Assembly (NCBI GenBank): GCA_964498245.1
Contig: CAZCGK010000001.1
Location: 36,581 to 100,580, forward strand
Direction of reading: 5' to 3'
DNA length: 64,000 nt
From: an uncultured archaeon
GTDB taxonomy: Archaea > Aenigmatarchaeota > Aenigmatarchaeia > QMZP01
The translations under genes were made by a program, and so were the position numbers. The notes under the pieces were generated by a model. The model ran no database searches. It was not told the origin of the DNA and saw only the letters and a program-made list of their open reading frames with translations. Below, piece by piece: positions 1 to 64,000 of this stretch. Positions within the stretch are counted from its first letter, which is position 1, and each line of letters opens with the position of its first letter.

Positions 1-3000
1 AGGCTGTAGAAACACCTGTTACAAATTCTGCAACATCCCGTCCTGTCCAAGGCTGACCTTTATATTCCTCATCAAAGAAGGGAAGAGCCTCTATCTTTGG
101 GAATCCCAGCATACCCCATACTCCGATGAATACTGAGGTTATGGTAGCTATCATGGAAAGCCAAACAAACTTTTTCACCATGTCCAGACATCTTTCATAC
201 CAGTCCATTAAAGAATTCGCTATATCCAGTGTTTCGTAAAGGGTTTTTCTTATTTCCTTTACGGATGATGTTACTATGTCATACATGCTTTCATATTCTT
301 GAATGGTTGTTATTGGCGGAAGTTGTGCTATTAGTTCTCTCGTGAGGGTTTTTCCCGTTTTTCCATCACGGTATGAAATGAAGAAGGACACGGAATTGTT
401 AATGTAAATGAAACGGTTGTTGGGTGGGTGGACAGAGCATTTTGATTCCTTTGGAACAAACATTGTACAGTTAAAGGTTATGCCTATGTTCTCATCACCT
501 TTCTTTTCACAGAATATATCTGCCAGATTATTTCCGATCTTTCCGTAAACCTCTTCCACACGGAAATTGTAAGGTGTGTTTTCTATATGTGCCTTCACAT
601 TGAGTCTGTTCCTTGTTTCACAGGTCTTAAAGGTAACCGGTGAGGCTGGAGAATCTATAACAAGCTTTATATCATTTTCCTTAATGCATGTTCCATACGG
701 GTCAAGTGTTGGGTCATAATTACAGAATTCCCCGGCAGGACAACCACAATCTATACAGCAGTTTTCGCTGTTTTCACCAAACTCGGTTTCACATCCATAT
801 TCACCGCAATGGAAGATGGGTGTGAGGGTTATGGCTGGAAGTTTTGCAGAAAGTTCCATGGTCCTGGTTCTGCTTCCATCTGGGAAGCTTATAGTGAAGT
901 TCAGGTGGTTATCATCGAATATTATGCCTGAGGATTCGCAATCCGGTTGCTCTGGTACGAGTACTGTACAGTTGAATAATCCGCTACCTGGGTGCTTCTC
1001 CTTGCAGGTTATTGCCGTTCCCGTTTCCCCACCAAGCTGATATGAGTAAAAATCAAGATGCAATCCTGTGGGTGGATTATGTATTTTTGCAAGTATGCTG
1101 ATTTCATGTTCTTTAAGACAATCCTCAAGTTCAACAGGGTTTACGGATTCTATAGAAAGTTTTATTCCGTCGATTGGTCTGCATTCCCCTATACTGTCAC
1201 AGTATTCATCATCAGAATAGCACCCTGCATCCTGACAGCATGTTTCCGGTGTTTCTCCAGAATCTATTTTACCATCTCCGCATAGTTTGGATGGAATGGT
1301 TATTGGATAAAATCCCTCTGAAACAGAAAGTGTCTTTGTTTTCTTCACTGCTCCATCACTGTAAGTTATCTGGAATATGAGTGTGTTTGGTTCAAATTTA
1401 TAATTGAGGTCCGGGCTGTAATTTGTTATGGAGAAGGGGATTGAACAGTTGTATTCGAAATTTTCTGTGGGCTCTGAACATATGGGTGTTCCTGGAGAGA
1501 CCTCACCATTTGTAAGATTCAGCTGGGCGCTGGCGCTTATAAGTACGGTATCAGTTGGTGGATTAAATATCTTTGCAGTAACGTTTATCATGTCTCCGGG
1601 TTGATAATCCTTTAGATAGGATGTTAGATAAATTATACCGAGAGAAATGGCATCTTCGGATTCGCATTCGTGCGTTCCTATATCGCAGTACAATCCTTCC
1701 CCACAGACACAATCATAATTCCATACAATAGAGGAGGAAGGTTGTGAGAGTTCTTTTGTTTCCTGATTCGGACCGTTAAAATAGGTTATTGTTAGTGTTA
1801 TATCCCTTATTTCAGAAGTTTTGCTACCCTTACCGCAACTTACCGGGGGTGAAAGCATGACAGGACATTCATAGGTAGAGGGAGAGCTCTTTGAACATGT
1901 AGAGAGGTATTGGGTATCATCTATTGAAAATGTTGCCTCTGCTGTATCTGATAGTGTGGCGGGAGCATTATTGATTTTCATTGGTATTCTGATCTCGGTC
2001 TGTGAAAGGCAGTTGTCAATCTGAACGGTTACAGGAGGCACTTCTAAGTTCATATCTGCAAGAGCCCTGCATGTGCCTGTGCTTGGTGTGTCTGGACTGG
2101 CATCACAGTATAATCCTTCTTCACAACCACAGTCATAACAGCAGTTTGCGGATGTTTCTCCCTTTGAAAGCTCACATTCACCGTTTCCACATGTGTAAAA
2201 TGGATTAAGGTTAAGTACCACAGGTGATATTATTTTGTCTGAATATTCTGGGAAGAGAAAGTAATAATCTTTGTTTATTGTGTCTATGGTATTTGATTCT
2301 GTAATTGCTGAGGTTGGTTGTGGTGGTGAGGATTCGAGTTCGCTTTGGGAACCACCGATGGCGTATATTTTATCGGCGTTTAAGAGCACAACTTTTTCCA
2401 GCCAGTTAAAGGGTATCATTCCAAAGTTTTCTATATACATTATTATTGGCTGAATATATTCTTCTGCTTTGGAATAAAGATTTACAGAATCAATTTCATC
2501 TTCGGATGTTATGAATATATTATAATCCCTTCTTTCTATTCTTTCCAGGATCCCGGTCCAACTTGAGGTTTCATATGGTCCTTCTAGTTTTACCAATATC
2601 ATGAGATTTGCTACTTCTGGGTACCTTTCTGCGCCTTCTCTCTGAGAGATATCATCCCACGAGTATTCAACATCTGCAAAGGTGTCGTATTCTTCAGGTT
2701 CTAACTGAGAGCACGTAACAGGGTCCAGAACCTTACATTTGTAGATATATATTTTCTTTATGGTATGGGAGAGGCTTGCACTGTTTATTGTAACCCTTAT
2801 TTTTATCTTTGACCAGGAAATGTCACTTGGGTCTCTTACAACCATGACTGCTGTATTGATCATATCCTTAAAGCTGTATTCTATGCTTGCCTGAATTTCA
2901 TCATTGTATATCACTCTAAAAGTGGTTGCTGAAACTATACTCAAATTTAAGAGCATGCAGGAAACCATTACTGCAGTGATCTGTAGGCAAAGCATCCTTG

Positions 3001-3007
3001 CATTCAT
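1..3007 (-). CDS. Giant secreted cysteine-rich repeat protein, partial (C-terminus beyond the window start). Last gene of the prepilin-like operon; putative pilus-associated adhesin.
   Basis: Uninterrupted minus-strand reading frame across the whole interval, read by hand. It is missing from the ORF track because it runs off the window. The N-terminus is MNARMLCLQITAVMVSCMLL, a signal peptide. The body has repeated modules such as CGNGECELSKGETSANCCYDCGCEEGLYCD and CGDGKIDSGETPETCCQDAGCYSDDEYCD. A TM-like stretch lies near position 1. The start ATG (3007-3005) overlaps the upstream TGA stop (3006-3004) as ATGA. Confidence 0.6.
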   Translation of the reverse strand, partial: MNARMLCLQITAVMVSCMLLNLSIVSATTFRVIYNDEIQASIEYSFKDMINTAVMVVRDPSDISWSKIKIRVTINSASLSHTIKKIYIYKCKVLDPVTCSQLEPEEYDTFADVEYSWDDISQREGAERYPEVANLMILVKLEGPYETSSWTGILERIERRDYNIFITSEDEIDSVNLYSKAEEYIQPIIMYIENFGMIPFNWLEKVVLLNADKIYAIGGSQSELESSPPQPTSAITESNTIDTINKDYYFLFPEYSDKIISPVVLNLNPFYTCGNGECELSKGETSANCCYDCGCEEGLYCDASPDTPSTGTCRALADMNLEVPPVTVQIDNCLSQTEIRIPMKINNAPATLSDTAEATFSIDDTQYLSTCSKSSPSTYECPVMLSPPVSCGKGSKTSEIRDITLTITYFNGPNQETKELSQPSSSIVWNYDCVCGEGLYCDIGTHECESEDAISLGIIYLTSYLKDYQPGDMINVTAKIFNPPTDTVLISASAQLNLTNGEVSPGTPICSEPTENFEYNCSIPFSITNYSPDLNYKFEPNTLIFQITYSDGAVKKTKTLSVSEGFYPITIPSKLCGDGKIDSGETPETCCQDAGCYSDDEYCDSIGECRPIDGIKLSIESVNPVELEDCLKEHEISILAKIHNPPTGLHLDFYSYQLGGETGTAITCKEKHPGSGLFNCTVLVPEQPDCESSGIIFDDNHLNFTISFPDGSRTRTMELSAKLPAITLTPIFHCGEYGCETEFGENSENCCIDCGCPAGEFCNYDPTLDPYGTCIKENDIKLVIDSPASPVTFKTCETRNRLNVKAHIENTPYNFRVEEVYGKIGNNLADIFCEKKGDENIGITFNCTMFVPKESKCSVHPPNNRFIYINNSVSFFISYRDGKTGKTLTRELIAQLPPITTIQEYESMYDIVTSSVKEIRKTLYETLDIANSLMDWYERCLDMVKKFVWLSMIATITSVFIGVWGMLGFPKIEALPFFDEEYKGQPWTGRDVAEFVTGVSTA

Positions 3008-4863
3008 TCACTAATCACCTCATCATAAGTTCTTGTACATCCTTCATAGTTGAGATAATCAATGGGTTTTTCAGATACAGGCCCGAGGTTACAGAGCATG
3101 AATAGATTGTTCAATTTCATCATTTCTCCAACCCTTTCTTCCGATTTTTCTATTTCCTTGAAATATTCACCATAGGGCAGATATATGTACAGATCTCCTC
3201 CATCCATATCTTCTGTTATTGTTAAAGGTGTTATGAGTCCACCAGATGCTTTCAGATTATCTACAAGAGTTATATAGACAATGTAATTGCCTACCGGTAT
3301 TCGCGTTATTCGAGCTATGTTTTTATTGAATATTCTGTGATAGATTTTACCTTCATTTACATTGAGGAAATCCATATAAACTATTTCGTTGGTATGTTTA
3401 TCATTCAAAGTATAAACTTCATAAGCAGGTATGGTATAGGTTTGTGAAATAGTGTTGTTGGTGACAAGAGCCTCGAAAAAGTGGAGGTTTATCACAGGTG
3501 TTCTTTTCAAAACTACCTTCATTCCAGCAAGTCTGTTCGATCCCGTGAGGTTGAAATAACGTGCAAAGCCCCTTTTGTAGATTTCGAGAGATCCTATTCC
3601 ACAAGGTGCTTGAGCAAAAACTTTTCCAGAAGAATCTGTTTCACCAAGGCTGCAACCCATAAAGCTCACCAAAGCTTCTCTTACTGGTCTGTTCTCAGTA
3701 TCGACTACGGTTATATCAGCTATGCAGTGGCTCGCTGAGCATAACTCTGAGTGTAATGATTGTTGTAGTGTGATTTGTCCTGTAGAAAGGTCGGGTGGTG
3801 TGTTATTGATTATATAGACTTGTGTTGCAAAATTCAAACTCTTTCTCGATTCTGGATCCTGTACGGTAACTATAGCAGGATAGCTCAGAGAGTATCTTAC
3901 GTATATTGGTTTGGATTGACACTTTCCGATAAATGGTATGGGTTCTGCGTATGCAACGATGGGCTCTGGTGTGAATGAAAATGTAAAGGAATCGAGTTCG
4001 AAATCATCCGGAAGGAAGAACTTTACATCAAGGTCTGAATATGTTTTTCCATTGTATCTCAGTAAAGAAAATTTGGGCGATGCGCTTATGTTCATCGTAT
4101 GAAGCGGGACTTTTTCAGGCATATAGATATTTTCTAAAGTTCTTCTTATAGCATCTTCAACCTTGGGTTTTATATCACTCCATGTTCTTATATAGAAATC
4201 ACCGCATTCTGTAAGAAAGACAAAAAACGGTATCTCGTTTACACCATCATCAATTGGGGAAACCACCATCGTTGTAAGAGTTGAGTATTCAAGAAAGTGT
4301 CTTTTAAGAGAGTCTTTCAGAAAACTCTCGGAAAACTCTATCATCTCTTTAAGCTTCATTGGAACAGAAACTGTGTAAGGTTGAGGAACCGGATAATCTT
4401 TTGCAACTGTTGGCATGTTCACAACTGCTTCAACCCTGTCATCGAGAATATTTACAGCGATAACCTGGGGGTCTCCTAGTGAAGTGAGTATGCCCTCAGC
4501 AGAAGCCGTACTGAAGAATTTATCTTTATGTTCTCTCAAATATTCTTGCAAGGCGTTCTTTATGTTTTCTCTTATATCCGGTATAACAACCCTTCCCTCA
4601 TATTGCCAGTAAGGAACATCCTTTCCGTTAAGCCTTACAGAGCCTAAAGGAAAAGCCTCAGGATTTGCATATCCACCGTGCGCGGTTATATTATTTAACA
4701 CATCGGATAAGGACGCCTTCAAAAAACCTTCAACTGTTGATTTTGCAACTCTTACATCAGGGGACTCTACCGGGAAAAAGGTATTCCACTGGGTGGCTAT
4801 TACAATCATTATCACGATAAAAAGAGCTATTATTATCACAACTTCTGTTTGAGCTTTTTTCAT
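3004..4863 (-). CDS. Large prepilin-like protein (619 aa) with a class III / type IV pilin-type signal peptide
   Basis: N-terminus MKKAQTEVVIIIALFIVIMIVIATQ: a short basic leader, then KA|Q, then a roughly 20-residue hydrophobic helix, as in archaeal type IV pilin N-terminal domains. The stop overlaps the next gene's start. Confidence 0.55.
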   Translation of the reverse strand: MKKAQTEVVIIIALFIVIMIVIATQWNTFFPVESPDVRVAKSTVEGFLKASLSDVLNNITAHGGYANPEAFPLGSVRLNGKDVPYWQYEGRVVIPDIRENIKNALQEYLREHKDKFFSTASAEGILTSLGDPQVIAVNILDDRVEAVVNMPTVAKDYPVPQPYTVSVPMKLKEMIEFSESFLKDSLKRHFLEYSTLTTMVVSPIDDGVNEIPFFVFLTECGDFYIRTWSDIKPKVEDAIRRTLENIYMPEKVPLHTMNISASPKFSLLRYNGKTYSDLDVKFFLPDDFELDSFTFSFTPEPIVAYAEPIPFIGKCQSKPIYVRYSLSYPAIVTVQDPESRKSLNFATQVYIINNTPPDLSTGQITLQQSLHSELCSASHCIADITVVDTENRPVREALVSFMGCSLGETDSSGKVFAQAPCGIGSLEIYKRGFARYFNLTGSNRLAGMKVVLKRTPVINLHFFEALVTNNTISQTYTIPAYEVYTLNDKHTNEIVYMDFLNVNEGKIYHRIFNKNIARITRIPVGNYIVYITLVDNLKASGGLITPLTITEDMDGGDLYIYLPYGEYFKEIEKSEERVGEMMKLNNLFMLCNLGPVSEKPIDYLNYEGCTRTYDEVISE

Positions 4864-4898
4864 AATATTTTTATTTTGTTTTGGAGGTTTTTATATTA

Positions 4899-5417
4899 TT
4901 ATTTCTGAGTTGCAAAGGATACGATGAGCTTTGCTTCTAAAAGATATTCTGTTCCATGATATAATTTTTCAATTATTGTGTTGGCAACCCTTTTGGGGAT
5001 TCTCCTCTCCCTTTCAAGAGAAGGATCTCCAAACTCCAGTTTTAATGCTCCCTTTCCATGAAGAGGTATCCATTCTGAGGATGCAGACCTTACGGTAAAG
5101 AAATATCTCATGTTCTCGTTTATCAATCCCATATATTTTTTCAGGGTTTCGTTTGCAAGTTCCAAGCATGGTTTTGGAGAACCCCTGCACACATAGCTTG
5201 GTGTTAGGAATGCACAGGTTATGAGGTCTGAAACGGTCTCGCACCTGTCTCCGTATCCTGTGTTTGTTTTGAGCACGGAGAGAAGCAGGTTATTTACATA
5301 CAAATCGCTGTATTCTTCTCTTATTACGGTAGAGGAAAGCGAGAGAAGAATTGTTATCAGGCCTAGGAATATCAAAAGCACAACAATCAGCAATATCATG
5401 CTTGTTTGTGCCCTCAT
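4899..5417 (-). CDS. Prepilin-like protein (172 aa)
   Basis: N-terminus MRAQTSMILLIVVLLIFLGLITILLSL (RA|Q followed by a hydrophobic segment). Sits in the same operon. Confidence 0.5.
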   Translation of the reverse strand: MRAQTSMILLIVVLLIFLGLITILLSLSSTVIREEYSDLYVNNLLLSVLKTNTGYGDRCETVSDLITCAFLTPSYVCRGSPKPCLELANETLKKYMGLINENMRYFFTVRSASSEWIPLHGKGALKLEFGDPSLERERRIPKRVANTIIEKLYHGTEYLLEAKLIVSFATQK

Positions 5418-5926
5418 TCATATACACCTACTGTAAGGAGTGCAAGATCGTATTTTTGGGTTATATGTCTGTAAACGTTGACAGGAAAAGTGTAAATATA
5501 TCTTGTAATTCTTTCTTTTTCCAGAGATTTCGATTTACAAAAGCTCCAGTAATTGCAATCAGGGTATACAAACTCTGTGCATTCGTTTTCTTCCTCTCCA
5601 TCAGCAATTTTCACTTCAAAATACCAGTTGCTTCCAAAAATTTTGTTAAGCTCTCTGCATATATCCTTTCCGGAGCTTTCAAGTCTTTTCATGCCCGTGA
5701 GTAATGAATCATCAAATGCAAACCTTTCTTTCACGAAGAATGGAGAAACCATAAGATGCTTTGCAAGGAACAGTGCTCTATCGTCCATTGATCTTGTGCG
5801 TTCAGTGCCTATATGCATAACATTCCACCATCCTAAAAAAAGGACAAGCAGAGCTATTACAAATATCACAAAAAAGGTCATGAATATGTATTCCATTATT
5901 CCTGCTTGTGATTTCATTTCATTCAC
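5414..5926 (-). CDS. Prepilin-like / N-terminally anchored small protein (170 aa)
   Basis: N-terminus MNEMKSQAGIMEYIFMTFFVIFVIALLVLFLGWW. It overlaps both neighbours by 4-8 nt. Confidence 0.45.
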   Translation of the reverse strand: MNEMKSQAGIMEYIFMTFFVIFVIALLVLFLGWWNVMHIGTERTRSMDDRALFLAKHLMVSPFFVKERFAFDDSLLTGMKRLESSGKDICRELNKIFGSNWYFEVKIADGEEENECTEFVYPDCNYWSFCKSKSLEKERITRYIYTFPVNVYRHITQKYDLALLTVGVYE

Positions 5927-7067
5927 ACCCGTTCTTTATAAGGTCTGCATATATGGATTTTGATTCCTCTAGGGCAAGTTTTAACATTTCCATCTCCCCA
6001 TATTTTGTATAGTCATTTCCCGTATGCTTCATAACATTTCCAAGTTTTGAGTACAGCTGATTATAAAGAGGATAACATCTGCAGTAGATGCTCTCGGGAT
6101 TGTGCTGAGGATCGCATCTTTTTTGATATTCTGATCTGAGAATGTATGATTTTTCTCTTACAAATTCAGCAGCGATGGCAAGATTTTTGAGCAGAAGTGT
6201 GTTTTTGAAATGGTAAAGTTTTTCGCCTGAAGATTTTCCTAATATGTCTTCTTCATTTCCTCCTATAATGAGTGCTAGAATGTCTACAGGGTCTTTGTAT
6301 ACAAAAATATCCTGAGATCTTGGTGTATATATATAGCCCATTTCAGGAGAGACGGGTTTTACGCATATTCCCTGTGAAATCCTCGCCTGTCTACAGGATT
6401 GAGATACAGTTACTAGGATATAGTTTTTTTCCAGTGCGGTATTACATGGTGAAGCTTTTGCTCTGTAGAAATCCAAGACTTTGAGAAATGCTTCCCTTTC
6501 GCAGGGTTTTCCGCCACATATGTTTTCCAGAAGGGTATTACCGTCGCAGAATCCAAAGGTGATTTTCACATGGAAATTTTGAGTATCGGGAAATATTCTT
6601 GTCAGGTTTTTCATAATATTCCATGTTTTATCTTCTATATCCTCTGGAATAAAAATCACATGCATCTCTGGAAGTGCTGTTATGAAACGGAATCTCCACC
6701 AACCATAATCGATTTCCTCAGCATCAATTATTGATTCTTTTCTGTCCTCAAAATGAGGAAATATGGGAAGAGATACTGGAGAAATCTCTCCGAAATCGCA
6801 TTTAATAGCAGGAGGCTCGGGTTCATTCCAAGCAATTTCGCAGGAGGAGAAATCAAACATTTTTGTGTCATTGAAAACAACAGGATTACCTGAAAAATAA
6901 ACGCTTTCTGAGGTTTTCTTGAGGTTGTTTAGCACGGTTAAGCTTTGTTTGGTTTTTCCAAATGAAGAATAATCTGAAGCGTATTGAATGAGAAAGAATA
7001 AAATAAAACCTGAAAATATAATACCCAATACCAGCTGAAAAGCCTTATATACTGTTATCATTTTCAA
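5919..7067 (-). CDS. Prepilin-like protein (382 aa)
   Basis: N-terminus MKMITVYKAFQLVLGIIFSGFILFFLIQ (KA|FQ followed by a hydrophobic helix). It has a 4-nt overlap with the upstream gene. Confidence 0.5.
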   Translation of the reverse strand: MKMITVYKAFQLVLGIIFSGFILFFLIQYASDYSSFGKTKQSLTVLNNLKKTSESVYFSGNPVVFNDTKMFDFSSCEIAWNEPEPPAIKCDFGEISPVSLPIFPHFEDRKESIIDAEEIDYGWWRFRFITALPEMHVIFIPEDIEDKTWNIMKNLTRIFPDTQNFHVKITFGFCDGNTLLENICGGKPCEREAFLKVLDFYRAKASPCNTALEKNYILVTVSQSCRQARISQGICVKPVSPEMGYIYTPRSQDIFVYKDPVDILALIIGGNEEDILGKSSGEKLYHFKNTLLLKNLAIAAEFVREKSYILRSEYQKRCDPQHNPESIYCRCYPLYNQLYSKLGNVMKHTGNDYTKYGEMEMLKLALEESKSIYADLIKNGCE

Positions 7068-7588
7068 TCACTTATCTTTTCCACCGAAACCCATTTTCCG
7101 ATATTTTCAAAATACAGTTCCGAACCAGGACCTGCACAGAAATTTTCTTCAGGTAGTATTCTGAGATAGTTTACATGATACCCGCTTTCACCTCCGCAAA
7201 ACGTTATCCACAAGGTGTAATCATTTTCCTTTATCAGGTTTTCATATACAGGGTCGGGTATCCAGTCTCCTGCAAGATTAGGTCTGGGATCTGAGCTGTT
7301 TACAAAACATATTTTTGTATTTTCTGGTATGTTCAGTGTATACACTTCACTAAAGCCCTTTGATTTTGGATAGACTTGATTCTCAACAAGATTTTTTATC
7401 TCTTTTACAGTTTTCTGAATCTGGGCATTTTCACCGGTGCAGAATATATTCATGATGACATTAAAACCGAAAAATATAACAAAGGATATAACTACTATCG
7501 CAAAAATAAGTGCAAATACCATACCTACACTCATGGCTTTCATTTTCTCACTAAATTCTTTTTGATTTTGAAGAATTAAATTATTCAA
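7064..7588 (-). CDS. Prepilin-like protein (174 aa by the ORF track; the real start is probably an internal Met near 7540)
   Basis: The internal sequence MKAMSVGMVFALIFAIVVISFVIFFGF looks like the true class III signal peptide. Confidence 0.45.
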   Translation of the reverse strand: MNNLILQNQKEFSEKMKAMSVGMVFALIFAIVVISFVIFFGFNVIMNIFCTGENAQIQKTVKEIKNLVENQVYPKSKGFSEVYTLNIPENTKICFVNSSDPRPNLAGDWIPDPVYENLIKENDYTLWITFCGGESGYHVNYLRILPEENFCAGPGSELYFENIGKWVSVEKISD

Positions 7589-8186
7589 CTATTTCTATTG
7601 CAAACGAAGCAGAACCATAGAGGCTGGAGGAAGGTGTGGAATATCCTATGGAAGGAGAGGTTGCATGACAATCATTTGCATCTCTATAATTTGTGCATAC
7701 AGCTGCTCTAAAGGAATATATTCCAGGAGGTGATGTAGGGCTTGGTTTGATTATTATATCCACTTTATCTCTTCCATTCGGTTCTATATCAATACTGGGA
7801 GGGGAAAGTGTTATCCATGATTTTACTTCGTCTTTTAATCTCGAAAGTTGAGAAGGATCGAGTCCTCCGCCTATTGCTTCGAGATAAACATTAACGTAAT
7901 ATGTATTGGATTTGTCTGTATCTTCATTTCTTATGCCTAAAGTATATGCACCTGTTTCTCCTTTTTTCCATTTTGTTACAGAAGGTGCAGCAATTCCAAC
8001 CCTTTTGTTCTGTGATGCAAGTTCTTGAAGGAGTTTCTGCATAGCGATATCGGTTGTTTTGTGGGTTATGGTGGAAAGGGGATCGAAAATACCTTGAAGC
8101 CATGTGAGGGATAAGCTCAACAAGATCACTGCAAACACAACAGCAACTATAAAACCCAAACTTAACTGAAACGCTCCCTTTTTCAT
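7581..8186 (-). CDS. Prepilin (type IV pilin-like, 201 aa)
   Basis: N-terminus MKKGAFQLSLGFIVAVVFAVILLSLSL: the canonical KKG|A prepilin peptidase motif followed by a hydrophobic helix. Confidence 0.6.
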   Translation of the reverse strand: MKKGAFQLSLGFIVAVVFAVILLSLSLTWLQGIFDPLSTITHKTTDIAMQKLLQELASQNKRVGIAAPSVTKWKKGETGAYTLGIRNEDTDKSNTYYVNVYLEAIGGGLDPSQLSRLKDEVKSWITLSPPSIDIEPNGRDKVDIIIKPSPTSPPGIYSFRAAVCTNYRDANDCHATSPSIGYSTPSSSLYGSASFAIEIVE

Positions 8187-8232
8187 GAATAATAATTTGA
8201 TAGCAGATACTTATATATTTTAATCAAAATGG

Positions 8233-8700
8233 CTACATTATTCCAACATTTCTGTAAACACGATAATATTCTCTTGTTACCGTTTGATATCCACCGCTTC
8301 CAGATTTTATTTCCAAAGAAACAGTAACGGGCGCATCTTCCGGTGGAGTGTTGTTCCAGTTATCGCAATTTACAGAAAAATCTATATCTGTAACATATTC
8401 AAAGGATCCGTAGGTGTCTGCAAGAAAGGTTTTCAATTCTTTAAGTCTTGTTTTGAACTCTTCACAGTTTTCTGCAGAAGTGAGGGTCTGATTTGTTACA
8501 TCTTTTAGGTTGTTAAGGAGATAAAGATCATTATTGCTTAAAGTTTCTGAAGCGTCCATTGTGGAGTACGCTAAAAGCAAAATCTGCACTGCTGAAATCA
8601 TCCCCGCCAAAAAAATCATCGTCACTATAAACATCTGTGCTTTCCTCATAATCTGTTTTTGTTCCTCAAGAAATAAAAAACCTCTTCGTATTTTAATCAA
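8233..8700 (-). CDS. Prepilin-like protein; the likely start is at internal Met (~8649), giving MRKAQMFIVTMIFLAGMISAVQILLL
   Basis: KA|Q motif and hydrophobic helix. It is the first gene of the minus-strand operon and is divergent from pus10. Confidence 0.5.
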   Translation of the reverse strand: MIKIRRGFLFLEEQKQIMRKAQMFIVTMIFLAGMISAVQILLLAYSTMDASETLSNNDLYLLNNLKDVTNQTLTSAENCEEFKTRLKELKTFLADTYGSFEYVTDIDFSVNCDNWNNTPPEDAPVTVSLEIKSGSGGYQTVTREYYRVYRNVGIM

Positions 8701-8702
8701 GT

Positions 8703-9896
8703 ATGAGTTTCGAAAGGTATGTTAACGAGGAGGTTATTCAGATAGCAAGAGAGATAATTGCACATAGAGAAAGCATATGCGATCACTGTCTGGGAAGACA
8801 ATTCGCCCAGATAGGACACGGTTTTACAAATGCAAAAAGGGGAAGGATTATAAGAAAAATTACAGGCCTGAAGAAAAAACCCGGTTCATGCCCGGTTTGC
8901 AGGGATTTTTTCAAGAACCTTGAAAGGCTTTCAGAGAAAATTGCAGACGCGCTGAAGGGTTTCGAATTCAAAACGTTTGTTGTGGGAACGAAACTTGATG
9001 AGGATTTGATAAAAAGGGAGGAAGCATTATGGGAGGATGTGGGTATAAAATACTGTGAATCCATAAAATCGGAAATAAACAGGGAACTCGGTAAGCTTAT
9101 AGAGAAAAAAACTGGAAAAAAGGCTCACAGGGAAAATCCCGAAATCACCATAACCTTGAACACGGAAGGTATGGATTTCAAGATTGAGCCTGCGTCGCTC
9201 TATATCTATGGTAGGTACAAAAAGCTTGTAAGAGGTATCCCGCAGACCAAATGGGATAAATATCCAGAAACTGTTGAAGATATCATAGCAGAACCCTTTA
9301 TGAAAGAGACTGAAGGAAAAGCACATTCTTTTCATGGAATGGGAAGGGAGGATATAGATGCTAGATGTCTTGATTGGAGACCGTTTGTGCTGGAAATAAA
9401 GAAACCGAAAAAGAGAAATATAAATTTGAGAAAAATGGAAAGAGAGGTTAACAAGTCAAAGAAAGTTAGAATCAGTGATTTGAGGTTCTCTAATAAAGAA
9501 GAAGTTGTTAAGCTTAAGGATGCAAGACCTGATAAAACCTATCGTGTTATTGTAGAGTTTGAAAAATCTTTAAATAAGGAAGATTTAGAAAAATTAAAAT
9601 CTCTTGTGGGTGAAATATACCAGAGAACGCCTACAAGGGTTTTGCACAGGAGAGCAGATGTCCTCAGAAAGAGAAAGGTGAAGGAGATAAGCTTCAGAAT
9701 GATAAACAATAAAAAACTTGAACTCGAAATAAAAGGTGAAGCAGGACTTTACATAAAAGAGCTTGTAACAGGGGATAATGGCAGAACAAGGCCATCGCTT
9801 GCAGAAATTATAGGAAAAAACCCGAAGGTATCGGAGCTGGATGTTATAAAGATACATTGGAAAGAAGGGGAGCGAAAAAATGGTAAGGATGAGTAA
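8703..9896 (+). CDS. pus10: tRNA pseudouridine(54/55) synthase Pus10
   Basis: N-terminal zinc ribbon (CDHC...CPVC), THUMP-like middle region, and a catalytic region with GREDIDARCLDWRPFVLEI. The 397 aa length is typical of archaeal Pus10. Confidence 0.7.
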   Translation: MSFERYVNEEVIQIAREIIAHRESICDHCLGRQFAQIGHGFTNAKRGRIIRKITGLKKKPGSCPVCRDFFKNLERLSEKIADALKGFEFKTFVVGTKLDEDLIKREEALWEDVGIKYCESIKSEINRELGKLIEKKTGKKAHRENPEITITLNTEGMDFKIEPASLYIYGRYKKLVRGIPQTKWDKYPETVEDIIAEPFMKETEGKAHSFHGMGREDIDARCLDWRPFVLEIKKPKKRNINLRKMEREVNKSKKVRISDLRFSNKEEVVKLKDARPDKTYRVIVEFEKSLNKEDLEKLKSLVGEIYQRTPTRVLHRRADVLRKRKVKEISFRMINNKKLELEIKGEAGLYIKELVTGDNGRTRPSLAEIIGKNPKVSELDVIKIHWKEGERKNGKDE

Positions 9897-10167
9897 AGGG
9901 TTTAGGTCTGGAACAAGAAATAAACTCTCGAAAAGCAAGAGAGAAAAGTTTACTGTGGAGAGGTATATAAGGAAATTTGAACCGAACCAAAGAGTTGTTA
10001 TACATCTTGATCCTTCCTCACACAAAGGAATGCCTCATCCGAGATTTAAGGGCCTGATAGGGGTTGTAAAGGAAAGGAGGGGAAGGGCGTACATTGTAAG
10101 TGTAAAAACCGGTAGAAAGGAAAAAATGATTATAGCCAGACCAGAACATTTAAAACCTGCAGGATAA
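9880..10167 (+). CDS. rpl21e: 50S ribosomal protein L21e
   Basis: MVRMSKGFRSGTRNKLSK...RVVIHLDPSSHKGMPHPRFKGLIG is characteristic of L21e. It sits in the conserved L21e-RpoF-DUF655 cluster. Confidence 0.85.
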   Translation: MVRMSKGFRSGTRNKLSKSKREKFTVERYIRKFEPNQRVVIHLDPSSHKGMPHPRFKGLIGVVKERRGRAYIVSVKTGRKEKMIIARPEHLKPAG

Positions 10168-10186
10168 ATTAAAATGGGGGATAAAT

Positions 10187-10516
10187 ATGGAAATAAAGGA
10201 GGAAAGGCTTGTTACCTGGGCTGAAGCAAAGAACATACTTTTGAAGAAGGAAAAAGAGAAAGAACTTGGGTATGAACAGAGAAATGCTCTTGAACATCTA
10301 AGGAAATTTGCAAATCTTTCCGAGAGCAAGGCAAAGGAAATGGCAGAGGAACTGAAAAAAATAGAGAAGTTGAGGGAAAAGCACATAGTTAATCTAATAA
10401 ATCTCCTTCCTCAGGATGAAGAGGAACTCAGGCTTATTTTTGCAAATGAGATAATCACACTGACTGATGAGGAGAAGAAAACTATTCTTGATGTGGTCAA
10501 AAAATTTACGAGTTAA
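10187..10516 (+). CDS. rpoF: DNA-directed RNA polymerase subunit Rpo4/F (Rpb4 homolog)
   Basis: Size, a Rpb4/RpoF-like helical sequence, and a conserved position directly after rpl21e. Confidence 0.7.
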   Translation: MEIKEERLVTWAEAKNILLKKEKEKELGYEQRNALEHLRKFANLSESKAKEMAEELKKIEKLREKHIVNLINLLPQDEEELRLIFANEIITLTDEEKKTILDVVKKFTS

Positions 10517-10548
10517 AGAAATTTAAAACAGGGATTTAATTCTTTACA

Positions 10549-11157
10549 TTGAGCTGTATGAAAGGTGTTTATATGATAGGAAAAAACATCAGAAAGGATG
10601 AATGGGCAATAGTTCTTGATTTCCTATCCCATGGACATGCGGGTATGGAAAGAGCGCAGCCCGTTGCGCAGATTTTGGGAGAGAGATATTTTTCGCTTCT
10701 TGAGGTTATAGTGAGGGATGGTGTTTATCTCAAGGCAGGAGACAGGGTTTATATAGGGGATGGAAAGAGAAATGAAGTGAAATATATACGGGGGAGGCTC
10801 AAAATAGATGATCTTACGGCATTTGCCAAAGAGGAACTTCCAGAAGTTATAGAAAATCTTGTTAAGAAAAATCCTGAAAGATTCATAGAATTTTTCAACA
10901 AGGCTGGAAGCATAACTACAAGGCTCCATCAGCTTGAGCTCCTTCCAGGTATAGGAAAAAAGCATCTATGGGCAATACTCGAGGAGAGAAAGGTAAAACC
11001 CTTTGAATCATTTGAAGATTTAAAGAAAAGGGTCCCTCTCATACCAGACCCTGAAAAAATGATAGTTAAAAGAATAATAGATGAATTGAGTGATAAAGAT
11101 AAATACAAGCTGTTCGTTCCGAGGTTTGATAAGGAAAAAAGGGATAGGTTCAGGTAA
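10549..11157 (+). CDS. DUF655-family nucleic-acid-binding protein (HhH), the conserved partner of rpoF
   Basis: Motifs EWAIVLDFLSHGH and LELLPGIGKKHLWAILEERK (helix-hairpin-helix). It follows rpoF, which is the canonical archaeal neighbourhood. Confidence 0.65.
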   Translation: MSCMKGVYMIGKNIRKDEWAIVLDFLSHGHAGMERAQPVAQILGERYFSLLEVIVRDGVYLKAGDRVYIGDGKRNEVKYIRGRLKIDDLTAFAKEELPEVIENLVKKNPERFIEFFNKAGSITTRLHQLELLPGIGKKHLWAILEERKVKPFESFEDLKKRVPLIPDPEKMIVKRIIDELSDKDKYKLFVPRFDKEKRDRFR

Positions 11158-11248
11158 TGGTATTAGATAAAACAGGAAAGAAATTGTTGTTAGAAATTCG
11201 AACCGGATTTGAAGCACAAATATTCGATGGATTTTAGTTAAAAGCAAA

Positions 11249-11493
11249 TGGGCCCGCTGGGATTCTCGTTGCCAAATCCTCTCTTCATGTGAATATTATT
11301 TGGATGTTTTCTGTTAACGCTTTTGCGTAAGCAAGCGTTAATTTACATATTAACCTTTCTTTGTGGAAGCGGTAGCTCCCGTAAAGAAAGGTTATTTCGA
11401 ACCCAGGACCTCCCGCTAGCCTAGCACTCACCGGACCAGAACGTCCGGTGGTCATATAAGACGGGCGCTCTAGGCCAGCTGAGCTACGGGCCC
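11249..11493 (-). tRNA. tRNA gene interrupted by two introns. Predicted mature tRNA is 75 nt with anticodon UAU (probable tRNA-Ile reading AUA). Exons are at 11455-11493, 11396-11417 and 11249-11262; introns are at 11418-11454 (37 nt, anticodon loop 37/38) and about 11263-11395 (about 133 nt, T-loop 59/60).
   Basis: Hand-assembled cloverleaf on the minus strand. Acceptor GGGCCCG/CGGGCCC + A73. D arm GCTC-AGCTGGCCTA-GAGC. Anticodon stem CCCGT/GCGGG, loop CTTATA+A. Variable region AGGTC. T arm CTGGG-TTCGAAT-CCCAG. Intron 1 has a bulge-helix-bulge-like geometry (4-bp helix CTTA/TAGG flanked by 3-nt bulges) and an internal 8-bp hairpin CACCGGAC/GTCCGGTG. Intron 2 contains a 9-bp hairpin TTAACGCTT/AAGCGTTAA. 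No encoded CCA; a T-tract follows A73. An upstream TTTTTAAAA lies roughly -30. Confidence 0.75.
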
Positions 11494-11670
11494 CTGTCTA
11501 AAATTTATTGGAAATGCAGTTTTAAAAAAGCATTTGATTTACTGGAGTATAGAAAAATTTAAAAATACAAATGATAGTATATTCTTTACCCTTGACTGGT
11601 TTTGTACAGAGTATTGAAGCATTAGGGGTGTTATGATTATACATTATATAAAAATTAAGAGGTGATAGAT

Positions 11671-13314
11671 ATGACCAATTCCGTTCAGCTTGCAGGACAG
11701 CCTATTTTAATATTACCTGAGGGTACTGTTAGAAGTAAAGGCAGAGATGCCCAGAGAACAAATATTGCAGCAGCAAAGGCTATAGCAGATACTGTTAAAA
11801 CAACTCTGGGCCCGAAGGGAATGGATAAGATGCTTGTGGATTCTCTAGGAGATGTGGTGATAACCAATGATGGGGCAACGATACTCAATGAGATGCAGAT
11901 AGAACATCCCTCAGCAAAAATGATGGTGGAAATAGCAAAGACACAGGACAGTGCGGTGGGAGACGGAACAACCACAGCGGTTGTTCTGGCAGGTGAGCTT
12001 CTGAAAAAGGCAGAAGATCTTTTGGAACAGGAAATACATCCAACGGTGATAACCAAGGGTTTCAGAATGGCAAAACTCAAGGCTCTGGAGGTTCTGAATA
12101 AGATTGCAATGGATGTAAGTATAAAGGATGAGAGCATGCTCGAAAAGATTGCGGAAACAGCTATGACAGGTAAATCCTCTGAAAAGGCTTCTAAAGAGCT
12201 TGCAGCACTTGCGGTAAAGGCTATAAAGAGGGTCGCGGAGATAAAGGATAATGAAATAGAGATTGACACAGATAACATAAAGCTCGAAAAGAAGGAAGGT
12301 GGTTCAATCAATGATACAAGACTTATCGATGGTATAATAATAGACAAGGAAGTTGTTCATCCAGCAATGCCCAAGAGGGTAGAGAATGCAAAGATAGCGC
12401 TGATAGATTCTGCTATGGAGATTAAGGAACTTGAAGGGGATGCAAAGATAAGCATAGACTCTCCGGAGAAAATGCAGGCATTTCTCGAGGACCAGGAGAG
12501 AACGCTAAAGAATATGGTTGATAAGCTTGTAGAGGTAGGAGCTAATGTTGTGCTCTGTCAGAAGGGAATAGATGACACAGCACAGCACTATCTTGCCAAG
12601 GCGGGAATTCTTGCTGCAAGAAGGGTAAAGAAATCTGATATGGAGAAGCTCGCAAAGGCAACAGGAGCAACAATAGTTACAAACATCAAGGAACTTGAAA
12701 AGAAGGATCTTGGATATGCAGGGATTGTGTATGAAAAGAAAGTTGCAGGAGATGAAATGATATTCATAGAAAAGTGCAAGGAGCCCAAGGCAGTGACAAT
12801 TCTTATCAGAGGTGGAACGGAGCATGTTGTTGATGAGGTTGAAAGAGCAATGCAGGATGCTGTTAAGGGAATAGCAGCGGCTCTGGAGCTCGGTAAGGTT
12901 GTCGCTGGTGGTGGTGCAAGTGAAATAGAAATATCCAGAGAGGTCAAGAAATATGCGGAGAGTTTCTCCGGAAGAGAACAGCTTGCAGTGAGTGCGTTTG
13001 CAGAAGCTATGGAGGCAATACCCAGAACACTTGCAGAGAATGCAGGCCTGGACCCCATCGATAAACTGGCGGCACTCAGAGCAAGACATGATAAGAACGA
13101 GGTCAACATCGGTCTGAACGTGTTTTCCGGAGAGATAGAGGACATGACAAAAATAGGTGTGATAGAGCCTCTCAAAACAAAGCTTCAGGCAATAAAGTCT
13201 GCATCAGAGGCAGCAGAAATGATACTGAGAATAGATGATGTGATATCAGCAAGCTCTTCAGAAAAGGGAGGTAGTTCAGGACACGGCGGACCCAGTGAAA
13301 TGCCCGAGTATTAA
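11671..13314 (+). CDS. ths: Thermosome subunit (group II chaperonin)
   Basis: [18 protein letters not shown] and GDGTTT motifs, GGGA... and a C-terminal GGSSGHGG tail. The start was moved to ATG 11671 (MTNSVQ...), which follows AAGAGGTGAT. The ORF track extends upstream to a GTG. Confidence 0.9.
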
Positions 13315-14672
13315 GCTTTTTGATTTTTTTCTATCTCCTCTTCTACCATATGTATAAATCTCTCTTTCATTTCTTTGAGGTTTTCCTCTGTATCTGCCTC
13401 CACTGTTATTCTTATCACAGGTGATGTATTCGAGGGTCTTATCAGAACCCAGCCGTTTTCAAGGTCAACTCTCACTCCATCAATTGTTGTAACTCTTGTG
13501 TATTGAGACCTTATTTTTTCAGTTATTTTTTTCATTATCTGGAATTTTCTTTCATCATCACATTCAAGGTTTATTCTCTCGAACGGATATCTGGGAATTT
13601 GTTTTACAAGCTCTGATAGAGGTCTGGATTTTTTCGAGAGAATGCAGGCAAAAAAGAAGGAAACCGCAAGAGAATCATCATAAGGCAGGAGGGATGGTAT
13701 GACAAAATGGCCGCTGGTTTCAAGTCCGAAGCTTGCTTTTTCCTTCATTACAGCTTCCATAAGGAATGTGTGACCGACTTTTATTCTCTTCACATCTCTC
13801 CCGAATTTTTTTGCGATAAAATCTATTGTCCTTGTGCATTCTACATTTGCAATAATCGGGCCTTTTTCTTTCTGCAATATCTCCTCAAGCATTATGAAAG
13901 ATGCTTGTTCTACGGAAAGTTTCTCACCCTTATCATCAACAACAACCATTCTGTCTCCATCACCGTCATAGGCTATTCCCAGATCCGCATTTTTCGAGAG
14001 CTCTCTGAGCTTTTCCAGAGGATCTTCCAGAGGGTCTGGCAATCTGTTCGGAAAGTTTCCATCAGGCTCATTAAATATGGTTTTTACCTCAAACTCTGCT
14101 TCTTTAAAAATCTTATCTGCCACAACACAAGCGGCTCCGTTTCCGGGATCAAGAACGAGCCTTAAAGACCTTTCTGGTTTTATTTTAGAAAACAGATAAT
14201 CTTTATAATCTTCGATTATGGAAGATGTTTTCTCTTTTTTTAGAGTTCCCTTTCCTGAGCTGAAGTCTTCTTTTAAGAATATCTCTTTTATTTTCTTGCC
14301 TTCCTCTTCCATGAATCCTATACCGTTTCCGTGAAAGAATTTCACGCCTGTCCATTCTTTTGGGAGGTGCGAAGCTGTTATATAGGCAAAGGGCAGATTT
14401 TTTCTCCATGCATGAAACATACCTGTTCCTAATGGAAGCGCACCCACATCTATGACATTTTTTCCGGATTTGAGCACACCCTGAACGAAAGCCTCCTTCA
14501 TTTCCGGGCTTCCTATTCTGAAATCCCTTCCAACAACAGCTGTGTTTTCCTCTATATAAGAAGCAAAGGTTCTGCCTATTCTTTGCATGATATCTTCATC
14601 GATATCCTTTTTGTATATTCCCCTTATGTCATATGCACGGAAAATTTTCACGGTTTCGCCTCCTTTCGGCAA
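13311..14672 (-). CDS. Phosphoglucosamine/phosphomannomutase family protein (archaeal GlmM/PMM-PGM)
   Basis: Active-site Ser loop ITASHLP, metal-binding DGDGDR motif, 453 aa. Confidence 0.8.
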
Positions 14673-15370
14673 ACAAAAAATACAGATTTTTCACCTATTT
14701 TGAGCGTTTTCTTTCTCGAAAGATATTCTTCAAGTCTTCTCTCCATTTCTTTTGTAAATCTCTTTTTCTCCTCAAACACTATCTCCTTTTCGAAATATTT
14801 CTTAGCCTGGGATTTGTTTTTGAAATGATACCATGTTGAGAGCTTACTTTCCTTGACATTTCCGAACTCTTTTTCCAAAACCTGCTTGAGTTCTTCCCTC
14901 TTTTTCTTTATTCTCGATTTCTTTTTGGGTGAGATATAGTCTAGGATGCGAACAAACTCGCTTGTTTCGTCAGCCTCCTCTATCAGGAGTGTTCCTTTTG
15001 TTTTAAGGATTCTTTTCATCTCCCGGATGATTTTTCTCTTGTTCTTCTCGTAATGCAGACCGGCCCAGAGGGAAATCACAACATCAAAACTTTCTTTAGG
15101 AAAACCGGTTTTGGAAAGCGGTTTTGCAAAAAATTTGATTTTTTTGCTTTTCTTTCTGCAATAGCTTATGAGTTTTTTATTTTGGTGGATAGCGGTAACA
15201 GGTTTTGCATATTTAAGGAGTTTGAAAGAAAAGTGCAGAACACCGTATGTTCCTGTTATCAGGATATCTTTATTCTCAGGTTTTGCAAGTTTAAGTATTT
15301 TTGACAATTCTTTATTTTCAGGATCGTATTCCTTAATCGAATACCATCTATCAAGCTCTTTCAGGTTCAT
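14648..15370 (-). CDS. Class I SAM-dependent methyltransferase (type 11-like)
   Basis: Rossmann-like DILITGTYGV and VVISLWAGLHY...ILKTKGTLLIEE, with a lysine-rich C-terminal tail. Confidence 0.45.
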   Translation of the reverse strand: MNLKELDRWYSIKEYDPENKELSKILKLAKPENKDILITGTYGVLHFSFKLLKYAKPVTAIHQNKKLISYCRKKSKKIKFFAKPLSKTGFPKESFDVVISLWAGLHYEKNKRKIIREMKRILKTKGTLLIEEADETSEFVRILDYISPKKKSRIKKKREELKQVLEKEFGNVKESKLSTWYHFKNKSQAKKYFEKEIVFEEKKRFTKEMERRLEEYLSRKKTLKIGEKSVFFVCRKEAKP

Positions 15371-15451
15371 ATCTTTAAGGTAATTTCATTCTAGTTAATA
15401 AAAATTCTGTCTACAATTTAGTTAAATTTAATTTACTTAAACTATTAAATT

Positions 15452-15507
15452 TTAGTTAATTATAATTGACTAAAAATTTTAAATATTAGTCAATTATAAT
15501 TAACTAA
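15452..15507. promoter_or_regulatory. 56-bp near-perfect palindrome: two 22-bp perfectly inverted copies (TTAGTTAATTATAATTGACTAA / TTAGTCAATTATAATTAACTAA) separated by 12 bp, ending 1 bp before the ATG of the AAA ATPase gene. Two further TAGTTAA motifs lie at about 15392 and 15419.
   Basis: Direct reading. The second copy equals the reverse complement of the first. The element sits in the divergent intergenic region between 14648-15370 (-) and 15509-16945 (+). Confidence 0.6.
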
Positions 15508-15508
15508 T

Positions 15509-16945
15509 ATGGAACGGGAATTACTTCATACTTATTTGAGAAAAAGCATATCTCTGGCACCGGAGAGATTGAGAGAGTATGTTGTAGATATACATGGAAG
15601 GGATTTTTTTCACCGCTGGGTTTTTTACAGATTGAAAAAGCTTCTCAATGATTTTATTGAGAAAAAATCCGAAAACAGATGGATTCTGCTTCCGGGCATG
15701 AGAGGAACAGGAAAGACCACTCTGCTGGCACAGGTATATTTCTACCTTATGGAGAAAAAAATACCCCAAAGCAATATTTTGTATCTATCTTTAGATGAAG
15801 TTACAAAATTGCTTGATTCAGATCTCAATGAAATCATCTCGGTTTATGAGGAATTTTTGGGTAAAAACCTTGAATCTCTGGATAGAAATGTGTTTTTGCT
15901 CATAGACGAAGCCCATTATGATAAAAACTGGGCAATTACTCTCAAAACCGTGTTTGATAGAACGAGAAAGATATTTATTATAAGCACGGGTTCCTCCTCC
16001 TTATCATTACAAACAGGTTCAGATATTGCAAGAAGAGCACAGATTGAAAAGGTTCTTCCCCTGAGCTTCACAGAATATATAATGCTTAAATACAGAATTC
16101 TGCCAGTGCAGAGGTTGAAATCCAAGCTGGAAGATGCTGTGTTTTTTTCCAGAAATGCAGAGGAGGTCTTTATTCGGCTGAAAGAAATAGAGAATAAAAC
16201 AAAAAAGTATCTTGCATTAGTAAAACCTCTTGAACTTCAGGTGTATCTGAAAACAGGAACGCTTCCATTTGCTTTAGGACTATCAAACGAAATCGATGTG
16301 TACAGTAGAATTATCAATATTCTGGAAAAGGTAATAAATGAGGATATACCGGCAATAAAGGTATTTGATAAGGAAGTTCTTGACAAAATATGGAATCTAT
16401 TGCTTTTGTTTTCAGTAAGCGAAAAACTCAATTATGAATCTATCTGTAATAAACTCGATATATCCAAACCAACCCTGAATGAAATACTGAATGTTCTAAC
16501 AAAGGCTGAACTTATCTATCCTTTAAGACCGTATGGATCTGTGGGAAAAATCGTGAGGAAAACACCAAAATACAAGTTCATTGCTCCTGTTATAAAAGCA
16601 GCTTTACTTTGGCATGTAGGAAAATTGGTGCACACACCGGACTTATACGGTCAGCTTCTTGAGGATGTGATTTCCTTCTATTTTTACAGGATAAACCAGC
16701 TCAAAAAGATTTTTGGTGTTTATTATGATGTTGAAAAGGAGGGTGCCGATTTCATACTCACGCTTAATGATGGTTCAAGGATTGTGGTGGAGGTTGGTTA
16801 TGGACAAAAGGGGATAAAACAGATTAGAAAATCGGGGAAAAAGGTTGAACCGAAGTACAGCGTTCTTGTCTCGGAAAGAGAGCTGAATGTAAATACAGAA
16901 GAAAACACAGTATTTATTCCAAAACAGATTTTTCTTCTTATTTAG
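15509..16945 (+). CDS. AAA+ superfamily ATPase (COG1373-like, AAA_14 + DUF4143 architecture)
   Basis: Walker A GMRGTGKTTL, Walker B LLIDEAHY, 478 aa. Confidence 0.65.
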   Translation: MERELLHTYLRKSISLAPERLREYVVDIHGRDFFHRWVFYRLKKLLNDFIEKKSENRWILLPGMRGTGKTTLLAQVYFYLMEKKIPQSNILYLSLDEVTKLLDSDLNEIISVYEEFLGKNLESLDRNVFLLIDEAHYDKNWAITLKTVFDRTRKIFIISTGSSSLSLQTGSDIARRAQIEKVLPLSFTEYIMLKYRILPVQRLKSKLEDAVFFSRNAEEVFIRLKEIENKTKKYLALVKPLELQVYLKTGTLPFALGLSNEIDVYSRIINILEKVINEDIPAIKVFDKEVLDKIWNLLLLFSVSEKLNYESICNKLDISKPTLNEILNVLTKAELIYPLRPYGSVGKIVRKTPKYKFIAPVIKAALLWHVGKLVHTPDLYGQLLEDVISFYFYRINQLKKIFGVYYDVEKEGADFILTLNDGSRIVVEVGYGQKGIKQIRKSGKKVEPKYSVLVSERELNVNTEENTVFIPKQIFLLI

Positions 16946-18230
16946 AGCCCCTTTCCATCTCGAGAAGCTCCTTTGCCCTGGAAACCGATATGTTTCCTTC
17001 CTCTATCATCTTTTGCGCTATCCTGTTTATTTCATCTCCTGTTGCTCCTGCTGTTACTGCTATGTTCCTTGCGTGAAGACGCATGTGACCTTTCTGTATG
17101 CCTTCTGTTGCGAGGGCGCGCATGGCTGCAAAGTTCTGGGCAAGACCCACTGCAGCGATAACCTCGGCAAGTTCTTGGCTGGTTTTTACTCCAAGGATTT
17201 TAAGCGAGAGTTTTGCTAGGGGATTTGTTCTTGTTGCTCCACCAACAATTCCTACAGCAATCGGAAGTTCTATTTCTCCCGCAAGATTTCCATTCTCGTC
17301 TTTCCAGTATCTTGTAAGGGGTTTATATCTTCCGTCTTTAGCGGCATAGGAATGCGCTCCTGCCTCCACAGCGCGGAAATCGTTTCCCGTTGCTATCAGC
17401 ACAGCATCGATACCGTTCATTATGCCTTTGTTATGTGTTGTGGATCTGTACTGGTCTGCCTCTGCGAATGCATAGGCCTCGAGTATAGCATCCACAACCT
17501 CTTCTCCCTTCATACTTCCCTTCACGCTCTCTTCCAAGGCTTCCTTGGTCCATACTGCCCTTGCCCTGGCAATCCTCCTATCCGCAAGGTTCGAGATTAT
17601 TCTGAGCCTGACCTTGCCTTGAGAGGCTTCTTCGAGGATGGGTGCAACCGCCTCTGCCATGGTATTTACGGCATTAGCTCCCATTGCATCTCTTACATCC
17701 ACAAGAATGTGAACAACAAGCATGATTCCTGCTTTGGTTTCAAGCTCTCTTATCTCAATATCCTTTGCACCACCACCGAACTTCAGAAGGGTTGAATCCT
17801 TTTTGTTGCACGTGTCAAGTATCTCCTGTTTTCTCTTCAAAATCTCGGATTTTGCTTTCTCTATATCAGGAATATCAACAATCTGTACCTGACCTATCAT
17901 AACAGGGTCTGTAGAACTTGTTTTAAAACCCCCTCCGGGTCTTGCGAGCTTGGCAGCGTATGAGGCGGCAGCAACTACTGAAGGTTCTTCCAGAACCATA
18001 GGGATAAGATAATCCTTTCCGTTTATCAGAAAATTTGTGGCAATACCCAAAGGGAGGGAAAATGTTCCTATAACGTTCTCTATCATCATATCCGCTGTTT
18101 TCAGGGGGAGATTCCCCTCTTTTTTCAGAATCTGGATTTCATCTTCTGAGAGATTTGCGAACTCCTTTATTTTTTCCAATCTTTCCTCTATGCTCAGCTT
18201 GTAAAAACCGGAAATGTTGGAAGTTCTCAT
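16938..18230 (-). CDS. hmgA: 3-hydroxy-3-methylglutaryl-CoA reductase (class I)
   Basis: DAMGANAVNTMAEAV, GTVGG-like and HMRLHARN-like catalytic motifs, 430 aa. This is the mevalonate pathway enzyme for archaeal isoprenoid lipids. Confidence 0.9.
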   Translation of the reverse strand: MRTSNISGFYKLSIEERLEKIKEFANLSEDEIQILKKEGNLPLKTADMMIENVIGTFSLPLGIATNFLINGKDYLIPMVLEEPSVVAAASYAAKLARPGGGFKTSSTDPVMIGQVQIVDIPDIEKAKSEILKRKQEILDTCNKKDSTLLKFGGGAKDIEIRELETKAGIMLVVHILVDVRDAMGANAVNTMAEAVAPILEEASQGKVRLRIISNLADRRIARARAVWTKEALEESVKGSMKGEEVVDAILEAYAFAEADQYRSTTHNKGIMNGIDAVLIATGNDFRAVEAGAHSYAAKDGRYKPLTRYWKDENGNLAGEIELPIAVGIVGGATRTNPLAKLSLKILGVKTSQELAEVIAAVGLAQNFAAMRALATEGIQKGHMRLHARNIAVTAGATGDEINRIAQKMIEEGNISVSRAKELLEMERGSK

Positions 18231-18313
18231 GTTTTTGCCTCAGGCTTATTTTAAAAATTAAATTTAATAAGGTTATCCATTTTTTAAATATCTTTTTCTT
18301 TCAATTCTAATGA

Positions 18314-19246
18314 ATGGTGTATCTCCTAGAGAAAATCCGGAGAATGAACCCAAAAAGAATTTTTCTTCAGATTCCAGAGGGTCTTAAACCAAAAGCTCAG
18401 GAACTTGCAAAAAGTTTGGAAAAAACCGGCGCTAAAGTTTTCCTTTCCATAGAGCCTTGTTATGGTGGGTGTGATATCAGGGATTCCGAAGCAGAGAGGC
18501 TGGGATGTGACCTTATCGTGCATGTGGGGCATTCAGATTTCGGTATAAAAACAAGAGTGCCTGTGATATATGAGGAATACAGAACTGAGTTTGATCCCGT
18601 GCCTGTTCTGGAAAGGGAGATAAAGATTTTTGAAGGTTTTAAGAGCATAGGTTTGATAACCACCGTGCAGTATCTTTCAAGTCTGGATAAGGCAAAGAAG
18701 TTTCTTGAAAAACACGGTAAAAAAATCTATATAGGAAAACCGAGGCTTGCCAAGTATCCTGGACAGATTTTGGGATGCGATTATTCTTCTGCAAAGTCGG
18801 TGGAAAATCTTGTGGATTGCTATCTTTATATAGGCACCGGAGAGTTTCACCCTTTGGGTCTTGCCATGGAAACAGAAAAGCCTGTTTTTTTCCTGAATGC
18901 TGAATCAGGAAAAATCAAAAGGCTTGAAACGAAAAAATACAGGATTCTTCGGGCTTTGCAGGTGGAAAAGGCAAAAGAGGCAAAGAACTTCGGAATTTTC
19001 GTTTCCACAAAACCGGGTCAGGCAAGACCGGAGCTTGCGGAAAGGCTTAAAAACATGCTCGAAATAGCTGGAAAGAATGTATGGATTCTGGTTGCAGATG
19101 AGATTTCTAAGGCAAAGCTTTTAGGCCTGAACATAGAGGTTATTGTAAACACAGCATGTCCGAGGATAAGAGATGACTGGAAGGCCTTGGGCATAACCGT
19201 GATAAATCCAGAGGATGTTGAAGAGGTTGTGAAAGAGAAGGTTTAA
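18314..19246 (+). CDS. dph2: Diphthamide biosynthesis enzyme Dph2 (2-(3-amino-3-carboxypropyl)histidine synthase)
   Basis: Archaeal Dph2 length (310 aa), conserved Cys-containing segments (PCYGGCD, GCDYS, NTACPR). Confidence 0.7.
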   Translation: MVYLLEKIRRMNPKRIFLQIPEGLKPKAQELAKSLEKTGAKVFLSIEPCYGGCDIRDSEAERLGCDLIVHVGHSDFGIKTRVPVIYEEYRTEFDPVPVLEREIKIFEGFKSIGLITTVQYLSSLDKAKKFLEKHGKKIYIGKPRLAKYPGQILGCDYSSAKSVENLVDCYLYIGTGEFHPLGLAMETEKPVFFLNAESGKIKRLETKKYRILRALQVEKAKEAKNFGIFVSTKPGQARPELAERLKNMLEIAGKNVWILVADEISKAKLLGLNIEVIVNTACPRIRDDWKALGITVINPEDVEEVVKEKV

Positions 19247-19263
19247 ATTTTAATTCAGAAAAG

Positions 19264-19521
19264 GTGAAAGAGATTGGAAAGAGGGATAGAAATATAATAG
19301 CTATTATCCTCTTTGGAAGCTCGCTTAAAAGAAAGGGAAGGGATATAGACCTGTGTTTTATTATGGAACCTGAATTGAGCAAAAGAAAGCTTCTAGAAAA
19401 GAGAATCGAATATGCAGGAATTCTTGGAGACAGATTTGATGTTCAGATATTTCAGATGCTTCCGCTTTACATAAGAATCAGAGTCCTTAAGGAAGGAAAG
19501 ATTGTATTCTGGGGAAAATAG
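19264..19521 (+). CDS. Minimal nucleotidyltransferase (MNT/Pol-beta superfamily; type VII antitoxin-like)
   Basis: Motif LFGSSLKRKGRDIDLCFI (GS...D.D) in an 85 aa protein. Confidence 0.6.
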   Translation: MKEIGKRDRNIIAIILFGSSLKRKGRDIDLCFIMEPELSKRKLLEKRIEYAGILGDRFDVQIFQMLPLYIRIRVLKEGKIVFWGK

Positions 19522-19669
19522 ATCAACTTGAAGGTATCTTAAAGAATTGAAGGAGATAGTGCCAGAGGATTATGAGGAATACATGAACTCAAAGGAAAAG
19601 AAAAGGGCATGAAGAAAAAATTAAAGGATTTTAAGGATTTTATGAATGAGGTGAGAAGAGTTCTGAAAT

Positions 19670-20554
19670 CTAATGTATAAACCTCAGGTCCAGGCTTTTC
19701 GCATAGTCCAGAACTTCAGCAAATTCCTCCTCGCTCAAGCATCTGGAAATCTCGGGAAAGTTTTTTGCCTTATATTCTGGTCTGTACTGAGACATGATGT
19801 TAACTATAACCTGTTTTCCGAAGTTTTCGGAAATAAAATCAAGAACAGGTTTTGAACAGCACTGTATGTGCCCGGGCAAAACTAAGTGCCTTATCACAAG
19901 GTCCGAATCGTGAAAAGCAAGAATGTGATTTCTCTTCACAACTTCCATATAATTCTTAACCCCAGAAAGCCTCCATGCGCATTTGTTGTTTCCGTATTTG
20001 AAATCACTGAGATAGAGGTCTATTGTGCCTTTCAGCAAAGATAGAGATTTTTCTGACATATAGAAATTGGAATTCCAGATAACGGGTATATCTGATTTCA
20101 CAAATTTTAGGGTTTTCAGAATAAAGGGAAGATAGGGTGTTGGTTCACCTCCGACAAAGTTTACATTTTTGCATCCACAGGAATCTATATACAAGGCAAG
20201 CTCTCTTTCCGATACCTCTTTTGGTCTTTCGAATCTCTGCGATATGGTCCAGTTCTGGCAGAAAACACAGGCAAATGTGCATGACCAGAAGAAAACCGTG
20301 AAGCTCGGTACAAGGAAATATTCCTCACCCCAGTGGGAAAACATGGAAGAAACAAGCATTTTGTTTGGAACCTTACACCAGCCGGTTTTGCCCTGAGTTC
20401 TGTCAACACCACATTTTCTCTCGCACAGACAGCATTTTTTCAAAACATTTGAAGCTTCTTTTATTTTGCTTTCCAGGTTTTCCAGATTTTTGAACTTTGG
20501 TTTCGATTTTCCGGAAACTACTGCTTCGTAATGCTCTAAGGGTTTTCTCATCAT
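19670..20554 (-). CDS. Radical SAM protein, PflX-like (COG1313, PFL-activating-enzyme-related)
   Basis: CX3CX2C motif CTFACVFCQNW, further Cys clusters, 294 aa. Confidence 0.65.
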   Translation of the reverse strand: MMRKPLEHYEAVVSGKSKPKFKNLENLESKIKEASNVLKKCCLCERKCGVDRTQGKTGWCKVPNKMLVSSMFSHWGEEYFLVPSFTVFFWSCTFACVFCQNWTISQRFERPKEVSERELALYIDSCGCKNVNFVGGEPTPYLPFILKTLKFVKSDIPVIWNSNFYMSEKSLSLLKGTIDLYLSDFKYGNNKCAWRLSGVKNYMEVVKRNHILAFHDSDLVIRHLVLPGHIQCCSKPVLDFISENFGKQVIVNIMSQYRPEYKAKNFPEISRCLSEEEFAEVLDYAKSLDLRFIH

Positions 20555-21426
20555 CGTTTTATTTCATTTTTTATAAATTCCATTATATTTCTTGCTACAT
20601 TGATATTGGTTGCCTTTTCTATTTCCTGAATACCGGGGTTTATATTCACTTCTATAACATGGATTCCATTTTTGCTTTCTATCATATCCACAGCACATAT
20701 TCTGGACTTTATGGCTTCTGCACATTTAAAACATATCTCCTCCATTTCTGATGTTAGCTTGTATGCAACTCCCCTTCCTCCAGCTTTTATATTTGCTCTC
20801 TTTTCCTCTGGAGATGCTATTCTTTTGAAGGAACCTATTATCTCATCCCCAGCAACTATTCCTCTTATATCCTCTCCAGGATTGGGAACGAATTTCTCTA
20901 TCAGAACTTCCTGTTTCAGGGTGTTCATTGTTTCTATTAAAGATTTTGCGGCTTCCTTGCTTTCTATCACCATCACACCCTTTCCACCAAAACCTGCAAG
21001 AAGCTTTATCATTAAGGGAAGTTTCTGTTTTTCTATTATTTTCATTGCAGATTCCTTTGAACCTGTTAGGTAGGTTTCCGGAACCTTTATTCCGTGTTTT
21101 ACAAGCTGTTCCAAGGTAAGAAACTTGTTGTGTGCGATATGAATGGTTTCAGCTGGATAGGGTTTCCTAACGCCAAGATCATCGAGAAATCTTATCACAG
21201 GATAGCCTATGATTGCACGTTTGGAGTCAATTCTTGGAAGGACATAATCGAATTTGGACATATCCGTTTTTTCGTAAAAAGCACCAAGACCGTTGTCTAC
21301 CCTTAACTGAATGCTAACGAGGGGTATATACTTTGCATTGAATCCTGCATTTTTTGCTTCTGCTATCAATCGCTTTGTGGTGTAGCCTATAAATTTCTGT
21401 GTTGGGCCGAGAATTGCAAGTTTCAT
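20551..21426 (-). CDS. RimK-family ATP-grasp ligase (alpha-L-glutamate ligase-like)
   Basis: ATP-grasp motifs LMIKLLAGFGGKGV, QEVLIEKFV and IRGIVAGDEIIGSFKR, 291 aa. Confidence 0.7.
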   Translation of the reverse strand: MKLAILGPTQKFIGYTTKRLIAEAKNAGFNAKYIPLVSIQLRVDNGLGAFYEKTDMSKFDYVLPRIDSKRAIIGYPVIRFLDDLGVRKPYPAETIHIAHNKFLTLEQLVKHGIKVPETYLTGSKESAMKIIEKQKLPLMIKLLAGFGGKGVMVIESKEAAKSLIETMNTLKQEVLIEKFVPNPGEDIRGIVAGDEIIGSFKRIASPEEKRANIKAGGRGVAYKLTSEMEEICFKCAEAIKSRICAVDMIESKNGIHVIEVNINPGIQEIEKATNINVARNIMEFIKNEIKR

Positions 21427-21440
21427 AACAAATATTGGTG

Positions 21441-21725
21441 TTATTTAATAAAACTCTTTTCTTTCACTATTTCTTCTGGCTTCGCTTCCAGCATGGCCTT
21501 TATTTCTTCAAGCTCTATCTCTATTTCCTTTGAAAGCCTTGCTCTATCCCATCGGGTCAGGGTTCTTTCCTCAAGAATTCTGAGCTTTTCTTCTGTTCTG
21601 TCCAGTTTTTCGAGAAGAATGTGCCTGACGGGTTTTTCCTTTTTGAGGGTTTTTTCTCTGAGCCTGTCCCATTTTTTTCTTAATTTTCTTAATTTTCTCT
21701 GCCATCCAAAAAACAGGGAAAACAT
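21441..21725 (-). CDS. Small basic coiled-coil hypothetical protein (94 aa)
   Basis: ORF sits between RuBisCO and the ATP-grasp gene on the same strand. It is Lys/Arg/Glu-rich. Confidence 0.35.
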   Translation of the reverse strand: MFSLFFGWQRKLRKLRKKWDRLREKTLKKEKPVRHILLEKLDRTEEKLRILEERTLTRWDRARLSKEIEIELEEIKAMLEAKPEEIVKEKSFIK

Positions 21726-22951
21726 TATTTCACTCTTCTGCTCCAGTGAATGAGAGCTGTGTGAAGTTCTGGATGCGTTCTGGCGTGTGTTTTGAGTGGT
21801 ATACCTTTCATCACGGCATCCAGGGCCTGTCTTATTGCCCTGGCTCCTGCTTCAGGCCCTTGTGGATGACCCCACAGGCCTCCACCGCAGGTAAAGATTA
21901 TATCCTTTCCTAAAAGCTTTACAAGAGAAGGTATCAGTCCTGGATGCAGACCTCCTGAAGCTACTGGAAAAACCCTCTTCAAACCATGCCATTTTGCTCT
22001 CAGGAATGAATCTATCTCCTGAACCTCTCTTTTACTTCCTTCCATTTTTCCAACTGCTGTTCCTGTATGCAAGGCTGTCACACCAGCAAGTCTTGCGAAT
22101 TTGGCTATAACCTTCATGGAAATTCCGTGTTCAGGGTCTCTTGTAAATGCAGCGTGCATTGCCCTGTGAGCATGAATGGCCAAGCCTAATTTTTGATTTC
22201 TCATGAACTGAAGAGCGGACCAGCCAGAGGTTATGATATCTATCATTATACATTTCCCTCCCTGCGCCTTTATCATCTCTGCTCTTTCAAGCATGACATC
22301 TGCAGGGGCTGTTATATTGCATGCATATATCACTGTCCTGCCTTCCTCGGATTTTATCCTGTCAACAACATCGAGCATTCTCACAACTCTTTCTTCGAAT
22401 TTGCTAAAAGGCATTGAGGTCAGGTTTTCATCGTCTTTTGTATAATCTATGCCTGCTGAATATACTCTGTAGGCAAGCTCTGCCTGTTCTTTGGGTGTTA
22501 GACCCAGTTTAGGCTTGAATATGGTTCCTGCTATGGGTCTGTTTCTGATTTTCATGATTCTTCGCAGATCTTCCATGCCTATTTCAGGTCCGGGAAAGCT
22601 TTTTGCAAGCTTTTTCGGAATGTGAACATCTTCGAGCCTTAAGCTCTCGACAAGCTTCATACCGAAAATGTTTCCTGCTACAGAGCTCAGAATCTGTGAA
22701 ATATTGCCTGGTTCGAAAAGTTCTGCAGGATATGCTATTTTTATTCTTCTTCCCTTTATCTCAAAAACCCTTGCGGATATTCTTTCTATTCTCTTCTTCC
22801 AGGTTTTAAGTTCTGTCCAGGTTCCTGTTGAGCTTTCTAATGCAATGTTTTCAGCGACTTTTTTTATGGAAATGCCTTTGGCTGGTTTCACATAGAAATC
22901 GCAGATCAGATCGTTTTTGCTTGGTTTGTAACTTAGATCGAGATAGTGCAT
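21725..22951 (-). CDS. rbcL: Ribulose-1,5-bisphosphate carboxylase large subunit, form III (archaeal)
   Basis: ESSTGTWT, GTIFKPKLGL (catalytic Lys), IDYTKDDENL (carbamylated Lys) and GGLHPG motifs, 408 aa. Confidence 0.85.
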   Translation of the reverse strand: MHYLDLSYKPSKNDLICDFYVKPAKGISIKKVAENIALESSTGTWTELKTWKKRIERISARVFEIKGRRIKIAYPAELFEPGNISQILSSVAGNIFGMKLVESLRLEDVHIPKKLAKSFPGPEIGMEDLRRIMKIRNRPIAGTIFKPKLGLTPKEQAELAYRVYSAGIDYTKDDENLTSMPFSKFEERVVRMLDVVDRIKSEEGRTVIYACNITAPADVMLERAEMIKAQGGKCIMIDIITSGWSALQFMRNQKLGLAIHAHRAMHAAFTRDPEHGISMKVIAKFARLAGVTALHTGTAVGKMEGSKREVQEIDSFLRAKWHGLKRVFPVASGGLHPGLIPSLVKLLGKDIIFTCGGGLWGHPQGPEAGARAIRQALDAVMKGIPLKTHARTHPELHTALIHWSRRVK

Positions 22952-23091
22952 GGTTAAATATTTTCATGGTGATTAAAATATATTTTTGGATATAACAATG
23001 TTATACAGTAAGTACTCGAAGTAATCATTTAAATATCAATTTTTATACTCAAATCTCCATAAATCATTCAATTAAAATTCAGGCGTTTCTT

Positions 23092-24339
23092 ATGGTAGAA
23101 ATAACCTTTCTCGGTGGAACAAGAGAAGTGGGCAGGATGGGTATACTCCTGGAAACCTCTGGAAAGAGGATACTCTGGGAGTATGGTGTGAACGTTCAGA
23201 CAATGGATGTTCCGAAAAAAGCGGAACTGCCTCTTGATGCTGTTTTTGTTACCCATGCTCACTTGGATCATTCTGGTTATCTTCCTGCCCTGTATAAAGA
23301 AGGTTATGAGGGTTCTGTTTGCGCGACTTCTGTAACGTTTGATTTGATGTCCCTCCTTCTCCGTGATGCCTTAAAGGTTCAGAGTAAAAGGGGATTAAAG
23401 CTCCTTTTTATGCCCCATGACATAGAGAAAATGGAAAGGCTTAAAAGGATTGTCAGATTTGGAGAGGAGATAGAAATAGGCGATGCTCTGATTACGGTGC
23501 ACAATGCAGGTCATATCCCAGGAGCGGTTTCCTTTGTGCTTGAGGCAGAAGGAAAGAGAATTCTCTATACCGGTGATATAAAATTCCTTGACACCCGTCT
23601 TGTTTCAGGTGCTGAGCCACATTTTAAAGATATAGATATTGTGATAACGGAATGCACGTATTCTTATAAAAACCATCCTGACAGGGAAAAGCTCATAGAT
23701 AGGATAAGGGAAATTGCACAGGAAACCGTATACAATAATGGCATACTTCTTCTTCCATGTTTTGCTGTGGGCAGAACGCAGGAGCTCTTGATAAATCTTT
23801 ATGATTTGGGTCTTCCGATATATCTGGATGGAATGGGAATAGATGCAACAGAAATCATACTCAACCATCCTGAATATATAAAGAATCCTTCTGAACTAAG
23901 AAAAGCCTTCAGCAAGGCAAGAAAGGTGGTAAGACCAAGGGATAGAAACGAGGCTGTGCACAATGCGTGCATAATAATCACTACAGCGGGTATGATGAAC
24001 GGTGGGCCTGTGAGCTTTTACATGAAAAAACTTCATAACAAGGAGAATTGCTCTCTTGTCACCACAGGTTACATGGTTGAGGGCACTGTTGGAAGAACTC
24101 TGATGGACACAGGCAGATATATTGCGGATGGTCTGGATGTCAGACCGAAAATGCATATGGAATTCCTTGATCTCTCTGCACACACGGATCACGACCACAT
24201 TGTTAGGTTCCTGGAAAAACTCTCTCCGGAAAAAATATTTCTTGTTCACGGAGAACACAATCCTGAATTTGAAAAGGAGCTGAAAAGCATGGGGTTTGAT
24301 GCATATTCTCCTGAAATAGGAGAAAAGATGAGGGTTTGA
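23092..24339 (+). CDS. Metallo-beta-lactamase / beta-CASP ribonuclease (aCPSF/RNase J-like, without KH domains)
   Basis: HxHxDH motif VTHAHLDHSG, beta-CASP region, C-terminal His motif (LVHGEHN), 415 aa. Confidence 0.7.
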   Translation: MVEITFLGGTREVGRMGILLETSGKRILWEYGVNVQTMDVPKKAELPLDAVFVTHAHLDHSGYLPALYKEGYEGSVCATSVTFDLMSLLLRDALKVQSKRGLKLLFMPHDIEKMERLKRIVRFGEEIEIGDALITVHNAGHIPGAVSFVLEAEGKRILYTGDIKFLDTRLVSGAEPHFKDIDIVITECTYSYKNHPDREKLIDRIREIAQETVYNNGILLLPCFAVGRTQELLINLYDLGLPIYLDGMGIDATEIILNHPEYIKNPSELRKAFSKARKVVRPRDRNEAVHNACIIITTAGMMNGGPVSFYMKKLHNKENCSLVTTGYMVEGTVGRTLMDTGRYIADGLDVRPKMHMEFLDLSAHTDHDHIVRFLEKLSPEKIFLVHGEHNPEFEKELKSMGFDAYSPEIGEKMRV

Positions 24340-24386
24340 TATAAATTTTGCCTTGATTGTTCGAAAGCAAGCTTTTCGATTTACTC

Positions 24387-25055
24387 TCACTTTAGTGGAT
24401 TAAAAGTGTCCGATTGATATTTTTGTTCCACCCGATGCCTCTTTGTTTGATAAAGTGCTTTGTCCGCTGTTTTCAGAACCTCCGGGGTATACTCTTCAAA
24501 CACACCGACCCCCATGCTCAGGCTTATATTTTCAATATCTCTTAACACTTCTTCTGAATGTGGATATTTTTTCATTCTCCACAGTCTTTTGAGAGTCTTC
24601 TTCAGATTATCTTTTTCTCTTTCAACATATTCTGTTATCCTCTCCATTACATAGGGTATATTTTCTGGTTTTATGTCTTTGAGAAGCACGATCATTTCAT
24701 CACCACCATATCTTCCTGTGAAAGCCTCTGTGAAAAGCTTATCCTGACCTCGAGAGATTCTTGTGCTTCCTTTTAATGCTCTGGCTATTCTTTTCAGTAC
24801 ATGATCGCCTGCTTTATGACCGTAGGTATCATTGATTTTCTTGAAGTTGTCCACATCTATGAATAAAAGCGCATAATTACCCCTTTCCAAGCTCTTCAGT
24901 TCATTTTCAAGGGCTCTCCTGTTATTCAGGCCTGTAAGCGGGTCCTTGTATGCTAATTCTTCCAGCTCTTTCGCATATCTGGCAAGCTCTTTCGCATATT
25001 CACGAAGGTCCTCTGGCCCTAATACATCTATCTCGCTTTCTTTCAGTATCCTCAT
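24387..25055 (-). CDS. GGDEF-domain protein (putative diguanylate cyclase with a degenerate GGDEM signature) and an N-terminal coiled coil
   Basis: DPLTGLNNRRALE, FIDVDNFKKINDTYGHKAGD, RYGGDEM and LSMGVGV...ADKALYQTK match the GGDEF fold landmarks. Confidence 0.7.
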   Translation of the reverse strand: MRILKESEIDVLGPEDLREYAKELARYAKELEELAYKDPLTGLNNRRALENELKSLERGNYALLFIDVDNFKKINDTYGHKAGDHVLKRIARALKGSTRISRGQDKLFTEAFTGRYGGDEMIVLLKDIKPENIPYVMERITEYVEREKDNLKKTLKRLWRMKKYPHSEEVLRDIENISLSMGVGVFEEYTPEVLKTADKALYQTKRHRVEQKYQSDTFNPLK

Positions 25056-25153
25056 ATTGAATTAATTAACTGCAAGCGATAACTTTAAATTAGTATCGTT
25101 CCCTTGAGCGCTGTTATGATTTATTAAAAATGCATTAATCAAATATTTTTCTC

Positions 25154-26182
25154 ATGATAGATATTGACGGTTCATATCTTGAAGGCGGGGGTCAAATACT
25201 CAGAACATCTGTCGCTCTTTCCTGTGTAACCGGAAAACCGGTGAGGGTTTTCAGCATCAGAGCGAACAGGCCGCAACCGGGATTAAAAGCACAGCATCTT
25301 CAGAGTATAAAAGCTGCTGCTAAGCTGTGCAATGCAAAGGTTTCCGGTCTTTTTCTGGGATCGGAGAAAATAGAATTTGTTCCAGGAGAAATACAAGGAG
25401 GCTCTCTTTCTATAAATGTGGGCACTGCTGGTTCAATAGGCTTGGTTCTTCAAACCCTCATGATACCTGCGATACATGCGAAAAAGCCTGTGGAACTGCA
25501 TATAACAGGGGGAACGGATGTTTCATGGTCACCGTCCGTGGGCTTTATCCAGCACGTAAAGCTTCCTCTGCTTGAAAAAATGGGTTATTCTGGAAGACTT
25601 GCTCTAGAAAAAAGAGGTTACTATCCGAAAGGTGGAGGGAGGATAGCAATGGTTATAGAACCTGGAAGGCTTAGAGAAATAAACCTTACGGAGCAGGGAA
25701 AGCCCGAATGCGTTCATGGCATTTCCCATGCTTCGCAAAACCTCAAAAAGGCTTCAGTGGCGGAAAGGCAGGCAAAGGCAGCGAGGGATATAGTTTTTAA
25801 AAGATTTGAGCTTTCTCCTGATATAGAAAAGCAATACTGCGATACGCTCTGCGCTGGTTCTGGTATGGATTTATGGATTAAAACCAGCAATACAGTTATG
25901 GGTTCAACCTCTCTCGGAAAACCCGGAAAGAGAGCCGAGCTTGTGGGAAGGGAGGCCGCAGAGTTTCTTGTAAAGCAGTTTGATTCCGGTGCGTGTGTTG
26001 ATGAGCACATGGGAGATCAGATCATACCTTACATGGCTCTGGCAGGAAAATCTTGCATAACGGTTCCGGAAATAACAGGTCACATCAAAACAAACATCTG
26101 GGTTACTGAAAGGTTTTTACCGGTAAAGTTCGAAATCGAAAAAATCAGAGCATGTTATGCCATAAGATGCAGATCACTTTAG
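25154..26182 (+). CDS. rtcA: RNA 3'-terminal phosphate cyclase
   Basis: N-terminal LEGGGQILRTSVALS and the internal region HITGGTDVSWSPSVGF. Confidence 0.85.
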   Translation: MIDIDGSYLEGGGQILRTSVALSCVTGKPVRVFSIRANRPQPGLKAQHLQSIKAAAKLCNAKVSGLFLGSEKIEFVPGEIQGGSLSINVGTAGSIGLVLQTLMIPAIHAKKPVELHITGGTDVSWSPSVGFIQHVKLPLLEKMGYSGRLALEKRGYYPKGGGRIAMVIEPGRLREINLTEQGKPECVHGISHASQNLKKASVAERQAKAARDIVFKRFELSPDIEKQYCDTLCAGSGMDLWIKTSNTVMGSTSLGKPGKRAELVGREAAEFLVKQFDSGACVDEHMGDQIIPYMALAGKSCITVPEITGHIKTNIWVTERFLPVKFEIEKIRACYAIRCRSL

Positions 26183-26992
26183 AAACCTCTCCAGTCCTGA
26201 CTTCTCTTTACTGCCGATCACTTCATCGAGATTCAAAACCATTCCATCCTTCGCTGCAATGGTTCTTATTCCTGTATTTTCCTCTATTTCCTTTGCTTCC
26301 CTCTCTGCTTTACCAAAAAGCATTTTCATGCCGAAATGCTGGAGTATGGCGAGTTTGGGTTTTGCTTTTCTGATAAGATCTTCTGCCTGTCCAGCGTTCA
26401 TATGACCCGGCCATGTATCTTCCCTGGGTCTTAAACAGTTCAAAACCAGACAGTCGCATCCCTGAAAATATTTTTCTTGGCCTGAGTAATACTCACCGTC
26501 TCCGGTATAGCCTATTTTTCTGCTACCCTCAAAAACAAATCCAAGACCATCCTCATCCCTGTGTTTTGTTGGTGTTGAGGTTATACGTAAAGAATTCCAT
26601 TCAAAAATATCTCCGGGTTTCATGCTCTTGTACCTTTCCACAACGCTTAAATGATAATTGGAAACCTTTTGCGGCTCCTTTTCATCACCGTGAATTACGG
26701 CAGGAGTTGAGATCAGAAAGCCTTTCCTTTTCTTTGCTCCATAGGTCATGGCCTCGATAACGACCTCCACATCAGTATAATGGTCAGGATGTCTGTGCGA
26801 TACCACAACTCCTGTGAGCTTTTTAAGATCAAAACCATGCTGTTTTGCTCTGACAAGTGAACCAGGACCCGGGTCGATGTAAATCATTTCCCCATCCATT
26901 TCCAGTATCCAGCCACACGTGCCTATGAGCTGGCTCAGGGTAACATACCTTCCTCCACCCACTCCGAGAAAGATAAGCCTTGCCATATTCAT
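26174..26992 (-). CDS. MBL-fold metallo-hydrolase (PhnP/RNase Z-like)
   Basis: HxHxDH motif VVVSHRHPDHYTD, 272 aa. Co-oriented with cysS. Confidence 0.55.
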   Translation of the reverse strand: MNMARLIFLGVGGGRYVTLSQLIGTCGWILEMDGEMIYIDPGPGSLVRAKQHGFDLKKLTGVVVSHRHPDHYTDVEVVIEAMTYGAKKRKGFLISTPAVIHGDEKEPQKVSNYHLSVVERYKSMKPGDIFEWNSLRITSTPTKHRDEDGLGFVFEGSRKIGYTGDGEYYSGQEKYFQGCDCLVLNCLRPREDTWPGHMNAGQAEDLIRKAKPKLAILQHFGMKMLFGKAEREAKEIEENTGIRTIAAKDGMVLNLDEVIGSKEKSGLERFLK

Positions 26993-28470
26993 GCCCCTGT
27001 AACCTTTACTCCTCCCTTTACATCTTCCAGAATTATTCCTTTTTTTCTCAGCCTATCTCTTATCTCATCCGCTTCTTTCCAAGCTTTCATTCTCCTGTAT
27101 TTTTCCCTTTCAATCACAAGTTTCTCGATTTCCTTATCAGGCTTTACATCATGATAGCTTATTGTATACTTCTCTCCATCTATATCCACAATCTTCTCCG
27201 CATGTGTTTTTGAAATCTTATCAAGTCCTAAACCCAACACAGAATCAAACCTAAGCATAAGCCTGTAAACCCTTTTCGCATCTTCCGTGCTCATCTCTTT
27301 TCTGGAAAGAAAGGTGTTTATTTCGCTAATCATTTCAAACACGAAAGGCAAAGCCTCAGGCATGTTAAGGTCATCATCCAGCGAGGTTTCAAAACCTCTT
27401 CGGGCTTTCTCTATTATCCTATCAACTTCCGGATTATTATTTCCTTCATGTCTGTAATCGAGAATGTCCTGAACAAATCTTTTCAAGCTTTTAACCGTGT
27501 TTTCTGCGGATTTGAGAGCTTTCTCAGTGAAATTCAGTTTTGCTCTATAGTGGGCTGAAAGCAGGAGGTATCTTATTGCCATGGGTTCATATCCCTTGGC
27601 AAGCAAATCTCTGAGGGTGAAGAAGTTTCCCAGGGACTTTGACATTTTTCTTCCTTCAACAAGCAAGTGCTCATTATGAAGCCAGTAACGCACGAATGGT
27701 TTTCCTGTTTTTGCCTCGCTCTGCGCGATCTCGTTTTCATGATGAGGGAAAATCAGATCAACACCTCCTGTGTGAATATCAAAGGTCTCTCCTAAATATT
27801 TTGTGCTCATAACTGAGCACTCTATATGCCAGCCCGGTCTTCCCTTGCCTATATCGGTCTCCCAGTAAACATCTCCGTCTTCTTCATCCCAGAACTTCCA
27901 CAGGGCAAAATCATGCGCATGCTCCTTATCATATTCATCCTGTTTTACCCTTGCCCCTGCCTTGAGATTTTTCACATTTATGCCTGAGAGTTTTCCGTAA
28001 TCAGGAAATTTCCTTATGCTAAAGTATATTCCATCCTCGCTCCGGTACGCAAAGCCTTTTTCCATCAGAACCTTCACGAATTCCACGATTTCTTCTATAT
28101 GCTCTGTGGCTCGGGGATAGATTGTTGCAGGGCGTATGTTAAGGGTTCTTATATCCTCGAAAAATGCTTTTGCATATCGTTCTGTAAACTCTTTGAGGCT
28201 TATTCCTTCCCTTCTCGAACCACGTATGGTTTTATCATCCACATCCGTGAGGTTCATGACCTGCATAACTCTGTAACCTTTATACTCTAAATACCTTCTG
28301 AGGATGTCTGCAAATATATATGACCTGAAGTTTCCTATGTGAGCATAATCGTAAACAGTAGGTCCGCAGTTGTACATTCTGACCTCTCCCTCTTTCAAGG
28401 GCCTGAATTCCTCCTTTCTTTTCGTCAGTGTGTTGTAAAATCTCAGGCTCATAATTTTCCTTATTGCCAA
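26989..28470 (-). CDS. cysS: Cysteinyl-tRNA synthetase
   Basis: HIGH-class motif YDYAHIGNFRSY and KMSKS motif KMSKSLGN, 493 aa. Confidence 0.9.
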   Translation of the reverse strand: MAIRKIMSLRFYNTLTKRKEEFRPLKEGEVRMYNCGPTVYDYAHIGNFRSYIFADILRRYLEYKGYRVMQVMNLTDVDDKTIRGSRREGISLKEFTERYAKAFFEDIRTLNIRPATIYPRATEHIEEIVEFVKVLMEKGFAYRSEDGIYFSIRKFPDYGKLSGINVKNLKAGARVKQDEYDKEHAHDFALWKFWDEEDGDVYWETDIGKGRPGWHIECSVMSTKYLGETFDIHTGGVDLIFPHHENEIAQSEAKTGKPFVRYWLHNEHLLVEGRKMSKSLGNFFTLRDLLAKGYEPMAIRYLLLSAHYRAKLNFTEKALKSAENTVKSLKRFVQDILDYRHEGNNNPEVDRIIEKARRGFETSLDDDLNMPEALPFVFEMISEINTFLSRKEMSTEDAKRVYRLMLRFDSVLGLGLDKISKTHAEKIVDIDGEKYTISYHDVKPDKEIEKLVIEREKYRRMKAWKEADEIRDRLRKKGIILEDVKGGVKVTGA

Positions 28471-28508
28471 TGGAAACTTAAAAGCTTCTTAGACAAAAAA
28501 TTAAAATC

Positions 28509-30590
28509 ATGGGAATATTTTCAAGAAAGAAAAAATTATCAAAGGAAAGAAGCGGTATTTACATTCCGCTTGCAAGAAGGCTTCCAAAGATTTCTTCAAG
28601 GGAATATAGAATATTCAAAAGACAGGAAAAAAAGGAATTCAACTGGTATGAAAAGCTCGTAAAGTTAAGCGAAAGGTTTCTTAAAATAAACCCAGACGAG
28701 AGAACAAGAAATGAGCTTGAAAAAGCAATAGTATTTACAGGATTGAGAATCACGCCGGAGGGTGTGATGTCACTCTTTGTGGGAACGATTGTTATCTTTC
28801 TCCTTCTGGGATTGAGTTTTATTGTAACCAACATTCTGATTTTTGGTTTTTCTACCATGAGCATCATGATGGGTCTTATGATTATCTCCTTTGGTCTACT
28901 TCTTGGGTACTATTTTTTCAGATATCCAATAAACCTGGTAAAGGTAATGAGAATGAGAGCATCATCACAGGTCATTCTTGCTGTGCTGTATATGGTTATC
29001 TCTATGAGATTGACACCTAATCTTGAAAAAGCATTGCAGTTTGCTGCTGCAAACATTTCCGGAGAACTTGCATACGATATGAGAAGATTCTTATGGGATA
29101 TAGAAATGGGTAAATACTACTCTGCATCTGAGGCTCTTTCGGATTATATAGCGAAGTGGAAACCGGAAAATGAAGAATTTGCAGAGGCTTTAAGGCTTAT
29201 CAGGGATTCGCAATCACATCCACCGGATAAAGCAAAGGTGGTTCTGGACCAGGCACTTGATGTCATATTAGAAGGTACCAAAACCAGAATGAAGCATTAT
29301 TCTCAGGATCTTCAACTTCCGGTAAATGTGATACATATGCTTGGAATTTTGCTTCCTATATTGGGAACCATTATGGCGCCTCTTGCAGCAGTGTTCATGT
29401 CCGATATCATAACACCATGGCATTTCGTTATCGGTTATGATATTATTCTACCTGTGGTTATACTGTGGTTTATAAACACAACCTTGAGCAAAAGACCTGT
29501 TACGTTCTCTAAAGTAGATATATCACACCATCCTGATCTCCCTCCAGAGGGAACATTTTATGTAGGAAAGAGAAGTTTGGTTCCTGTTTTGCCCGTAGCA
29601 CTTTTTGTACTGATGGTATTTTTGATATATCCATTGTACTTCTTCTTCCAAAACCCGGAGCTTCTTATGTCAGGTGAAGGAGGACACACTGTCTTTTCCA
29701 TGATGATGTCTGGATTAATAATTCTTGGTATTGGTTTTTCTCTTGCAGTGTATTTTGTTCTATCAAACTATCAGAGGTACAGGATATATAATGATATACA
29801 GAAAACGGAAAGTGAATTTGAGCTTGCTTTGTTTCAGCTGGGAAACCGAATATCCGGAGGAACACCCACGGAACTTGCTATAGAAAGGTGTATAGAGGAT
29901 GTTAAGGATTTGGAAATAGCCAATCTTTTCAGGCTAACCCTGAGAAACATACGTTCTTTGGGAATGACTTTTAGAGAAGCCTTATTTAACAGGAGATGGG
30001 GAGCTTTGAGATACTATCCTTCTCATCTTATAAGGAATGTGATGTATGTAGTTGTTGATACAGCAAGGACGGGTGTTAGATATGCAGCAGAAAGCATGTT
30101 GAGAATTTCGAAATATCTGAAAAATGTGAGAGAAACTCAGGAATACATAAGAGAGCTTCTTTCTGAGACCGTTTCTTCCATGAAGTTTCAGGCATATTTT
30201 CTTACACCTCTAATCACAGGTCTCATAGTATCCATGGCTGATGTGATAGTAAAGGTTCTGGCAACTCTAGGTTGCTATCTTGAAAGTATGGTTACGGGAG
30301 AAACAAATGTTTTTGGCGGAATAGTCAATCTTTTCGGAACAGGTTCTCCCATATCTCCAGAGGTTTTTCAGATAATAGTTGGAATATATCTCATAGAAGT
30401 AATAATGATTCTCGGTATATTTATCACGAGAATAAGTGTTGGTGAAAATAAAATAGTGCAGTGGTACACCGTGGGTAAGATGCTTGCCATAGGTGTTACC
30501 ATATACTTTATGGTTGCTATTACATCAAGCAGCATATTTGGAGAATTGATATCCAAGGCGCTTTCGGATATTGGTGCTGGGGTCTGCTAA
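28509..30590 (+). CDS. Polytopic membrane protein with two T2SS-F-like (FlaJ/TadC-like) cytoplasmic domains, putative
   Basis: 693 aa with at least 8 TM helices. Segments such as TPNLEKALQFAAANISGELAYDM and GGTPTELAIERCIEDVKDLEIANLFRLTL resemble GspF/TadC domains. There is no adjacent ATPase. Confidence 0.4.
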   Translation: MGIFSRKKKLSKERSGIYIPLARRLPKISSREYRIFKRQEKKEFNWYEKLVKLSERFLKINPDERTRNELEKAIVFTGLRITPEGVMSLFVGTIVIFLLLGLSFIVTNILIFGFSTMSIMMGLMIISFGLLLGYYFFRYPINLVKVMRMRASSQVILAVLYMVISMRLTPNLEKALQFAAANISGELAYDMRRFLWDIEMGKYYSASEALSDYIAKWKPENEEFAEALRLIRDSQSHPPDKAKVVLDQALDVILEGTKTRMKHYSQDLQLPVNVIHMLGILLPILGTIMAPLAAVFMSDIITPWHFVIGYDIILPVVILWFINTTLSKRPVTFSKVDISHHPDLPPEGTFYVGKRSLVPVLPVALFVLMVFLIYPLYFFFQNPELLMSGEGGHTVFSMMMSGLIILGIGFSLAVYFVLSNYQRYRIYNDIQKTESEFELALFQLGNRISGGTPTELAIERCIEDVKDLEIANLFRLTLRNIRSLGMTFREALFNRRWGALRYYPSHLIRNVMYVVVDTARTGVRYAAESMLRISKYLKNVRETQEYIRELLSETVSSMKFQAYFLTPLITGLIVSMADVIVKVLATLGCYLESMVTGETNVFGGIVNLFGTGSPISPEVFQIIVGIYLIEVIMILGIFITRISVGENKIVQWYTVGKMLAIGVTIYFMVAITSSSIFGELISKALSDIGAGVC

Positions 30591-30823
30591 GAGCTTTTTC
30601 TCCATAGGATTTTTCCTCTTTGCCTTACTTCTATAATTCTGTGAAGAGGTATGTAAATTTCTTTATTCTTGGATTTATAGTAAAAATAACCCTTTTTCAG
30701 TTCTGTTATCCCGCTGCCCTTAATGGTTTTTCTGTTTTCTGGGGCACCTCTGTGCACTATAATTATTTCAGCTTCATGCAATTTACCCTGCCACTTCAGA
30801 CGATTGAGAATCTGAAAGACCAT
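30587..30823 (-). CDS. Small basic conserved hypothetical protein (78 aa; possibly a DUF504/UPF0248-like RNA-binding protein)
   Basis: ORF only; Lys/Arg-rich. Confidence 0.3.
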   Translation of the reverse strand: MVFQILNRLKWQGKLHEAEIIIVHRGAPENRKTIKGSGITELKKGYFYYKSKNKEIYIPLHRIIEVRQRGKILWRKSS

Positions 30824-30865
30824 TATATTTTTTATAATAGGAAAATAAAGATTAAATAGAAGTCT

Positions 30866-31579
30866 ATGATGGGTTCAAAACAGAGTCATAAAGAAGGAAT
30901 TATCAAAAGACTTTTTTTTAAACCACAAAAAGAAAAAAAGAAGGACTCTGCTGTTATAAAAGACATAGTTCTTTCAGGGAATGATAACAGAGCATTGACT
31001 CGGGCTCCAGAAATAGAAATAAAACCTCCGGAAAGAAAGCGTGCACATATAGAAACTGTAAAAAAGAAGGAGGAAAAGCTGGTTATAAAGCCTAAAGAAA
31101 GCGGACTTGAAAGGAGTCTAAAATTTATAGAAAAAGAAGTGGATAAGTTTGCGGAGGAAGTGTTGAAAAATAAGGAGAAAATTCAAGAACTTTTTTCTCT
31201 TCAGAAAAGATTATCCATGCTCGAAAACAGGATTTATGAAATAGAATCAAAAAGATTCGGAGAGATGGATAAGGAATTAAAAAAATTGAAGGAAATGATA
31301 GATGAAACTACAAAAAGGGAAAGAGAAGTTAACGACAAAATGGCAGCAGAGCTTAATTTAATTAAAGAAGATATCAAAGCTCTCAAATCTTTAGAAGAGA
31401 ATATAAAAAATATCGGTTTGAAAGAGATAAGAAGGGAAGTTGAGATTCTTAAGGAAAAGGCAAAATGGATGGAGGAAAATATAGAAAAATTTGATATACA
31501 GCCGCTTTATAAACTAATAAAGGATATAGAAAACAAAGTAGATTTGTTAAAAATCTCAAGCCCAATGATACTGGAATAA
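30866..31579 (+). CDS. Lys/Glu-rich coiled-coil protein (237 aa)
   Basis: Long heptad-like K/E-rich sequence. No catalytic motifs. Confidence 0.4.
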   Translation: MMGSKQSHKEGIIKRLFFKPQKEKKKDSAVIKDIVLSGNDNRALTRAPEIEIKPPERKRAHIETVKKKEEKLVIKPKESGLERSLKFIEKEVDKFAEEVLKNKEKIQELFSLQKRLSMLENRIYEIESKRFGEMDKELKKLKEMIDETTKREREVNDKMAAELNLIKEDIKALKSLEENIKNIGLKEIRREVEILKEKAKWMEENIEKFDIQPLYKLIKDIENKVDLLKISSPMILE

Positions 31580-31613
31580 TGTTTATAAAATAGAAAAACC
31601 ATATAGTTATTTT

Positions 31614-32027
31614 ATGAAAAAAGTTCTTGTTGGGGGAGTGTTCAATCTGATTCACCCTGGTCACATTTTCTTCTTGGGAAGAGCAAGGGAGTATGGAGAT
31701 CACCTTACTGTTGTTGTTGCAAATGATAAGACGGTTCTTGAAAAAAAGGGTTTTCTCGTTTTCTCTTCAGAAGAGAGGCTGGAGCTTGTCCAGAACTTAA
31801 AGCATGTTGACAATGCGATAGTGGGTGATGAAAGAGATATGTTCAGGGTTGTGGAAGAGGAAAAACCTGATGTCATAGTTTTGGGATATGATCAGGAGTT
31901 TGATACCGAGGCTCTTGAGAGATTTCTAAAGGAGAAGAATATTCAGTGCAAGATAGTTAGAATAAACCAGAAGTTCGGGGATTACAGCACGAGAGAAATT
32001 ATAGAAAGAATAAAAAGGATGGATTAA
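31614..32027 (+). CDS. ribL: Archaeal FAD synthetase (FMN adenylyltransferase, cytidylyltransferase family)
   Basis: GGVFNLIHPGHIFFL nucleotidyltransferase motif, 137 aa. Confidence 0.8.
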   Translation: MKKVLVGGVFNLIHPGHIFFLGRAREYGDHLTVVVANDKTVLEKKGFLVFSSEERLELVQNLKHVDNAIVGDERDMFRVVEEEKPDVIVLGYDQEFDTEALERFLKEKNIQCKIVRINQKFGDYSTREIIERIKRMD

Positions 32028-32192
32028 AAAATAAAAAATAAAAAAATCAAAACTCCTCGACCTCCTCATCCTCTGGTTCCTCATCCTCGTCATCGACGTC
32101 CCATATGTCCTCTTCATCAAAGAATCCTTTCATGCCTTCACCCACCACGAGGTTAATTGATTATAAAAACGATATGTATTTAAATGTTTCTG

Positions 32193-33431
32193 TTACAGAA
32201 GTAGAGCTGCTAAACCCAGAAGTGCGAGGAATCCCAAAACATCGGTTGCTGTGGTTATGAATATCGTTGCAGATGATGCAGGGTCCTTTCCCAATCGCTT
32301 CATTATTATAGGCACAATAGCTCCGAACATTCCCGCTATTATGAGGTTTATGATCATTGCTAAGCATACTATAAGTCCAAGTATCGGGTTCTTGTGAAGA
32401 AATGCTGCCACTGCTGCGACTATTGCACCATTTATTATACCGTTTATTGCTCCAGCAAGCATCTCATTTATTACAACTCTCTTTCCTACAATTTCTTTCA
32501 GTGTCAGGCCTCTTACGACCACAGCAAGGGTTTGTGTACCTGCATTACCGCCCATTCCAGCCACTATCGGCATGTAAACCGCAAGGAGAACGAATGCTGA
32601 AATGGTCTCTTGGAAGAGTCCAACGACCGAGGCTGCGAGAAATGCCGTGCCGAGGTTTATTATTAGCCATTTATATCTGTTTTTCACTTTGGTAAGTGCT
32701 GAATCGAAAACATCCTCTTCCTTGCTCACACCGGCAAAATCTCGTAATGTGTTTAGTGATCTTTTTTCTATAATTCTGAGTATGTCATCTGAATATATCA
32801 CACCGAGTATGCTATTATCATCATCAAGAACGACAATCTTGTTATGTGGATGTTTCTTAAAAGTCTCGATAACCTCTTTCTCATCTTTATTGTATTTTAT
32901 GGAAGGTATTTTTTTCACATATTTTCCTATTTTTTCTCTGCCTTTATGAAGTGCAAAGAGATAACCCGGAAGTTCACCAATGAGAAAACCGTTTTCTACA
33001 ACCAAAACCGCAGGGAACTTTCCTGTTCTTTTTTCGTGTTTCTGCACGAGCTTCAGAACCTCGCTGAGGGTCATGTTCTTGCTGACCTCAAGATAATCCA
33101 GACTCATTAAACCAGCAGCAGTATTCGGATCGAATTTCAAAAGGAATTCTACCTTTTCTCTTATATCTTCACTTAGTTTTCTCAGTATTCTTTTTCTTCT
33201 TCTTGAATTAATTCTCTGCAGTATATCGGTTACTTCATCCGGATCGAGGTAGTGCAGGAGTTTTATTATTTCTTGATCCTTGAGTTTGTTCAGAATCTCC
33301 TCTTGTATGCGTTTTGATAGCGTGAGAAGAATAAATCCCTGTTTGTTAACCGGTATCTCTCGGAAAAATGAAATTCTGTTTTTGGACGAGATCAGATTGG
33401 ATATCAAATTGTTTCGATATCGCGTCTTCAT
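32193..33431 (-). CDS. mgtE: Magnesium transporter MgtE
   Basis: MgtE-N region, CBS pair, and a C-terminal 5-TM domain carrying the GMGGNAGTQ motif. 412 aa. Confidence 0.85.
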   Translation of the reverse strand: MKTRYRNNLISNLISSKNRISFFREIPVNKQGFILLTLSKRIQEEILNKLKDQEIIKLLHYLDPDEVTDILQRINSRRRKRILRKLSEDIREKVEFLLKFDPNTAAGLMSLDYLEVSKNMTLSEVLKLVQKHEKRTGKFPAVLVVENGFLIGELPGYLFALHKGREKIGKYVKKIPSIKYNKDEKEVIETFKKHPHNKIVVLDDDNSILGVIYSDDILRIIEKRSLNTLRDFAGVSKEEDVFDSALTKVKNRYKWLIINLGTAFLAASVVGLFQETISAFVLLAVYMPIVAGMGGNAGTQTLAVVVRGLTLKEIVGKRVVINEMLAGAINGIINGAIVAAVAAFLHKNPILGLIVCLAMIINLIIAGMFGAIVPIIMKRLGKDPASSATIFITTATDVLGFLALLGLAALLL

Positions 33432-33509
33432 AATTATCCTTTAGATGAAACAGAATAAAAATCAAAGCTTAAAAGTCTTATTTCTCATTTAGTTAAGAGG
33501 GGGTTTTGT

Positions 33510-34433
33510 ATGAGGCATTTGGTTTTTTCCCTTGTGTTTTTATGCTGTTTCATACTCATTTCGGGAAGTGCGAAAGGAGTTGGTCTTAAATACTACGGAG
33601 TAGAGGATACTATAAACGAGGATTTGTCCGTAACCAATCAGATAGTCTTGAAATTTGATTCTCCGATAGCCCACTTGGATTACATGCTGGATTTCAAAAT
33701 ATATAACTTCAGATATGAGGCAGATTTTGAATTCGCTGATTGCGTGGTCACGGATATTAATGGAAAAAGCAAGATTTCTTGCGATTTCATAGGAATGTCA
33801 CGGGAGAAGAATACATTAAAATTGAAATTCGATACCCGAAATGTTATAAAAAAAGTCGGCAATAATTACAAGTTCACGGTTAATTACGGTATATCGCTTC
33901 CTATAGAGAGAGTTTTCGTCCTCATCAAACTACCCCAAAACGGAATATTATCCGGAAAGAATGTAAGTGAGTCTTATTTTCCAAGCACCGGGAACATTCT
34001 GACAGACGGAAAACGAATAATGGTTTACTGGGAAGAGGAAAATTTAAACTCTGGAGATAATTTGCAGTTTTCAGTTTTATACAGCATACCTGCACTTCCA
34101 GGTCCTATGTATAATTTCATAATAGCGCTTCTTACACTTGTTGTAGTTATTGCAATGATAGTGATTGCAGTATATATGAAGAGGCTTCCTGAAAACAGAG
34201 AAACGGTAAAAGAAATAGTGACATCTGTTCTGAATTCTGAAGAAAAAACAATAGTGGATATTCTTATGAAACATGAAGGCAGGGTGAATCAAAAATGCCT
34301 TGTTAGAGAGTCCGGATTCTCAAAGGCAAAGGTTTCAAGAATTGTGAAAAGTCTGAAATCCAGAGGTATAGTTGATGTGGAACCAATATCTGGAAGGGAA
34401 AATCGCGTGATACTTCGTATAGAAAAGCCTTAA
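33510..34433 (+). CDS. Membrane-anchored transcriptional regulator: signal peptide + extracellular domain + single TM + cytoplasmic winged-helix (TrmB/MarR-like)
   Basis: N-terminal signal MRHLVFSLVFLCCFILISGSA; a TM helix at about residues 195-215; C-terminal EEKTIVDILMKHEGRVNQKCLVRESGFSKAKVSRIVKSLKSRGIV, a winged-helix DNA-binding domain. Confidence 0.55.
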   Translation: MRHLVFSLVFLCCFILISGSAKGVGLKYYGVEDTINEDLSVTNQIVLKFDSPIAHLDYMLDFKIYNFRYEADFEFADCVVTDINGKSKISCDFIGMSREKNTLKLKFDTRNVIKKVGNNYKFTVNYGISLPIERVFVLIKLPQNGILSGKNVSESYFPSTGNILTDGKRIMVYWEEENLNSGDNLQFSVLYSIPALPGPMYNFIIALLTLVVVIAMIVIAVYMKRLPENRETVKEIVTSVLNSEEKTIVDILMKHEGRVNQKCLVRESGFSKAKVSRIVKSLKSRGIVDVEPISGRENRVILRIEKP

Positions 34434-35908
34434 ACCTCAGGAATTTTCATGCATTCGCATAGAGCCTGCTTATGCACGAGGCATATGTATCTATTTTCTG
34501 TAATACCCAATATTATATTCTTGCCCTTGTATGTAAGGTTGAACATAGAGAGTATCTTGCTATTGGTTGCTTGAGTTATAATATTTTGAATCTGGGAGTC
34601 TTCGTATCTTTTCAATTTACCTGAAAGAATGATATCAGAATTTTCCATGAAAACGTCAAGTAGTGGTGGGCATTCAGAGCTTTCATTGGTTTCATTCATA
34701 ACTTCCATCAGCGCAAAATGCTGTTCAAGAATTTTAAGCTGCGAGATAAGCTCTTCTCTGCTTGTTCCTGATGATGCAAGTATTTCGTCTATTTTATTAC
34801 CGGTGTCTGGTATTTTGCTCACACCAATCACACCAAAACATGCAATAAGTATCACTAATATCATTCCTATAAGCATGGGGGGTCTTTTAAGCAGGGGTTT
34901 TCCTTTTATTTTTGTTTTCTTTCTTTCAGCTTCTCTGAGTTTTTTCTTCATTTTTTTCAGAAATGTCTTTATTCCGTTACTGTATACGATGTTTCTTGTA
35001 ATCAGAAAAACAGCGATTGCTGTGATTGAGCTTGTGATTATTCCAGCAATAAGAATGTTAATTTGCATGATTTCCAGAATAGTTTCGACAATTTCAATGT
35101 TGCTCAGAGTCACATACGGAGAGATTCCAATTCCGCACATAAGAGAAAAGAATCCTGTACCAAGCCTTGTAACAATCTTTACACCTCTGGGATAGTACTC
35201 TGGTAGTGCAAGCGTGGATATCCATCCGAAAAAAAGAATGAAAGAAATGTAGACAATAACTTGTACTGCTGGCAGAACAACTGAAAGCAGATCGTTGATA
35301 ACGGATGTTATAAAAATGATACTATGAAATTGTGAGTTTTTGAACCGTGTCTGAGCAGTTGATAAAAGCGAGGAGACTTCTTCAGGTGTGATACCTATTT
35401 CATTGTAAAACCTTTCCTGCATATTCGGGATTCCGGGAAAATTAGTAAAAGAAATGAAAGACAATAAGGCTACGATACACATTCCGGCAATAAAGCTTGG
35501 AGTAATTACTTTTGTCCTTTTTCTTTTGCTCAGTTTTTTTATCGTTTTTCTTATTCCATGGAAATTTGGCAGGTTTTCTGAAAGAATGTACAGTCCAAGA
35601 AATAGAATCAGGGATGAGATAATACCGTATAAAATGATTTCCATCTGAAGGATTTCGAATATCCTGCCAAGGTTAATCCTTGGAAGGATTGAAGAGAGAA
35701 AAAACCCGGAGAATAAAGCCAGCATTCCGAGGGGAAATTTTATCACGAGTTTTACATATTTGGGTGTATAGCTTCTATATCCTGAAACAGCAATTCTGCC
35801 GAGGAAAAGTGCAAAGAATGTAAAAAACAGCAGTTGTATAAAGAATGTGATGGATGGCAGGTTTTGGAGAAAATCTATCATAAAGGAAATAGTTTTTGAG
35901 AGCGGCAT
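34430..35908 (-). CDS. Polytopic integral membrane protein of unknown function (492 aa)
   Basis: At least 10 predicted TM helices, a Lys-rich loop (KKMKKKLREAERKKTKIKGK), and a Cys-containing C-terminus. Confidence 0.5.
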   Translation of the reverse strand: MPLSKTISFMIDFLQNLPSITFFIQLLFFTFFALFLGRIAVSGYRSYTPKYVKLVIKFPLGMLALFSGFFLSSILPRINLGRIFEILQMEIILYGIISSLILFLGLYILSENLPNFHGIRKTIKKLSKRKRTKVITPSFIAGMCIVALLSFISFTNFPGIPNMQERFYNEIGITPEEVSSLLSTAQTRFKNSQFHSIIFITSVINDLLSVVLPAVQVIVYISFILFFGWISTLALPEYYPRGVKIVTRLGTGFFSLMCGIGISPYVTLSNIEIVETILEIMQINILIAGIITSSITAIAVFLITRNIVYSNGIKTFLKKMKKKLREAERKKTKIKGKPLLKRPPMLIGMILVILIACFGVIGVSKIPDTGNKIDEILASSGTSREELISQLKILEQHFALMEVMNETNESSECPPLLDVFMENSDIILSGKLKRYEDSQIQNIITQATNSKILSMFNLTYKGKNIILGITENRYICLVHKQALCECMKIPEV

Positions 35909-35995
35909 ATTATTTCATTAGTTATTTTTCGTATTAAAATGGAATGGAAAACATTTATAAGCCTTTTCTATCACTTATATTTATCCGGTGAGTAG

Positions 35996-36451
35996 ATGGC
36001 AAGAATGCATGCAAGAAAGAAGGGGAAATCCGGTTCGAAAAGACCTTTAGAAAGAATAGCCCCTTGGGTTAGGTACAAGCCCAGAGAGATAGAAGAAATA
36101 GTTGTTAAACTCGCAAAGCAGGGAAAACAGTCAGCTGAGATAGGTCTGATTCTTAGAGATCAGTACGGCATTCCATCTGTTAAGATGTTTACGAAAAAGA
36201 GTATAACACAAATAATGAAGGAGCATGGTGTTTTTAACACACCATATCCCGAAGATATTTTCAATTTGATGAGAAGGGCGGTAAATCTTGCAGCTCACCT
36301 TGAAAAGTACAGAAAGGATTACGCATCCAAAAGAGGGTTGGAGCTTATTGAGTCCAAAATCAGAAGGCTTGCAAAGTATTACAAAAGAAAGGGTGTTTTG
36401 CCCAAAGACTGGAAATATGACCTTGAAAAAGCAAAACTTGTTGCAAAATAA
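35996..36451 (+). CDS. rps15: 30S ribosomal protein S15 (uS15; eukaryotic S13e-type)
   Basis: [14 protein letters not shown]...[10 protein letters not shown]...HLEKYRKD is the typical archaeal S15/S13e sequence. Confidence 0.85.
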
Positions 36452-36454
36452 TTT

Positions 36455-36670
36455 TTATTCTCGGAGTTTTTTGAGGAGTTTATTTGCGGATTTTATAATA
36501 CAGGTTTTGCTTTTTCTTTCATCTGCAAGCCTTTCCAAACCCAAACCTATTACAAGCAAAGGTATTATAAATGCATAAGGTGATGAGTCTTCTAAAAGAA
36601 TGTAAACAGAAATAAAACCTGTGAGCGCAAACCATATCCAGAACAGTTTATCGAGGCTCACCAGATTCAC
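36455..36670 (-). CDS. Small two-TM membrane protein (71 aa)
   Basis: ORF downstream of the ParA cassette; hydrophobic. Confidence 0.3.
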   Translation of the reverse strand: MNLVSLDKLFWIWFALTGFISVYILLEDSSPYAFIIPLLVIGLGLERLADERKSKTCIIKSANKLLKKLRE

Positions 36671-36830
36671 CCCTCAAAACCTTCAGAACAGATTCATCAA
36701 TTTTTCTCTCTCTTTTCAATTCCTCGATTTTTTTCCTAAGTTCGTTTATTTCATTTTCTTGTTTCTTTATTTTTTTGTTAATAATGTCTATTGCTTTTTC
36801 CAGAAATTGCTCTAATTCCATACCTCCCAT
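36648..36830 (-). CDS. Small coiled-coil protein (60 aa)
   Basis: EINELRKKIEELKRERK heptads. Co-oriented with parA. Confidence 0.3.
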   Translation of the reverse strand: MGGMELEQFLEKAIDIINKKIKKQENEINELRKKIEELKRERKIDESVLKVLRGESGEPR

Positions 36831-36854
36831 GATTTAAGATTAATAAAAAGTTTT

Positions 36855-37064
36855 TTATTCATTCAGCTTGAATTTGTGATATAATTTATCAGGATTTCCT
36901 ATTATCGATATCTTTCCCTCTCTTGCGAGCCATCCCAAGCCTATGCCGACCTCCTTCACACTCAGGCCCGTACTTTTTTGAATCTGGGTAAAGGTTTTTT
37001 CACCTTCACTTAAGGCTTTCCATACCTTTCCTGCAAGGGATCCAAAAACACTGACAACGTCCAT
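36855..37064 (-). CDS. Small winged-helix DNA-binding protein (69 aa), a candidate centromere-binding partner of ParA
   Basis: GEKTFTQIQKSTGLSVKEVGIGLGWLAREGKI is a winged-helix motif. It lies immediately downstream of parA on the same strand. Confidence 0.45.
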   Translation of the reverse strand: MDVVSVFGSLAGKVWKALSEGEKTFTQIQKSTGLSVKEVGIGLGWLAREGKISIIGNPDKLYHKFKLNE

Positions 37065-37076
37065 TCTTCACCTCCT

Positions 37077-37835
37077 TTAATATCCATAAGACAGAAACTC
37101 CTTGGCAAGATTTCTATAGGCATATGCACCAATGCTGTTTTTTGCATACTTTATTATGGGTTTGTGATGATTTGGTGCGCATGCAAGATCGATGTTTATG
37201 GGAATTACAGAGGAAAACACCTTGGATCCGAATCTTTCTCTTATCATTTTTTCTATGGTTCCTGAAAGCTTATTCCTTTTATCAAACATAGTAAGCACAT
37301 ATCTAATAATACTAAGTTTGGGGTTTATTTCCCTTTTTATGGCATTAACCGTTTCCATGAGCTTTTCCATCCCTTCCACTGCGAGATAGTGAACTTGAAC
37401 AGGAACTATAACACCATGAGATGCTGTAAGTGCGTTTATGGTCAGAGGATCGAGGGATGGAGGTGTATCTATGATGATGTAATCATATCCCTTCTCGTTT
37501 TTCAGTTTCTTTTTCAATTTAAACTGCATTCCAACATCGTTAAGAAGCTCTGCCCTTACCGCGTTCAATCTTTTGTCTCCGGGAACGATAAACAGATTTT
37601 TCACATCTGTTTTATATATAATCTCCTTGAGCTTTGTGTCTTCCTGAAGAAGAAGATCGCACACAGTTTTTTTCGGTTTGGTTTGAAGAAGGTAGTGAGT
37701 TGCATTGCTTTGAGGGTCTATATCTATCAGCAGGGTTTTTTTACCGAGGTCCGCGAGACACGAAGAAAGATTTACAGCAACATCGGTTTTTCCCACACCA
37801 CCTTTCTGGTTTGCAACAGTAAATATTCTTGCCAT
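37077..37835 (-). CDS. parA: ParA/Soj/MinD-family partition ATPase
   Basis: Deviant Walker A NQKGGVGKTD and DIDPQSNAT, 252 aa. Confidence 0.8.
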   Translation of the reverse strand: MARIFTVANQKGGVGKTDVAVNLSSCLADLGKKTLLIDIDPQSNATHYLLQTKPKKTVCDLLLQEDTKLKEIIYKTDVKNLFIVPGDKRLNAVRAELLNDVGMQFKLKKKLKNEKGYDYIIIDTPPSLDPLTINALTASHGVIVPVQVHYLAVEGMEKLMETVNAIKREINPKLSIIRYVLTMFDKRNKLSGTIEKMIRERFGSKVFSSVIPINIDLACAPNHHKPIIKYAKNSIGAYAYRNLAKEFLSYGY

Positions 37836-37871
37836 ATCATTTAATAATAATTCTGTTTCCTGCTTATAAAA

Positions 37872-39524
37872 CTATGGGGATTTATGTTTTATGCAGGCTT
37901 CCACAAATCCAAGAAAGAGTGGGTTTGGATTCATGAATCTGGATGTGAACTCTGGATGTGCCTGTGTTGCAACAAAGAACGGATGGCCTGGAAGTTCCAA
38001 AAATTCCATAAGTCTTCTATCAGGCGAAACCCCAGAAAACACAAGACCTCTGCTCTCCAGCATTTCTATGTACTCTGGATTTACCTCATATCTGTGCCTG
38101 TGACGTTCTTTTACAAGTTCTTTTCCATAAAGCCTGTAAACAAGTGTTCCCTCTTTTAATTTCGCTGGATATGCACCCAGCCTCATCGTTGCACCATACC
38201 CTTTTTTCCTGAGTATTTCTTTCTGCTCCGGCAGTATGTCTATAACCGGATATTTTGTGTTTTTATCTATTTCGGTGGTGTGCGCATCTTTCATTCCGCA
38301 TACATTTCTTGCAAATTCCACAACAGCGAGTTGCATACCATAGCACAGTCCAAGGTAAGGTATTTTATTCTCTCTGCAATATTTAATGGCTACAATCTTT
38401 CCTTCCACACCAGAACTACCAAAACCTCCAGGCACTATTATTCCATGGTATTGTTTAAGCACATTGATATTTTCTGGATTTTTTTCAAACATTTTAGAAT
38501 CTATCCATTCTATTTTTGGTTTTACACCGAGTTTCCATGAAGCGTGTTTTACAGCCTCTATTACGGAGATATAGGAATCTTCCAATGCAAAATCCCCTAT
38601 ATCAAAATACTTGCCCACTATGCCTATTTTTATTTCATCCTTCAGATTTTTTATTTTCTGTATCAATTCCTCCCATTCTTTCATATCATAAGTTTCTTTC
38701 TGAATGTCGAATTTTTCAAGAATCTTATCAACAAACTTCTGCTTTTGAAATATCAGGGGTACTTCGTATATCACATCAACATCCGGGTTTGATATAACCC
38801 TTTCTGGTGTGATATTGCAGAATATTGATAGCTTTTCCCTTCTCACATCATCTATATTTTTTTCTGCACGGGCAACTATAAAATCAGGTTGAATACCAAG
38901 CTCATTGAGTTTTCTTACAGAGTGCTGTGCTGGTTTTGTTTTCATTTCTCCAAGATTGGCTGGTATGGGCAAATAAACAACATGAATGAAAACTATAGGG
39001 TCTCCTTTCAGATGCATTCTCCTCACAGCCTCGAGGAAAAGTACATTTTGATAGTCTCCGACGGTTCCGCCAATCTCAATGAGAACAAAATCAGAATCTG
39101 TTTTTTCAGCGACCTCCTTTATTCTTCTTTCCACTTCTTCCGGGATGTGTGGTATTACTTCAACACACTTTCCATCAAACTCAAGGTTTCTCTCCATTTC
39201 TATAACTCTGAGATACACCTGTCCGGTGGTTATATTGTTCATTTTTGATATCGCTTTTCCGAGAAACCTTTCATATATGCCGAGGTCCTGATCGGTCTCC
39301 CCACCATCTTCTGTAACAAACACTTCTCCGTGTTCTGTTGGTCTCATTGTTCCGGCGTCAACATTTATATACGGGTCTATTTTGATTATAGTCACATTGA
39401 AACCTTTAGATTGGAGGAGAACCCCTATAGAAGCTGTTACTGTTCCCTTTCCGAGACCAGAAATGACTCCTCCTGTAACAACTATGTACCTTCTCTTTTT
39501 TGTAGAACGGCTGTTTTCTTGCAT
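37872..39524 (-). CDS. pyrG: CTP synthase
   Basis: N-terminal VVTGGVISGLGKG, glutamine amidotransferase domain GLCYGMQ...HRHRYE, 550 aa. Confidence 0.9.
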   Translation of the reverse strand: MQENSRSTKKRRYIVVTGGVISGLGKGTVTASIGVLLQSKGFNVTIIKIDPYINVDAGTMRPTEHGEVFVTEDGGETDQDLGIYERFLGKAISKMNNITTGQVYLRVIEMERNLEFDGKCVEVIPHIPEEVERRIKEVAEKTDSDFVLIEIGGTVGDYQNVLFLEAVRRMHLKGDPIVFIHVVYLPIPANLGEMKTKPAQHSVRKLNELGIQPDFIVARAEKNIDDVRREKLSIFCNITPERVISNPDVDVIYEVPLIFQKQKFVDKILEKFDIQKETYDMKEWEELIQKIKNLKDEIKIGIVGKYFDIGDFALEDSYISVIEAVKHASWKLGVKPKIEWIDSKMFEKNPENINVLKQYHGIIVPGGFGSSGVEGKIVAIKYCRENKIPYLGLCYGMQLAVVEFARNVCGMKDAHTTEIDKNTKYPVIDILPEQKEILRKKGYGATMRLGAYPAKLKEGTLVYRLYGKELVKERHRHRYEVNPEYIEMLESRGLVFSGVSPDRRLMEFLELPGHPFFVATQAHPEFTSRFMNPNPLFLGFVEACIKHKSP

Positions 39525-39555
39525 TTTCTTATATACAAAAGAAGAAATAAAAAGT

Positions 39556-39960
39556 TTAAATCTCGAGAATTTCTACCTGGTTCTTTTTTCCCTTCTTTTT
39601 CATTTTCTGAAATATCTCGAAATTTTTCTTTGTGTCTATTATAAAATTGCCTGAAAGGATGTTTCTCCCTATGATAACGGGAAATGTCATGTGCGATCTG
39701 TCCTGAACGTTAACCTCAGTTTCAAATTCCCTTCCCTTTATCACAATTTTCGCTCTCACAACAGGCCTTCTTATTTCCATTTTTAGTGAGGGGTTTTTTA
39801 TCGTGGTTGTTCTTACTATGGGTCCAAGTCTGGCCTTAGCAGCCAGTTTCATGTCCACTGAAGTTGAGCTCGCACCGCTATCACACAAAGCAATCGTTTC
39901 TATTTCCTTTTCACCTATTACCTTGATTTTCTCAACAATGCCAACGATATCTTTTTTCAT
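39556..39960 (-). CDS. Retropepsin-like aspartic peptidase domain protein (COG4067-like)
   Basis: LCDSGASSTSV (D-S/T-G-A) signature in a 134 aa protein. Confidence 0.45.
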   Translation of the reverse strand: MKKDIVGIVEKIKVIGEKEIETIALCDSGASSTSVDMKLAAKARLGPIVRTTTIKNPSLKMEIRRPVVRAKIVIKGREFETEVNVQDRSHMTFPVIIGRNILSGNFIIDTKKNFEIFQKMKKKGKKNQVEILEI

Positions 39961-39992
39961 AATTTTTATATTGGTCTCTCTCAGTTATTAAT

Positions 39993-41510
39993 ATGTCTCC
40001 TGCCTTTGTCAAACATCCTCTTATTAAAGAAAATGTAATAGAATATCGTGAATATCAGAATAACATACTCAATACAGCACTTGAGAAAAACACATTATGC
40101 GTTCTGCCTACAGGATTGGGAAAAACACCTATAGCTGTCATGCTTACTGCTCACAGGCTTTACACATTCCCTGAATCCAAAGCTTTGATTCTTGCACCCA
40201 CAAGACCTTTAGCTGCACAGCACTATAGAACATTTATCAAATTTCTGAACCTTCCCGAAGAGAAGTTTCAGATAATAACCGGCACAACAAAACCAGAAAA
40301 ACGGGAAATGCTTTACAAAGAAAAGACTGTTTTTTTCGCCACACCACAGACCATAAAAAACGATATCCAGGATGGAAGACTCTCTCTCAAAAACTTTTCA
40401 CTTTTGGTAATAGACGAAACACACCATGCTATTGGCGGTTATGCGTATCCTTATATAGTAGAAAGGTATCTGCAAGAGGCTGAAAATCAGAGAATTCTGG
40501 GTTTAACAGCATCTCCTGGAGGAGATGTAGAAAAAATAGCGGAGATATGTAAAAATGCTGGTGTGGAGAGTATAGAGATAAGGACAGAGCATGATGAAGA
40601 TGTCATACCGTATGTAATGGAGAAAAAGATAGAATGGATATACGTTGAACTTCCTGAAAGCTTTAGAAAGGTAAGGAACATGATTCAATGTGCCCTAGAT
40701 GAGAAAATAGCAGTGTTAAGGAGGTTAGGCATTACTCTGAGAAAAAACCCCAGCAGAAAGGATCTGCTTACCCTGCAATCACGGCTGAGAAGGGAATCTG
40801 AGAAAAGGGCAAATATAGCGCTTATCTGTGTTGCAGAGGCTTTAAAACTGGAACATGCAATCACATTACTGGAAACTCAGGGTGTTAACATTCTGGAAAG
40901 TTACTGGAAAAAACTGAGGTCTAGCCATTCGAAGATTGACAAGAGATTGGTCAGCAACAGAATGGTATCAAATGCGATGTGGCTTACGCAAAGTATGGTT
41001 GAAACCGGTGCAAAGCATCCGAAAATAAGCAAACTATGTTCTGTGATTTATAATGAACTTAAAGAGAAACCGGATTCCAAGATAATAATTTTTGCTAACT
41101 ACAGAAATACTGTGAAGGAGATTGTAAAAGCGCTGTCTGGTGTATCAAATGCCAGACCTGTAGAGTTTGTGGGACAGAAAGAGGGAATGACTCAGAAAGA
41201 ACAGATAAAGAGAATAAAAGAATTTTCTGAAGGAAAATACAACATCCTTGTTGCAACATCTGTTGCAGAGGAAGGAATGGATATAGAAAAGGCTGATACA
41301 GCAATTTTTTACGAACCTGTGCCCTCAGGTATACGGTTTATACAGAGAAGAGGCAGGGTTGGAAGACATTCTCTTGGAAAAATAATAGTTTTAATAACCA
41401 AAAAAACCAGAGATGAAGTGTATTATTGGTCGGCTGTAGCGAAGGAGAGAGAAATGAAAAAAACACTTTATGGAATGAAGTATACACTTTCTGAAAATTT
41501 TTGGAAATGA
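39993..41510 (+). CDS. ERCC4-related (Hef/FANCM-type) SF2 helicase, helicase domains only
   Basis: Motif I LPTGLGKT, Ia ILAPTRPLAAQH, II VIDETHH, VI QRRGRVGR. 505 aa with no nuclease domain. Confidence 0.65.
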   Translation: MSPAFVKHPLIKENVIEYREYQNNILNTALEKNTLCVLPTGLGKTPIAVMLTAHRLYTFPESKALILAPTRPLAAQHYRTFIKFLNLPEEKFQIITGTTKPEKREMLYKEKTVFFATPQTIKNDIQDGRLSLKNFSLLVIDETHHAIGGYAYPYIVERYLQEAENQRILGLTASPGGDVEKIAEICKNAGVESIEIRTEHDEDVIPYVMEKKIEWIYVELPESFRKVRNMIQCALDEKIAVLRRLGITLRKNPSRKDLLTLQSRLRRESEKRANIALICVAEALKLEHAITLLETQGVNILESYWKKLRSSHSKIDKRLVSNRMVSNAMWLTQSMVETGAKHPKISKLCSVIYNELKEKPDSKIIIFANYRNTVKEIVKALSGVSNARPVEFVGQKEGMTQKEQIKRIKEFSEGKYNILVATSVAEEGMDIEKADTAIFYEPVPSGIRFIQRRGRVGRHSLGKIIVLITKKTRDEVYYWSAVAKEREMKKTLYGMKYTLSENFWK

Positions 41511-41627
41511 AAATCAATTAATTCATTATATATATTCATGTATAGAAATATTTATAAAAGGAAAGCATTAATATATATTAGTTTTGTCTGATAGTCACTA
41601 AATAGGGGTAACAAATGGGGTTTTAGC

Positions 41628-42596
41628 ATGGAAGATGAAATAAAATGTCCTGAATGTGGATCAAAACACATAAGATATGATCATGTAAGAGGAGAATCTG
41701 TATGTGAGGTATGCGGTTCTGTTGTTAAGGAATCAATAATCGATCTCACTCAAGAATGGAGAGCATTTGATGAAGAGCAGAGATCAAGAAGGGTGAGAAC
41801 CGGGGCGGCCCTGACACCAACGAAGCATGATGAGGGGATAACAACTGAGATAGGCAAGGGTCGTGGAGAACTTTTCAAGGTTTCCTCAAAAAAGCGTGCT
41901 CAATATTACAGAATTACCAAATGGCACAAGAGATTGATAAAATCCAAGGATAGAAATCTCTCCTTTGCTTTCTCAGAACTGCAAAGACTTATTTCTTATC
42001 TGAATCTCTCCAGGGCAATCCATGAAAAGGTTGCAAAGCTTTATCAGCACGCTGTTAACAAGGGTCTTGTTAGAGGAAGGTCAACAGAATCCATAATTGC
42101 TGCCCTGCTCTACACAACCTGCAGAGAGGAGGGTGCTCCAAGAACTCTGGATGAGATATCCAAGGCTTCTGGAATAAACAAGAGGGAAATAGGCAAAACA
42201 TACAGATATATATCCAGAAAGCTGGGTATAAGAATACTTCCAGCAAAGGCACAGGATTACATACCGAGATTTGGTTCTCTTTTAGGCTTGTCAGAAAGGG
42301 TTCAGGTTCGTGCGGTTGAACTTCTGGAAGCAGCGGGAAATTCTGATGTTACATCAGGAAAAGGCCCGATAGGTGTGGCAGCTGCTGCTCTTTACATAGC
42401 TGCTGTTCTGGATGGTGAGAAAAAAACACAGAGAGAGGTTGCGGATGCAATTGGTGTTACTGAGGTGACCATAAGAAACAGATACAAGGAAATGGTGGAA
42501 AGTTTGGGTATAAAGGATGAGATAGAGGAAAAGATTAAAGAAGAAAGTAACGAGGAAGATAATAAGGATAAGAAAGACACAGACAAAAAGGAATGA
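41628..42596 (+). CDS. tfb: Transcription initiation factor IIB (TFB)
   Basis: N-terminal Zn ribbon CPECGS...CEVCG, two cyclin-like repeats, and a C-terminal K/D/E-rich tail. Several A/T-rich TATA-like stretches lie upstream (e.g. TTTATAAAAG near 41551). Confidence 0.9.
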   Translation: MEDEIKCPECGSKHIRYDHVRGESVCEVCGSVVKESIIDLTQEWRAFDEEQRSRRVRTGAALTPTKHDEGITTEIGKGRGELFKVSSKKRAQYYRITKWHKRLIKSKDRNLSFAFSELQRLISYLNLSRAIHEKVAKLYQHAVNKGLVRGRSTESIIAALLYTTCREEGAPRTLDEISKASGINKREIGKTYRYISRKLGIRILPAKAQDYIPRFGSLLGLSERVQVRAVELLEAAGNSDVTSGKGPIGVAAAALYIAAVLDGEKKTQREVADAIGVTEVTIRNRYKEMVESLGIKDEIEEKIKEESNEEDNKDKKDTDKKE

Positions 42597-42833
42597 AAAA
42601 TCAGATTGCCCGTCATAATCATCACCCTTCAAGGTTCTTTTTAAATTCTTTCATCATCTATTGAAGGTGATAGAAGATTATATAAAAAATTTATCATGAT
42701 CGTTCAATATTCATAATCTCGCTTACTCAGCAACCATTTCCAAAGAGGTACGAAAGTAATCTTGTTTGGATTAGTTTCTTTTATTCTGGAAAATTAACCT
42801 ATATATATTAATTGAGGATAAAAATAATATTAT

Positions 42834-43286
42834 ATGATAGAAGAGGAGTACGAAATAATTCCAACTTCTCCGTTAAGAAGGCTTGAGAAGAGGATAAGCA
42901 AACTTGAGGAATCCAGTCAATCTTCCCAGATAAATAAACTTATAGAGCAGATTATTGAACTTATTAAATCCAATCAGAGGGTAATAGATGATGTGGTTAA
43001 ATCAGACAGTGAGCTTAGAAATGAGATCTCAAAGCTCCCGGGAAAAATAGATGCGCTTGTTTCAATGATGAAAGAGTTCATAGAGATGTTGAAGGCTTCC
43101 GCGGCAGAGGAAACCACAACAGAGACATCCAAAGAGATTGTTGAACCCATGATTAAAAAAATTGATGAGCTTATAGAACAGAACAGACAGAATCTGGAGG
43201 CAAGTAAAGCGATACTTACAAATTTAAGTGCAATAGATAATAGATTGAAAAGAATATATATGCAGTATTCATCCACGGTGAGGTAA
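42834..43286 (+). CDS. Coiled-coil protein; first gene of the pilus locus (150 aa)
   Basis: Heptad-rich, no TM. Co-oriented and tightly spaced with the pilin genes. Confidence 0.4.
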   Translation: MIEEEYEIIPTSPLRRLEKRISKLEESSQSSQINKLIEQIIELIKSNQRVIDDVVKSDSELRNEISKLPGKIDALVSMMKEFIEMLKASAAEETTTETSKEIVEPMIKKIDELIEQNRQNLEASKAILTNLSAIDNRLKRIYMQYSSTVR

Positions 43287-43329
43287 ATAATATAAACCTG
43301 AGATTATTAAAAAATAAAGGAGGAAGAAA

Positions 43330-43785
43330 ATGAAAAAGGGAATAACGCCCATCATTTCGGTAATAGTTCTTTTGCTTATAACAATTGCTCTTGCAGGAGC
43401 TGCATGGACATTTTTAAATCAGTATCTTTCAGGTACCACTGGCAAGAATCTTCAGATGATAGATTCTTACTGTCAAGGTGGCACAACAGCAAAGATTGTG
43501 CTCAAGAATGTAGGGACCGAAGCGATAAACATAGGGAACTGTAATGTAGGAATGTCCGGAACAGAGACATCATGTGGAGACGTTATAGTTGTAAGAACAG
43601 ATGGAGGAGGGCTTAATGGTTCTGTCTTAACCCCAAACACAGGTGGAAATACCATCCCTTCTCAGGGGCTTGCAACGTTCACTGATAATAACTGTACGGT
43701 GACCGGAACACCAAAAACATGCATTTACAGATTTGTTGTAGGAACTCTTGGTGCAGTACAAGCAATAGTAACGTGCTCTGGCTGA
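43330..43785 (+). CDS. Type IV pilin-like protein (class III signal peptide)
   Basis: MKKG|ITPIISVIVLLLITIALAGAAW: a prepilin peptidase site plus a hydrophobic N-terminal helix. A GGAGG RBS lies upstream. Confidence 0.7.
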   Translation: MKKGITPIISVIVLLLITIALAGAAWTFLNQYLSGTTGKNLQMIDSYCQGGTTAKIVLKNVGTEAINIGNCNVGMSGTETSCGDVIVVRTDGGGLNGSVLTPNTGGNTIPSQGLATFTDNNCTVTGTPKTCIYRFVVGTLGAVQAIVTCSG

Positions 43786-43804
43786 GTAAACAGCTTTTGA
43801 AAGT

Positions 43805-44419
43805 ATGAAGAAAGCCCAAACCCAAACAATATCCGTAGTTTTAATGACAGGGATAATTATTAGCCTTGCTGGTGCGGCATATCTTTGGGGAAAACCACTA
43901 ATAGAAAAGAGAATGACTATATCAGACTTTACAAATGCGCTGGATTTTGTTCTCGATCTGGATAAAAAAATAGTGGATGTTGTGAATTCAGGTTCTGGTT
44001 CCTTTGAGATAGATATACCTAAAGGCACTTTGAGAGTTGTTCCGTATGGTGCGAACGACCCAGATAATAATTCAATAATATATGAAATTCTGGTTAGCCA
44101 GCCAATTGCATATAATGCAAGTACAATACTCATTAAGACCGAAAGTGATGATCCTGTAGGCATGTATGGAGAGGCTGAACCGAGAATTATAACCCTCAGT
44201 ACACTCTCTACTGGAGGAAATCTGTATCAATTGAGATTTAAAATACACTATCGAGAGCTCATCACAAAAACAAAGGGTTACAGGATAGCTTTAGATTCGG
44301 TAAGCAAGAGTGGAAACAAAAGGATTACAGTTACGTTCGACAAAAAAGAGATACAGCCTCTTCAGGCAAGCAATAATGGAGATTTAATACTCAATTATGT
44401 AAAAATTACCGTAATTTAA
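43805..44419 (+). CDS. Type IV pilin-like protein (class III signal peptide)
   Basis: MKKA|QTQTISVVLMTGIIISLAGAAYLWG. Confidence 0.7.
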   Translation: MKKAQTQTISVVLMTGIIISLAGAAYLWGKPLIEKRMTISDFTNALDFVLDLDKKIVDVVNSGSGSFEIDIPKGTLRVVPYGANDPDNNSIIYEILVSQPIAYNASTILIKTESDDPVGMYGEAEPRIITLSTLSTGGNLYQLRFKIHYRELITKTKGYRIALDSVSKSGNKRITVTFDKKEIQPLQASNNGDLILNYVKITVI

Positions 44420-44450
44420 AAATTTATCACCAAACACACAAATCTAATTT

Positions 44451-44897
44451 ATGAGAAAACTAAAAGCCGCTTCATTTATATTTGAACAGGTTATGCTTTT
44501 TTTAATGGGTGTTGTGATATTTACTGCGTGTTTTTTCGTTTTTCAGAGTTACCAATCGTATTTTGAAGAAATAAGTGTAAGAAACCAGCTTAACGAAATA
44601 AAGGATGCTGTGATCTCTTATATAATCAAGCTTGCTGAAGGCGGGAAGGATACCATCTCATACATAAAAATAAAATTCTGCAGACCGCCGGGCAGTAACT
44701 GTTTTCCTTATAAAGTGGGAAATGAAGATTATCTCATATCACTTTCCGATGATGGTGTAAATGTTACTGCTATTTCATCTGGTATCACTGTACATTCTGA
44801 TGTATATTTACTCAATATTTCTCTCGATGGTACTGTTTACAGTTCAGCAGGAGATTTTGTGATTTATAAGAGTGGAAACAAAATTATAATAAAATAG
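44451..44897 (+). CDS. Pilin-like / pseudopilin-like protein with bacterial-type Glu+5
   Basis: MRKLKA|ASFIFEQVMLFLMGVVIFTACFFVF: cleavage after Ala would place Glu at +5. Confidence 0.45.
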   Translation: MRKLKAASFIFEQVMLFLMGVVIFTACFFVFQSYQSYFEEISVRNQLNEIKDAVISYIIKLAEGGKDTISYIKIKFCRPPGSNCFPYKVGNEDYLISLSDDGVNVTAISSGITVHSDVYLLNISLDGTVYSSAGDFVIYKSGNKIIIK

Positions 44898-44908
44898 GAA
44901 GGGAAAAT

Positions 44909-46663
44909 ATGAGCGGATATCTATCTGCAAGAAAAATACTAAAAGTCCTGAGAAGGGGTTGTATAGCACTTGAGAAAAAAAGAATAGAAAAGGGGGAAAT
45001 GCAAGCTCCATTTCCTTACATGGTTTTTCCAGCCACGGTCACCACAACCGAGACCCAGCACCTTAAAAAGGAACCCGAAGGAATAGAACTTACCCATGTA
45101 ACCACATCAGGCTTATTCAATCTTTCCATTACACAGGAAATGGAAAAAAAGGATATTCAGAGTATTGATATTACCTATAATCTTATACCTCGCTCTCCAA
45201 AAAAGGGTGAGAAGGTTTTTGCCTATGCACACATCCACTGGGATAAAAATCGTGGAGAACTCATTTATGATGTAGTTGAACCTCCTTTATCTCAACATGA
45301 CAAGGAGCTGATAGAAAAACTCAAAAGAGAGCTTGAAGAGAGACTGGATGTTAATTTTTATAAAATAGGTGTGATAAAGGCTAAAGACCTTCTCAGGGAA
45401 GAAGTGTTAAACATCCTTTCGGAGGAAGGTGGTTTGAGTGATGAGCAAAAAGAGGTACTTCTCTACTATATAGAGAGGGATATAATCGGTTTGGGAAAAA
45501 TAGAACCATTAATGAACGATCCAAATATAGAGGATATATCGTGTGATGGAGTCAACATTCCTATCTATGTTTATCACAGGGATACCAGAATAGGTTCTGT
45601 AAAGACTAATGTCATATTTGAAGATGAAGAAGAGCTCAACACATTTGTAATAAAACTTGCACAGAAATGCAGAAAAACGATAAATATAGCGGAACCTTTG
45701 CTTGATGCAGCGCTTCCAGATGGTTCAAGGGTTCAGGCAACCTTGGGCACGGATATAGCGAGAAAGGGCTCTAACTTTACCATAAGGAAATTCACGGAAG
45801 AGCCTTTAACTCCCATCCACATGTTAAAATACGGGACACTGGATTCCACTCAGCTTGCGTACCTGTGGCTTGCTGTGGAAAACGGGCAATCTATACTGAT
45901 CTCTGGTGGAACTGCTACTGGAAAGACATCCTTACTAAATGCTCTTTCACTTTTCATCAAACCCAGTCTTAAGGTTGTAAGTATAGAGGATACACCCGAA
46001 CTCAGGCTTCCTCACCCTCACTGGATACCGGAGGTTGCAAGAACACCACTTTCAGAAAAGGAAAGGCACGGGGAGGTTACGCTTTTTGATTTGCTCAAGT
46101 CTTCATTAAGACAGAGACCTGATTACATAGTTATGGGAGAGGTTAGAGGAAAGGAGGCTTTTGTTCTCTTTCAGCAAATGGCTACCGGACACCCAAGTCT
46201 TGCAACAATACATGCTGCTTCTATTTCACAGCTTATTGACAGGTTGACGACTCCACCGATATCCCTTCCACCAACATTACTTGAAAATATAAATATAATT
46301 GTATTTTTGGTCATGTCAAGAATAGGAGAGAAGTATGTAAGAAGGGCCAACACCATAATAGAGATTGTTGGTATTGAAAAAGACAGACCAGTAACAAAGG
46401 ATGTGTTCAAATGGGATGCAAGGAGAGACAGGTTTGCTATTGTAGGCAAGTCAACTGTTCTAAGGAATATAGCATTAAAGCTTGGAATGGATGAAAAAAA
46501 GATAAAACAGGAATTGATAAGGAGAAAACTTGTATTAGAATGGATGCTGATCGAAGGTATCACGGATTATGTTGAGTTCGCAAAAATTGTGAGTAGATAC
46601 TATTCTAACCCTCAAAGCATTCTTAATCTCATCAAGAATAAATATCCTTTTTTAGCTTTATAG
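44909..46663 (+). CDS. Type II/IV secretion system ATPase (FlaI/TadA/VirB11/GspE family)
   Basis: Walker A SGGTATGKTS, Asp box, Walker B DYIVMGEVRG, His box TGHPSLATIHA. 584 aa. Confidence 0.85.
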   Translation: MSGYLSARKILKVLRRGCIALEKKRIEKGEMQAPFPYMVFPATVTTTETQHLKKEPEGIELTHVTTSGLFNLSITQEMEKKDIQSIDITYNLIPRSPKKGEKVFAYAHIHWDKNRGELIYDVVEPPLSQHDKELIEKLKRELEERLDVNFYKIGVIKAKDLLREEVLNILSEEGGLSDEQKEVLLYYIERDIIGLGKIEPLMNDPNIEDISCDGVNIPIYVYHRDTRIGSVKTNVIFEDEEELNTFVIKLAQKCRKTINIAEPLLDAALPDGSRVQATLGTDIARKGSNFTIRKFTEEPLTPIHMLKYGTLDSTQLAYLWLAVENGQSILISGGTATGKTSLLNALSLFIKPSLKVVSIEDTPELRLPHPHWIPEVARTPLSEKERHGEVTLFDLLKSSLRQRPDYIVMGEVRGKEAFVLFQQMATGHPSLATIHAASISQLIDRLTTPPISLPPTLLENINIIVFLVMSRIGEKYVRRANTIIEIVGIEKDRPVTKDVFKWDARRDRFAIVGKSTVLRNIALKLGMDEKKIKQELIRRKLVLEWMLIEGITDYVEFAKIVSRYYSNPQSILNLIKNKYPFLAL

Positions 46664-46667
46664 GTGC

Positions 46668-47546
46668 TTGAAGATGAAAAAAATTGCATTGATGCTGTTT
46701 GGGGATATAGTAAAACGGTACGTGCCTTATTTCGATACACTCAAAACCAATCTGAAAAAAGCTGGAATAAAGACGCCTGTGCATGAATATTTGTGTAATA
46801 TACTGTTCTATTCGCTTATAACTCTGATTGTATCCATGATTGCAGGGTCTTTTTTTGTTACGCTTCTCATAGGCAATGTGATACCGATTGCAACAGCTGC
46901 AGATATGATATTCGCATATACCTTTTCAATACTACTGTCCATCATTCTTTCAGGAATGATATTTTTATTAGGTTATTATTATCCTTCACTGCTCGCTAAA
47001 AACATGAAAAATAAAATAGACAGATCTCTTCCCTTTGCTGTTTTTTACATGGCAACATCAGCTTCCTCAGGCATAAATCCTGTGGAGATTTTTAAGGCTT
47101 TGGCAAAAAAAGGTGGAATAATAGGCAAAGAAGCGGAAAGGATATATAACGATGTTACATCTCTTGGTATGGATCTTCCCACAGCTATAGAAAGAGCAGC
47201 AAACAGAACACCTTCAGAAATGTTTTCTGATCTCTTGTGGGGAATGTCCTCGGTTATAACCACAGGAGGGGATATTGAAAAATACCTGTCTGGTAAAACA
47301 CGAGTGTTTATGAACCATTACAGAAGATCGCTTAACGAGTATGCAAAAACAATCTCTCTATATACAGAGATATACATTACTCTTGTGATAATAGGTTCGC
47401 TTTTTTCCATAGTTTTAACAGCCATGATGACCCCTTTAGCAGGAAATGTTTTAATGCTTCAAACCTTTCTTGTATTCTTTGTCATACCTTTGGTTTCAAT
47501 AGGGTTTATCATTCTTGTGAGGGGTATATCTCCATCAGAGGTGTAG
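46668..47546 (+). CDS. FlaJ/TadC-like platform protein, N-terminal half (split gene)
   Basis: T2SS-F domain PFAVFYMATSASSGINPVEIFKAL...LPTAIERAA flanked by TM helices. Confidence 0.65.
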   Translation: MKMKKIALMLFGDIVKRYVPYFDTLKTNLKKAGIKTPVHEYLCNILFYSLITLIVSMIAGSFFVTLLIGNVIPIATAADMIFAYTFSILLSIILSGMIFLLGYYYPSLLAKNMKNKIDRSLPFAVFYMATSASSGINPVEIFKALAKKGGIIGKEAERIYNDVTSLGMDLPTAIERAANRTPSEMFSDLLWGMSSVITTGGDIEKYLSGKTRVFMNHYRRSLNEYAKTISLYTEIYITLVIIGSLFSIVLTAMMTPLAGNVLMLQTFLVFFVIPLVSIGFIILVRGISPSEV

Positions 47547-47550
47547 ATCA

Positions 47551-48468
47551 ATGATAAAAATTGCAAGAACAACAATCGCGCTTATCGGTATTGGAGTATT
47601 GCTGATAGGTACAGGTTTGGTGATAGGGGATAGCGGTGTTTTGGGAAATCTCGTGATTATGGCTGTAATAATAAATACGTTTCCGTACTTCCTTAACAGA
47701 TACCTTCGTTATCTGTGGATAAAAAGCGCTGAAGAACACTTTCCAAATTTTATAAGAGATCTTGCAGACTCCGTTCGTTCGGGCATGGCACTTCCAGAGG
47801 CAATAAGTGTTGTCAGCAGATCGAACTACGGGAAGCTTACAGAAGAGATTGTAAAAATGAATAACAGGCTTTCCTGGGGAACACCCTTTCTCCGTGCTTT
47901 GGAAATAATGGAAAACCGTCTAAGGGATTCCAAAATAATATCCGAGGCACTGAAAATAATAAGGGAATCATATGAATCCGGGGGTAATATAGTTTCAACT
48001 CTGGATTCTATCTCTAATGACATTCTCATGCTTAGAGAGGCAGAAGCTGAAAGGCTTTCTATGGTCAAACAGCAAATAATGATAATGTACGGAATATTTG
48101 TTATCTTTCTTGCAATCTCTATCATTATAATAAACATAATGGTTCCTATGATGTCATTCCAGCCTGCTCTGGGAGAAGAGAGTATGGGATTTATTTTTAA
48201 AAATCCCTGTGAGGGTGGGATTTTCTTTCCATGCTCACTCTTTGCAGCGATTAATGCAGTTTTGGGTGTTCCTGAGGGAGGCATAGCTCCATATTATATT
48301 GCACTGTTCTTTACCACCGTGATGATGGAAGGATTATTTATAGGTTTGATAGCAGGTCAGATAGGTGAGAATTCGATAACAGCGGGATTCAAACATTCAT
48401 TAATAATGATGTTTGCAGCATTTGGAGTTTTCCTGTTTTTAATAAAATTGGGTATGATGGCAGTTTAA
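47551..48468 (+). CDS. FlaJ/TadC-like platform protein, C-terminal half (split gene)
   Basis: Second T2SS-F domain FIRDLADSVRSGMALPEAISVV... plus TM helices. Begins 4 nt after the previous stop. Confidence 0.65.
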   Translation: MIKIARTTIALIGIGVLLIGTGLVIGDSGVLGNLVIMAVIINTFPYFLNRYLRYLWIKSAEEHFPNFIRDLADSVRSGMALPEAISVVSRSNYGKLTEEIVKMNNRLSWGTPFLRALEIMENRLRDSKIISEALKIIRESYESGGNIVSTLDSISNDILMLREAEAERLSMVKQQIMIMYGIFVIFLAISIIIINIMVPMMSFQPALGEESMGFIFKNPCEGGIFFPCSLFAAINAVLGVPEGGIAPYYIALFFTTVMMEGLFIGLIAGQIGENSITAGFKHSLIMMFAAFGVFLFLIKLGMMAV

Positions 48469-48524
48469 GTTTTTAAATGAAAAAGTATAAAATCTCAAGG
48501 TAAAAGCAATCATCTGGGGTTGTT

Positions 48525-49445
48525 ATGGGTCTGTGTATTATAGGTCAGGAAAAAAGTGAAAGCAATATAAAACTCTTGGAAGAGGCTAAAAAGGTTTTTG
48601 GTTCTGTGTTTTTTGTGCCGATAAACAGCATAAGGATAGGTCTGACTGATAAATTTTCTATATTTTACAGAACCACAGATCTTTTCAAATTCAAGGCTGT
48701 GCTTCCAAGAATATCAAGAAGCTATCATTCTTATGCTTATCAGCTTCTCTCGCTTTTTCCTCCAGATACATTCATGCCCATAAAACCCATAAGCTTTCTT
48801 TTATCTCAAGAGAGATTCTTTCTTTTAACAGTGTTGAGAAAAAGGGGTATACCTACCTTGAACCTTCATCTTTCCAGATCCACAAAAGCTGTAGAGAAGG
48901 TAATAGAGAATAAGGAGATATATCCTGTTATAATAAGAACACCTGAAAAGAAAACCGGTATTGTTGTTAAAAATAAGACAGAAGCAAAGACCGTGATAGA
49001 TGCGCTAACGCATCTGAAAAAGAATATTTTAATCGAAGAGGTTGTAAAAAACATGATATCTGTATATGTAGCTGATCCGTATGTTCTTGCTTCTGTTAAG
49101 AAAAAAGCCAAGGATATAGATATTGTTTTTGGAGAGGGTGAAATGAAAAATCAGAAAATAAATATAGAAACAGAACAGCTTGCATTGGATGCTGCAAGGG
49201 CTGTGGAGGCACAGATAGCAAGGATTGATATCTTTCCCGGAGAAACACCAAAGATTGTAAATATAGATCTCAATCCAGATCTCATAAAACCAAGTAAGGT
49301 CACAGGAATAAATCTTACTCAGAAAATCATAGAGGCTGTGGCAGAAAACTACAGGGAGCATCAGAAAAAACCACTGTTAATGAAATTCTTAGAGGATGCA
49401 AGATCGGTTGTGAAGGATGTGCTTAAAGGTAAACAGCTTCTTTAA
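48525..49445 (+). CDS. Hypothetical protein with weak ATP-grasp-like features
   Basis: IYPVIIRTPEKKTGIVVKNKTEAKTVIDAL / ILIEEVV loosely resemble the central region of RimK-type ATP-grasp proteins, but the canonical motifs are not clearly present. Confidence 0.3.
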   Translation: MGLCIIGQEKSESNIKLLEEAKKVFGSVFFVPINSIRIGLTDKFSIFYRTTDLFKFKAVLPRISRSYHSYAYQLLSLFPPDTFMPIKPISFLLSQERFFLLTVLRKRGIPTLNLHLSRSTKAVEKVIENKEIYPVIIRTPEKKTGIVVKNKTEAKTVIDALTHLKKNILIEEVVKNMISVYVADPYVLASVKKKAKDIDIVFGEGEMKNQKINIETEQLALDAARAVEAQIARIDIFPGETPKIVNIDLNPDLIKPSKVTGINLTQKIIEAVAENYREHQKKPLLMKFLEDARSVVKDVLKGKQLL

Positions 49446-50487
49446 CTCCTATCAAAGTTTCTATAGGAAAATCCATATCAAGAGAATTCATGAATTTCAT
49501 TTCCTTGAATCTTTCAAACATTTTATCGATTTGCGGATTGCTCAGTTTTCTGTAAAATTCTCTGAACATCATGCCCAATTCTATGTGTTTATTTATCTTT
49601 TCTGCACATTTTTCTTCATATTCTTTGAGAGCACCTTCAGAAAAATCTCCCTTTTCAAAGGCCTTGCTTGCGACTGAGGCTGCAATCTTCGCTGCGGTAA
49701 GACTGTATATCACACCCCCACCAGACCAAGGTTTAACCTGAGATGCGGCATCCCCTATCAAAAGGGTTCTTGTAAAATGTATCCTGTGGGTTCCCATGGG
49801 AATCGGTCCAGAGATTTTGGAGTAATTATCAAGATTGAAAAACCTTTCAAGAGTTCGAAAGCTCGGTTTTTTGGAAAGCATGCCGTATTCCGTTTTCGAG
49901 CCCCGTGGTATTTTCCATACAAACCCATCTGCACACAGTTTTTTATCAAACCATATCTCCACATATTTGGAATCATCTGGTTTATCTTCCAGAGCAATGA
50001 TGCCCGTCAGCATTTCTTTTGGTTTGACACCGAAATGTCTTCTTACTAGAGAATGAGGACCATCACAGCCGAATATAATTTCAGAAAATAAAGTATTATT
50101 TTGAGTTTTTACCACGGCTCTGTTTTTGTTTACAAATATAGACTTGGCTCTTGTATCAAGAAAGATTTCGGATTGCAGGTCTTCTGATAAGAATCTATCA
50201 AATTTTTCTCTGTTAACGACATACGCTGCTGTGTTCTTTTTTTCAAGCCTGATTGTTATTCCAGAAGGGGAATGAAGTATTGCTCCCTTTACCTTATGAT
50301 CGATCCATTCTCTGTTTAATTTTACAAATCTTTTGAGGTTTGTGGAGATAAGACCTGAACACTGCATGGGTTTTCCTATTTCTGAGTGCTCCTCCAGCAC
50401 TGCAACTTTGAAACCCATCTTCTCGCATAACTTTGCGGAGTACAATCCTGCTGGACCTGCACCTACAATAATTATGTCCCATTTCAT
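49423..50487 (-). CDS. Geranylgeranyl reductase family FAD-dependent oxidoreductase (digeranylgeranylglycerophospholipid reductase-like)
   Basis: N-terminal FAD fold DIIIVGAGPAGLYSA, GD motif LIGDAAS, 354 aa. Confidence 0.75.
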   Translation of the reverse strand: MKWDIIIVGAGPAGLYSAKLCEKMGFKVAVLEEHSEIGKPMQCSGLISTNLKRFVKLNREWIDHKVKGAILHSPSGITIRLEKKNTAAYVVNREKFDRFLSEDLQSEIFLDTRAKSIFVNKNRAVVKTQNNTLFSEIIFGCDGPHSLVRRHFGVKPKEMLTGIIALEDKPDDSKYVEIWFDKKLCADGFVWKIPRGSKTEYGMLSKKPSFRTLERFFNLDNYSKISGPIPMGTHRIHFTRTLLIGDAASQVKPWSGGGVIYSLTAAKIAASVASKAFEKGDFSEGALKEYEEKCAEKINKHIELGMMFREFYRKLSNPQIDKMFERFKEMKFMNSLDMDFPIETLIGVKEAVYL

Positions 50488-50521
50488 GGAATAATTTTTG
50501 CTTGAAAGAAAATTTAAAACC

Positions 50522-52312
50522 TTATTTGCTCATACTTTCCACTATTCTTCCGTAAGCAGGTCTGGTTACAAGAACGCCTACAAGAACGCCTACAATAGTG
50601 GTTATTGCAAAACCCCGGAGAAAACCTATTCCACCGAGCAGTGGTGTCATTGCGGCTATGGTTGTGGCAGCTGCACCGAAGATTATGAAGAATGCTCTTT
50701 TTATGCTCTCTTTAATTGAATATATTTTTCTTTCCCTTCCTTTCATAAGAGTTTCATCTGCTATTATAATCATATGATCCATTCCTGTACCTATTGCCGC
50801 AAGGATACCGCCTATTGCTGGTAAATCTATTGTCCATCCTCCCATAAGGCCTAAAAGAGGAATGAGCAATGCTCCTATCCATGCATACACATCTACTTCA
50901 TACTTCTTCCACCATGCGGTTGAGATTATTATGAAATTTATGATCAGGATTATGGTCCAGATAAAATAATCATTAAGCGCAGCTATGCCCAAAATTATAA
51001 TTATTTCTGAAAGACCCACAAGAACCATGGGTATCGCGATTTTTAATTTTCTGTATCTTAAAAACACCAGCAAAATCACTGCGCATCCAGCAAGCAAAGC
51101 CGCATGCAACGTTGAAATGAAGAAATCCTTGCCAAGTACCGGAGAGATTATGCTTATGGATGCAATTTCAAGCCCTGTTGGTAAAGCACCTGATCGAAGT
51201 ATAGCTTGAAGCCTCAGTTTTTCCTCCACTGCTTCTTCCATAGTTTGTCTCCATCCTGTTATTTGAGGTGTATCAACAACCTTTCCGCTGAGATCAGATG
51301 ATATTCTCAGATCAGAAACAAGTTTTCCATCGAGATACAGGAAAATTTTAGATGTGAGGTACCTTTCACCTGTTTGGAGGTCTATATAGCTCGGCACACC
51401 GCTTGTTACATCTGCAAATCTCTTTGCTCCATCGTGCGATATAAGAACTGCAAAATAGAATCTGTAACCATTTGATGCTGGTACTACAGCAGACCTTTGC
51501 GGATCTGTGTATACAAGCTCTATATCATCACCTTCATAAACCTTTGCCAAGAAAAGAGCTTCGTTTGCGGTTGAATTGATGTACTCAAATTCTATGTTCT
51601 GGAGGACAAATTTTTCTCTTGGATCAATAACTGAATTGTTCACCACCACGCTTCCGTTGGCAAGCGTTGTAACATCATAGAAATTTGAACCGAGCTGGAT
51701 GCTTCCCTTTCCGTTGGTAATGCTCACGGGCTTGGAAACCTTTGCTTCGAACTTTCCTTCTGTTGATAGGAGTTCTTCTATTACATTACCCTTAACCCCA
51801 GCCATTTCTATCTGCACATAATAATTCCCATCTATTCCTCTTACAGGATAAAAATGCATTTCCTTCAGACCATAAAGATTTGCACGTGTTTGCAGGGTTG
51901 ATATTATCTGATCTATCATATCTTTTGTTGCGTTTTCCTTTGGTTTAAGCAAAATCCTTGTTCCTCCTTTCAGGTCAAGACCAAAATCAATATTTGTTCT
52001 TTCTATATCAACAACATATATTCCTAAACTCTCATTTACATTTAATGTATATCTTTTTCCGTTCGCTATCAATGTGATGTTTCCTGATATATTTGAAATC
52101 ATTTTATTCCAGGATTCCACATTCTTTACTTGTTTATCATTGAGTTGTGTTATTATCATTCCCTGTTCCAGAACACCCCTTGCTGGAGAATCCTTTGCAA
52201 TATAGGCTATCTCAACACCGTTTCTGCCATAGGGATATGCTTTCATGCCTATTGCGAGAATCGAACCGAATACTATTGTTGCGAGTATGACAACACGCCA
52301 GTAGTTGAGCAT
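50522..52312 (-). CDS. secD: Protein-export membrane protein SecD
   Basis: Large periplasmic domain followed by a 6-TM C-terminal domain typical of archaeal SecD. 596 aa, immediately after secF. Confidence 0.75.
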   Translation of the reverse strand: MLNYWRVVILATIVFGSILAIGMKAYPYGRNGVEIAYIAKDSPARGVLEQGMIITQLNDKQVKNVESWNKMISNISGNITLIANGKRYTLNVNESLGIYVVDIERTNIDFGLDLKGGTRILLKPKENATKDMIDQIISTLQTRANLYGLKEMHFYPVRGIDGNYYVQIEMAGVKGNVIEELLSTEGKFEAKVSKPVSITNGKGSIQLGSNFYDVTTLANGSVVVNNSVIDPREKFVLQNIEFEYINSTANEALFLAKVYEGDDIELVYTDPQRSAVVPASNGYRFYFAVLISHDGAKRFADVTSGVPSYIDLQTGERYLTSKIFLYLDGKLVSDLRISSDLSGKVVDTPQITGWRQTMEEAVEEKLRLQAILRSGALPTGLEIASISIISPVLGKDFFISTLHAALLAGCAVILLVFLRYRKLKIAIPMVLVGLSEIIIILGIAALNDYFIWTIILIINFIIISTAWWKKYEVDVYAWIGALLIPLLGLMGGWTIDLPAIGGILAAIGTGMDHMIIIADETLMKGRERKIYSIKESIKRAFFIIFGAAATTIAAMTPLLGGIGFLRGFAITTIVGVLVGVLVTRPAYGRIVESMSK

Positions 52313-52313
52313 A

Positions 52314-53162
52314 TTATGACCTCCTTTTCACATAGAGTTTGATTATTGTTGCGTTTTGAAGCCAGGTATTGATCAGATCTATTACAAGACCGATGATAAG
52401 AACCGAAGCTATCTGGATTAGGATTCTCGAAGAAGAGAGTAAGATCACTGCGGTCAGTGCTGCAAGAGTTGTTCCTGTCATTGTTATACCGGTCTTAAAT
52501 GCGGATTTTACTCTCTCATCTATTTCCATTTCCTCTTTTAGAACTCTTGTGGTAAGGAGTATATCTGTGTCTATGGAATAACCTATGAGCATTAGTATTG
52601 CCGCAAAGCTGGCCAGAGACATGGGTATGCTCAAAATCTGCATGAAAGCAAGGGTAACGATGATATCGGATATAGCTGCAAGCATGACAGCAAATGAGGG
52701 AACAAACGTGCGGAAGATGAAAAAAACTATCAATCCCATGAAAATAAATGCTATGCTTATGCTTATTTGTGCCTGGCGCCAGAAGGATTCTCCTAAAGAT
52801 GGACCTATGGTTTCTATTGAAAAATCACTCACATCAATTCCTATGGTTTTAATCCTTTCTATGATCTGGGTTGCATTTTTATTGTGTTCTGTTTCTATCA
52901 GAATCGTATGGCCAGAAAGGCTTCGAAGTTCTCTTATTAAAACATTGCCTTCCTCACCGAGAACGGTTTCTATTCTTTTTATATCTGGAGGTGTTGGGGT
53001 GTTTATGGTTATTAACATTCCTCCCTTTAATTCTATTGATCTTTCAAACCAGTCACCTGTGGATATATAATGGTTTACAAGTATAAAGATCGAAAAAAGT
53101 AAGAGAGCTACAGGAATGGCCAACGAAATTACATATTTCCAGTTTTCTAATGAGATTTTCAT
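52314..53162 (-). CDS. secF: Protein-export membrane protein SecF
   Basis: SecF-type 6-TM domain (SIETIGPSLGESFWRQA..., IGYSIDTDILL). 282 aa. Confidence 0.75.
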   Translation of the reverse strand: MKISLENWKYVISLAIPVALLLFSIFILVNHYISTGDWFERSIELKGGMLITINTPTPPDIKRIETVLGEEGNVLIRELRSLSGHTILIETEHNKNATQIIERIKTIGIDVSDFSIETIGPSLGESFWRQAQISISIAFIFMGLIVFFIFRTFVPSFAVMLAAISDIIVTLAFMQILSIPMSLASFAAILMLIGYSIDTDILLTTRVLKEEMEIDERVKSAFKTGITMTGTTLAALTAVILLSSSRILIQIASVLIIGLVIDLINTWLQNATIIKLYVKRRS

Positions 53163-53178
53163 GGAGGATCACTTTGTT

Positions 53179-56100
53179 TTAGAAGGATGAGAACTCCCAC
53201 AGTTTTTTCTGTTTTTCCCTTTTGAAAAATTTCTTTATTCTTTCCTTGAAGTTTTTGGTGTAGGAGTATTCCAAAGATCTGTGTTTCACGTAGTCTCCTG
53301 TATAAGCCAGCGGTCCTGAAGGTATGTTTTCTTTATCGGACTTCGATGCTCCTTTTCTTGTAATTCTCAGGGATTTCATTCTTGTTGTGAATCTTTTTAT
53401 AAGTTCAGAACTGTCTTTTACCGGTTTGTATCCGTATTTTGGATGATATCCTTTATGGGAGAGGAATATATAATAAACGAAAAATATCACAATTATTGCT
53501 ATAAAGATTATGAGTGTCCATATTAACCATTCAGAGGTTCCTTTTACAGTTGTGCCTCCTTTGATTTTTTGAAAGGGTTTCAGAAGTTCCTTTGTTGCAT
53601 TAAGTTTATCCCCTATCAGGGAAATCAGGGATTGTGCGGTAACATAGTCCTTGTTCGTAAGAGAAACGTTTGCTTTTTTCAGCAAATCCTCTATCTCTGT
53701 TATCAAACTCTTCGCCTTTGTGATATTTGTGTTGTTTTCAAACTCCTTTTCGGATTTTAAAGATTCAAGAAGTGATTTCAGTGACTCAAATTCTTCAAAA
53801 TAATTTAAGAGTGTACTGTTTATCTCCTCTATTGTTTCATCCGTGGGTATAATCTTGAGGGTGAAGGCCTTTTCGTCACTTATATCCTCATTTCCTTTCT
53901 TGTATGCTTTGAATGTTCCTATATAATTACCAACCTCTATATCTGATTGTATTGACATGTTTATGGTGAATTCTGTTTCTTCTCCGATAGCAAGGGTTTT
54001 CTCTTCAGGTGTAACAGTAAAGCTTTCAATATATGGAACCACAACGGTTGCTTTTGCTGTGAGACTCAAATTTCCTGTATTCTTTACCTTTACTTTTGCC
54101 AAAACCCATTCACCTGGGTGTGCAATAAGCTCTGAGGGATAATCGGTTATTTCAATTGCATAAGGTGAAAATGATGAGGAGGGTTGGTTTGTGCTTGTCT
54201 GATCTGTGGTTTGTGTGGTTGATTGGTTTCCTGAATCAAGGACCGTGAAGGTGTAGTCAGCATAGTTATAGTAGAGCCTGCTGTCTGCATCCCTTCCTGT
54301 GACATTTATATAGAAATGTTTAGTTCCTGTGGATGTTGCTTCAACCTTTATACCTATGCATGCTGTTGAGTTGCTTTTTCCAGCACCAAGTGAGGTTATG
54401 TTCCAGCAGTGACCCCATGATATGAGAGAAATGGTCACACCAGAGTTTGAATCTGTCCAGTATTTTATCTCGATATTGCTTGCGGGTTTGTTTCCTGTAT
54501 TGGATATTGTGATATTGACTATTTGATATGCGCTTGAACCACCCTGAAGATCAAGGTCGTAAAGGCCTATGGGATTTGAACCCAGTCTTGGGGCTGTTAG
54601 GTTGAAGGTTAAGCTTGATATTCCTGTGTAGTTGTTCTTTGTGATGTTCAGTTTGAGTGTATATATTCCTGGCTGGATGAAACCATTTGCCAGATTTGGG
54701 GCTGTTAGGTTAAACCAGTAATAACCTGAGGAGTTGCCTGTAGCGGAGAGTGTGTAGGTTCTTCCTGAGCTTGGAGAGGTTTCGGAAATCTCGAAGTTCA
54801 GTGATATGTTCAGATCTGTTGCTGGCTCACCGTTTGCGTAAGTCACCGAAATATTGAAAAATACCTGTTCATTGGGATCAACCTTTGCTGGATAGGAGGA
54901 GTTTATCCACGAAGCCCAGCCATAGGAGTTTATAACCGTGATATTGTAACCCACTATTGTTTCGTTATTGAGGATATTGTTGGAGGTTGTTGCCTCGCTC
55001 TCATTTGTTGAAATCTCGGCTGTGATTGTGTGAGAGCCGAATGTAACATAGCTTGTGTTTATCACATCATAGAAGATTACAGTGTATTTTGAACCGTTAG
55101 TGAGACTCTCTGCAGGTATTTCATATGTTCCGTTTATAACTCTATTTGTATATCCATCCCATTTCAGGACCAGAGTTACATTATTGCTTATATTGAAGTC
55201 TCCTGTGTTATTAACTGTAACTGTAATGGTTATCTTGCTTCCTTGAGTTGTGCGATTGTCATTCGGGGATACGCCTGTGGAGTTCCAGATTATGGACTCT
55301 ATTGCAAGGTCTGGGTAAACACCGAATACTGCAAAGGCTGTTGCTGTATAATTCGCATCAGAGCAGTTGATCGTGATGTTATGGGTGGTGCCTGGTGTTA
55401 AACCTGTATGAATTAAGCTGTATGGGGTTGCGTTTGCAACAGAAGCATTGTAGGAATAGTTTCCATCTATATAGATTGAACAGTTCATTGTAGGGGCAAC
55501 GGCATCCGTGGCTGTGAAGCTTATGTTAATGTAGCTCCTGCTTATGTTCGTGTTGTTTACCGGGGAGGTTATGGTTACGGATGGAGCTGTGGTTTCGATT
55601 ATTGCAATCCAACTTCCGTTCCAGCCGAGATTTCCGAAGGTGTCATTCACATAAACAGAATATGTATAAATACCGTCCGTGAGGTTTGTTAGATTATACC
55701 AGCAGTACCTTTCGGTCTTGTTTATATTCATGGTATAGTTTGTTTGGTTGTTCCACTCAAGCAGGCATGAATCCGGATTGACCTCAGAGAATGTTATGTT
55801 TATTAAAATCCAGGTTTTGGCTGTATAGGAGTTGTTTGCAGGGGTTGGTGGGGAGGGGATTATGTTTGTGGGAGGGAAATCGTCTACATCTATTGTTATA
55901 TTTCGTATCTCGGATTGATTTTCGTTGGCGCCATCGGAACACGTTATCCACCAGAGGTATGTTCCGTTAATGAGGGGTGTATTAGCCGTTATAGTTGTGG
56001 GTGTATCGTTCAAAACAGAGGAGTTGGTTCCATATGCATCACTATCTGTTCCATTCTTCAAGTAAAGTGTGCATGATAATAGAGATGCGAAATTGTCTGT

Positions 56101-56943
56101 TACATTGAATGTGAAAGAAGGCGTTCTTGTTGAATTTATTACCGTGTTATTTGCAGGGGACTGGAGATTGATTAAGGGATATTGTCTGTCTAAGGTTACA
56201 AACCATGTTCCGTTCCAGCCTGTGTTTCCTGAAGTATCATTTATGTATACTGAATAATAATGAATGCCTTCGCTCTGATTCGTGGCATTGAAGTAGCAGG
56301 CATAGTTTCCGAGCATGGTCATGGTGTAGTTTGCTTGGGTTCCGTTGTTGAGTTCGAGTATGCATGTATCTGGATTCACCTCAGTAAAGGTTATGTTTAT
56401 TTCGAAGTAATCAGCATTGATAACCGAATTGTTTGCAGGGGTTGGTGGGGAGGGGATTATATTTGCAGGGGGAATTGTATCCAAAACCGTGATTGTGAGA
56501 TTGGTAGAGTTTATCGAGTTATCCGTGAATTTTACGGTTAGTGTGAAATTGTATGTGCCTGTTCCTGAAGGAACGGAAACATTGAACAGAAAATATTCTT
56601 CTGTACCGTTCTGGATAAATCCTGAAGAGGTTGTATTTGTCCATGTTAGGTTTGGGGAGACCGTATAAAAGGATGTGTCTGCAGCAGAGGTTTGGTTGGA
56701 TTCAGAGATAAAGGAAAAGCCTGAAGGGAGTGTTATGTTGACCTCTGTAATATTTAGTTGAGGATCCGTGTTATTAACCGTGAAATTGAGCTGCTCGGTT
56801 GTTCCGGATTCCAGTGTTGTATTTGTGATCTGTGAAGAGAAATTGGATGCATGAATTGAGACAAGGAAAGTTAAAATTGTCATTAAAATGCTAACAGTTA
56901 TTATTCTTCCTCTCTTAGCCAATCCTTTCATCAGCTTCCCCAC
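53179..56943 (-). CDS. Giant cell-surface glycoprotein candidate (S-layer-like; 1254 aa) with a signal peptide, internally duplicated domains, a C-terminal TM anchor and a cytoplasmic tail
   Basis: Signal MKGLAKRGRIITVSILMTILTFLVSIHA. Dozens of N-x-S/T sequons. Duplicated domain PP(A/T)NIIPSPPTPANNS...NITF(T/S)EVNPD(T/S)C(I/L)LE...GNxGWNG(T/S)W, with matching DNA repeats around 55840 and 56440. TM WLIWTLIIFIAIIVIFFVYYIFL near the C-terminus. Confidence 0.65.
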   Translation of the reverse strand: MGKLMKGLAKRGRIITVSILMTILTFLVSIHASNFSSQITNTTLESGTTEQLNFTVNNTDPQLNITEVNITLPSGFSFISESNQTSAADTSFYTVSPNLTWTNTTSSGFIQNGTEEYFLFNVSVPSGTGTYNFTLTVKFTDNSINSTNLTITVLDTIPPANIIPSPPTPANNSVINADYFEINITFTEVNPDTCILELNNGTQANYTMTMLGNYACYFNATNQSEGIHYYSVYINDTSGNTGWNGTWFVTLDRQYPLINLQSPANNTVINSTRTPSFTFNVTDNFASLLSCTLYLKNGTDSDAYGTNSSVLNDTPTTITANTPLINGTYLWWITCSDGANENQSEIRNITIDVDDFPPTNIIPSPPTPANNSYTAKTWILINITFSEVNPDSCLLEWNNQTNYTMNINKTERYCWYNLTNLTDGIYTYSVYVNDTFGNLGWNGSWIAIIETTAPSVTITSPVNNTNISRSYINISFTATDAVAPTMNCSIYIDGNYSYNASVANATPYSLIHTGLTPGTTHNITINCSDANYTATAFAVFGVYPDLAIESIIWNSTGVSPNDNRTTQGSKITITVTVNNTGDFNISNNVTLVLKWDGYTNRVINGTYEIPAESLTNGSKYTVIFYDVINTSYVTFGSHTITAEISTNESEATTSNNILNNETIVGYNITVINSYGWASWINSSYPAKVDPNEQVFFNISVTYANGEPATDLNISLNFEISETSPSSGRTYTLSATGNSSGYYWFNLTAPNLANGFIQPGIYTLKLNITKNNYTGISSLTFNLTAPRLGSNPIGLYDLDLQGGSSAYQIVNITISNTGNKPASNIEIKYWTDSNSGVTISLISWGHCWNITSLGAGKSNSTACIGIKVEATSTGTKHFYINVTGRDADSRLYYNYADYTFTVLDSGNQSTTQTTDQTSTNQPSSSFSPYAIEITDYPSELIAHPGEWVLAKVKVKNTGNLSLTAKATVVVPYIESFTVTPEEKTLAIGEETEFTINMSIQSDIEVGNYIGTFKAYKKGNEDISDEKAFTLKIIPTDETIEEINSTLLNYFEEFESLKSLLESLKSEKEFENNTNITKAKSLITEIEDLLKKANVSLTNKDYVTAQSLISLIGDKLNATKELLKPFQKIKGGTTVKGTSEWLIWTLIIFIAIIVIFFVYYIFLSHKGYHPKYGYKPVKDSSELIKRFTTRMKSLRITRKGASKSDKENIPSGPLAYTGDYVKHRSLEYSYTKNFKERIKKFFKREKQKKLWEFSSF

Positions 56944-57021
56944 AACGATTAAAAAATTCTCACTTTTGTTTGAGTGTTATAATAAAAATGTTTCGTTAAT
57001 ATATAAACTTTAGACAAAGAA

Positions 57022-57717
57022 TTATTCTGCCATTTTTCTGAACTTTTCTGTAAGTTTTCCGTATCTATCCCAGTAATCTCTTGTGTAGTTCAATACCTTT
57101 ACATCACCTATTTTTCCCTTGTCTGAAAGTTCTTTTATACATGCTTCAAGATCTGTACACATCCTTCGAAACTCCATTATTGCAGCAGCCCTTTCTTCGC
57201 TTCCCGGCGGGGCCTTTTTTATTGTGTCAAGTATTCCTTCCAATTTTTTGAATCTGTCTTCTATTTTCTTTCTTAGGTCCTCTTCCTCCTTGGTTATGAT
57301 ATCCAGCATCTTTCTTCTTACAAAATCTCCCATGGCGTTTTTCATACCTCTGGAAACATTCCCGCCTCCACCAGAGGCAGGAGCCATTCTATGCAGTACA
57401 GCCCAGAAACCCCCAAGGAGAATTACAGCGATGAACCAGAATCTGCTTATGTTTAGAAAGATATGATACCAGCCTTGAAAGATTATAAAGAGAAAAATGG
57501 CTATGCTTACAAGGAGGGTGAATTTTGTATTGCCTGTTCTTTGCGATATACCGCTACCGAGAATGTGAACAAAAAGTATCAGAAAAACCATGGGGAAAAA
57601 AAGAAAAAAAACCATCTGCTGTGCTGGGTCCGGATAGGAGTTTATGAAACTCTGACATTCTGAAGCTGTACCCTGCTGGCAAAGAATATCTACAAGAAGA
57701 TCAAGGAGTTCAACCAT
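57022..57717 (-). CDS. Membrane protein with 4 TM helices and a C-terminal cytoplasmic coiled coil (231 aa)
   Basis: Hydrophobic segments plus a Gly-rich linker (ASGGGGN) and a charged helical tail. Confidence 0.4.
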   Translation of the reverse strand: MVELLDLLVDILCQQGTASECQSFINSYPDPAQQMVFFLFFPMVFLILFVHILGSGISQRTGNTKFTLLVSIAIFLFIIFQGWYHIFLNISRFWFIAVILLGGFWAVLHRMAPASGGGGNVSRGMKNAMGDFVRRKMLDIITKEEEDLRKKIEDRFKKLEGILDTIKKAPPGSEERAAAIMEFRRMCTDLEACIKELSDKGKIGDVKVLNYTRDYWDRYGKLTEKFRKMAE

Positions 57718-57765
57718 ATTTATAGTTATATGTGAAGAAATAAATATTCTTGCGAGTATCGTGAA

Positions 57766-58503
57766 TTAAGGTAATTCTTTAATTTTATCCGTTATGTATT
57801 TTGAAAGACCCGGAGATGCTTTCAAATCAACTCCTGCATAGTTCTTGAGAAAAGCCCCTATTGTGTTGTTGAACATCCAGGCAAGCCCCTCTTCTATTTT
57901 GTTTCCCACATCTCCTGCAATTGTAAGAGCCCATTCCGTTCTGTTCTGTCTAGACTGTGATTCCTGATACCTTCTTATCATGTCTTTCATAACTTGGTGA
58001 TGTTCCTGAGCAAAATCGTTCAGGTATTGCATTATCTGCCTTTCCAGAAATGCTTCATAGCCCTTTTCTGCAAGATCTCTTACTTCTTTATTATTCACTG
58101 ATTTGAGATATTCCAGTGCTTTTCCTGTAAGATATTCTATTACTTCTTCATTTTCCTCTTCTGGGAATATTGTATGTATCTTTTCGTGAACATAGGTAAG
58201 AATTCTCTTTCCCTCGTCTTTTTCAATTTCGCTATCAAGGAATATTTCATATTCTCTAAGAGACCCGTCTTCACCGCATTTAATATCTACATATCCATCG
58301 AGTTTCTTTCCTGTTTTCTCATCCCTGAGATTATGTTTGGTTTTGTAGGGTTTTTCCCCCTGAGATATTCTCCATAGGTCTGTATATATTTCATCCATTC
58401 CTTTTTCAAGAAGCAGTTTCTCTCTGCCTGAATTTATGCCGGATATCGGCATATCATCTGAATACAGGTCTTGAAGGTGAAGTTTGAATTTCATAATTGT
58501 CAC
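57766..58503 (-). CDS. Hypothetical cytoplasmic protein. The likely true start is ATG at 58494 (MKFKLHL...); the track starts at a GTG.
   Basis: ORF only; no recognisable motifs. A 9-bp perfect inverted repeat lies 2 nt upstream of the ATG. Confidence 0.4.
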   Translation of the reverse strand: MTIMKFKLHLQDLYSDDMPISGINSGREKLLLEKGMDEIYTDLWRISQGEKPYKTKHNLRDEKTGKKLDGYVDIKCGEDGSLREYEIFLDSEIEKDEGKRILTYVHEKIHTIFPEEENEEVIEYLTGKALEYLKSVNNKEVRDLAEKGYEAFLERQIMQYLNDFAQEHHQVMKDMIRRYQESQSRQNRTEWALTIAGDVGNKIEEGLAWMFNNTIGAFLKNYAGVDLKASPGLSKYITDKIKELP

Positions 58504-58577
58504 TGATAAATAGTGACAATATCGTATTTAAATGCTTTTCTATACTGCAATATAGATTATAGAATGATGATAAAGAA

Positions 58578-59960
58578 TTATTTAAATTTAATTTTATAGA
58601 TTAGGATAGCAATTATGATTACGATCAGCAACAGTATTGCTGTAAGTGTTTCTTTTATTTCTTCTGTGAATAATCCTGCTATCGGAAAACTTGATTTATT
58701 GTTGGTCGTGCTACTGCTAATATTCTGTTCGATTGATTCTATGCATTTGCCGTTCGAGCAGCCGTTTTCGCATTCATATATTTTTTTCCACACACCGTTT
58801 TCGCATTTCCACAGGCTCTTGCCTACACATCGTGTAATGCCTGATTCGCATTCCTCTGTGAGGATGCTTTTGAGGCCGCATGCCTGCTTTTCCGGTGGTT
58901 TGTCTTCTGTTGTATTGCAATTGTTAACATCCACACACTTTCTTGTTTGAGAACCGTTAATACACTGGGACCAGGGGGAGCATTCCCATTCAGGAATGCA
59001 TTCTTCTGGTTGACTTACAAAAAATCCTCCACCACCGGAGCTTCCACCACTTGCCGGATTTGATGGTTGTGAGCATTCACCGCAATCCTCCGGGCAGGAA
59101 GAGCAAGTTTCGCCTATTTCTGAGTTGCATATTCCATCCCCGCAGAACAATTCTTCCCCAAACAAACCGTAAGTGGAGAAATGCGTTACTTCAGCCCACA
59201 CATAGTTTTTTTCTGTGTTTATTCCTTGATTTGGAAGCCTCTCCCAACTTCCTGTTGATTCATTGTAATAGTATAGTTCAAGCGAGTTTTCATTGATGCC
59301 TTCGATTTCTTCTTGACTGTAATACACCCTTAATATCGCGTAGTCAACAATTGAATTATCGATTGTGATTTCAAATGTTTTGAGTTGGGATTTGTTTTCT
59401 AAACGAAATGCTGAAATGGGGTCTCCTTTGTATATTGAGATGGTTACGGGCTGGTTTGTCACATCTCTATTGGTTTTTATACTTAAACTTAATTCTGGAG
59501 ATATATCTTTGCTTATGTTTATCCATCCTTCCTCTGAGGTTGCGTTTATATTTAACGAGCTTGTTGGAGATAGCGAGAGGTTTATATTCTTGATATAGTC
59601 TCCCCTTTTGGCAGAACCAACACACACACCGTTTATTAAAAAGTTTACAGGATCTCCTGCAGTACCGCCAGTGATATGAATGGTATAGTAACCATCTTCT
59701 GTTATTACACAGGATACGCCTTCATTCCCTTCTTGAGGGGGTTGGCACTGACATCTCGGATATGAACACTCAAGATATTCACCATTTAGATATACATCGA
59801 TTTTCGTACCGTTAGGTGCAGGTATTCCGGCGATTTCAACAGTGCCGTAAAATGTGTCTGGAAGAAGGGGCTGCGCGGATCCGGCTGCAATAGAGGTGAA
59901 TAAAGTGAGAGAGGATAATATGAGGATTAGGATATGGTTTTGAAACTTTAAGGGGTTCAT
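58578..59960 (-). CDS. Secreted cysteine-rich protein with a C-terminal TM anchor (460 aa)
   Basis: Signal MNPLKFQNHILILILSSLTLFTSIAAGSA. Module CGDGICNSEIGETCSSCPEDCGEC and further Cys-rich repeats. C-terminal TM LTAILLLIVIIIAILIYKI. Confidence 0.6.
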   Translation of the reverse strand: MNPLKFQNHILILILSSLTLFTSIAAGSAQPLLPDTFYGTVEIAGIPAPNGTKIDVYLNGEYLECSYPRCQCQPPQEGNEGVSCVITEDGYYTIHITGGTAGDPVNFLINGVCVGSAKRGDYIKNINLSLSPTSSLNINATSEEGWINISKDISPELSLSIKTNRDVTNQPVTISIYKGDPISAFRLENKSQLKTFEITIDNSIVDYAILRVYYSQEEIEGINENSLELYYYNESTGSWERLPNQGINTEKNYVWAEVTHFSTYGLFGEELFCGDGICNSEIGETCSSCPEDCGECSQPSNPASGGSSGGGGFFVSQPEECIPEWECSPWSQCINGSQTRKCVDVNNCNTTEDKPPEKQACGLKSILTEECESGITRCVGKSLWKCENGVWKKIYECENGCSNGKCIESIEQNISSSTTNNKSSFPIAGLFTEEIKETLTAILLLIVIIIAILIYKIKFK

Positions 59961-59976
59961 GGCACTCTACCTGGTT

Positions 59977-60438
59977 TTACCTATGGAAGATAAATTTAAA
60001 AAGCATTGCTCCGATCACGATGGTTATTACGACCAAAACCCAAAGAAGAGTTAAGTTTTGTTCCTCTTGATCCTGTATTTGAACGGTGATGTCTGCGGTT
60101 TCTATCTCGCCTGGAATGATTTTCACGGATGTGTTTGTTCTGATACCATTAACGAATATATAGGCGGATTTCCCTTCAAGATCCTTTGAAGGAATGCTAA
60201 GCACATATGCTCCTTCTTCTGTAAGATTATATCGAGCCACTTCCTTGTTATCAACATAAGCTGTAACAATCGTGCCCGGTGGAGCTGGTTTATTGTCTAT
60301 ATACACCTTACCCATGAGGGTAAATGGTAAAACAGGTGGTGCTTGGGGCAATAACGGCTGTGCAGAACCGATCACAGCTTCAAGGATAATAAGAAAAAAC
60401 AGGGAAAAAGCAATTGTTCCGATTCTCATTGATATCAC
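59977..60438 (-). CDS. Small secreted protein with a C-terminal TM anchor (153 aa), paralogous to the N-terminal domain of 58578-59960
   Basis: Shares ...GSAQPLLP... and a following G.V.I...PAP.GT.I..Y..N motif with the neighbouring gene. C-terminal TM LTLLWVLVVITIVIGAMLF. Confidence 0.55.
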   Translation of the reverse strand: MISMRIGTIAFSLFFLIILEAVIGSAQPLLPQAPPVLPFTLMGKVYIDNKPAPPGTIVTAYVDNKEVARYNLTEEGAYVLSIPSKDLEGKSAYIFVNGIRTNTSVKIIPGEIETADITVQIQDQEEQNLTLLWVLVVITIVIGAMLFKFIFHR

Positions 60439-60459
60439 TTACAGCCTTGATGGCTTGGT

Positions 60460-63400
60460 TTATGCTGGTGGAGAGTAGCAGATATTGAGGTAATACAGCT
60501 CTTCGTTACTGTATGTTATCGGAATGTGCAGCCAGTATCCTCTGCCTGGATACATATCTTCTACCGGTAATCCATCTGCATATTGCAGCTCGTAATCCTG
60601 GCTTGCTGGATTATACCAGTATATCACCGATACCTTGTCGAGCAGATCAAAAGGTATGACCGAGGATATATCAGATGGTGAAAGACATGAGTAGCCTATC
60701 AGGTTCCATCCGCCCTTAAGCAGGACTGATGGTATAACCGAAGGTGTGTTCTCATTAACAGCATAGTTCACTCCTATTAACTGATCTGTTTTGGAATACA
60801 CGAAGTATCCATATCCTGGCTCAAGACCCTCTTCAATTACCACCCAGTCTTGGGCTGATGCATCCCAGCCATAGATTGCTGTGATGTTATCATTCTCATA
60901 CATTGCCTGCCATGACTCATCATCTATCGCTTTAGGCACGGATATCTGGTTCCATCCCTGTTTGAGATCGAGGATGAAATCATAGACCTCGATTGCACCA
61001 ACCCGAATTTCATTGTTTTCATTGCCCGCCATGTCGGTGAGATTGATCATCACATAATATGTTCCGTGCGGAACGATATTGCCTTCCTCATCTGTTCCGT
61101 TCCAATCTTTGGTTTGGGGACGTGTTGCAGTACCTGAATCTATTTGCTTCACGAACTCACCGTTGCTGTCAACTATGTAAATCACATAATCAGCTCTTTC
61201 CGAAAATTCAAGGTCAATCTCTGCTCTATTGTACCACACCCACTCCCATCCTTCACCACTCATGGACGGAGCGATCTTGTCGGGTGTTATTGATGCTTGA
61301 GTGACTGTCGGTGGGGTGTTGTCTACTTCTATGCCTGGTTCTTTGTCTGTTCCTGTTAATCCAGCGTCATCAGTTGCTGTGGCTTTTAGTATTACTGCAG
61401 GTGCATTGCCAGGTCCTTGTCCTGTAGAGGTGGTATCCCAATCGAAAGTACCATCAGCGGGAGAGTAGTCTATGCCGATAGTGACCCAAGATTCTCCATC
61501 ATCGGTATCACAATCATCATTTGTATTCAAATCTACACAGTACTCAAAAGTGACAGATTGGGTGTCAGCTGAGGTTTTGTAAGTAATTTGGAATGTTCCA
61601 CTAACAGTTGAATCTGTGGTTGGAGATTGAATTGTGACTGTCGGGTTTACTGTGTCGATGGTTAAATCCGTGACTTCATCCGTTCTTGTTAGTCCGGCGT
61701 CATCAGTTGCTGTGGCTTTTATGATCACATCTGTTAGGTCTAAATCTGTTGTGTCCCAATCGATAGACCATATTCCAGAACTGTAGGATGCAGATCCTAT
61801 GGTGCGCCAATCAGTTCTGTCATAATATTCGAAAACCACTGAAGTGACATCATCATCTCCGGTGGCTTTGAGGGTGTAAGGAGTGCTTGTTATTGTCGCT
61901 CCATCTGAGGGGTCTGTGATCGTGACTGTCGGCGGGGTGTTATCTATCTGTACTGTGACTTCTGTTGGAGCCTCGTTACCAGCATCATCTGTTGCTGTTA
62001 TGGTCACAGTTTGATCATCATCTCCTGTTGTTTCTGAAACTGTTACTTGTGCACCGTAGAGTCCTGGATCTGATTGTCCATCATTATCCCAGTCATAGGT
62101 TGAACCATCATCTTTATACATGGTTATGGAGTTTCCACCTCCTATGCTGGAAGCGTCCAGGATTACACTACTAATATCCACGTCTGGGATTTCTACAGTA
62201 AATGTTAAGGTATCACCATTCTTTGCTTCACTTTGTGATTCTGGGTAGATAATGCTTAGAGCCTGGATGGTGGGTGGTGTGTTGTCAACCGAAACTGCAT
62301 CATCATCTTGTACTGTTACGGAGTTACCCGCATCATCGGTGACTGTTACTGACGCATAGAGTTCTGAGGAATCTATAATATCAATACCATCGCCAGATTG
62401 AGGGACTGTGCAAGTGGCAGTCCATATACCATCATTATCATCATCAGATGCTTGAACTTGGTTACTACATCCGAACGCGGACATATCAACGATAACCGAA
62501 ACTACATCTAGGTTATTGTCCCCATTAGCGGAATTATTCCAAGAAACTGTTATTACATCGTTTGGATTAGCTATTCCATTATCGTTTGCATCCGTGGATA
62601 TTGAAGTTTGGATGTTGGCTTGGGTGACTGTGGGTGGTGTGTTGTCAACCGAAACTGCATCATCATCTTGTACTGTTACGGAGTTACCCGCATCATCGGT
62701 GACTGTTACTGACGCATAGAGTTCTGAGGAATCTATAATATCAATACCATCGCCAGATTGAGGGACTGTGCAAGTGGCAGTCCATATACCATCATTATCA
62801 TCATCAGATGCTTGAACTTGGTTACTACATCCGAACGCGGACATATCAACGATAACCGAAACTACATCTAGGTTATTGTCCCCATTAGCGGAATTATTCC
62901 AAGAAACTGTTATTACATCGTTTGGATTAGCTATTCCATTATCGTTTGCATCCGTGGATATTGAAGTTTGGATGTTGGCTTGGGTGACTGTGGGTTTTGT
63001 TGCATCAACATTTGCTGTGTCTGTATCTGTAACAGAATTACCTGCGTCATCGGTAACAGTCACTGTAAATGTAAATACAGTCGAATCTGCCGTACCTTCC
63101 TCGACAGTGAAGGTGTCGAAATAATAGTTGTTGGTGTTATCCCAACTCAGAGGTTCTGCGGATGATAATCCTATCGCCGATAGGTTGATAGTAACAACTT
63201 CGTTATCATCATGTGAGGCATATACTGTAACAGTTATTTGGTCTTCTATACTGGCTGTTTGACTGTCTGGTTCTATAGAGACGGATGTGATTGTGGGTGG
63301 TGTGTTGTCTATCTGCACTGTGACTTCTGTTGGAGCCTCGTTACCAGCATCATCTGTTGCTGTTATGGTCACAGTTTGATCATCATCTCCTGTTGTTTCT

Positions 63401-63999
63401 GAAACTGTTACTTGTGCACCGTAGAGTCCTGGATCTGATTGTCCATCATTATCCCAGTCATAGGTTGAACCATCATCTTCATACATGGTTGTAGAGCTAT
63501 CACCACCAATATTGGAAGCGTCTAGAATTACTGACTGTACTCCCGCCGTAGCGTCTTGGACGAATGCAAGGATAATAATAATATCTCCATTTTTCGCCTC
63601 ACTTTGTCCCTCAGGATAAATGATACTTACCCAAGAAATTTGAGGTGGTGTATTATCTATTGTGAAATAATCATCAGAAAAATCAAACACAGAATAACCA
63701 TCTTTATCCACAATGTAAATTTTATATTTAGTGCTATCAGGATAGGCTCCTGTAGATGTGTCCCACACATAAGATGTCACACCTGGGGCAATTGCCTTAC
63801 TAATAACATATTGTGTTGAGCTACCGCTACTGTAATCAATAGCATACAACTCAAAGCCATTTGATGAAGTTCCAGTGTAAGTCCAAGTAATGGTCTGTGT
63901 GCCTTTCCAAATCTCTCCACCATTTGGAGAAGTTATTGTTATGGAAGAGGCGGCAAAACCAACATCACCAATCAATCCCATGACAATGAAAAATAACAT
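60460..63999 (-). CDS. Giant adhesin-like surface protein (at least 1179 aa) with Ig-like/Ca-binding-like repeats. The start codon is at the window edge and may extend further.
   Basis: Signal MLFFIVMGLIGDVGFAASS. Repeated T(I/V)TATDDAGN... and DWDNDGQSD motifs. An exact 120-aa tandem repeat and other duplicated blocks. Confidence 0.7.
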   Translation of the reverse strand: MLFFIVMGLIGDVGFAASSITITSPNGGEIWKGTQTITWTYTGTSSNGFELYAIDYSSGSSTQYVISKAIAPGVTSYVWDTSTGAYPDSTKYKIYIVDKDGYSVFDFSDDYFTIDNTPPQISWVSIIYPEGQSEAKNGDIIIILAFVQDATAGVQSVILDASNIGGDSSTTMYEDDGSTYDWDNDGQSDPGLYGAQVTVSETTGDDDQTVTITATDDAGNEAPTEVTVQIDNTPPTITSVSIEPDSQTASIEDQITVTVYASHDDNEVVTINLSAIGLSSAEPLSWDNTNNYYFDTFTVEEGTADSTVFTFTVTVTDDAGNSVTDTDTANVDATKPTVTQANIQTSISTDANDNGIANPNDVITVSWNNSANGDNNLDVVSVIVDMSAFGCSNQVQASDDDNDGIWTATCTVPQSGDGIDIIDSSELYASVTVTDDAGNSVTVQDDDAVSVDNTPPTVTQANIQTSISTDANDNGIANPNDVITVSWNNSANGDNNLDVVSVIVDMSAFGCSNQVQASDDDNDGIWTATCTVPQSGDGIDIIDSSELYASVTVTDDAGNSVTVQDDDAVSVDNTPPTIQALSIIYPESQSEAKNGDTLTFTVEIPDVDISSVILDASSIGGGNSITMYKDDGSTYDWDNDGQSDPGLYGAQVTVSETTGDDDQTVTITATDDAGNEAPTEVTVQIDNTPPTVTITDPSDGATITSTPYTLKATGDDDVTSVVFEYYDRTDWRTIGSASYSSGIWSIDWDTTDLDLTDVIIKATATDDAGLTRTDEVTDLTIDTVNPTVTIQSPTTDSTVSGTFQITYKTSADTQSVTFEYCVDLNTNDDCDTDDGESWVTIGIDYSPADGTFDWDTTSTGQGPGNAPAVILKATATDDAGLTGTDKEPGIEVDNTPPTVTQASITPDKIAPSMSGEGWEWVWYNRAEIDLEFSERADYVIYIVDSNGEFVKQIDSGTATRPQTKDWNGTDEEGNIVPHGTYYVMINLTDMAGNENNEIRVGAIEVYDFILDLKQGWNQISVPKAIDDESWQAMYENDNITAIYGWDASAQDWVVIEEGLEPGYGYFVYSKTDQLIGVNYAVNENTPSVIPSVLLKGGWNLIGYSCLSPSDISSVIPFDLLDKVSVIYWYNPASQDYELQYADGLPVEDMYPGRGYWLHIPITYSNEELYYLNICYSPPA
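62272..62991. repeat. Perfect 2 x 360-bp tandem duplication inside the adhesin gene. Flanked by a dispersed near-identical pair of about 190 bp (61935-62125 and 63300-63490).
   Basis: Sequence lines 62281-62640 and 62641-63000 are identical base for base except at the final junction. The flanking pair was aligned by eye. Confidence 0.85.
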
Positions 64000-64000
64000 A

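Follow-up and report, generated by a model that had tools for sequence, protein, structure and literature searches.

A syntenic eight-gene block in Aenigmatarchaeota encodes pilin-like proteins and a giant cysteine-rich surface protein: a candidate accessory module of an Epd-like type IV pilus

The closest described counterpart of the locus analysed here is the Epd pilus of Methanococcus maripaludis, in which EppA substrates have a leader of 5-13 aa ending in Gly, Gln at +1 and a conserved Glu, and the pilin genes lie apart from the locus for the ATPase and two platform proteins (PMC3875500). In this system the minor-pilin operon also includes further essential genes and one for an adhesin-like protein (PMC3875500). 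An ATPase with two platform genes is the hallmark of archaeal TFF system 1, which has been reported in DPANN (bioRxiv 10.64898/2026.04.22.720090). A looser parallel is offered by FimU-PilVWXE with PilY1 of the T4aP and by GspH-K of the T2SS, where the genes for about five pilin-like proteins, one of them oversized, lie with that for a large Sec-exported adhesin which is not itself a pilin, and away from the motor genes; for archaeal loci, an analogy with minor pilins and PilY1 was proposed by Makarova et al. (2016).

The window analysed is a stretch of 64,000 nucleotides from an uncultured archaeon (GCA_964498245.1, CAZCGK010000001.1:36581-100580). A preliminary description of this DNA proposed an eight-gene minus-strand block whose last, Cys-rich gene runs off the window, and held that scattering of these genes in related genomes would argue against such a unit. 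The block is real: eight consecutive minus-strand genes, G1 to G8, run from position 8649 to beyond position 1, and about 18 Aenigmatarchaeota (DPANN) genomes have them in the same order, with identities of 25-50%. On balance we think it probable that the block is an Aenigmatarchaeota-specific accessory module, consisting of minor pilins and a tip adhesin, of an Epd-like (TFF system 1) type IV pilus. The genes concerned are as follows, with a slash at the signal-peptide site.

8233..8649, minus strand: G1, class III-type pilin-like protein of 138 aa, MRKA/QMFIVT...
7581..8186, minus strand: G2, pilin-like protein of 201 aa, most conserved in its N-terminal helix, MKKG/AFQLSLGFIVAVVFAVILLSL
7064..7534, minus strand: G3, N-terminally anchored protein of 156 aa with no leader, MSVGMVFALIF...
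5919..7061, minus strand: G4, N-terminally anchored, Cys-rich protein of 380 aa, MITVYKAFQLVLG...
5414..5917, minus strand: G5, class III-type pilin-like protein of about 167 aa, MKS/QAGIMEY...
4899..5417, minus strand: G6, class III-type pilin-like protein of 172 aa, MRA/QTSMILL...
3004..4863, minus strand: G7, large modular pilin-like protein of 619 aa and partner of G8, MKKA/QTEVVII...
1..3007, minus strand: G8, giant Cys-rich surface protein, residues 1-1002 of 1283, the remainder lying beyond the window start
43330..44897, plus strand: three pilin genes in trans with canonical class III signals, MKKG/ITPIISV, MKKA/QTQTISV and MRKLKA/ASFIF
44909-46663, plus strand: T2SSE/PilB-type ATPase gene in trans (Pfam T2SSE, 1.7e-32)
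46668-47546 and 47551-48468, plus strand: two T2SSF/TadC platform genes in trans (Pfam T2SSF, 2.4e-15 and 2.2e-19)

The neighbours of the block are a divergent Pus10 gene (8703-9896) on one side and, outside the window, a convergent TBP gene that follows G8 on the other. We rejected an origin from a mobile element or virus, since the GC content of the block is like that of the rest of the window and its flanks are housekeeping genes in all genomes. Four genomes have G7-G8 without adjoining G1-G5, an observation that sits awkwardly with a pilus module. Overlapping junctions throughout had been proposed in the preliminary description, and these stand as ATGA overlaps at G5/G6 (5414-5417) and G7/G8 (3004-3007); the overlaps of 4 and 8 nt at G3/G4, G4/G5 and G2/G3 depend on the choice of start and require TTG or GTG, and the homologous ATG starts leave gaps of 1-2 nt, or of about 46 nt at G2/G3. 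Upstream of G2 and of G7 there are AT-rich intervals of 35-46 nt that contain TATA-like boxes, and it is therefore possible that the block is transcribed as more than one transcript. The mature parts of the small and medium-sized proteins range from about 130 to 615 aa, a correction to the 150 to about 600 aa given earlier. Neither Pfam nor NCBIfam annotates any block protein, scans of all eight having given only noise.

A class III (prepilin-type) signal, in which a short basic leader ending in Gly or Ala precedes about 20 hydrophobic residues, is conserved in five of the seven smaller proteins, G1, G2, G5, G6 and G7; the preliminary description had assigned it to all seven, and G3 and G4 match in this genome only. 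The +1 Gln is invariant in the orthologues of G1 (14/14), G5 (21/21), G6 (22/22) and G7 (25/25), four families with no mutual similarity that yet have a common [KR][GA]-Q site. Orthologues of G1 have Lys (13/14) and Ala or Gly (14/14) before the Gln, then an invariant M-F and T; those of G5 have Lys or Arg, then Gly (16), Ala (3) or Ser (2), with Glu at +6 (21/21) followed by Tyr; and those of G6 have Lys (15) or Arg (5), then Ala (11) or Gly (11). The G2 family has a [KR][GA]-A site instead, with Ala at +1 and Gln or Glu at +3. An invariant Glu lies within the helix at +3 in G7 and at +6 in G5, and is absent from G1 and G6. A plain signal anchor would have no cause to conserve the [KR][GA]-Q site and the helix Glu. 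Each of G1 to G7 has exactly one hydrophobic segment, N-terminal in position, and an even number of Cys (two in G1, four in G6). A FlaFind-like rule was run on the 82 ORFs in the window that are 100 aa or longer. Only 10 passed, namely all of G1 to G7, two pilins encoded next to the ATPase and one antisense ORF that is spurious, and with seven of the 10 consecutive the clustering is far from chance.

G3 and G4 are predicted to be plain N-terminal anchors, their class III match being specific to this genome, and their lack of a site counts against a pilus module. The G3 orthologues begin M-[NDS]-V-G-M-V-F with no basic-G/A site, and in G4 the residue at -1 (Ala in the window) is M, I, V, L or A among orthologues, so that no class III site is conserved. 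G3 has four Cys, and by hhalign it matches the G2 family over the helix and about 40 aa (probability 60%, E 8.5e-5); it is possibly a degenerate pilin-like paralogue. G4 has 12 Cys, among which C172, C206, C223, C233 and C379 are invariant.

As initially described, the block contains no ATPase or platform gene, and none lies within 10 kb of it in any related locus, a separation from motor genes that weighs against a pilus module. The assembly genes proposed for it, at 44909-48468, are the only ones in the window: one T2SSE ATPase and two T2SSF/TadC genes, the TFF system 1 hallmark, 36 kb from the block. The pilins encoded beside this ATPase have a KKAQT motif that is common to G7 and G6. No Peptidase_A24 match was found among the window ORFs scanned, and a GxGDxK motif is absent from the window and from the related loci analysed; the lack of a peptidase there is likewise unfavourable to a pilus module. 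The preliminary description could not place this combination in any described archaeal pilus family. We place it with Epd/TFF system 1, because the pilin genes lie apart from an ATPase-plus-two-platform locus and the signals have Gln at +1, features of the Epd layout; as in Epd, the leaders are short and end in Gly or Ala, and two of the five families (G5 and G7) have a conserved Glu in the helix. The differences are considerable, however. The block proteins have no sequence similarity to Epd proteins and no Pfam match to DUF361 (QxSxE); their Glu is at +3 (G7) or +6 (G5) and not at +5 as in Epd; two members lack a leader; there is no EppA gene in the block; and the proteins are much larger (138-619 aa) and accompanied by a Cys-rich partner of 1283 aa whose tail is hypervariable. 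FimU-PilVWXE/PilY1 and GspH-K resemble the block in composition, and some G7 relatives contain vWA modules, but this is analogy only, with no detectable homology; G8 has no testable beta-propeller or other PilY1 signature, and unlike PilY1 it has an internal hydrophobic helix.

Scans of Pfam and NCBIfam gave no match above noise between G1-G8 and described pilin or archaellin families, which is a point against a pilus module; the undoubted pilins beside the ATPase also lack a Pfam match, and this negative is thus weak. Profile searches of the PDB with the G2, G3, G4, G7 and G8 families returned nothing meaningful, the HA2, fimbrial and designed-protein matches not being significant. BLAST comparisons of G1-G7 with one another and with the three pilins encoded next to the ATPase gave no sign of paralogy save a weak G2-G3 signal. 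The AF2 model of G2 (pLDDT 90) has an N-terminal helix and an Ig-like sandwich with a C-terminal Cys pair, and comparison of the predicted structure with solved pilins gave no specific match. Both AF2 models have a break after the hydrophobic helix, before the next helix, and no continuous alpha-1 helix, which is not what a pilus module would lead one to expect.

We nonetheless favour a pilus accessory module because of the conservation of class III sites, the clustering under the FlaFind-like rule, the synteny, the predicted structure of G2, the ATPase/two-platform locus, the G7/G8 coupling, the vWA domains of some G7 relatives, the Ig, PKD, LRR and LNR modules of G8 tails, and the conserved Cys, which are even in number. 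An alternative, which we regard as unlikely though worth serious attention, is a membrane-anchored surface complex that forms no filament, in which uncleaved signal anchors would tether the seven ectodomains and G8 to the cell's own membrane as an envelope or attachment plaque with no need of TFF machinery. The missing sites of G3 and G4, the succession of helix, break and globular part in the AF2 models, the lack of homology to known pilins, the hydrophobic segment of G8 itself and the fact that motor genes are nearby in no genome are all consistent with such a complex, but it leaves the invariant [KR][GA]-Q and helix Glu in several unrelated families unexplained, and the pilins beside the ATPase bear the same style of motif.

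The end of the block is its most constant part. G7 adjoins G8 in every locus, distant ones included, and the two form an invariant and, to judge from their junction, translationally coupled core pair. In full, G8 has 1283 aa (extended locus L001:11857-15708) with 62 Cys, and contains repeated CG.G.C...CC.DC.C modules much as the preliminary description had recognised. Its features within the window are the following.

2927..3007, minus strand: Sec-type signal peptide, residues 1-27, ...SIVSA/TTF
2069..2191, minus strand: Cys-knot module 1, residues 273-313, CGNGECELSKGETSANCCYDCGC...C...C
1664..1711, minus strand: short Cys module 2, residues 433-448, CVCGEGLYCD...C
1181..1282, minus strand: Cys-knot module 3, residues 576-609
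686..808, minus strand: Cys-knot module 4, residues 734-774
98..169, minus strand: internal hydrophobic helix, residues 947-970, separating the conserved body from the variable tail

The G8 signal is predicted to be of Sec type and not class III: A27 is invariant and T28 nearly so, with a hydrophobic core upstream in all orthologues. The body, to about residue 1075, is of constant length (1049-1080 aa) with nearly invariant Cys, and in module 1 most Cys are invariant across orthologues and the others nearly so. The tail is hypervariable, ranging from 160 to 1200 aa, and in orthologues it carries Big_5/Big_7/LNR/CARDB/LRR, PKD/Big_7, or PKD plus pretoxin-HINT domains. The internal helix is conserved in position and not in sequence, exceeds the hydropathy threshold in most orthologues, and is flanked on both sides by extracellular-type domains, with helical regions adjoining; a simple tip adhesin has no need of it, which is a further observation against a pilus module. 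The extracellular-type domains borne by the tails led us to reject a simple type I membrane topology for G8, in which the tail would be cytoplasmic. With its Ig/PKD/LRR-type tail modules G8 looks like an adhesin-like giant surface protein, in keeping with the role first suggested for it.

The variable tail also raises the question of toxins. Pretoxin-HINT is a hallmark of polymorphic toxins, a class which, like large modular adhesins, combines a conserved N-terminal body with an exchangeable C-terminal region, and a pretoxin-HINT domain (PF07591, 4.7e-14) is found in the tail of one G8 orthologue, P0237. The block could accordingly encode a contact-dependent, polymorphic-toxin-like effector, G8 being the delivered or presented effector, in which a conserved body would serve for trafficking and the C-terminal cargo would be exchangeable, and G1-G7 a pseudopilus-like device for its export or presentation. 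The succession of a conserved region of about 1075 aa and a hypervariable tail, and the conserved hydrophobic helix at their boundary, would suit this arrangement, but we think it improbable: PT-HINT is on record in only one of about 40 homologues from the sequence search, ten of which were scanned directly; a domain scan detected neither HINT nor a recognisable toxin domain in the tail of the window G8; most tails bear adhesion-type Ig/PKD/LRR modules; and no immunity-like gene follows the window G8, the next gene being the convergent TBP. The majority of orthologues likewise lack a HINT or toxin domain and a neighbouring immunity gene. A TFF-dependent form of contact-dependent delivery, in which a filament or pseudopilus would push out G8, the internal helix would enter the partner membrane and the exchangeable C-terminal cargo (in at least one strain, an effector of the pretoxin-HINT type) would be presented to or delivered into the host, seems to us distinctly improbable. 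An S-layer-like envelope gene set, with G8 as the major surface-layer protein and the small proteins as anchors or assembly factors, is very improbable, for although S-layer-like proteins are frequent in archaeal T4P loci (PMC4858521) and G8 is a large exported protein rich in disulfides, S-layer proteins do not typically have a hypervariable tail that includes a HINT domain, the SlaB match is to a common beta-sandwich, and the window encodes better candidates at 53179-63999, namely other large surface proteins with Sec signals, of which some also have a C-terminal anchor.

Returning to the pilus accessory module, we infer that G1, G2, G5, G6 and G7 would be made with EppA-substrate-type class III signals, the leader having Gly or Ala after Lys or Arg and the mature protein beginning with Gln (Ala in G2), and that a prepilin peptidase encoded elsewhere would cleave these leaders. 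The ATPase and two TadC proteins encoded at 44.9-48.5 kb would then assemble the N-terminal helices into a minor-pilin/tip complex or, alternatively, into a short filament with G2 as its main subunit, and G3 and G4 would be uncleaved, N-terminally anchored accessory proteins. The modular pilin G7 presumably would hold the Sec-exported G8 on the assembled structure, and the G8 body would display its hypervariable C-terminal tail so as to bind partner or host cells and, in some strains, perhaps attack them. The uncultivated Aenigmatarchaeota belong to the DPANN archaea and are believed to live attached to other cells; the block provides concrete candidates for their attachment apparatus. It would also extend the Epd-type design, with a separate pilin operon, +1 Gln signals and two platforms, into DPANN, and a giant adhesin whose body is constant and whose tail is exchangeable is a plausible determinant of host range.

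Automatic gene calls start G1 at an inner Met (133 aa) and G5 at MEYIF (160 aa), removing the leader in each case, so that a pilin predictor given the deposited proteins would miss both. The 3482 weak matches to a G7 profile were rejected as a measure of family size, as they probably reflect a common CarboxypepD_reg-like domain; metagenomes yield at least 228 cluster representatives of the G7 family.

The window comes from an archaeon and carries archaeal genes for Pus10, L21e, Rpb4, a thermosome subunit, TFIIB and a form III-like RuBisCO. The eight consecutive minus-strand genes of the preliminary description are present and lie head to tail from 8649 to past the window start, with a divergent Pus10 gene as the upstream neighbour. 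An identical contig (L001) supplies the complete G8, of 1283 aa, and has a convergent TBP gene next after it, so that the block ends at G8. None of the eight proteins (0/8) has a match in Pfam or NCBIfam, and no name for any of them was found in public sources.

Genes of the block, with the N-terminal patterns of G1-G7 orthologues
G1, 8233-8649, minus: prepilin-like; K-[AG]-Q-M-F, Q in 14/14
G2, 7581-8186, minus: prepilin-like; [KR]-[GA]-A-[IF]-[QE]-[LM]-S-L-G-F-I-V, helix almost invariant
G3, 7064-7534, minus: N-terminally anchored; start M-[NDS]-V-G-M-V-F, leader absent
G4, 5919-7061, minus: N-terminally anchored; M/I/V/L at the position of the window's Ala, no conserved site
G5, 5414-5917, minus: prepilin-like; K-[GAS]-Q-x-x-[ILM]-M-E-Y, Q and E in 21/21
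G6, 4899-5417, minus: prepilin-like; [KR]-[AG]-Q-[TS]-[ST]-M, Q in 22/22
G7, 3004-4863, minus: prepilin-like; [KR]-[GA]-Q-x-E, Q and E in 25/25
G8, from 3007, running off the window start, minus: giant Cys-rich surface protein

A FlaFind-like rule ([KR][GAS] in the first 16 residues, then an uncharged hydrophobic stretch) was passed by 10 of the 82 window ORFs of at least 100 aa, namely G1-G7, two pilins beside an ATPase gene and one antisense artefact, and the prepilin-like pattern is thus both real and clustered. Orthologue alignments reduce the seven prepilin-like proteins originally claimed to five, as the site is conserved in G1, G2, G5, G6 and G7 but the matches of G3 and G4 are specific to this genome. 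These five families have no similarity to one another, and the shared site therefore reflects functional constraint rather than common ancestry of whole proteins. Its conserved pattern matches that described for substrates of EppA, the pilin-specific peptidase of Methanococcus maripaludis, which have a leader of 5-13 residues ending in Gly, a +1 Gln and a conserved Glu (PMC3875500). In a profile-profile comparison the start of G3 aligns with the fifth residue past the predicted G2 cleavage site (L8; probability 60%, E 8.5e-5), which weakly hints that G3 may be a leaderless pilin-like paralogue. In each of G1-G7 the only hydrophobic segment is N-terminal, and the Cys residues are even in number (2, 2, 4, 12, 4, 4 and 8 respectively). 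We note that public gene calls begin G1 at an inner Met (133 aa; window 8233-8649, L001 6230-6631) and G5 at MEYIF (160 aa; window 5414-5926, L001 8968-9450); the class III leaders of both are lost in the deposited proteins, on which pilin predictors would consequently miss them. Lengths also vary with the caller: G5 is given 160, 167 or 170 aa, and G3 156 or 159 aa.

The overlapping junctions first described stand at G5/G6 and G7/G8, each an ATGA, but the remaining overlaps need TTG or GTG starts, for which orthologues give no support. G2 and G7 each follow an AT-rich gap (35-46 nt) containing TATA-like boxes, and the block may therefore be several transcripts, perhaps two or three. In one relative (L003) the block is interrupted (4601-5410 and 7833-9923), with an opposite-strand Exo_endo_phos gene between G3 and G4, and a TnpB-like (Cas12f1-like_TNB) gene with two small ORFs separating G6 from G7; the block tolerates insertions at the gaps that bear TATA-like boxes in the window.

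A search with the G7 family, taking one genome per species, gave 22 loci, at which all named lineages are Aenigmatarchaeota and the other labels read 'archaeon' or 'uncultured archaeon'. In BLAST comparisons with the ORFs at every locus, the G1-to-G8 order is kept in about 18 of the 22, at 25-50% identity; the synteny looked for in relatives is there, and speaks for a functional unit. G7 and G8 form its invariant core, since they persist together with G6 in the complete chromosome L007, where the remaining block genes are not beside them, and as the only adjoining pair, G7-like and G8-like, in more distant lineages (L028, L029 and L030). An exhaustive profile search of the G7 family returned 228 cluster representatives at E<=1e-30, and all named ones checked are Aenigmatarchaeota; thousands of weaker matches are probably due to a common transthyretin/CarboxypepD_reg-like domain. 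Named homologues of the block genes are almost all from Candidatus Aenigmatarchaeota, a DPANN lineage, with a few short-contig records labelled 'Nanoarchaeota' or bacterial. Several of the latter, homologues of G8 and G2 (P0215, P0228 and P0032) labelled Spirochaetes, Deltaproteobacteria or Thermotogae MAG in NCBI, are near-identical to Aenigmatarchaeota genes, and their labels are thus probably binning errors. Two divergent genomes (L004 18636-21839 and L030 14559-17821) share a gene pair after G8, one same-strand (about 480-494 aa) and the other convergent (about 611-617 aa), the latter with faint Ig-like matches (HYDIN/ASH); the pair, which does not follow G8 in the window's genome, may encode further parts of the system.

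G8 is the giant secreted protein of Cys-rich modules that had been recognized at the window edge, with orthologues of 1223-2253 aa.

Parts of G8, in order from the N-terminus
Part 1: Sec-type signal peptide ..VSA/T (slash, predicted cleavage site), A27 invariant and T28 nearly so
Part 2: domain of about 240 aa
Part 3: four Cys-rich modules CG.G.C...CC.DC.C, a beta-rich segment after each
Part 4: helical stretch
Part 5: hydrophobic helix, residues 947-970 (window 98-169, minus)
Part 6: conserved motif C..QH..D.G.C...E.SCF..C

Orthologues share a body of constant length (1049-1080 aa), ending near residue 1075, in which nearly all Cys are invariant; the tail beyond ranges from 160 to 1200 aa. 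Tails carry Big_5, Big_7, LNR, CARDB and LRR in L004, PKD and Big_7 in L025, and PKD with a pretoxin-HINT domain in the orthologue P0237. As these are extracellular module types, the tail lies outside the cell, though C-terminal of the hydrophobic helix. In the family alignment (A4) basic residues precede that helix and a G/S/T-rich, acidic linker follows it; extracellular-type domains flank it on both sides, which is at odds with a simple transmembrane topology, and it could form a hairpin, be a buried helix or act as a membrane-active segment.

Confident models of G2 and G7 were obtained with AlphaFold2 from family alignments. The G2 model (pLDDT 90) has a helix at 4-33, a lower-confidence loop, a helix at 46-58 and an Ig-like sandwich with a conserved Cys pair at its C-terminal end. 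In G7 (pLDDT 87) a helix at 2-29, a break and a helix at 35-61 lead into an alpha/beta domain that ends near residue 370, followed by a transthyretin-like domain and more sandwiches; some G7 relatives have vWA domains.

As first described, the block contains no ATPase or platform gene; it also lacks a prepilin peptidase gene, and at no related locus is any of the three found within 10 kb. What had seemed puzzling is the ordinary arrangement for Epd-like systems, since M. maripaludis keeps its pilin genes in at least four places, with the ATPase and two membrane components at a separate locus (PMC3875500). Within the window, at 44909-48468, are a PilB-type ATPase gene and a pair of TadC-type genes; the combination of a single ATPase with two platform genes is the defining feature of archaeal TFF system 1, which has been reported from methanogens and DPANN (bioRxiv 10.64898/2026.04.22.720090). 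Three pilin genes precede them (MKKG/ITPIISV, MKKA/QTQTISV and MRKLKA/ASFIF), with sites in the style of the block proteins. Directly upstream are a TFIIB paralogue (41628-42596, plus) and a 150-aa coiled-coil protein (42834-43286, plus). Makarova et al. (2016) described T4P loci with at least five minor pilins and large Cys-rich secreted proteins, drew a PilY1-type analogy, and found TFIIB homologues linked to such loci, among predicted T4P regulators (PMC4858521).

On balance we lean towards reading the block as part of an Epd-like type IV pilus, a module of minor pilins and an adhesin that is specific to the lineage. The five prepilin-like proteins would be cleaved by a peptidase whose gene lies elsewhere and built into the structure by a motor encoded in trans, with G3 and G4 as anchored accessory proteins. 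G7, as a modular pilin, would be made in fixed ratio with G8 and hold it on the structure, and the variable G8 tail would be the surface contacting partner cells. The kind of system, TFF minor pilins with a large adhesin, is already known; all eight families are undescribed and confined to Aenigmatarchaeota and close relatives. New features are the G7-G8 core pair, Glu at +3 and +6, members without a leader, and the internal hydrophobic helix and constant body with variable tail of G8. An uncleaved, membrane-anchored surface complex, in which the N-terminal segments would simply stay in place, is an unlikely alternative. A polymorphic-toxin-like, contact-dependent effector system, which overlaps with the pilus module and draws mainly on the G8 tail architecture and the one HINT-bearing orthologue, is less probable again, and an S-layer-type envelope gene set is very improbable.

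Elsewhere in the window, a second surface-protein cluster (53179-63999, minus) encodes two giant proteins of 1254 aa and >1179 aa with Big_7, CARDB, FlgD_ig and Big_13 matches; the four smaller genes between them have no Pfam match, and two of the four combine a Sec signal with a C-terminal membrane anchor. None of these proteins resembles a pilin, and they may be S-layer or envelope components. A 222-aa protein (24387-25055, minus) has a complete GGDEF diguanylate cyclase domain (Pfam 3e-32); to our knowledge such proteins are rare in archaea, and c-di-GMP signalling in a DPANN genome, sharing a window with pilus genes, is worth attention. Two RimK-like ATP-grasp genes are present, one (20551-21426, minus) adjoining a radical SAM gene and the other (48525-49445, plus) coming immediately after the second TadC gene. 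The RuBisCO large-subunit homologue (21725-22951, minus; Pfam 1.2e-84) presumably belongs to form III, which is common in DPANN nucleotide salvage.

Follow-up and report, generated by a model that had tools for sequence, protein, structure and literature searches.

The locus examined here raises the question of whether a functional tRNA gene can reside in archaeal DNA in which standard tools see none, with its T-loop interrupted by an intron much longer than usual. ARAGORN, run with default settings and with the intron option (-i), detected no tRNA anywhere in the 64-kb stretch of DNA that was analysed (hereafter the window), and Rfam gave no match at the gathering score; in a permissive search, the Rfam tRNA model returned a partial match of 17.4 bits (threshold 29) over exons 1–2. 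The initial annotation had proposed a tRNA hidden in three minus-strand segments and had suggested running a tRNA finder as a check. Joining the three segments gave a 75-nt tRNA-Ile(UAU) with all canonical invariants, and the gene that was missed in the window was recognized by ARAGORN as tRNA-Ile(tat) once spliced in silico; after removal of intron 2 alone, ARAGORN -i reported tRNA-Ile(tat) with a 37-nt anticodon-loop intron. The proposed gene was therefore recovered at its coordinates, and the missed detection is a limitation of the tools and no evidence against the gene. Scans for GC islands, for T-loop and D-loop motifs and across intergenic regions revealed no further hidden tRNAs in the window. 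With a probability of about 0.9, the locus can be read as a functional tRNA-Ile(UAU) gene that would decode AUA in an archaeon belonging to Candidatus Aenigmatarchaeota (DPANN). The gene and its flanking signals are arranged as follows:

11520–11529, minus strand: TATA-like box TTTTTTAAAA, 27–36 nt upstream of the mature 5′ end, read from the sequence
11493–11249, minus strand: whole tRNA gene, three collinear exons, 245 nt
11493–11455, minus strand: exon 1, 39 nt, acceptor 5′ strand, D arm, anticodon stem 5′ strand and loop nucleotides 32–37
11454–11418, minus strand: intron 1, 37 nt, at the canonical 37/38 position
11417–11396, minus strand: exon 2, 22 nt, nucleotide 38, anticodon stem 3′ strand, variable loop, T stem 5′ strand and T-loop nucleotides 54–59
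11395–11263, minus strand: intron 2, 133 nt, at 59/60 in the T-loop
11262–11249, minus strand: exon 3, 14 nt, U60, T stem 3′ strand, acceptor 3′ strand and discriminator A73
11236–11248, minus strand: T-rich trailer TTTGCTTTTAACT, read from the sequence

Exon 1 (GGGCCCGTAGCTCAGCTGGCCTAGAGCGCCCGTCTTATA) contributes the loop part CUUAUA with the anticodon UAU, exon 2 (AGCGGGAGGTCCTGGGTTCGAA) the variable loop AGGUC and the T-loop nucleotides 54–59, UUCGAA, and exon 3 (TCCCAGCGGGCCCA) closes the molecule, the CCA being absent from the gene. The stems quoted in the initial annotation are correct, and the mature invariants read from the sequence include U8, A14, G18G19, G15:C48, U33, A37, G53:C61, U54/A58, C56 and A73. 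The spliced anticodon loop, CUUAUAA, has 7 nt and carries the anticodon UAU together with U33 and A37. The exons are 67% GC in a window of ~39% GC, and exon 1 is the most GC-rich intergenic island of the window. A split or permuted tRNA gene was ruled out, since the exons are collinear, on one strand and within 245 nt. The TATA-like box, which is also kept in the close relative L086, is a putative archaeal promoter of the tRNA gene, and the T-rich trailer is likely an oligo-T transcription stop, judging from the behaviour of archaeal RNA polymerase, which terminates at oligo-T tracts.

The neighbouring genes are archaeal and include ribosomal protein L21e and RpoF in addition to those located below; RtcA lies farther off in the same window:

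8703–9896: Pus10
10549–11157: DUF655
11662–13314: thermosome, divergent from the tRNA gene
25154–26182: RtcA (RNA 3′-phosphate cyclase)

The best thermosome matches among one-genome-per-species contigs are Candidatus Aenigmatarchaeota MAGs, with 81–69% identity. The neighbour genes and these best matches together assign the host, on sequence grounds, to Candidatus Aenigmatarchaeota (DPANN). The ENA contig k141_164527 overlaps window positions 1 to ~31,920.

Codon usage indicates how much such a tRNA would matter to its host. In the 33 Pfam-supported genes of the window, ATA occurs at 58.8 per 1000 codons, ranks 2 of 61 and accounts for 63% of the Ile codons; a codon used this heavily makes an efficient AUA decoder indispensable. 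No EndA, RtcB or TiaS was found among the ~55 ORFs of the 64-kb window, which corresponds to ~5–10% of a DPANN genome by our own estimate of genome size, and no tRNA-Ile2(CAU) is present in the same 64 kb; for the genome at large, little follows from a sample of this size. The UAU anticodon and isoleucine identity given in the initial annotation agree with the ARAGORN result on the spliced product and with 13 orthologous genes described below. Decoding of AUA by such a tRNA has precedents: three ARMAN lineages use tRNA-Ile(UAU) and are without TiaS and tRNA-Ile(CAU) (PMC3239211), and Nanoarchaeum equitans and Korarchaeum cryptofilum likewise have tRNA-Ile(UAU) (‘Ile3’) and are without TiaS and tRNA-Ile2(CAU) (PMC8450103, PMC6000648). 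The window gene shares with these ‘Ile3’ tRNAs the UAU anticodon for AUA and, except for Korarchaeum, a DPANN host, and with the ARMAN-2 tRNA-Ile(UAU) also the canonical 37/38 intron (25 nt there), but differs in having an extra T-loop intron. The suggestion that the gene is a lineage marker fits its DPANN host, given that tRNA-Ile(UAU) with loss of TiaS was reported in ARMAN (PMC3239211) and Nanoarchaeum (PMC8450103). In the literature, we found no paper that deals with TiaS or with tRNA introns in Aenigmatarchaeota in particular.

We then considered whether the two introns could be removed by the archaeal splicing machinery. The archaeal endonuclease reads a motif of two 3-nt bulges separated by a 4-bp helix, each cut falling behind the second nucleotide of a bulge (PMC5829648). 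In our register test, every boundary giving the same product was scored for central-helix pairs and for the outer helix. For intron 1, the description of a 37-nt intron at 37/38 with a CUUA/UAGG helix and 3-nt bulges proved accurate: the central helix CUUA (nucleotides 32–35; 11460–11457)/UAGG (11423–11420) forms 4 of 4 pairs, the bulges are UA/U and CU/A (the slash marking the cut), the outer helix is the 5-bp anticodon stem, the inner helix is 1 bp, and the intron contains an internal 8-bp hairpin. Intron 2 had been placed at either 59/60 or 58/59, with the caveat that its boundaries might form no endonuclease motif. The motif is present at 59/60, where the central helix UUCG (nucleotides 54–57; 11401–11398)/CGAG (11268–11265) also forms 4 of 4 pairs, with bulges AA/A and AA/U, the 5-bp T stem as the outer helix and an inner helix of 1 bp. 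By contrast, 58/59 and the other equivalent boundaries (three alternatives) were rejected, as only 1–3 of the 4 central-helix pairs form there and the outer helix is lost. In both introns, the 1-bp inner helix is followed by internal hairpins. Folds constrained to the motifs lie within 0.2 kcal/mol (intron 1) and 0.3 kcal/mol (intron 2) of the minimum free energy. Shuffled introns reached a 4/4 central helix in register in ~2% of cases (about 0.02) per intron, and this rarity, together with the covariation among orthologues, places the combination of motif and cloverleaf above chance.

The motif of intron 1 is near-canonical, and that of intron 2 is of the relaxed hBH or bulge-helix-loop (BHL) type. 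With an inner helix of only 1 bp, cleavage of intron 2 would need a broad-specificity endonuclease, as relaxed hBH/BHL motifs in general do (PMC5829648). By register and by restoration of the cloverleaf, both introns correspond to archaeal EndA-type bulge-helix-bulge introns, for which cleavage itself is predicted. In the proposed pathway, a single precursor of ~245 nt would be transcribed from the TATA-like promoter, divergently from the thermosome gene. EndA would then make four cuts in two bulge-helix-bulge motifs, the canonical one at 37/38 and the relaxed hBH/BHL one at 59/60 on the T stem, and an RtcB-type ligase would join the three exons in two ligations. RNase P, RNase Z and the CCA-adding enzyme would complete the ends, and U34 would presumably be modified, avoiding the reading of AUG. 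The TiaS/tRNA-Ile(CAU) route is probably absent from this host.

To compare the gene with its relatives, we assembled an orthologue set comprising loci L002, L003, L005, L006, L007, L010, L011, L015, L017, L083, L084 and L086, plus L025 and L046, which were spliced by hand. The metagenome loci were found via the exon pattern itself, and L083, L084 and L086 share the same neighbours. After in-silico splicing, 13 orthologous genes, most of them beside a thermosome gene, yield tRNA-Ile(UAU); ARAGORN assigned all of the spliced orthologues to tRNA-Ile(tat). The exon 1 segment is identical in L086 and near-identical in L002, L005 and L006, and every orthologue parsed has the same anticodon-loop string, CTTATA. 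Intron number ranges from 1 to 4 among the orthologues, with varying sites:

L086: introns at 37/38 and 59/60 (20 nt)
L005/L085: anticodon-loop intron (37/38 or 38/39) and 59/60 (24 nt)
L006: anticodon-loop intron (37/38 or 38/39) and 59/60 (48 nt)
L007: D-loop, 37/38 and 59/60 (47 nt)
L083: 37/38 and 59/60 (180 nt)
L003: four introns, in the D-loop and at 29/30, 37/38 and 59/60 (119 nt)
L002: D-loop, 37/38 and 53/54 (53/54 instead of 59/60)
L082/L084: 37/38 and 53/54 (53/54 instead of 59/60)
L010: three introns, including a 60-nt T-loop intron whose exact boundary falls outside the register test
L011: D-loop and 37/38
L015: 37/38 and an 18-nt variable-loop intron
L017: canonical intron only
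L025/L046 (Nanoanaerosalina): one long anticodon-loop intron

When the orthologue introns were put through the register test (L010, L011, L015 and L017 left out), most formed 3–4 of 4 central-helix pairs; for L005 and L006, the anticodon-loop intron reached this score only if cut at the equivalent 38/39 boundary. In an alignment of 10 distinct mature sequences, the cloverleaf had 99.5% of cells paired, a value that carries some circularity, as the orthologue splice sites were picked to restore the cloverleaf; the compensated pairs lie away from the junctions. Nine of the 21 pairs are changed on both sides, including three of the five T-stem pairs and four of the seven acceptor pairs, which bridge the introns, and compensatory changes also occur in the anticodon stem. 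None of 500 shuffles reached the observed covariation values on four of five measures, and 4 of 500 did so on the fifth, while slid registers left only 23–53% of the alignment paired.

The origin of the long T-loop intron is suggested by L086 (JGI Ga0180302_10000518), which matches the window at 95.5% identity across 2.5 kb of the flank towards the thermosome gene. Its exons match the window gene at 75 of 75 positions and its intron 1 differs by one substitution, whereas its 59/60 intron is 20 nt long, with the sequence ATAACCTTTCTTT-G-CGAGAA. The window intron shares the first 13 and last 6 nt with this short intron, and 114 nt replace the single G:

11269–11382, minus strand: 114-nt segment in intron 2, delimited by comparison with L086
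11394–11351: first hairpin of intron 2
11341–11314: second hairpin
11303–11272: third hairpin

The comparison indicates that the 133-nt intron is a ~20-nt 59/60 intron expanded by a 114-nt hairpin-rich insertion. The segment leaves the central helix and both bulges unchanged and enlarges only the loop of the bulge-helix-loop motif; such an expansion would be tolerated because the loop is not read by the endonuclease. All three hairpins are completed or carried by the 114-nt segment, which includes AAAGAAAGGTTA, an inverted copy of the intron’s own 5′ part TAACCTTTCTTT, and the first hairpin consists of this old 5′ part and its inverted copy in the insert. The 9-bp hairpin noted previously (TTAACGCTT/AAGCGTTAA) is real, and a larger one of 12 bp plus 6 bp, located 5′ in the intron, had been overlooked. 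The intron folds with an energy of −38.7 kcal/mol (z = −6.1 against shuffles). A fold-back duplication is our guess as to the origin of the insert. A derivation from the ancestral 3′ flank, with relocation of exon 3, was suggested by a MAFFT alignment with L086 and was rejected, as 991 of 2000 shuffles scored equally in local alignment.

Logan SRR7051320 and JGI Ga0180301 both contain the 133-nt allele at 100% identity, and in ERZ1742239 it differs by 1 nt, a D-loop base. Since it recurs in these three other independent assemblies, the allele is not an assembly artefact. It represents one sequence type only; the covariation evidence concerns the cloverleaf and speaks neither for nor against a role of its hairpins.

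The fold and its inverted copy invite the further reading that the 114-nt insert is a functional RNA released, and probably circularised, by splicing, or a small mobile element with intron loops as its target; this would add to the main explanation, and we regard it as unlikely. It draws on the stability of the fold, which far exceeds that of shuffles and comprises three hairpins, on the inverted copy of adjacent intron sequence, on the rapid turnover of intron content at 59/60 between relatives, and on the proposal, made for Caldiarchaeum, that tRNA introns arose from mobile elements (PMC3293823). Against it, no second copy of the insert was found in the 64-kb window or in 90 related loci, two exact probes had no match in viral contigs, the long introns of L003 and L083 show no similarity to it, and no terminal repeats or target duplication were seen around it; a repeat or mobile-element origin was rejected on the lack of other copies. 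A C/D-box guide RNA sits in the tRNA-Trp intron of Euryarchaeota. Such a guide was rejected for intron 2, in which neither an exact C box (RUGAUGA) nor a D box (CUGA) occurs on either strand; an Rfam search of 11150–11600 at E<=10 gave no match to a snoRNA or intron family. The insert is, moreover, known as a single sequence type, too narrow a basis for judging its conservation. At its most extended, this reading would make the tRNA-Ile(UAU) gene of Aenigmatarchaeota a hot spot of intron gain, sliding and expansion (1–4 introns; T-arm sites 59/60 or 53/54; 20–180 nt), with the insert as a recently acquired functional or mobile RNA module riding in the endonuclease-blind loop and released as a stable, probably circular RNA; we give this proposal, too, little credence.

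Less probable still is that the gene is a pseudogene in which the 114-nt insertion disabled splicing, AUA being read by a second tRNA-Ile(UAU), or by tRNA-Ile2(CAU) and TiaS, encoded elsewhere. The inner helix of 1 bp at 59/60, the unusual length of the intron and the failure of every tRNA finder to recognize the gene could all be taken this way, and the evidence covers the 64-kb window, not the remaining genome. However, the short allele of L086 shares the same weak inner helix, and the bulge-helix-loop type is cleaved in vitro by ARMAN-2 EndA (PMC3239211), while the central helix and both bulges are intact. The exons are also fully conserved between the two alleles (75 of 75) against flanks at 95.5%, relatives carry introns of 119 and 180 nt at the same site with intact motifs, and the long allele recurs essentially unchanged in four assemblies from different samples. 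The rank of AUA as the second most frequent codon likewise speaks against loss of its decoder, which makes this explanation very unlikely.

Group I introns have a conserved catalytic core of ~200 nt or more. A degenerate group I self-splicing intron, an assembly chimera or a chance resemblance is extremely improbable: archaea are known to carry group I introns, and the survey reporting them names Aenigmarchaeota as one such lineage (PMC6125680), and no standard tool sees the gene, but 133 nt is too short and has no Rfam intron match at E<=10, the allele is found in four independent assemblies, and chance is ruled out by the exact bulge-helix-bulge register and the covariation of the orthologues.

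A functional tRNA-Ile(UAU) gene with two introns would join a well-documented group, since non-canonical and multiple bulge-helix-bulge introns are known in Thermoproteales, Thaumarchaeota, ARMAN and Asgard (PMC4033280, PMC8450103, PMC11291895), and DPANN show increased tRNA gene disruption, with undetected disrupted genes probable (PMC5829648). Like the multi-intron tRNA genes of Thermoproteales, Thaumarchaeota, ARMAN/DPANN and Asgard, the window gene has introns of the protein-removed kind with the 3-4-3 motif, one at 37/38 and one elsewhere, a relaxed motif at the non-canonical site, and a structure missed by standard finders (PMC4033280, PMC5829648, PMC8450103, PMC11291895). It differs in its 133-nt intron, a 20-nt intron expanded by insertion, and in its host, a member of Aenigmatarchaeota, a phylum absent from the surveys that we found in the literature searched. 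According to one review, archaeal tRNA introns measure ‘less than 100 nt’ and a gene has ‘a maximum of three introns’ (PMC4033280); the window intron (133 nt), that of L083 (180 nt) and the four introns of L003 exceed these limits. The earlier description of intron 2 as far longer than those reported thus holds against the review and does not hold against the related metagenome contig L083, with its 180-nt intron at the same site.

The closest mechanistic parallel to the T-loop intron is the ARMAN-2 pre-tRNA-Cys(GCA), which has a 13-nt 59/60 intron with a relaxed hBH/BHL motif that is cleaved in vitro by an epsilon2 endonuclease (PMC3239211). The two share the 59/60 site, the T stem as the outer helix, the pairing of nucleotides 54–57 with the 3′ end of the intron, a 5′ cut in the loop and a DPANN host, whereas the window intron is ten times longer, contains three internal hairpins and interrupts a different isotype. 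Differing intron content in one tRNA gene of close genomes from similar samples was also described for the tRNA-Thr(GGU) of Caldiarchaeum subterraneum (PMC3293823), although there a 1.8-kb recombinase-bearing element and a scattered tRNA fragment are involved, in contrast to the 114-nt insertion in the window, alongside which no element, repeat or tRNA fragment is found.

DPANN archaea were already known to have multi-intron tRNAs, introns at 59/60 and tRNA-Ile(UAU), so that the oddity of this gene is one of degree. What is new is the phylum Aenigmatarchaeota and the length of the intron, which is mechanistically unremarkable, and the known rules of archaeal tRNA splicing are unchanged. The 20-nt and 133-nt alleles, in flanks that are ~95% identical, constitute a natural test of endonuclease loop tolerance at a relaxed 59/60 motif, and relatives stretch this loop-length series to 180 nt; the gene likewise offers a natural experiment on fast intron turnover at a single locus. 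Because neither ARAGORN nor the Rfam tRNA model sees this gene, the only decoder found for a codon that ranks second in usage, genome annotations of Aenigmatarchaeota will list a tRNA-Ile as ‘missing’, and inferences on genome completeness or codon reassignment drawn from it would be wrong. Collectively, these observations extend tRNA-Ile(UAU) to another DPANN phylum, and probably the TiaS-free reading of AUA as well.

Intron position in the orthologous tRNA-Ile(UAU) genes was examined alongside intron length. The genes at three related loci (L002, L082, and L084) carried a T-arm intron at 53/54 instead of 59/60; this intron is 31 nt long, with the central helix CCUG/CAGG, and is of the HBh' type. 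An 18-nt intron was located in the variable loop of the tRNA at a further locus, L015. Turnover within the phylum affects the position of introns in tRNA-Ile(UAU) genes, besides their length.

At 59/60, the intron of the orthologous tRNA gene on the minus strand of L083 (Ga0164318_10008048; ~7600–7950) measured 180 nt and exceeded its counterpart in the window. Inside this intron, a 31-nt direct repeat, CAAGCTTTTCCTCAAGGCAAAAGCTTGAGCA, was present in two copies 71 nt apart.

The orthologous gene on the plus strand of L003 (CAYNRQ010000020.1; ~2475–2778) appeared to contain four introns, located as follows:

Putative introns of the L003 tRNA-Ile(UAU) gene
D-loop, 49 nt
29/30, 38 nt
37/38, 23 nt
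59/60, 119 nt

A register test gave 3–4 of the 4 possible central-helix pairs in each of the four introns. According to a 2014 review, no archaeal tRNA gene has more than three introns (PMC4033280). The intron at 59/60 (119 nt) begins with TCCCGAGCCC, a sequence resembling a degenerate copy of the 3' exon.

Annotation of the window revealed several other genes, listed below.

Other genes in the window
21725–22951, minus strand, RuBisCO large-subunit homologue, presumably form III
24387–25055, minus strand, 222-aa ORF with a GGDEF (diguanylate cyclase) domain (strong match, E = 3e-32)
25154–26182, plus strand, RNA 3'-terminal phosphate cyclase (RtcA)
44909–48468, plus strand, type IV pilus-like ATPase and two membrane-platform genes (T2SSE, T2SSF x2)

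RtcA is a member of an RNA repair and ligation pathway that also includes the tRNA ligase RtcB; neither RtcB nor the splicing endonuclease EndA was seen within the 64-kb window. Because GGDEF proteins are, to our knowledge, rare in Archaea, the GGDEF ORF may have been horizontally acquired. Several ORF blocks (4899–8700 and 42834–44897) gave no Pfam matches. The ENA contig ena:ERZ27248349:k141_164527 (143.7 kb) carries genes identical to those of the window, the overlap being limited to window positions 1–31920 (offset +111,793); the window therefore derives from another, longer assembly of this organism.

The intergenic stretch that follows the TFB gene contains a candidate C/D-box small RNA (42599–42661, minus strand), with a sub-threshold match to Rfam sR2 (28.5 bits vs 42) and recognizable C (GAUGAUGA), C' (GGUGAUGA), and D (CUGA) boxes. 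A second sR2-like match (31821–31872, plus strand) falls within a protein-coding ORF and is likely to be spurious.

In the close relative L086, a gene encoding a 341-aa radical-SAM/Wyosine_form (Taw1/TYW1-like) protein (2559–3584, minus strand) separates the tRNA from the DUF655 gene. The window lacks this gene next to the tRNA, where just ~90 nt (11158–11248) are left before DUF655, and this interval shows weak remnant similarity (p ~0.015).

In two Candidatus Nanoanaerosalina MAGs (L025 and L046), the tRNA-Ile(UAU) and thermosome genes were divergently paired, and the tRNA contained one long anticodon-loop intron, the central helix of which (CUUA/UGAG) was fully paired (4/4) when checked by hand. 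This arrangement of the two genes is not confined to Aenigmatarchaeota but is shared by these DPANN MAGs.

Follow-up and report, generated by a model that had tools for sequence, protein, structure and literature searches.

The genes located at positions 42834-48468 of the analysed DNA, a 64-kb stretch of a Candidatus Aenigmatarchaeota (DPANN) genome that is referred to here as the window, raise the question of whether an assembly ATPase and two platform proteins resembling FlaI and FlaJ serve a swimming organelle or a pilus and, in the latter case, to which of the known pilus types the system is related. All seven open reading frames (ORFs) of this region were found on the plus strand at the positions and in the order given by the original prediction: a coiled-coil protein, three prepilin-like proteins, the ATPase and two platform proteins. 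The gene content and domain content established here indicate a genuine, intact set of type IV pilus genes of a tiny, symbiotic-type archaeon. We consider it quite probable that the region is a single seven-gene operon coding for a non-motility type IV pilus machine. Its features are as follows (a slash marks the prepilin cleavage site).

42800..42809, plus strand: TATA-like element TATATATATT, about 25-34 nt 5' of the first ATG, read from the sequence
42834..43286, plus strand: coiled-coil protein, 150 aa, conserved first gene of the operon
43330..43785, plus strand: prepilin 1, 151 aa, MKKG/ITPIISVIVLLL
43805..44419, plus strand: prepilin-like protein 2, 204 aa, MKKA/QTQTISVVL
44451..44897, plus strand: prepilin-like protein 3, 148 aa, MRKLKA/ASFIFEQ
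44909..46663, plus strand: assembly ATPase, 584 aa, GspE/VirB11/FlaI superfamily, archaeal PilB type
46668..47546, plus strand: platform N-half, 292 aa, ATG at 46674 being the probable true start
47551..48468, plus strand: platform C-half, 305 aa

Operon setting, coiled-coil protein and prepilins

Within the window, the operon is bounded by a TFB gene upstream and by a RimK-like gene and a convergent gene downstream. The TATA-like element lies in an AT-rich intergenic stretch of 237 nt that follows the TFB gene, and is a putative archaeal promoter of the pilus operon (a sigma-70 promoter scan is not applicable to archaea); its position would imply a leaderless or short-leader mRNA. The same operon is present in about 80 species-level Aenigmatarchaeota genomes. 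The titles of the 80 related loci nearly all name Aenigmatarchaeota, the ATPase identity is 49-71%, and the order from the coiled-coil gene through the three pilin genes and the ATPase gene to the N-half and C-half genes is kept across them.

The coiled-coil protein is predicted to have neither a transmembrane (TM) segment nor a signal peptide, and its matches to Pfam and NCBIfam models are weak and of the coiled-coil type only. Orthologues are found at this position of the operon in 53 of the 80 related loci, including one labelled as Nanohaloarchaeota (L070). It may serve as an accessory or scaffold protein or correspond to the 'CCP' known from pilus loci of DPANN, CCP genes having been described in DPANN type IV pilus loci (PMC11291902). 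As the protein is devoid of an export signal, a role in surface attachment is unsupported here.

Prepilin 1, with one TM segment predicted at aa 8-26, passes the NCBIfam model of the archaellin/pilin N-terminal domain (TIGR02537, 39.8 bits, cut-off 20) and scores 19.4 bits, under the cut-off, with Pilin_N; its UpsA/UpsB matches are weak. Its gene is preceded by a GGAGG Shine-Dalgarno motif 8 nt upstream, and its orthologues keep the motif [KR]KG/ITP[IV][IV]. The profile of this family matches the haloarchaeal Pilin_N pilin with 24.5 bits and other pilin-like proteins with at most 3 bits. These features suggest that prepilin 1 is the PilA-like major pilin. Prepilin-like protein 2, which was found in 72 of the 80 related loci and has a strongly conserved N-terminal region of 35 aa (...YxWGxPLIEKR), is probably a minor-pilin-like protein of the DUF7289 family, to which it is linked via its orthologues: 19 of 42 match DUF7289 (best 3.8e-9), while the window copy itself is below the Pfam cut-off (E=0.0098). 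Its profile scores 23.2 bits with the haloarchaeal DUF7289 protein and at most 2.5 bits with others. Prepilin-like protein 3 (74 of 80 loci) may similarly be assigned as minor-pilin-like and of the DUF7266 family via its orthologues, 27 of 43 of which match that family (best 5.9e-7); one of them (P0130) exceeds the cut-off on its own (28.4 vs. 27.6 bits), while the window copy passes no Pfam cut-off and has no family match. The AlphaFold2 model of this protein (pLDDT 83.9) comprises a helix (residues 2-63) followed by eight strands, which is consistent with the 'lollipop' architecture of pilins; a Foldseek search with the model gave no significant PDB match.

The original prediction assigned to prepilin-like protein 3 a glutamate at position +5 and regarded it as a bacterial hallmark. 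However, with its own cleavage site, KLKA/ASFIFEQ, this residue is at +6 (E12 of the preprotein in alignment A1), as it is in the 43 aligned orthologues, which share the motif [KR][GA]/Q-x-x-[VI]-F-E-Q with the glutamate at least 90% conserved. Moreover, the Gln+1/Glu+5 signature is documented in archaeal EppA-dependent pilins (PMC3875500, PMC4371748), and therefore does not mark bacterial systems specifically.

The Pfam-scanned ORFs of the window include no prepilin peptidase (A24/FlaK/PibD/EppA), which implies that the prepilins are processed by the product of a gene located beyond the 64 kb. The operon was also thought to be the only assembly machinery in the window, but a divergent, fused two-module platform homologue, a second platform paralogue, is encoded at 28509-30590. 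A further prepilin-like cluster (3004-8700), which according to the original prediction might be served by the same machine, could not be linked by BLAST or HMM searches to any family of the related loci.

A platform encoded in two halves

Each of the platform proteins contains exactly one T2SSF domain (Pfam, 2.4e-15 in the N-half and 2.2e-19 in the C-half), as had been predicted. In the predicted layout of the N-half, two TM segments are followed by a cytoplasmic T2SSF domain (aa 127-250) and two further TM segments, and in that of the C-half, two N-terminal TM segments are followed by T2SSF (aa 67-194) and then by about four to five TM segments. The former covers positions 18-249 of 555 of an NCBIfam FlaJ model, and the latter positions 326-475 of 555 and 191-380 of 465. 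When profiles of both were compared with three fused haloarchaeal PilC proteins, the N-half profile scored 111-126 bits on the N half and at most 16 bits on the C half of PilC, while the C-half profile scored 63-64 plus 16-26 bits on the C half and at most 14 bits on the N half (111-126 and 63-64 bits being the scores of the best single matched stretch). Both halves are collinear with the fused PilC, and these matches bear out the proposal that a FlaJ/TadC-like protein is split here in the middle.

Two ORFs that are 4 nt apart and jointly collinear with a fused protein could result from an assembly or sequencing artefact, namely, a frameshift or nonsense change in one FlaJ/TadC gene, and a check of the junction (47546/47551) had been proposed. 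At this junction, however, the TAG stop is followed 4 nt on by an ATG in another frame, and the C-half gene has, in addition to its own ATG, a Shine-Dalgarno-like motif, GAGGTG, inside the 3' end of the N-half gene. The N-half stands as an ORF of its own in 73 of the 80 related loci. Both halves are present in 69 loci, each from an independent genome, and in every one of these a stop separates them, with varying spacings and with all three relative frames represented (36, 15 and 18 loci). Among the 120 listed of the 323 homologues of the C-half, all 120 are of half length (288-321 aa) and have a single PF00482 domain. Given the lengths of homologues and the locus-wide split in varying frames, the artefact was rejected, its probability being practically nil, and the platform is genuinely encoded as an N-half gene and a C-half gene.

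Split platforms are not new to archaeal pili and are known from DPANN as well (Denise 2019; Makarova 2016; Sivabalasarma & Albers 2026). Two-gene, single-T2SSF platforms of Epd and Tad systems have been read as the result of fission (PMC6668835), two tadC-like genes are present in clade 1 and many clade 2 loci (PMC4858521), and a split platform has been described for system 1, DPANN included, and for 4A of some DPANN (10.64898/2026.04.22.720090).

The ATPase, the archaellum question and the proposed function

The ATPase matches Pfam T2SSE (1.7e-32) and, with 24.8 bits at a cut-off of 27, PilB3_C. All four of the predicted nucleotide-binding boxes were located, namely, Walker A (GGTATGKT, aa 333-340), the Asp box (EDTPEL, 360-365), Walker B (PDYIVMGEVR, 404-413) and the His box (GHPSLATIHA, 427-436). 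Its best NCBIfam match is FlaI (415 bits, cut-off 550), its scores with BasE and TadA are 229 bits (cut-off 1000) and 172 bits (cut-off 373), and its matches in PDB are AfGspE (2OAP, 393 bits), FlaI (308 bits) and CpaF (173 bits). In a neighbor-joining tree that included one FlaI reference and left out Epd, Aap, Ups and Bas references, the Aenigmatarchaeota ATPases form a clade with 99.5% bootstrap support, sister to AfGspE and haloarchaeal PilB at 68%, and group with FlaI in 3.5% of bootstraps. This tree, together with the FlaI score, excludes FlaI membership of the ATPase.

The FlaI match, the fact that FlaJ models are the best ones for both platform halves, and the JGI label 'flagellar protein FlaJ' of the C-half homologues might point to a reduced archaellum, that is, a rotary organelle for swimming from which most accessory genes have been lost. 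Public 'FlaI/FlaJ/FlaG' annotations imply the same: FlaG, FlaI and FlaJ are listed for Aenigmarchaeota (PMC8407114), and archaella are reportedly present in some DPANN (Nanobdella; PMC11104419). Apart from the position of the ATPase, which scores below the curated FlaI cut-off, this reading is contradicted by the FlaJ scores, far under the cut-offs of 400-570, and by gene content. The operon, delimited in the window by TFB and RimK-like genes, lacks FlaF, FlaG, FlaH, FlaC/D/E, FlaX and an archaellin domain, and so do all Pfam-scanned ORFs of the window; nor is any of these represented in the families that are conserved near the ATPase gene in the 80 loci. By comparison, all seven components are present in every known archaellum, including that of the smallest genome (PMC4858521). 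A reduced archaellum is thus highly improbable; the operon is one of type IV pilus assembly and not of an archaellum, as originally claimed.

In the type IV pilus that we propose, the three prepilin-like proteins, namely, the PilA-like major pilin and the conserved minor-pilin-like pair (DUF7289 and DUF7266), would be inserted in the membrane and cleaved by a class III signal peptidase whose gene lies elsewhere. A hexameric PilB-type ATPase would dock on a platform formed by a heterodimer of the two half-proteins, which would replace one two-domain FlaJ/PilC, and ATP-driven movements of this platform would raise pilins from the membrane into the filament. Minor pilins might prime or tip the filament, and the soluble coiled-coil protein may be a conserved accessory, either a scaffold or regulator, or the attachment-type 'CCP' proposed for DPANN. 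Attachment to a surface or a host cell would be the most likely function.

A less likely, though not negligible, option is that the operon does not make a long adhesive pilus but a short pseudopilus, or a structure for DNA uptake or of the bindosome type, by which nutrients or DNA are scavenged. Bindosomes and competence pili use the same core parts, and the ATPase matches the BasE model. Type IV pilus genes of Methanococcus maripaludis were reported to be needed for natural transformation (PMC10133366), according to a proposal in a 2026 preprint, archaeal filament machines become functionalised through binding proteins that have class III signal peptides, and DPANN genomes are metabolically reduced. 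However, the operon contains no gene of a substrate-binding protein that has a class III signal peptide, of a DNA-binding protein or of a translocase, the BasE score is far under its cut-off, and the major pilin is canonical, PilA-like and preceded by a strong ribosome-binding site.

Comparison with known pilus systems

The 'Tad-like' label of the original prediction holds for the architecture of the two-gene platform only. Like the Tad/Flp (type IVc) TadA(CpaF)-TadB-TadC arrangement, the operon has two neighbouring platform genes with one T2SSF domain each behind its ATPase gene, and the N-terminal helix of its pseudopilin-like proteins bears an acidic residue; for Tad, an origin from an archaeal pilus has been proposed (PMC6668835). 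However, the machine is far nearer to the PilB/PilC systems of euryarchaea than to Tad of bacteria: the ATPase is much nearer to AfGspE and FlaI than to CpaF or TadA, the profiles of the platform halves score only 5-24 bits on bacterial TadB and TadC, no short Flp-type pilin with G/xxxxEY is encoded here, and TadZ, a secretin, TadD and TadG are absent. The platform order is N-half and then C-half, while according to Denise et al. TadB, the product of the first gene, is the C-terminal module.

A different classification, which we regard as possible but clearly the weaker one, is that of an Epd-like or 'system 1' pilus, a type that among archaea is sister to bacterial Tad, with a single ancestral platform fission common to EpdJ/EpdK and TadB/TadC, rather than a system-2-type pilus with a split of its own. 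In the Epd system of M. maripaludis (EpdL ATPase, EpdJ and EpdK platform, EppA peptidase), there are also two platform genes, each essential; a platform of this kind is given as the hallmark of system 1, reported to occur in DPANN, as well as of Epd and Tad. Epd pilins have K-G/Q and an acidic residue near +5, and most sequences of the pilin-like proteins 2 and 3, orthologues included, start with K[GA]/Q, protein 3 being acidic at +6. A family encoded downstream in 40 of the 80 related loci has the motif KG/Q-x-x-x-E-[FY], i.e., Gln+1/Glu+5, like EppA substrates. In a small test by profile comparison (hhalign), the C-half favours TadB over TadC (91 vs. 63), as Denise et al. found for the C-terminal module, but the N-half has no preference between the two. 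Arguments against this classification, in a comparison made without Epd reference sequences, are the scores of the ATPase, much higher with AfGspE and FlaI than with CpaF/TadA, its branching with AfGspE and haloarchaeal PilB, the 151 aa major pilin with a globular part instead of the short Epd/Flp type, the gene order (ATPase, N-half, C-half vs. epdJ-epdK-epdL), and the lack of FlaH-like and TadZ-like genes in the operon. Pilin 3 also differs from Epd pilins by having its glutamate at +6, and no EppA-like gene was found. Furthermore, the accessory pilin families occur in a haloarchaeal fused-platform locus.

That locus, on a plasmid of Halobaculum halophilum (L082), exemplifies clade 2 or system 2 of the PilB3/PilB4 type of Halobacteria (Makarova 2016, PMC4858521) and encodes a Pilin_N pilin, a PilB3_N/C ATPase, a fused PilC, and DUF7287, DUF7288, DUF7261, DUF7266 and DUF7289 proteins. 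Shared with it are the PilA-like pilin, the DUF7289 and DUF7266 accessory pilin-like proteins, DUF7287 (via a gene that follows downstream in 40 of the 80 related loci), and an ATPase that is sister to AfGspE and haloarchaeal PilB and has a borderline PilB3_C domain. In the haloarchaeal loci, however, the platform is fused (674-701 aa; three loci whose PilC gene is intact), and their ATPases reach 989 aa owing to N- and C-terminal extensions, compared to 584 aa here. Their pilin-like genes are downstream of the platform gene and not upstream of the ATPase gene, a coiled-coil gene is absent, and their DUF7266 protein does not have Glu+6. Judged by sequence, the ATPase and accessory pilin families of the operon resemble those of euryarchaeal multi-pilin pili of the PilB3/PilB4 type ('clade/system 2'), while its split platform resembles that of 'system 1', Epd and Tad.

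The coiled-coil-plus-pilus locus of DPANN has itself been published (Hamm 2024). Cluster-2 DPANN, including Aenigmarchaeota, were reported to have conserved CCP and pilus loci, and in Ca. Nanohaloarchaeum antarcticus their expression was supported by proteomics (PMC11291902). The available text of that paper makes no mention of a split platform, of the DUF7289/DUF7266 identity of minor pilins or of a Glu+6 motif, and its 'FlaF' label for one filament protein was not reproduced by our Pfam and NCBIfam scans. As described there, 'Locus 1' has a chaperonin gene nearby, comparable to the thermosome gene located about 3.8 kb upstream of the ATPase gene in 48 of the 80 related loci; in the window, the thermosome gene (11662-13314) is 30 kb from the pilus operon. 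With its coiled-coil gene, PilA-type and other filament genes, CpaF/PilB-type ATPase gene and TadC-type platform genes, the operon matches 'Locus 1' of cluster-2 DPANN.

Gene organization of the pilus operon and its surroundings

The ORF calling recovered all seven genes of the operon on the + strand, at coordinates identical to those of the original prediction:

41628-42596: TFB gene, upstream of the operon and separated from it by a 237-nt AT-rich spacer
25-34 nt before the first operon ATG: TATATATATT element, read in the spacer sequence
42834-43286, +: coiled-coil protein, 150 aa
43330-43785, +: pilin 1, 151 aa, beginning with MKKGITPII
43805-44419, +: pilin 2, 204 aa, beginning with MKKAQTQTI
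44451-44897, +: pilin 3, 148 aa, beginning with MRKLKAASFIFEQ
44909-46663, +: assembly ATPase, 584 aa
46668-47546, +: platform N-half, 292 aa
47551-48468, +: platform C-half, 305 aa

The successive intergenic gaps measure 43, 19, 31, 11, 4, and 4 nt. As the operon is preceded by the TFB gene with the spacer, and is followed by a RimK-like ATP-grasp gene and then by a convergent FAD-dependent reductase-like gene (FAD_binding_3), both its ends are located within the window. A scan for sigma-70 promoters and intrinsic terminators gave counts that did not exceed the shuffled expectation, which is uninformative, as the scan is of bacterial type and the host is an archaeon.

Scanning of one genome per species yielded 236 relatives of the ATPase, of which the best 80 (49-71% identity) were used in the comparison of loci. 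Nearly all of these 80 have titles naming Candidatus Aenigmatarchaeota, and a single title names Nanohalarchaeota. As indicated by ORF calling and BLAST, the order of genes (coiled-coil protein, pilins 1, 2, and 3, ATPase, N-half, C-half) is kept in these loci. The coiled-coil gene is present in 53 of the best 80 loci, pilin 1 in 39, pilin 2 in 72, pilin 3 in 74, the ATPase in 79, N-half in 73, and C-half in 68, and the absences correspond mostly to contig ends. In 48 of the same best 80, a thermosome gene precedes the ATPase gene at a distance of about 3.8 kb.

The RimK-like gene that abuts the operon (48525-49445, +) was considered as a pilus component and ruled out, since no more than about 9 of the 80 loci have it as a neighbour of the operon, at variable positions; a relation to the pilus is improbable. 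A second gene of the RimK family is located at 20551-21426 (-). The remaining part of the window is housekeeping archaeal DNA, encoding the thermosome, HMG-CoA reductase, diphthamide synthase, CysRS, RtcA, S15, CTP synthase, a Hef-like helicase, TFB, SecDF, and RuBisCO. The gene of the RuBisCO large subunit (21725-22951, -; Pfam catalytic domain 1.2e-84) probably represents archaeal form III, the nucleotide salvage type of DPANN. Domains of c-di-GMP signalling are unusual in archaea; a GGDEF diguanylate-cyclase domain makes up nearly the whole 222-aa product of the gene at 24387-25055 (-; Pfam 3e-32; TIGR00254 116 bits vs. cut-off 37), which could result from horizontal transfer or from a mis-binned region of the contig. 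The SecD/SecF genes (50522-53162) share their neighbourhood with genes of two large proteins that contain Ig-like, CARDB, and FlgD_ig domains (53179-56943, -, 1254 aa; 60460-63999, -, 1179 aa). Both products are candidate S-layer or adhesin-type surface proteins.

The two platform genes and a second platform homologue

The claim that a FlaJ/TadC-type protein is cut here into two genes of a single T2SSF domain each holds. Each gene encodes one such domain (2.4e-15 in N-half, 2.2e-19 in C-half), and the two halves are collinear with PilC/FlaJ. In the NCBIfam models of FlaJ, UpsF, and BasF alike, N-half aligns with the N-terminal half and C-half with the C-terminal half. Three fused haloarchaeal PilC proteins (674-701 aa) served as targets for profiles of the Aenigmatarchaeota orthologues of each half. 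With the N-half profile, the scores were 111-126 bits at residues ~22-340 and at most 16 bits on the C half, while the C-half profile gave 63-64 plus 16-26 bits at residues ~433-694 and at most 14 bits on the N half. The gene boundary leaves the last TM pair of module 1 in N-half and the first TM pair of module 2 in C-half. A search of PDB sequences with both halves as queries gave no match. Judging by the alignments, N-half and C-half correspond to the two halves of a PilC/FlaJ-type platform.

The original prediction had advised a check of the reading frame between the two genes. Among the 323 homologues of C-half, 120 of the 120 matches listed are 288-321 aa long with a single PF00482, and a stop codon separates the halves in all 69 loci that hold both. 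These results rule out a frameshift artefact at the junction. The relative frame of the halves is +1 in 36 of these loci, +2 in 15, and 0 in 18; as the halves are separate in each locus and are spread over three frames, a sequencing error shared by them is also excluded, and the split is natural. At the junction, the C-half ATG is placed four bases past the N-half TAG and the motif GAGGTG is present inside the end of N-half, which suggests that translation of the halves may be coupled.

A 693-aa protein with eight predicted TM segments is encoded at 28509-30590 (+). It has no match in Pfam, NCBIfam, or PDB sequences. The hhalign comparison of its family profile with the profiles of the halves gave a probability of 97.2% for N-half (residues 69-324) and of 95.5% for C-half (residues 404-591). 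In its AlphaFold2 model (pLDDT 87), one domain superposes on the cytoplasmic domain of EpsF (2VMB; local Foldseek, probability 0.99, TM-score 0.70, 2.8 Å). The family comprises 935 clusters at 50% identity, nearly all of 620-780 aa, from Aenigmarchaeota, Parvarchaeota (a few named TadB or GspF-domain protein), and one Thermoplasmatota archaeon. The profile and model comparisons indicate that the protein is a putative, highly divergent, fused two-module homologue of FlaJ/TadC/PilC-type platforms. The operon, which had been regarded as the only assembly machinery in the window, is therefore not its sole assembly component, although its ATPase is the only one there. Downstream of the gene is a coiled-coil-like ORF of 237 aa (30866-31579, +), with no ATPase adjoining. 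Possibly, the region 28509-31579 corresponds to the platform-plus-CCP part of the second locus ('Locus 2') of Hamm et al. 2024 (PMC11291902).

Affinity of the ATPase and features of the pilins

The assembly ATPase contains the T2SSE domain (Pfam, 1.7e-32), and all four of the nucleotide-binding boxes ascribed to it earlier (Walker A, Asp box, Walker B, and His box) were located. Its scores with the FlaI equivalog NF058587 (415 bits vs. cut-off 550) and with the TadA model TIGR03819 (172 bits vs. cut-off 373) are both under the cut-offs. In the comparison with solved structures, it scored 393 bits with Archaeoglobus AfGspE (2OAP), 308 bits with Sulfolobus FlaI, and 173 bits with Caulobacter CpaF. 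A distance (NJ) tree based on 501 columns and 200 bootstraps was rooted with three CpaF sequences; its references included one FlaI (of S. acidocaldarius), and Epd, Aap, Ups, and Bas were left out. The Aenigmatarchaeota sequences are monophyletic in this tree (99.5%), and AfGspE forms a clade with four haloarchaeal PilB proteins (100%). The two groups join to the exclusion of FlaI with 68% support, while the grouping of Aenigmatarchaeota with FlaI received 3.5%.

Domains of archaellin, FlaF, FlaG, FlaH, FlaCDE, and FlaX were found neither in the operon and other Pfam-scanned ORFs of the window nor among the families conserved around the ATPase in the best 80 of 236 loci. An archaellum is ruled out by this gene content, the FlaI score below the cut-off, and the tree. 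This agrees with the original prediction; the phylogeny that it had advised as a check, built here as an NJ tree with one FlaI reference, placed the ATPase apart from FlaI. The same tests leave unsupported the label of 'subset of archaellum proteins', under which the same Aenigmarchaeota genes were listed by Li et al. 2021 (PMC8407114). Contrary to the public 'FlaI/FlaJ/FlaG' labels, the gene products as predicted here are those of a pilus and not of an archaellum. The ORFs of the 64-kb window that were scanned with Pfam include no recognised class III signal peptidase (FlaK/PibD/EppA, peptidase A24); genes of these enzymes often lie away from the pilus locus.

The resemblance to bacterial Tad systems, which had also been proposed, stands with respect to the layout of two adjacent single-T2SSF platform genes, but is otherwise loose. 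The ATPase is under the cut-off of the TadA/CpaF family and scores much lower with CpaF than with AfGspE. The profiles of the platform halves show a weak likeness to bacterial TadB/TadC (5-24 bits), with C-half favouring TadB and N-half being ambiguous. In five Tad loci, both the TadB and TadC profiles align best with the C half of haloarchaeal PilC; with these five loci only, the assignment of Tad platform genes to N and C modules by Denise et al. was not reproduced. While the Flp pilin of Tad is short and has the G/xxxxEY motif (here and below, a slash marks the cleavage site), the 151-aa pilin 1 has KG/ITPII, without Glu5 and Tyr6. No TadZ-type (ParA/MinD) gene is present in the operon, and no domain of a secretin, which is RcpA in the Tad systems of diderms, was found. 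The nearest ATPase of the ParA/MinD family is encoded about 5 kb upstream of the operon, on the opposite strand (37077-37835, -; AAA_31 3.8e-53; archaeal MinD model 75 bits, under cut-off). For MinD/FleN-like ATPases, a partnership with euryarchaeal pili and a relationship to TadZ have been proposed.

Pilin 1 scores 39.8 bits with TIGR02537 (cut-off 20) and has a class III signal peptide, and the motifs are kept in its orthologues, whose comparison reveals a classical PibD/FlaK-type site, [KR]KG/ITP[IV][IV]A. In the orthologues of pilin 2, K[GA]/Q-x-Q-x-[IV]-S is followed by the strongly conserved ...YxWGxPLIEKR, and those of pilin 3 begin with [KR][GA]/Q-x-x-[VI]-F-E-Q. The Glu residue of the latter motif (E12 of the pilin 3 preprotein) is at least 90% conserved in an alignment of 43 sequences (A1). 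It had been assigned to position +5 and taken as a bacterial trait. As the archaeal class III cleavage falls after the G/A that follows K/R (PMC4371748), its position is +6, even with the cleavage site assumed originally. Pilin 2 and the majority of the pilin 3 orthologues have Gln at +1, and pilin 3 of the window has Ala there. The bacterial flavour was also overstated, as the +1 Gln/+5 Glu combination is documented in EppA-dependent archaeal pilins (Nair et al. 2013, PMC3875500; Pohlschroder & Esquivel 2015, PMC4371748).

Among the window copies, pilin 3 matches no Pfam family and pilin 2 matches DUF7289 below the threshold (E 0.0098). DUF7266 is matched by 27 of 43 pilin 3 orthologues (P0130, tested singly, gave 28.4 bits vs. 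cut-off 27.6), and DUF7289 by 19 of 42 pilin 2 orthologues. The Halobaculum halophilum plasmid locus (L082) contains genes for a pilin with Pilin_N, an ATPase with PilB3_N and PilB3_C, and a fused PilC, followed by those for DUF7287, DUF7288, DUF7261, DUF7266, and DUF7289 proteins. The Aenigmatarchaeota pilin profiles scored 24.5, 23.2, 6.5, and 8.9 bits with their respective partners in this locus and at most 3 bits with its other pilin-like proteins. The AlphaFold2 model of pilin 3 (pLDDT 83.9) has the architecture of a pilin, in which an N-terminal helix of 60 residues precedes a domain of eight strands. The Foldseek search of PDB with this model gave no significant match (best E 0.046). 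The sequence profile of pilin 3 weakly matches an archaeal filament subunit (8FK7, E 0.012), and a similar search with the pilin 2 profile gave nothing meaningful. Database searches with pilin 3 retrieved 2 proteins by the single sequence and 20 by the profile; those of the 20 with a named source are all from Aenigmatarchaeota.

Further pilin-like genes are present directly downstream of C-half in other loci (e.g., L043:7248-7715, L056:10396-10923, L066:9287-10630). A 172-aa protein (family 7), encoded there in 40 of the best 80 of 236 loci, has the N-terminus KG/Q-x-x-x-E-[FY], that is, true Gln+1 and Glu+5, and weakly matches DUF7287. In 25 of these 80 loci, its gene is followed by that of a 440-aa pilin-like protein with Glu+6. 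Neither gene adjoins the operon of the window, where the RimK-like gene is found instead.

A separate prepilin-like cluster of seven consecutive ORFs (155-619 aa) occupies 3004-8700 (-). Most of its products have class III-signal-peptide-like starts, such as MKKAQTEVV, MRAQTSMIL, MKSQAGIMEY, and MKKGAFQLS. After it comes an ORF longer than 1002 aa (2-3007, -) that has a signal-peptide-like start and runs off the window. The cluster gave no Pfam match, no BLAST link to the families found around the operon in the 80 loci, and no match to the HMMs of families 7, 9, and 11.

Proposed assembly and relation to known pili

By analogy with type IV filament machines, the prepilins would be cleaved by a class III signal peptidase whose gene lies outside the window. 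N-half and C-half would form a heterodimer, with T2SSF domains in the cytoplasm to which a hexamer of the ATPase would bind, and the platform would pass on the ATP-driven movements, by which pilins are drawn out of the membrane and added to the filament. The proteins similar to DUF7289 and DUF7266 may serve as minor pilins, acting in priming or at the tip. Glu5 of bacterial pilins neutralises the N-terminal amine of the neighbouring subunit, and Glu+6 of pilin 3 may act analogously on an adjacent subunit. The coiled-coil protein would be an accessory subunit. For coiled-coil proteins (CCPs) of DPANN, a role in surface attachment has been suggested (PMC11291902), but the lack of an export signal in the protein encoded here favours a cytoplasmic scaffold or regulator. 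The most likely function of the predicted pilus is adhesion to a host or a surface, in analogy to the pili of other archaea and to episymbiotic bacteria (PMC9894109).

Among the means by which ultrasmall DPANN archaea may locate a host and stay attached to it, type IV pili are the leading candidates, and therefore the correct annotation of this operon matters for the interpretation of DPANN genomes. Its predicted natural heterodimeric platform could be a point of comparison in studies on the working of PilC/FlaJ-type platforms.

The operon combines the features of archaeal type IV pilus loci: a GspE/VirB11-family ATPase, an adjoining T2SSF platform, and a class III-type prepilin. Hamm et al. 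2024 (PMC11291902) described two conserved T4P-like loci with CCP genes across cluster-2 DPANN, Aenigmarchaeota included. Locus 1 of that description comprises PilA, 'FlaF', CpaF, and TadC close to a chaperonin gene, and proteomics of Ca. Nanohaloarchaeum antarcticus revealed the proteins. Here, too, a coiled-coil gene accompanies pilin, ATPase, and TadC genes. Its presence as the first gene in 53 of the best 80 of 236 loci, including one Nanohaloarchaeota-labelled genome, is as expected from the conservation across cluster-2 DPANN outlined there. The operon fits Locus 1, with gene families matched by description only. A coiled-coil accessory protein is also known from one halobacterial system (Makarova et al. 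2016, PMC4858521).

Platforms encoded by two genes have been reported in several groups. Denise et al. (PMC6668835) interpreted those of Epd and Tad as a result of the fission of a two-domain ancestor. Makarova et al. 2016 (PMC4858521) recorded a pair of TadC components for clade 1 and, for many loci of clade 2, a pair of tadC-like genes. Sivabalasarma & Albers (2026 preprint, 10.64898/2026.04.22.720090) assigned a split platform to system 1 of methanogens and DPANN, and two platform proteins to subsystem 4A of some DPANN. For the operon of the window, the indications are mixed. Its split platform, and pilins of the K-G/Q kind that carry an acidic residue, speak for system 1, i.e., for an Epd-like pilus, an identity that seems rather unlikely. 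The ATPase scores indirectly favour AfGspE and FlaI over CpaF, in a comparison from which Epd sequences were absent, and the accessory pilin families (DUF7289, DUF7266, DUF7287) are of the clade 2/system 2 type. The major pilin is not short, and Glu of pilin 3 is at +6; the Glu+5 of EppA-type pilins is seen in other loci, in family 7. The euryarchaeal clade 2/system 2 type is indicated by the affinity of the ATPase and by the set of accessory pilins: the families DUF7289, DUF7266, and, weakly, DUF7287 are shared with the Halobaculum locus and its PilB3_N/C ATPase, although the window copies score below the threshold. System 2 as defined in the 2026 preprint has a single fused platform gene, whereas the platform is split here.

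One can tentatively consider, as a possible if doubtful scenario, that the split in Aenigmatarchaeota and related cluster-2 DPANN arose by an independent fission inside a system-2-type machine with an AfGspE/PilB3-like ATPase and pilins of DUF7289, DUF7266, and DUF7287, at the same inter-module boundary as in Epd/Tad and with the order of N-half and C-half kept. If so, the possession of two platform genes would be a recurrent, convergent state and not a clade marker for system 1/Epd/Tad, and a fused, highly divergent paralogue (28509-30590) would have been kept beside the split platform in one genome.

Taken as a whole, the original prediction was right as to a pilus that is not an archaellum and has a naturally split platform, while it misplaced the Glu residue by one position and overstated the bacterial or Tad flavour and the novelty of the locus. 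As this type of locus, the split platform, and the acidic-residue motif have all been published, the operon is one well-documented example and introduces no new principle: under either classification, the pilus is an archaeal one of a kind already known.
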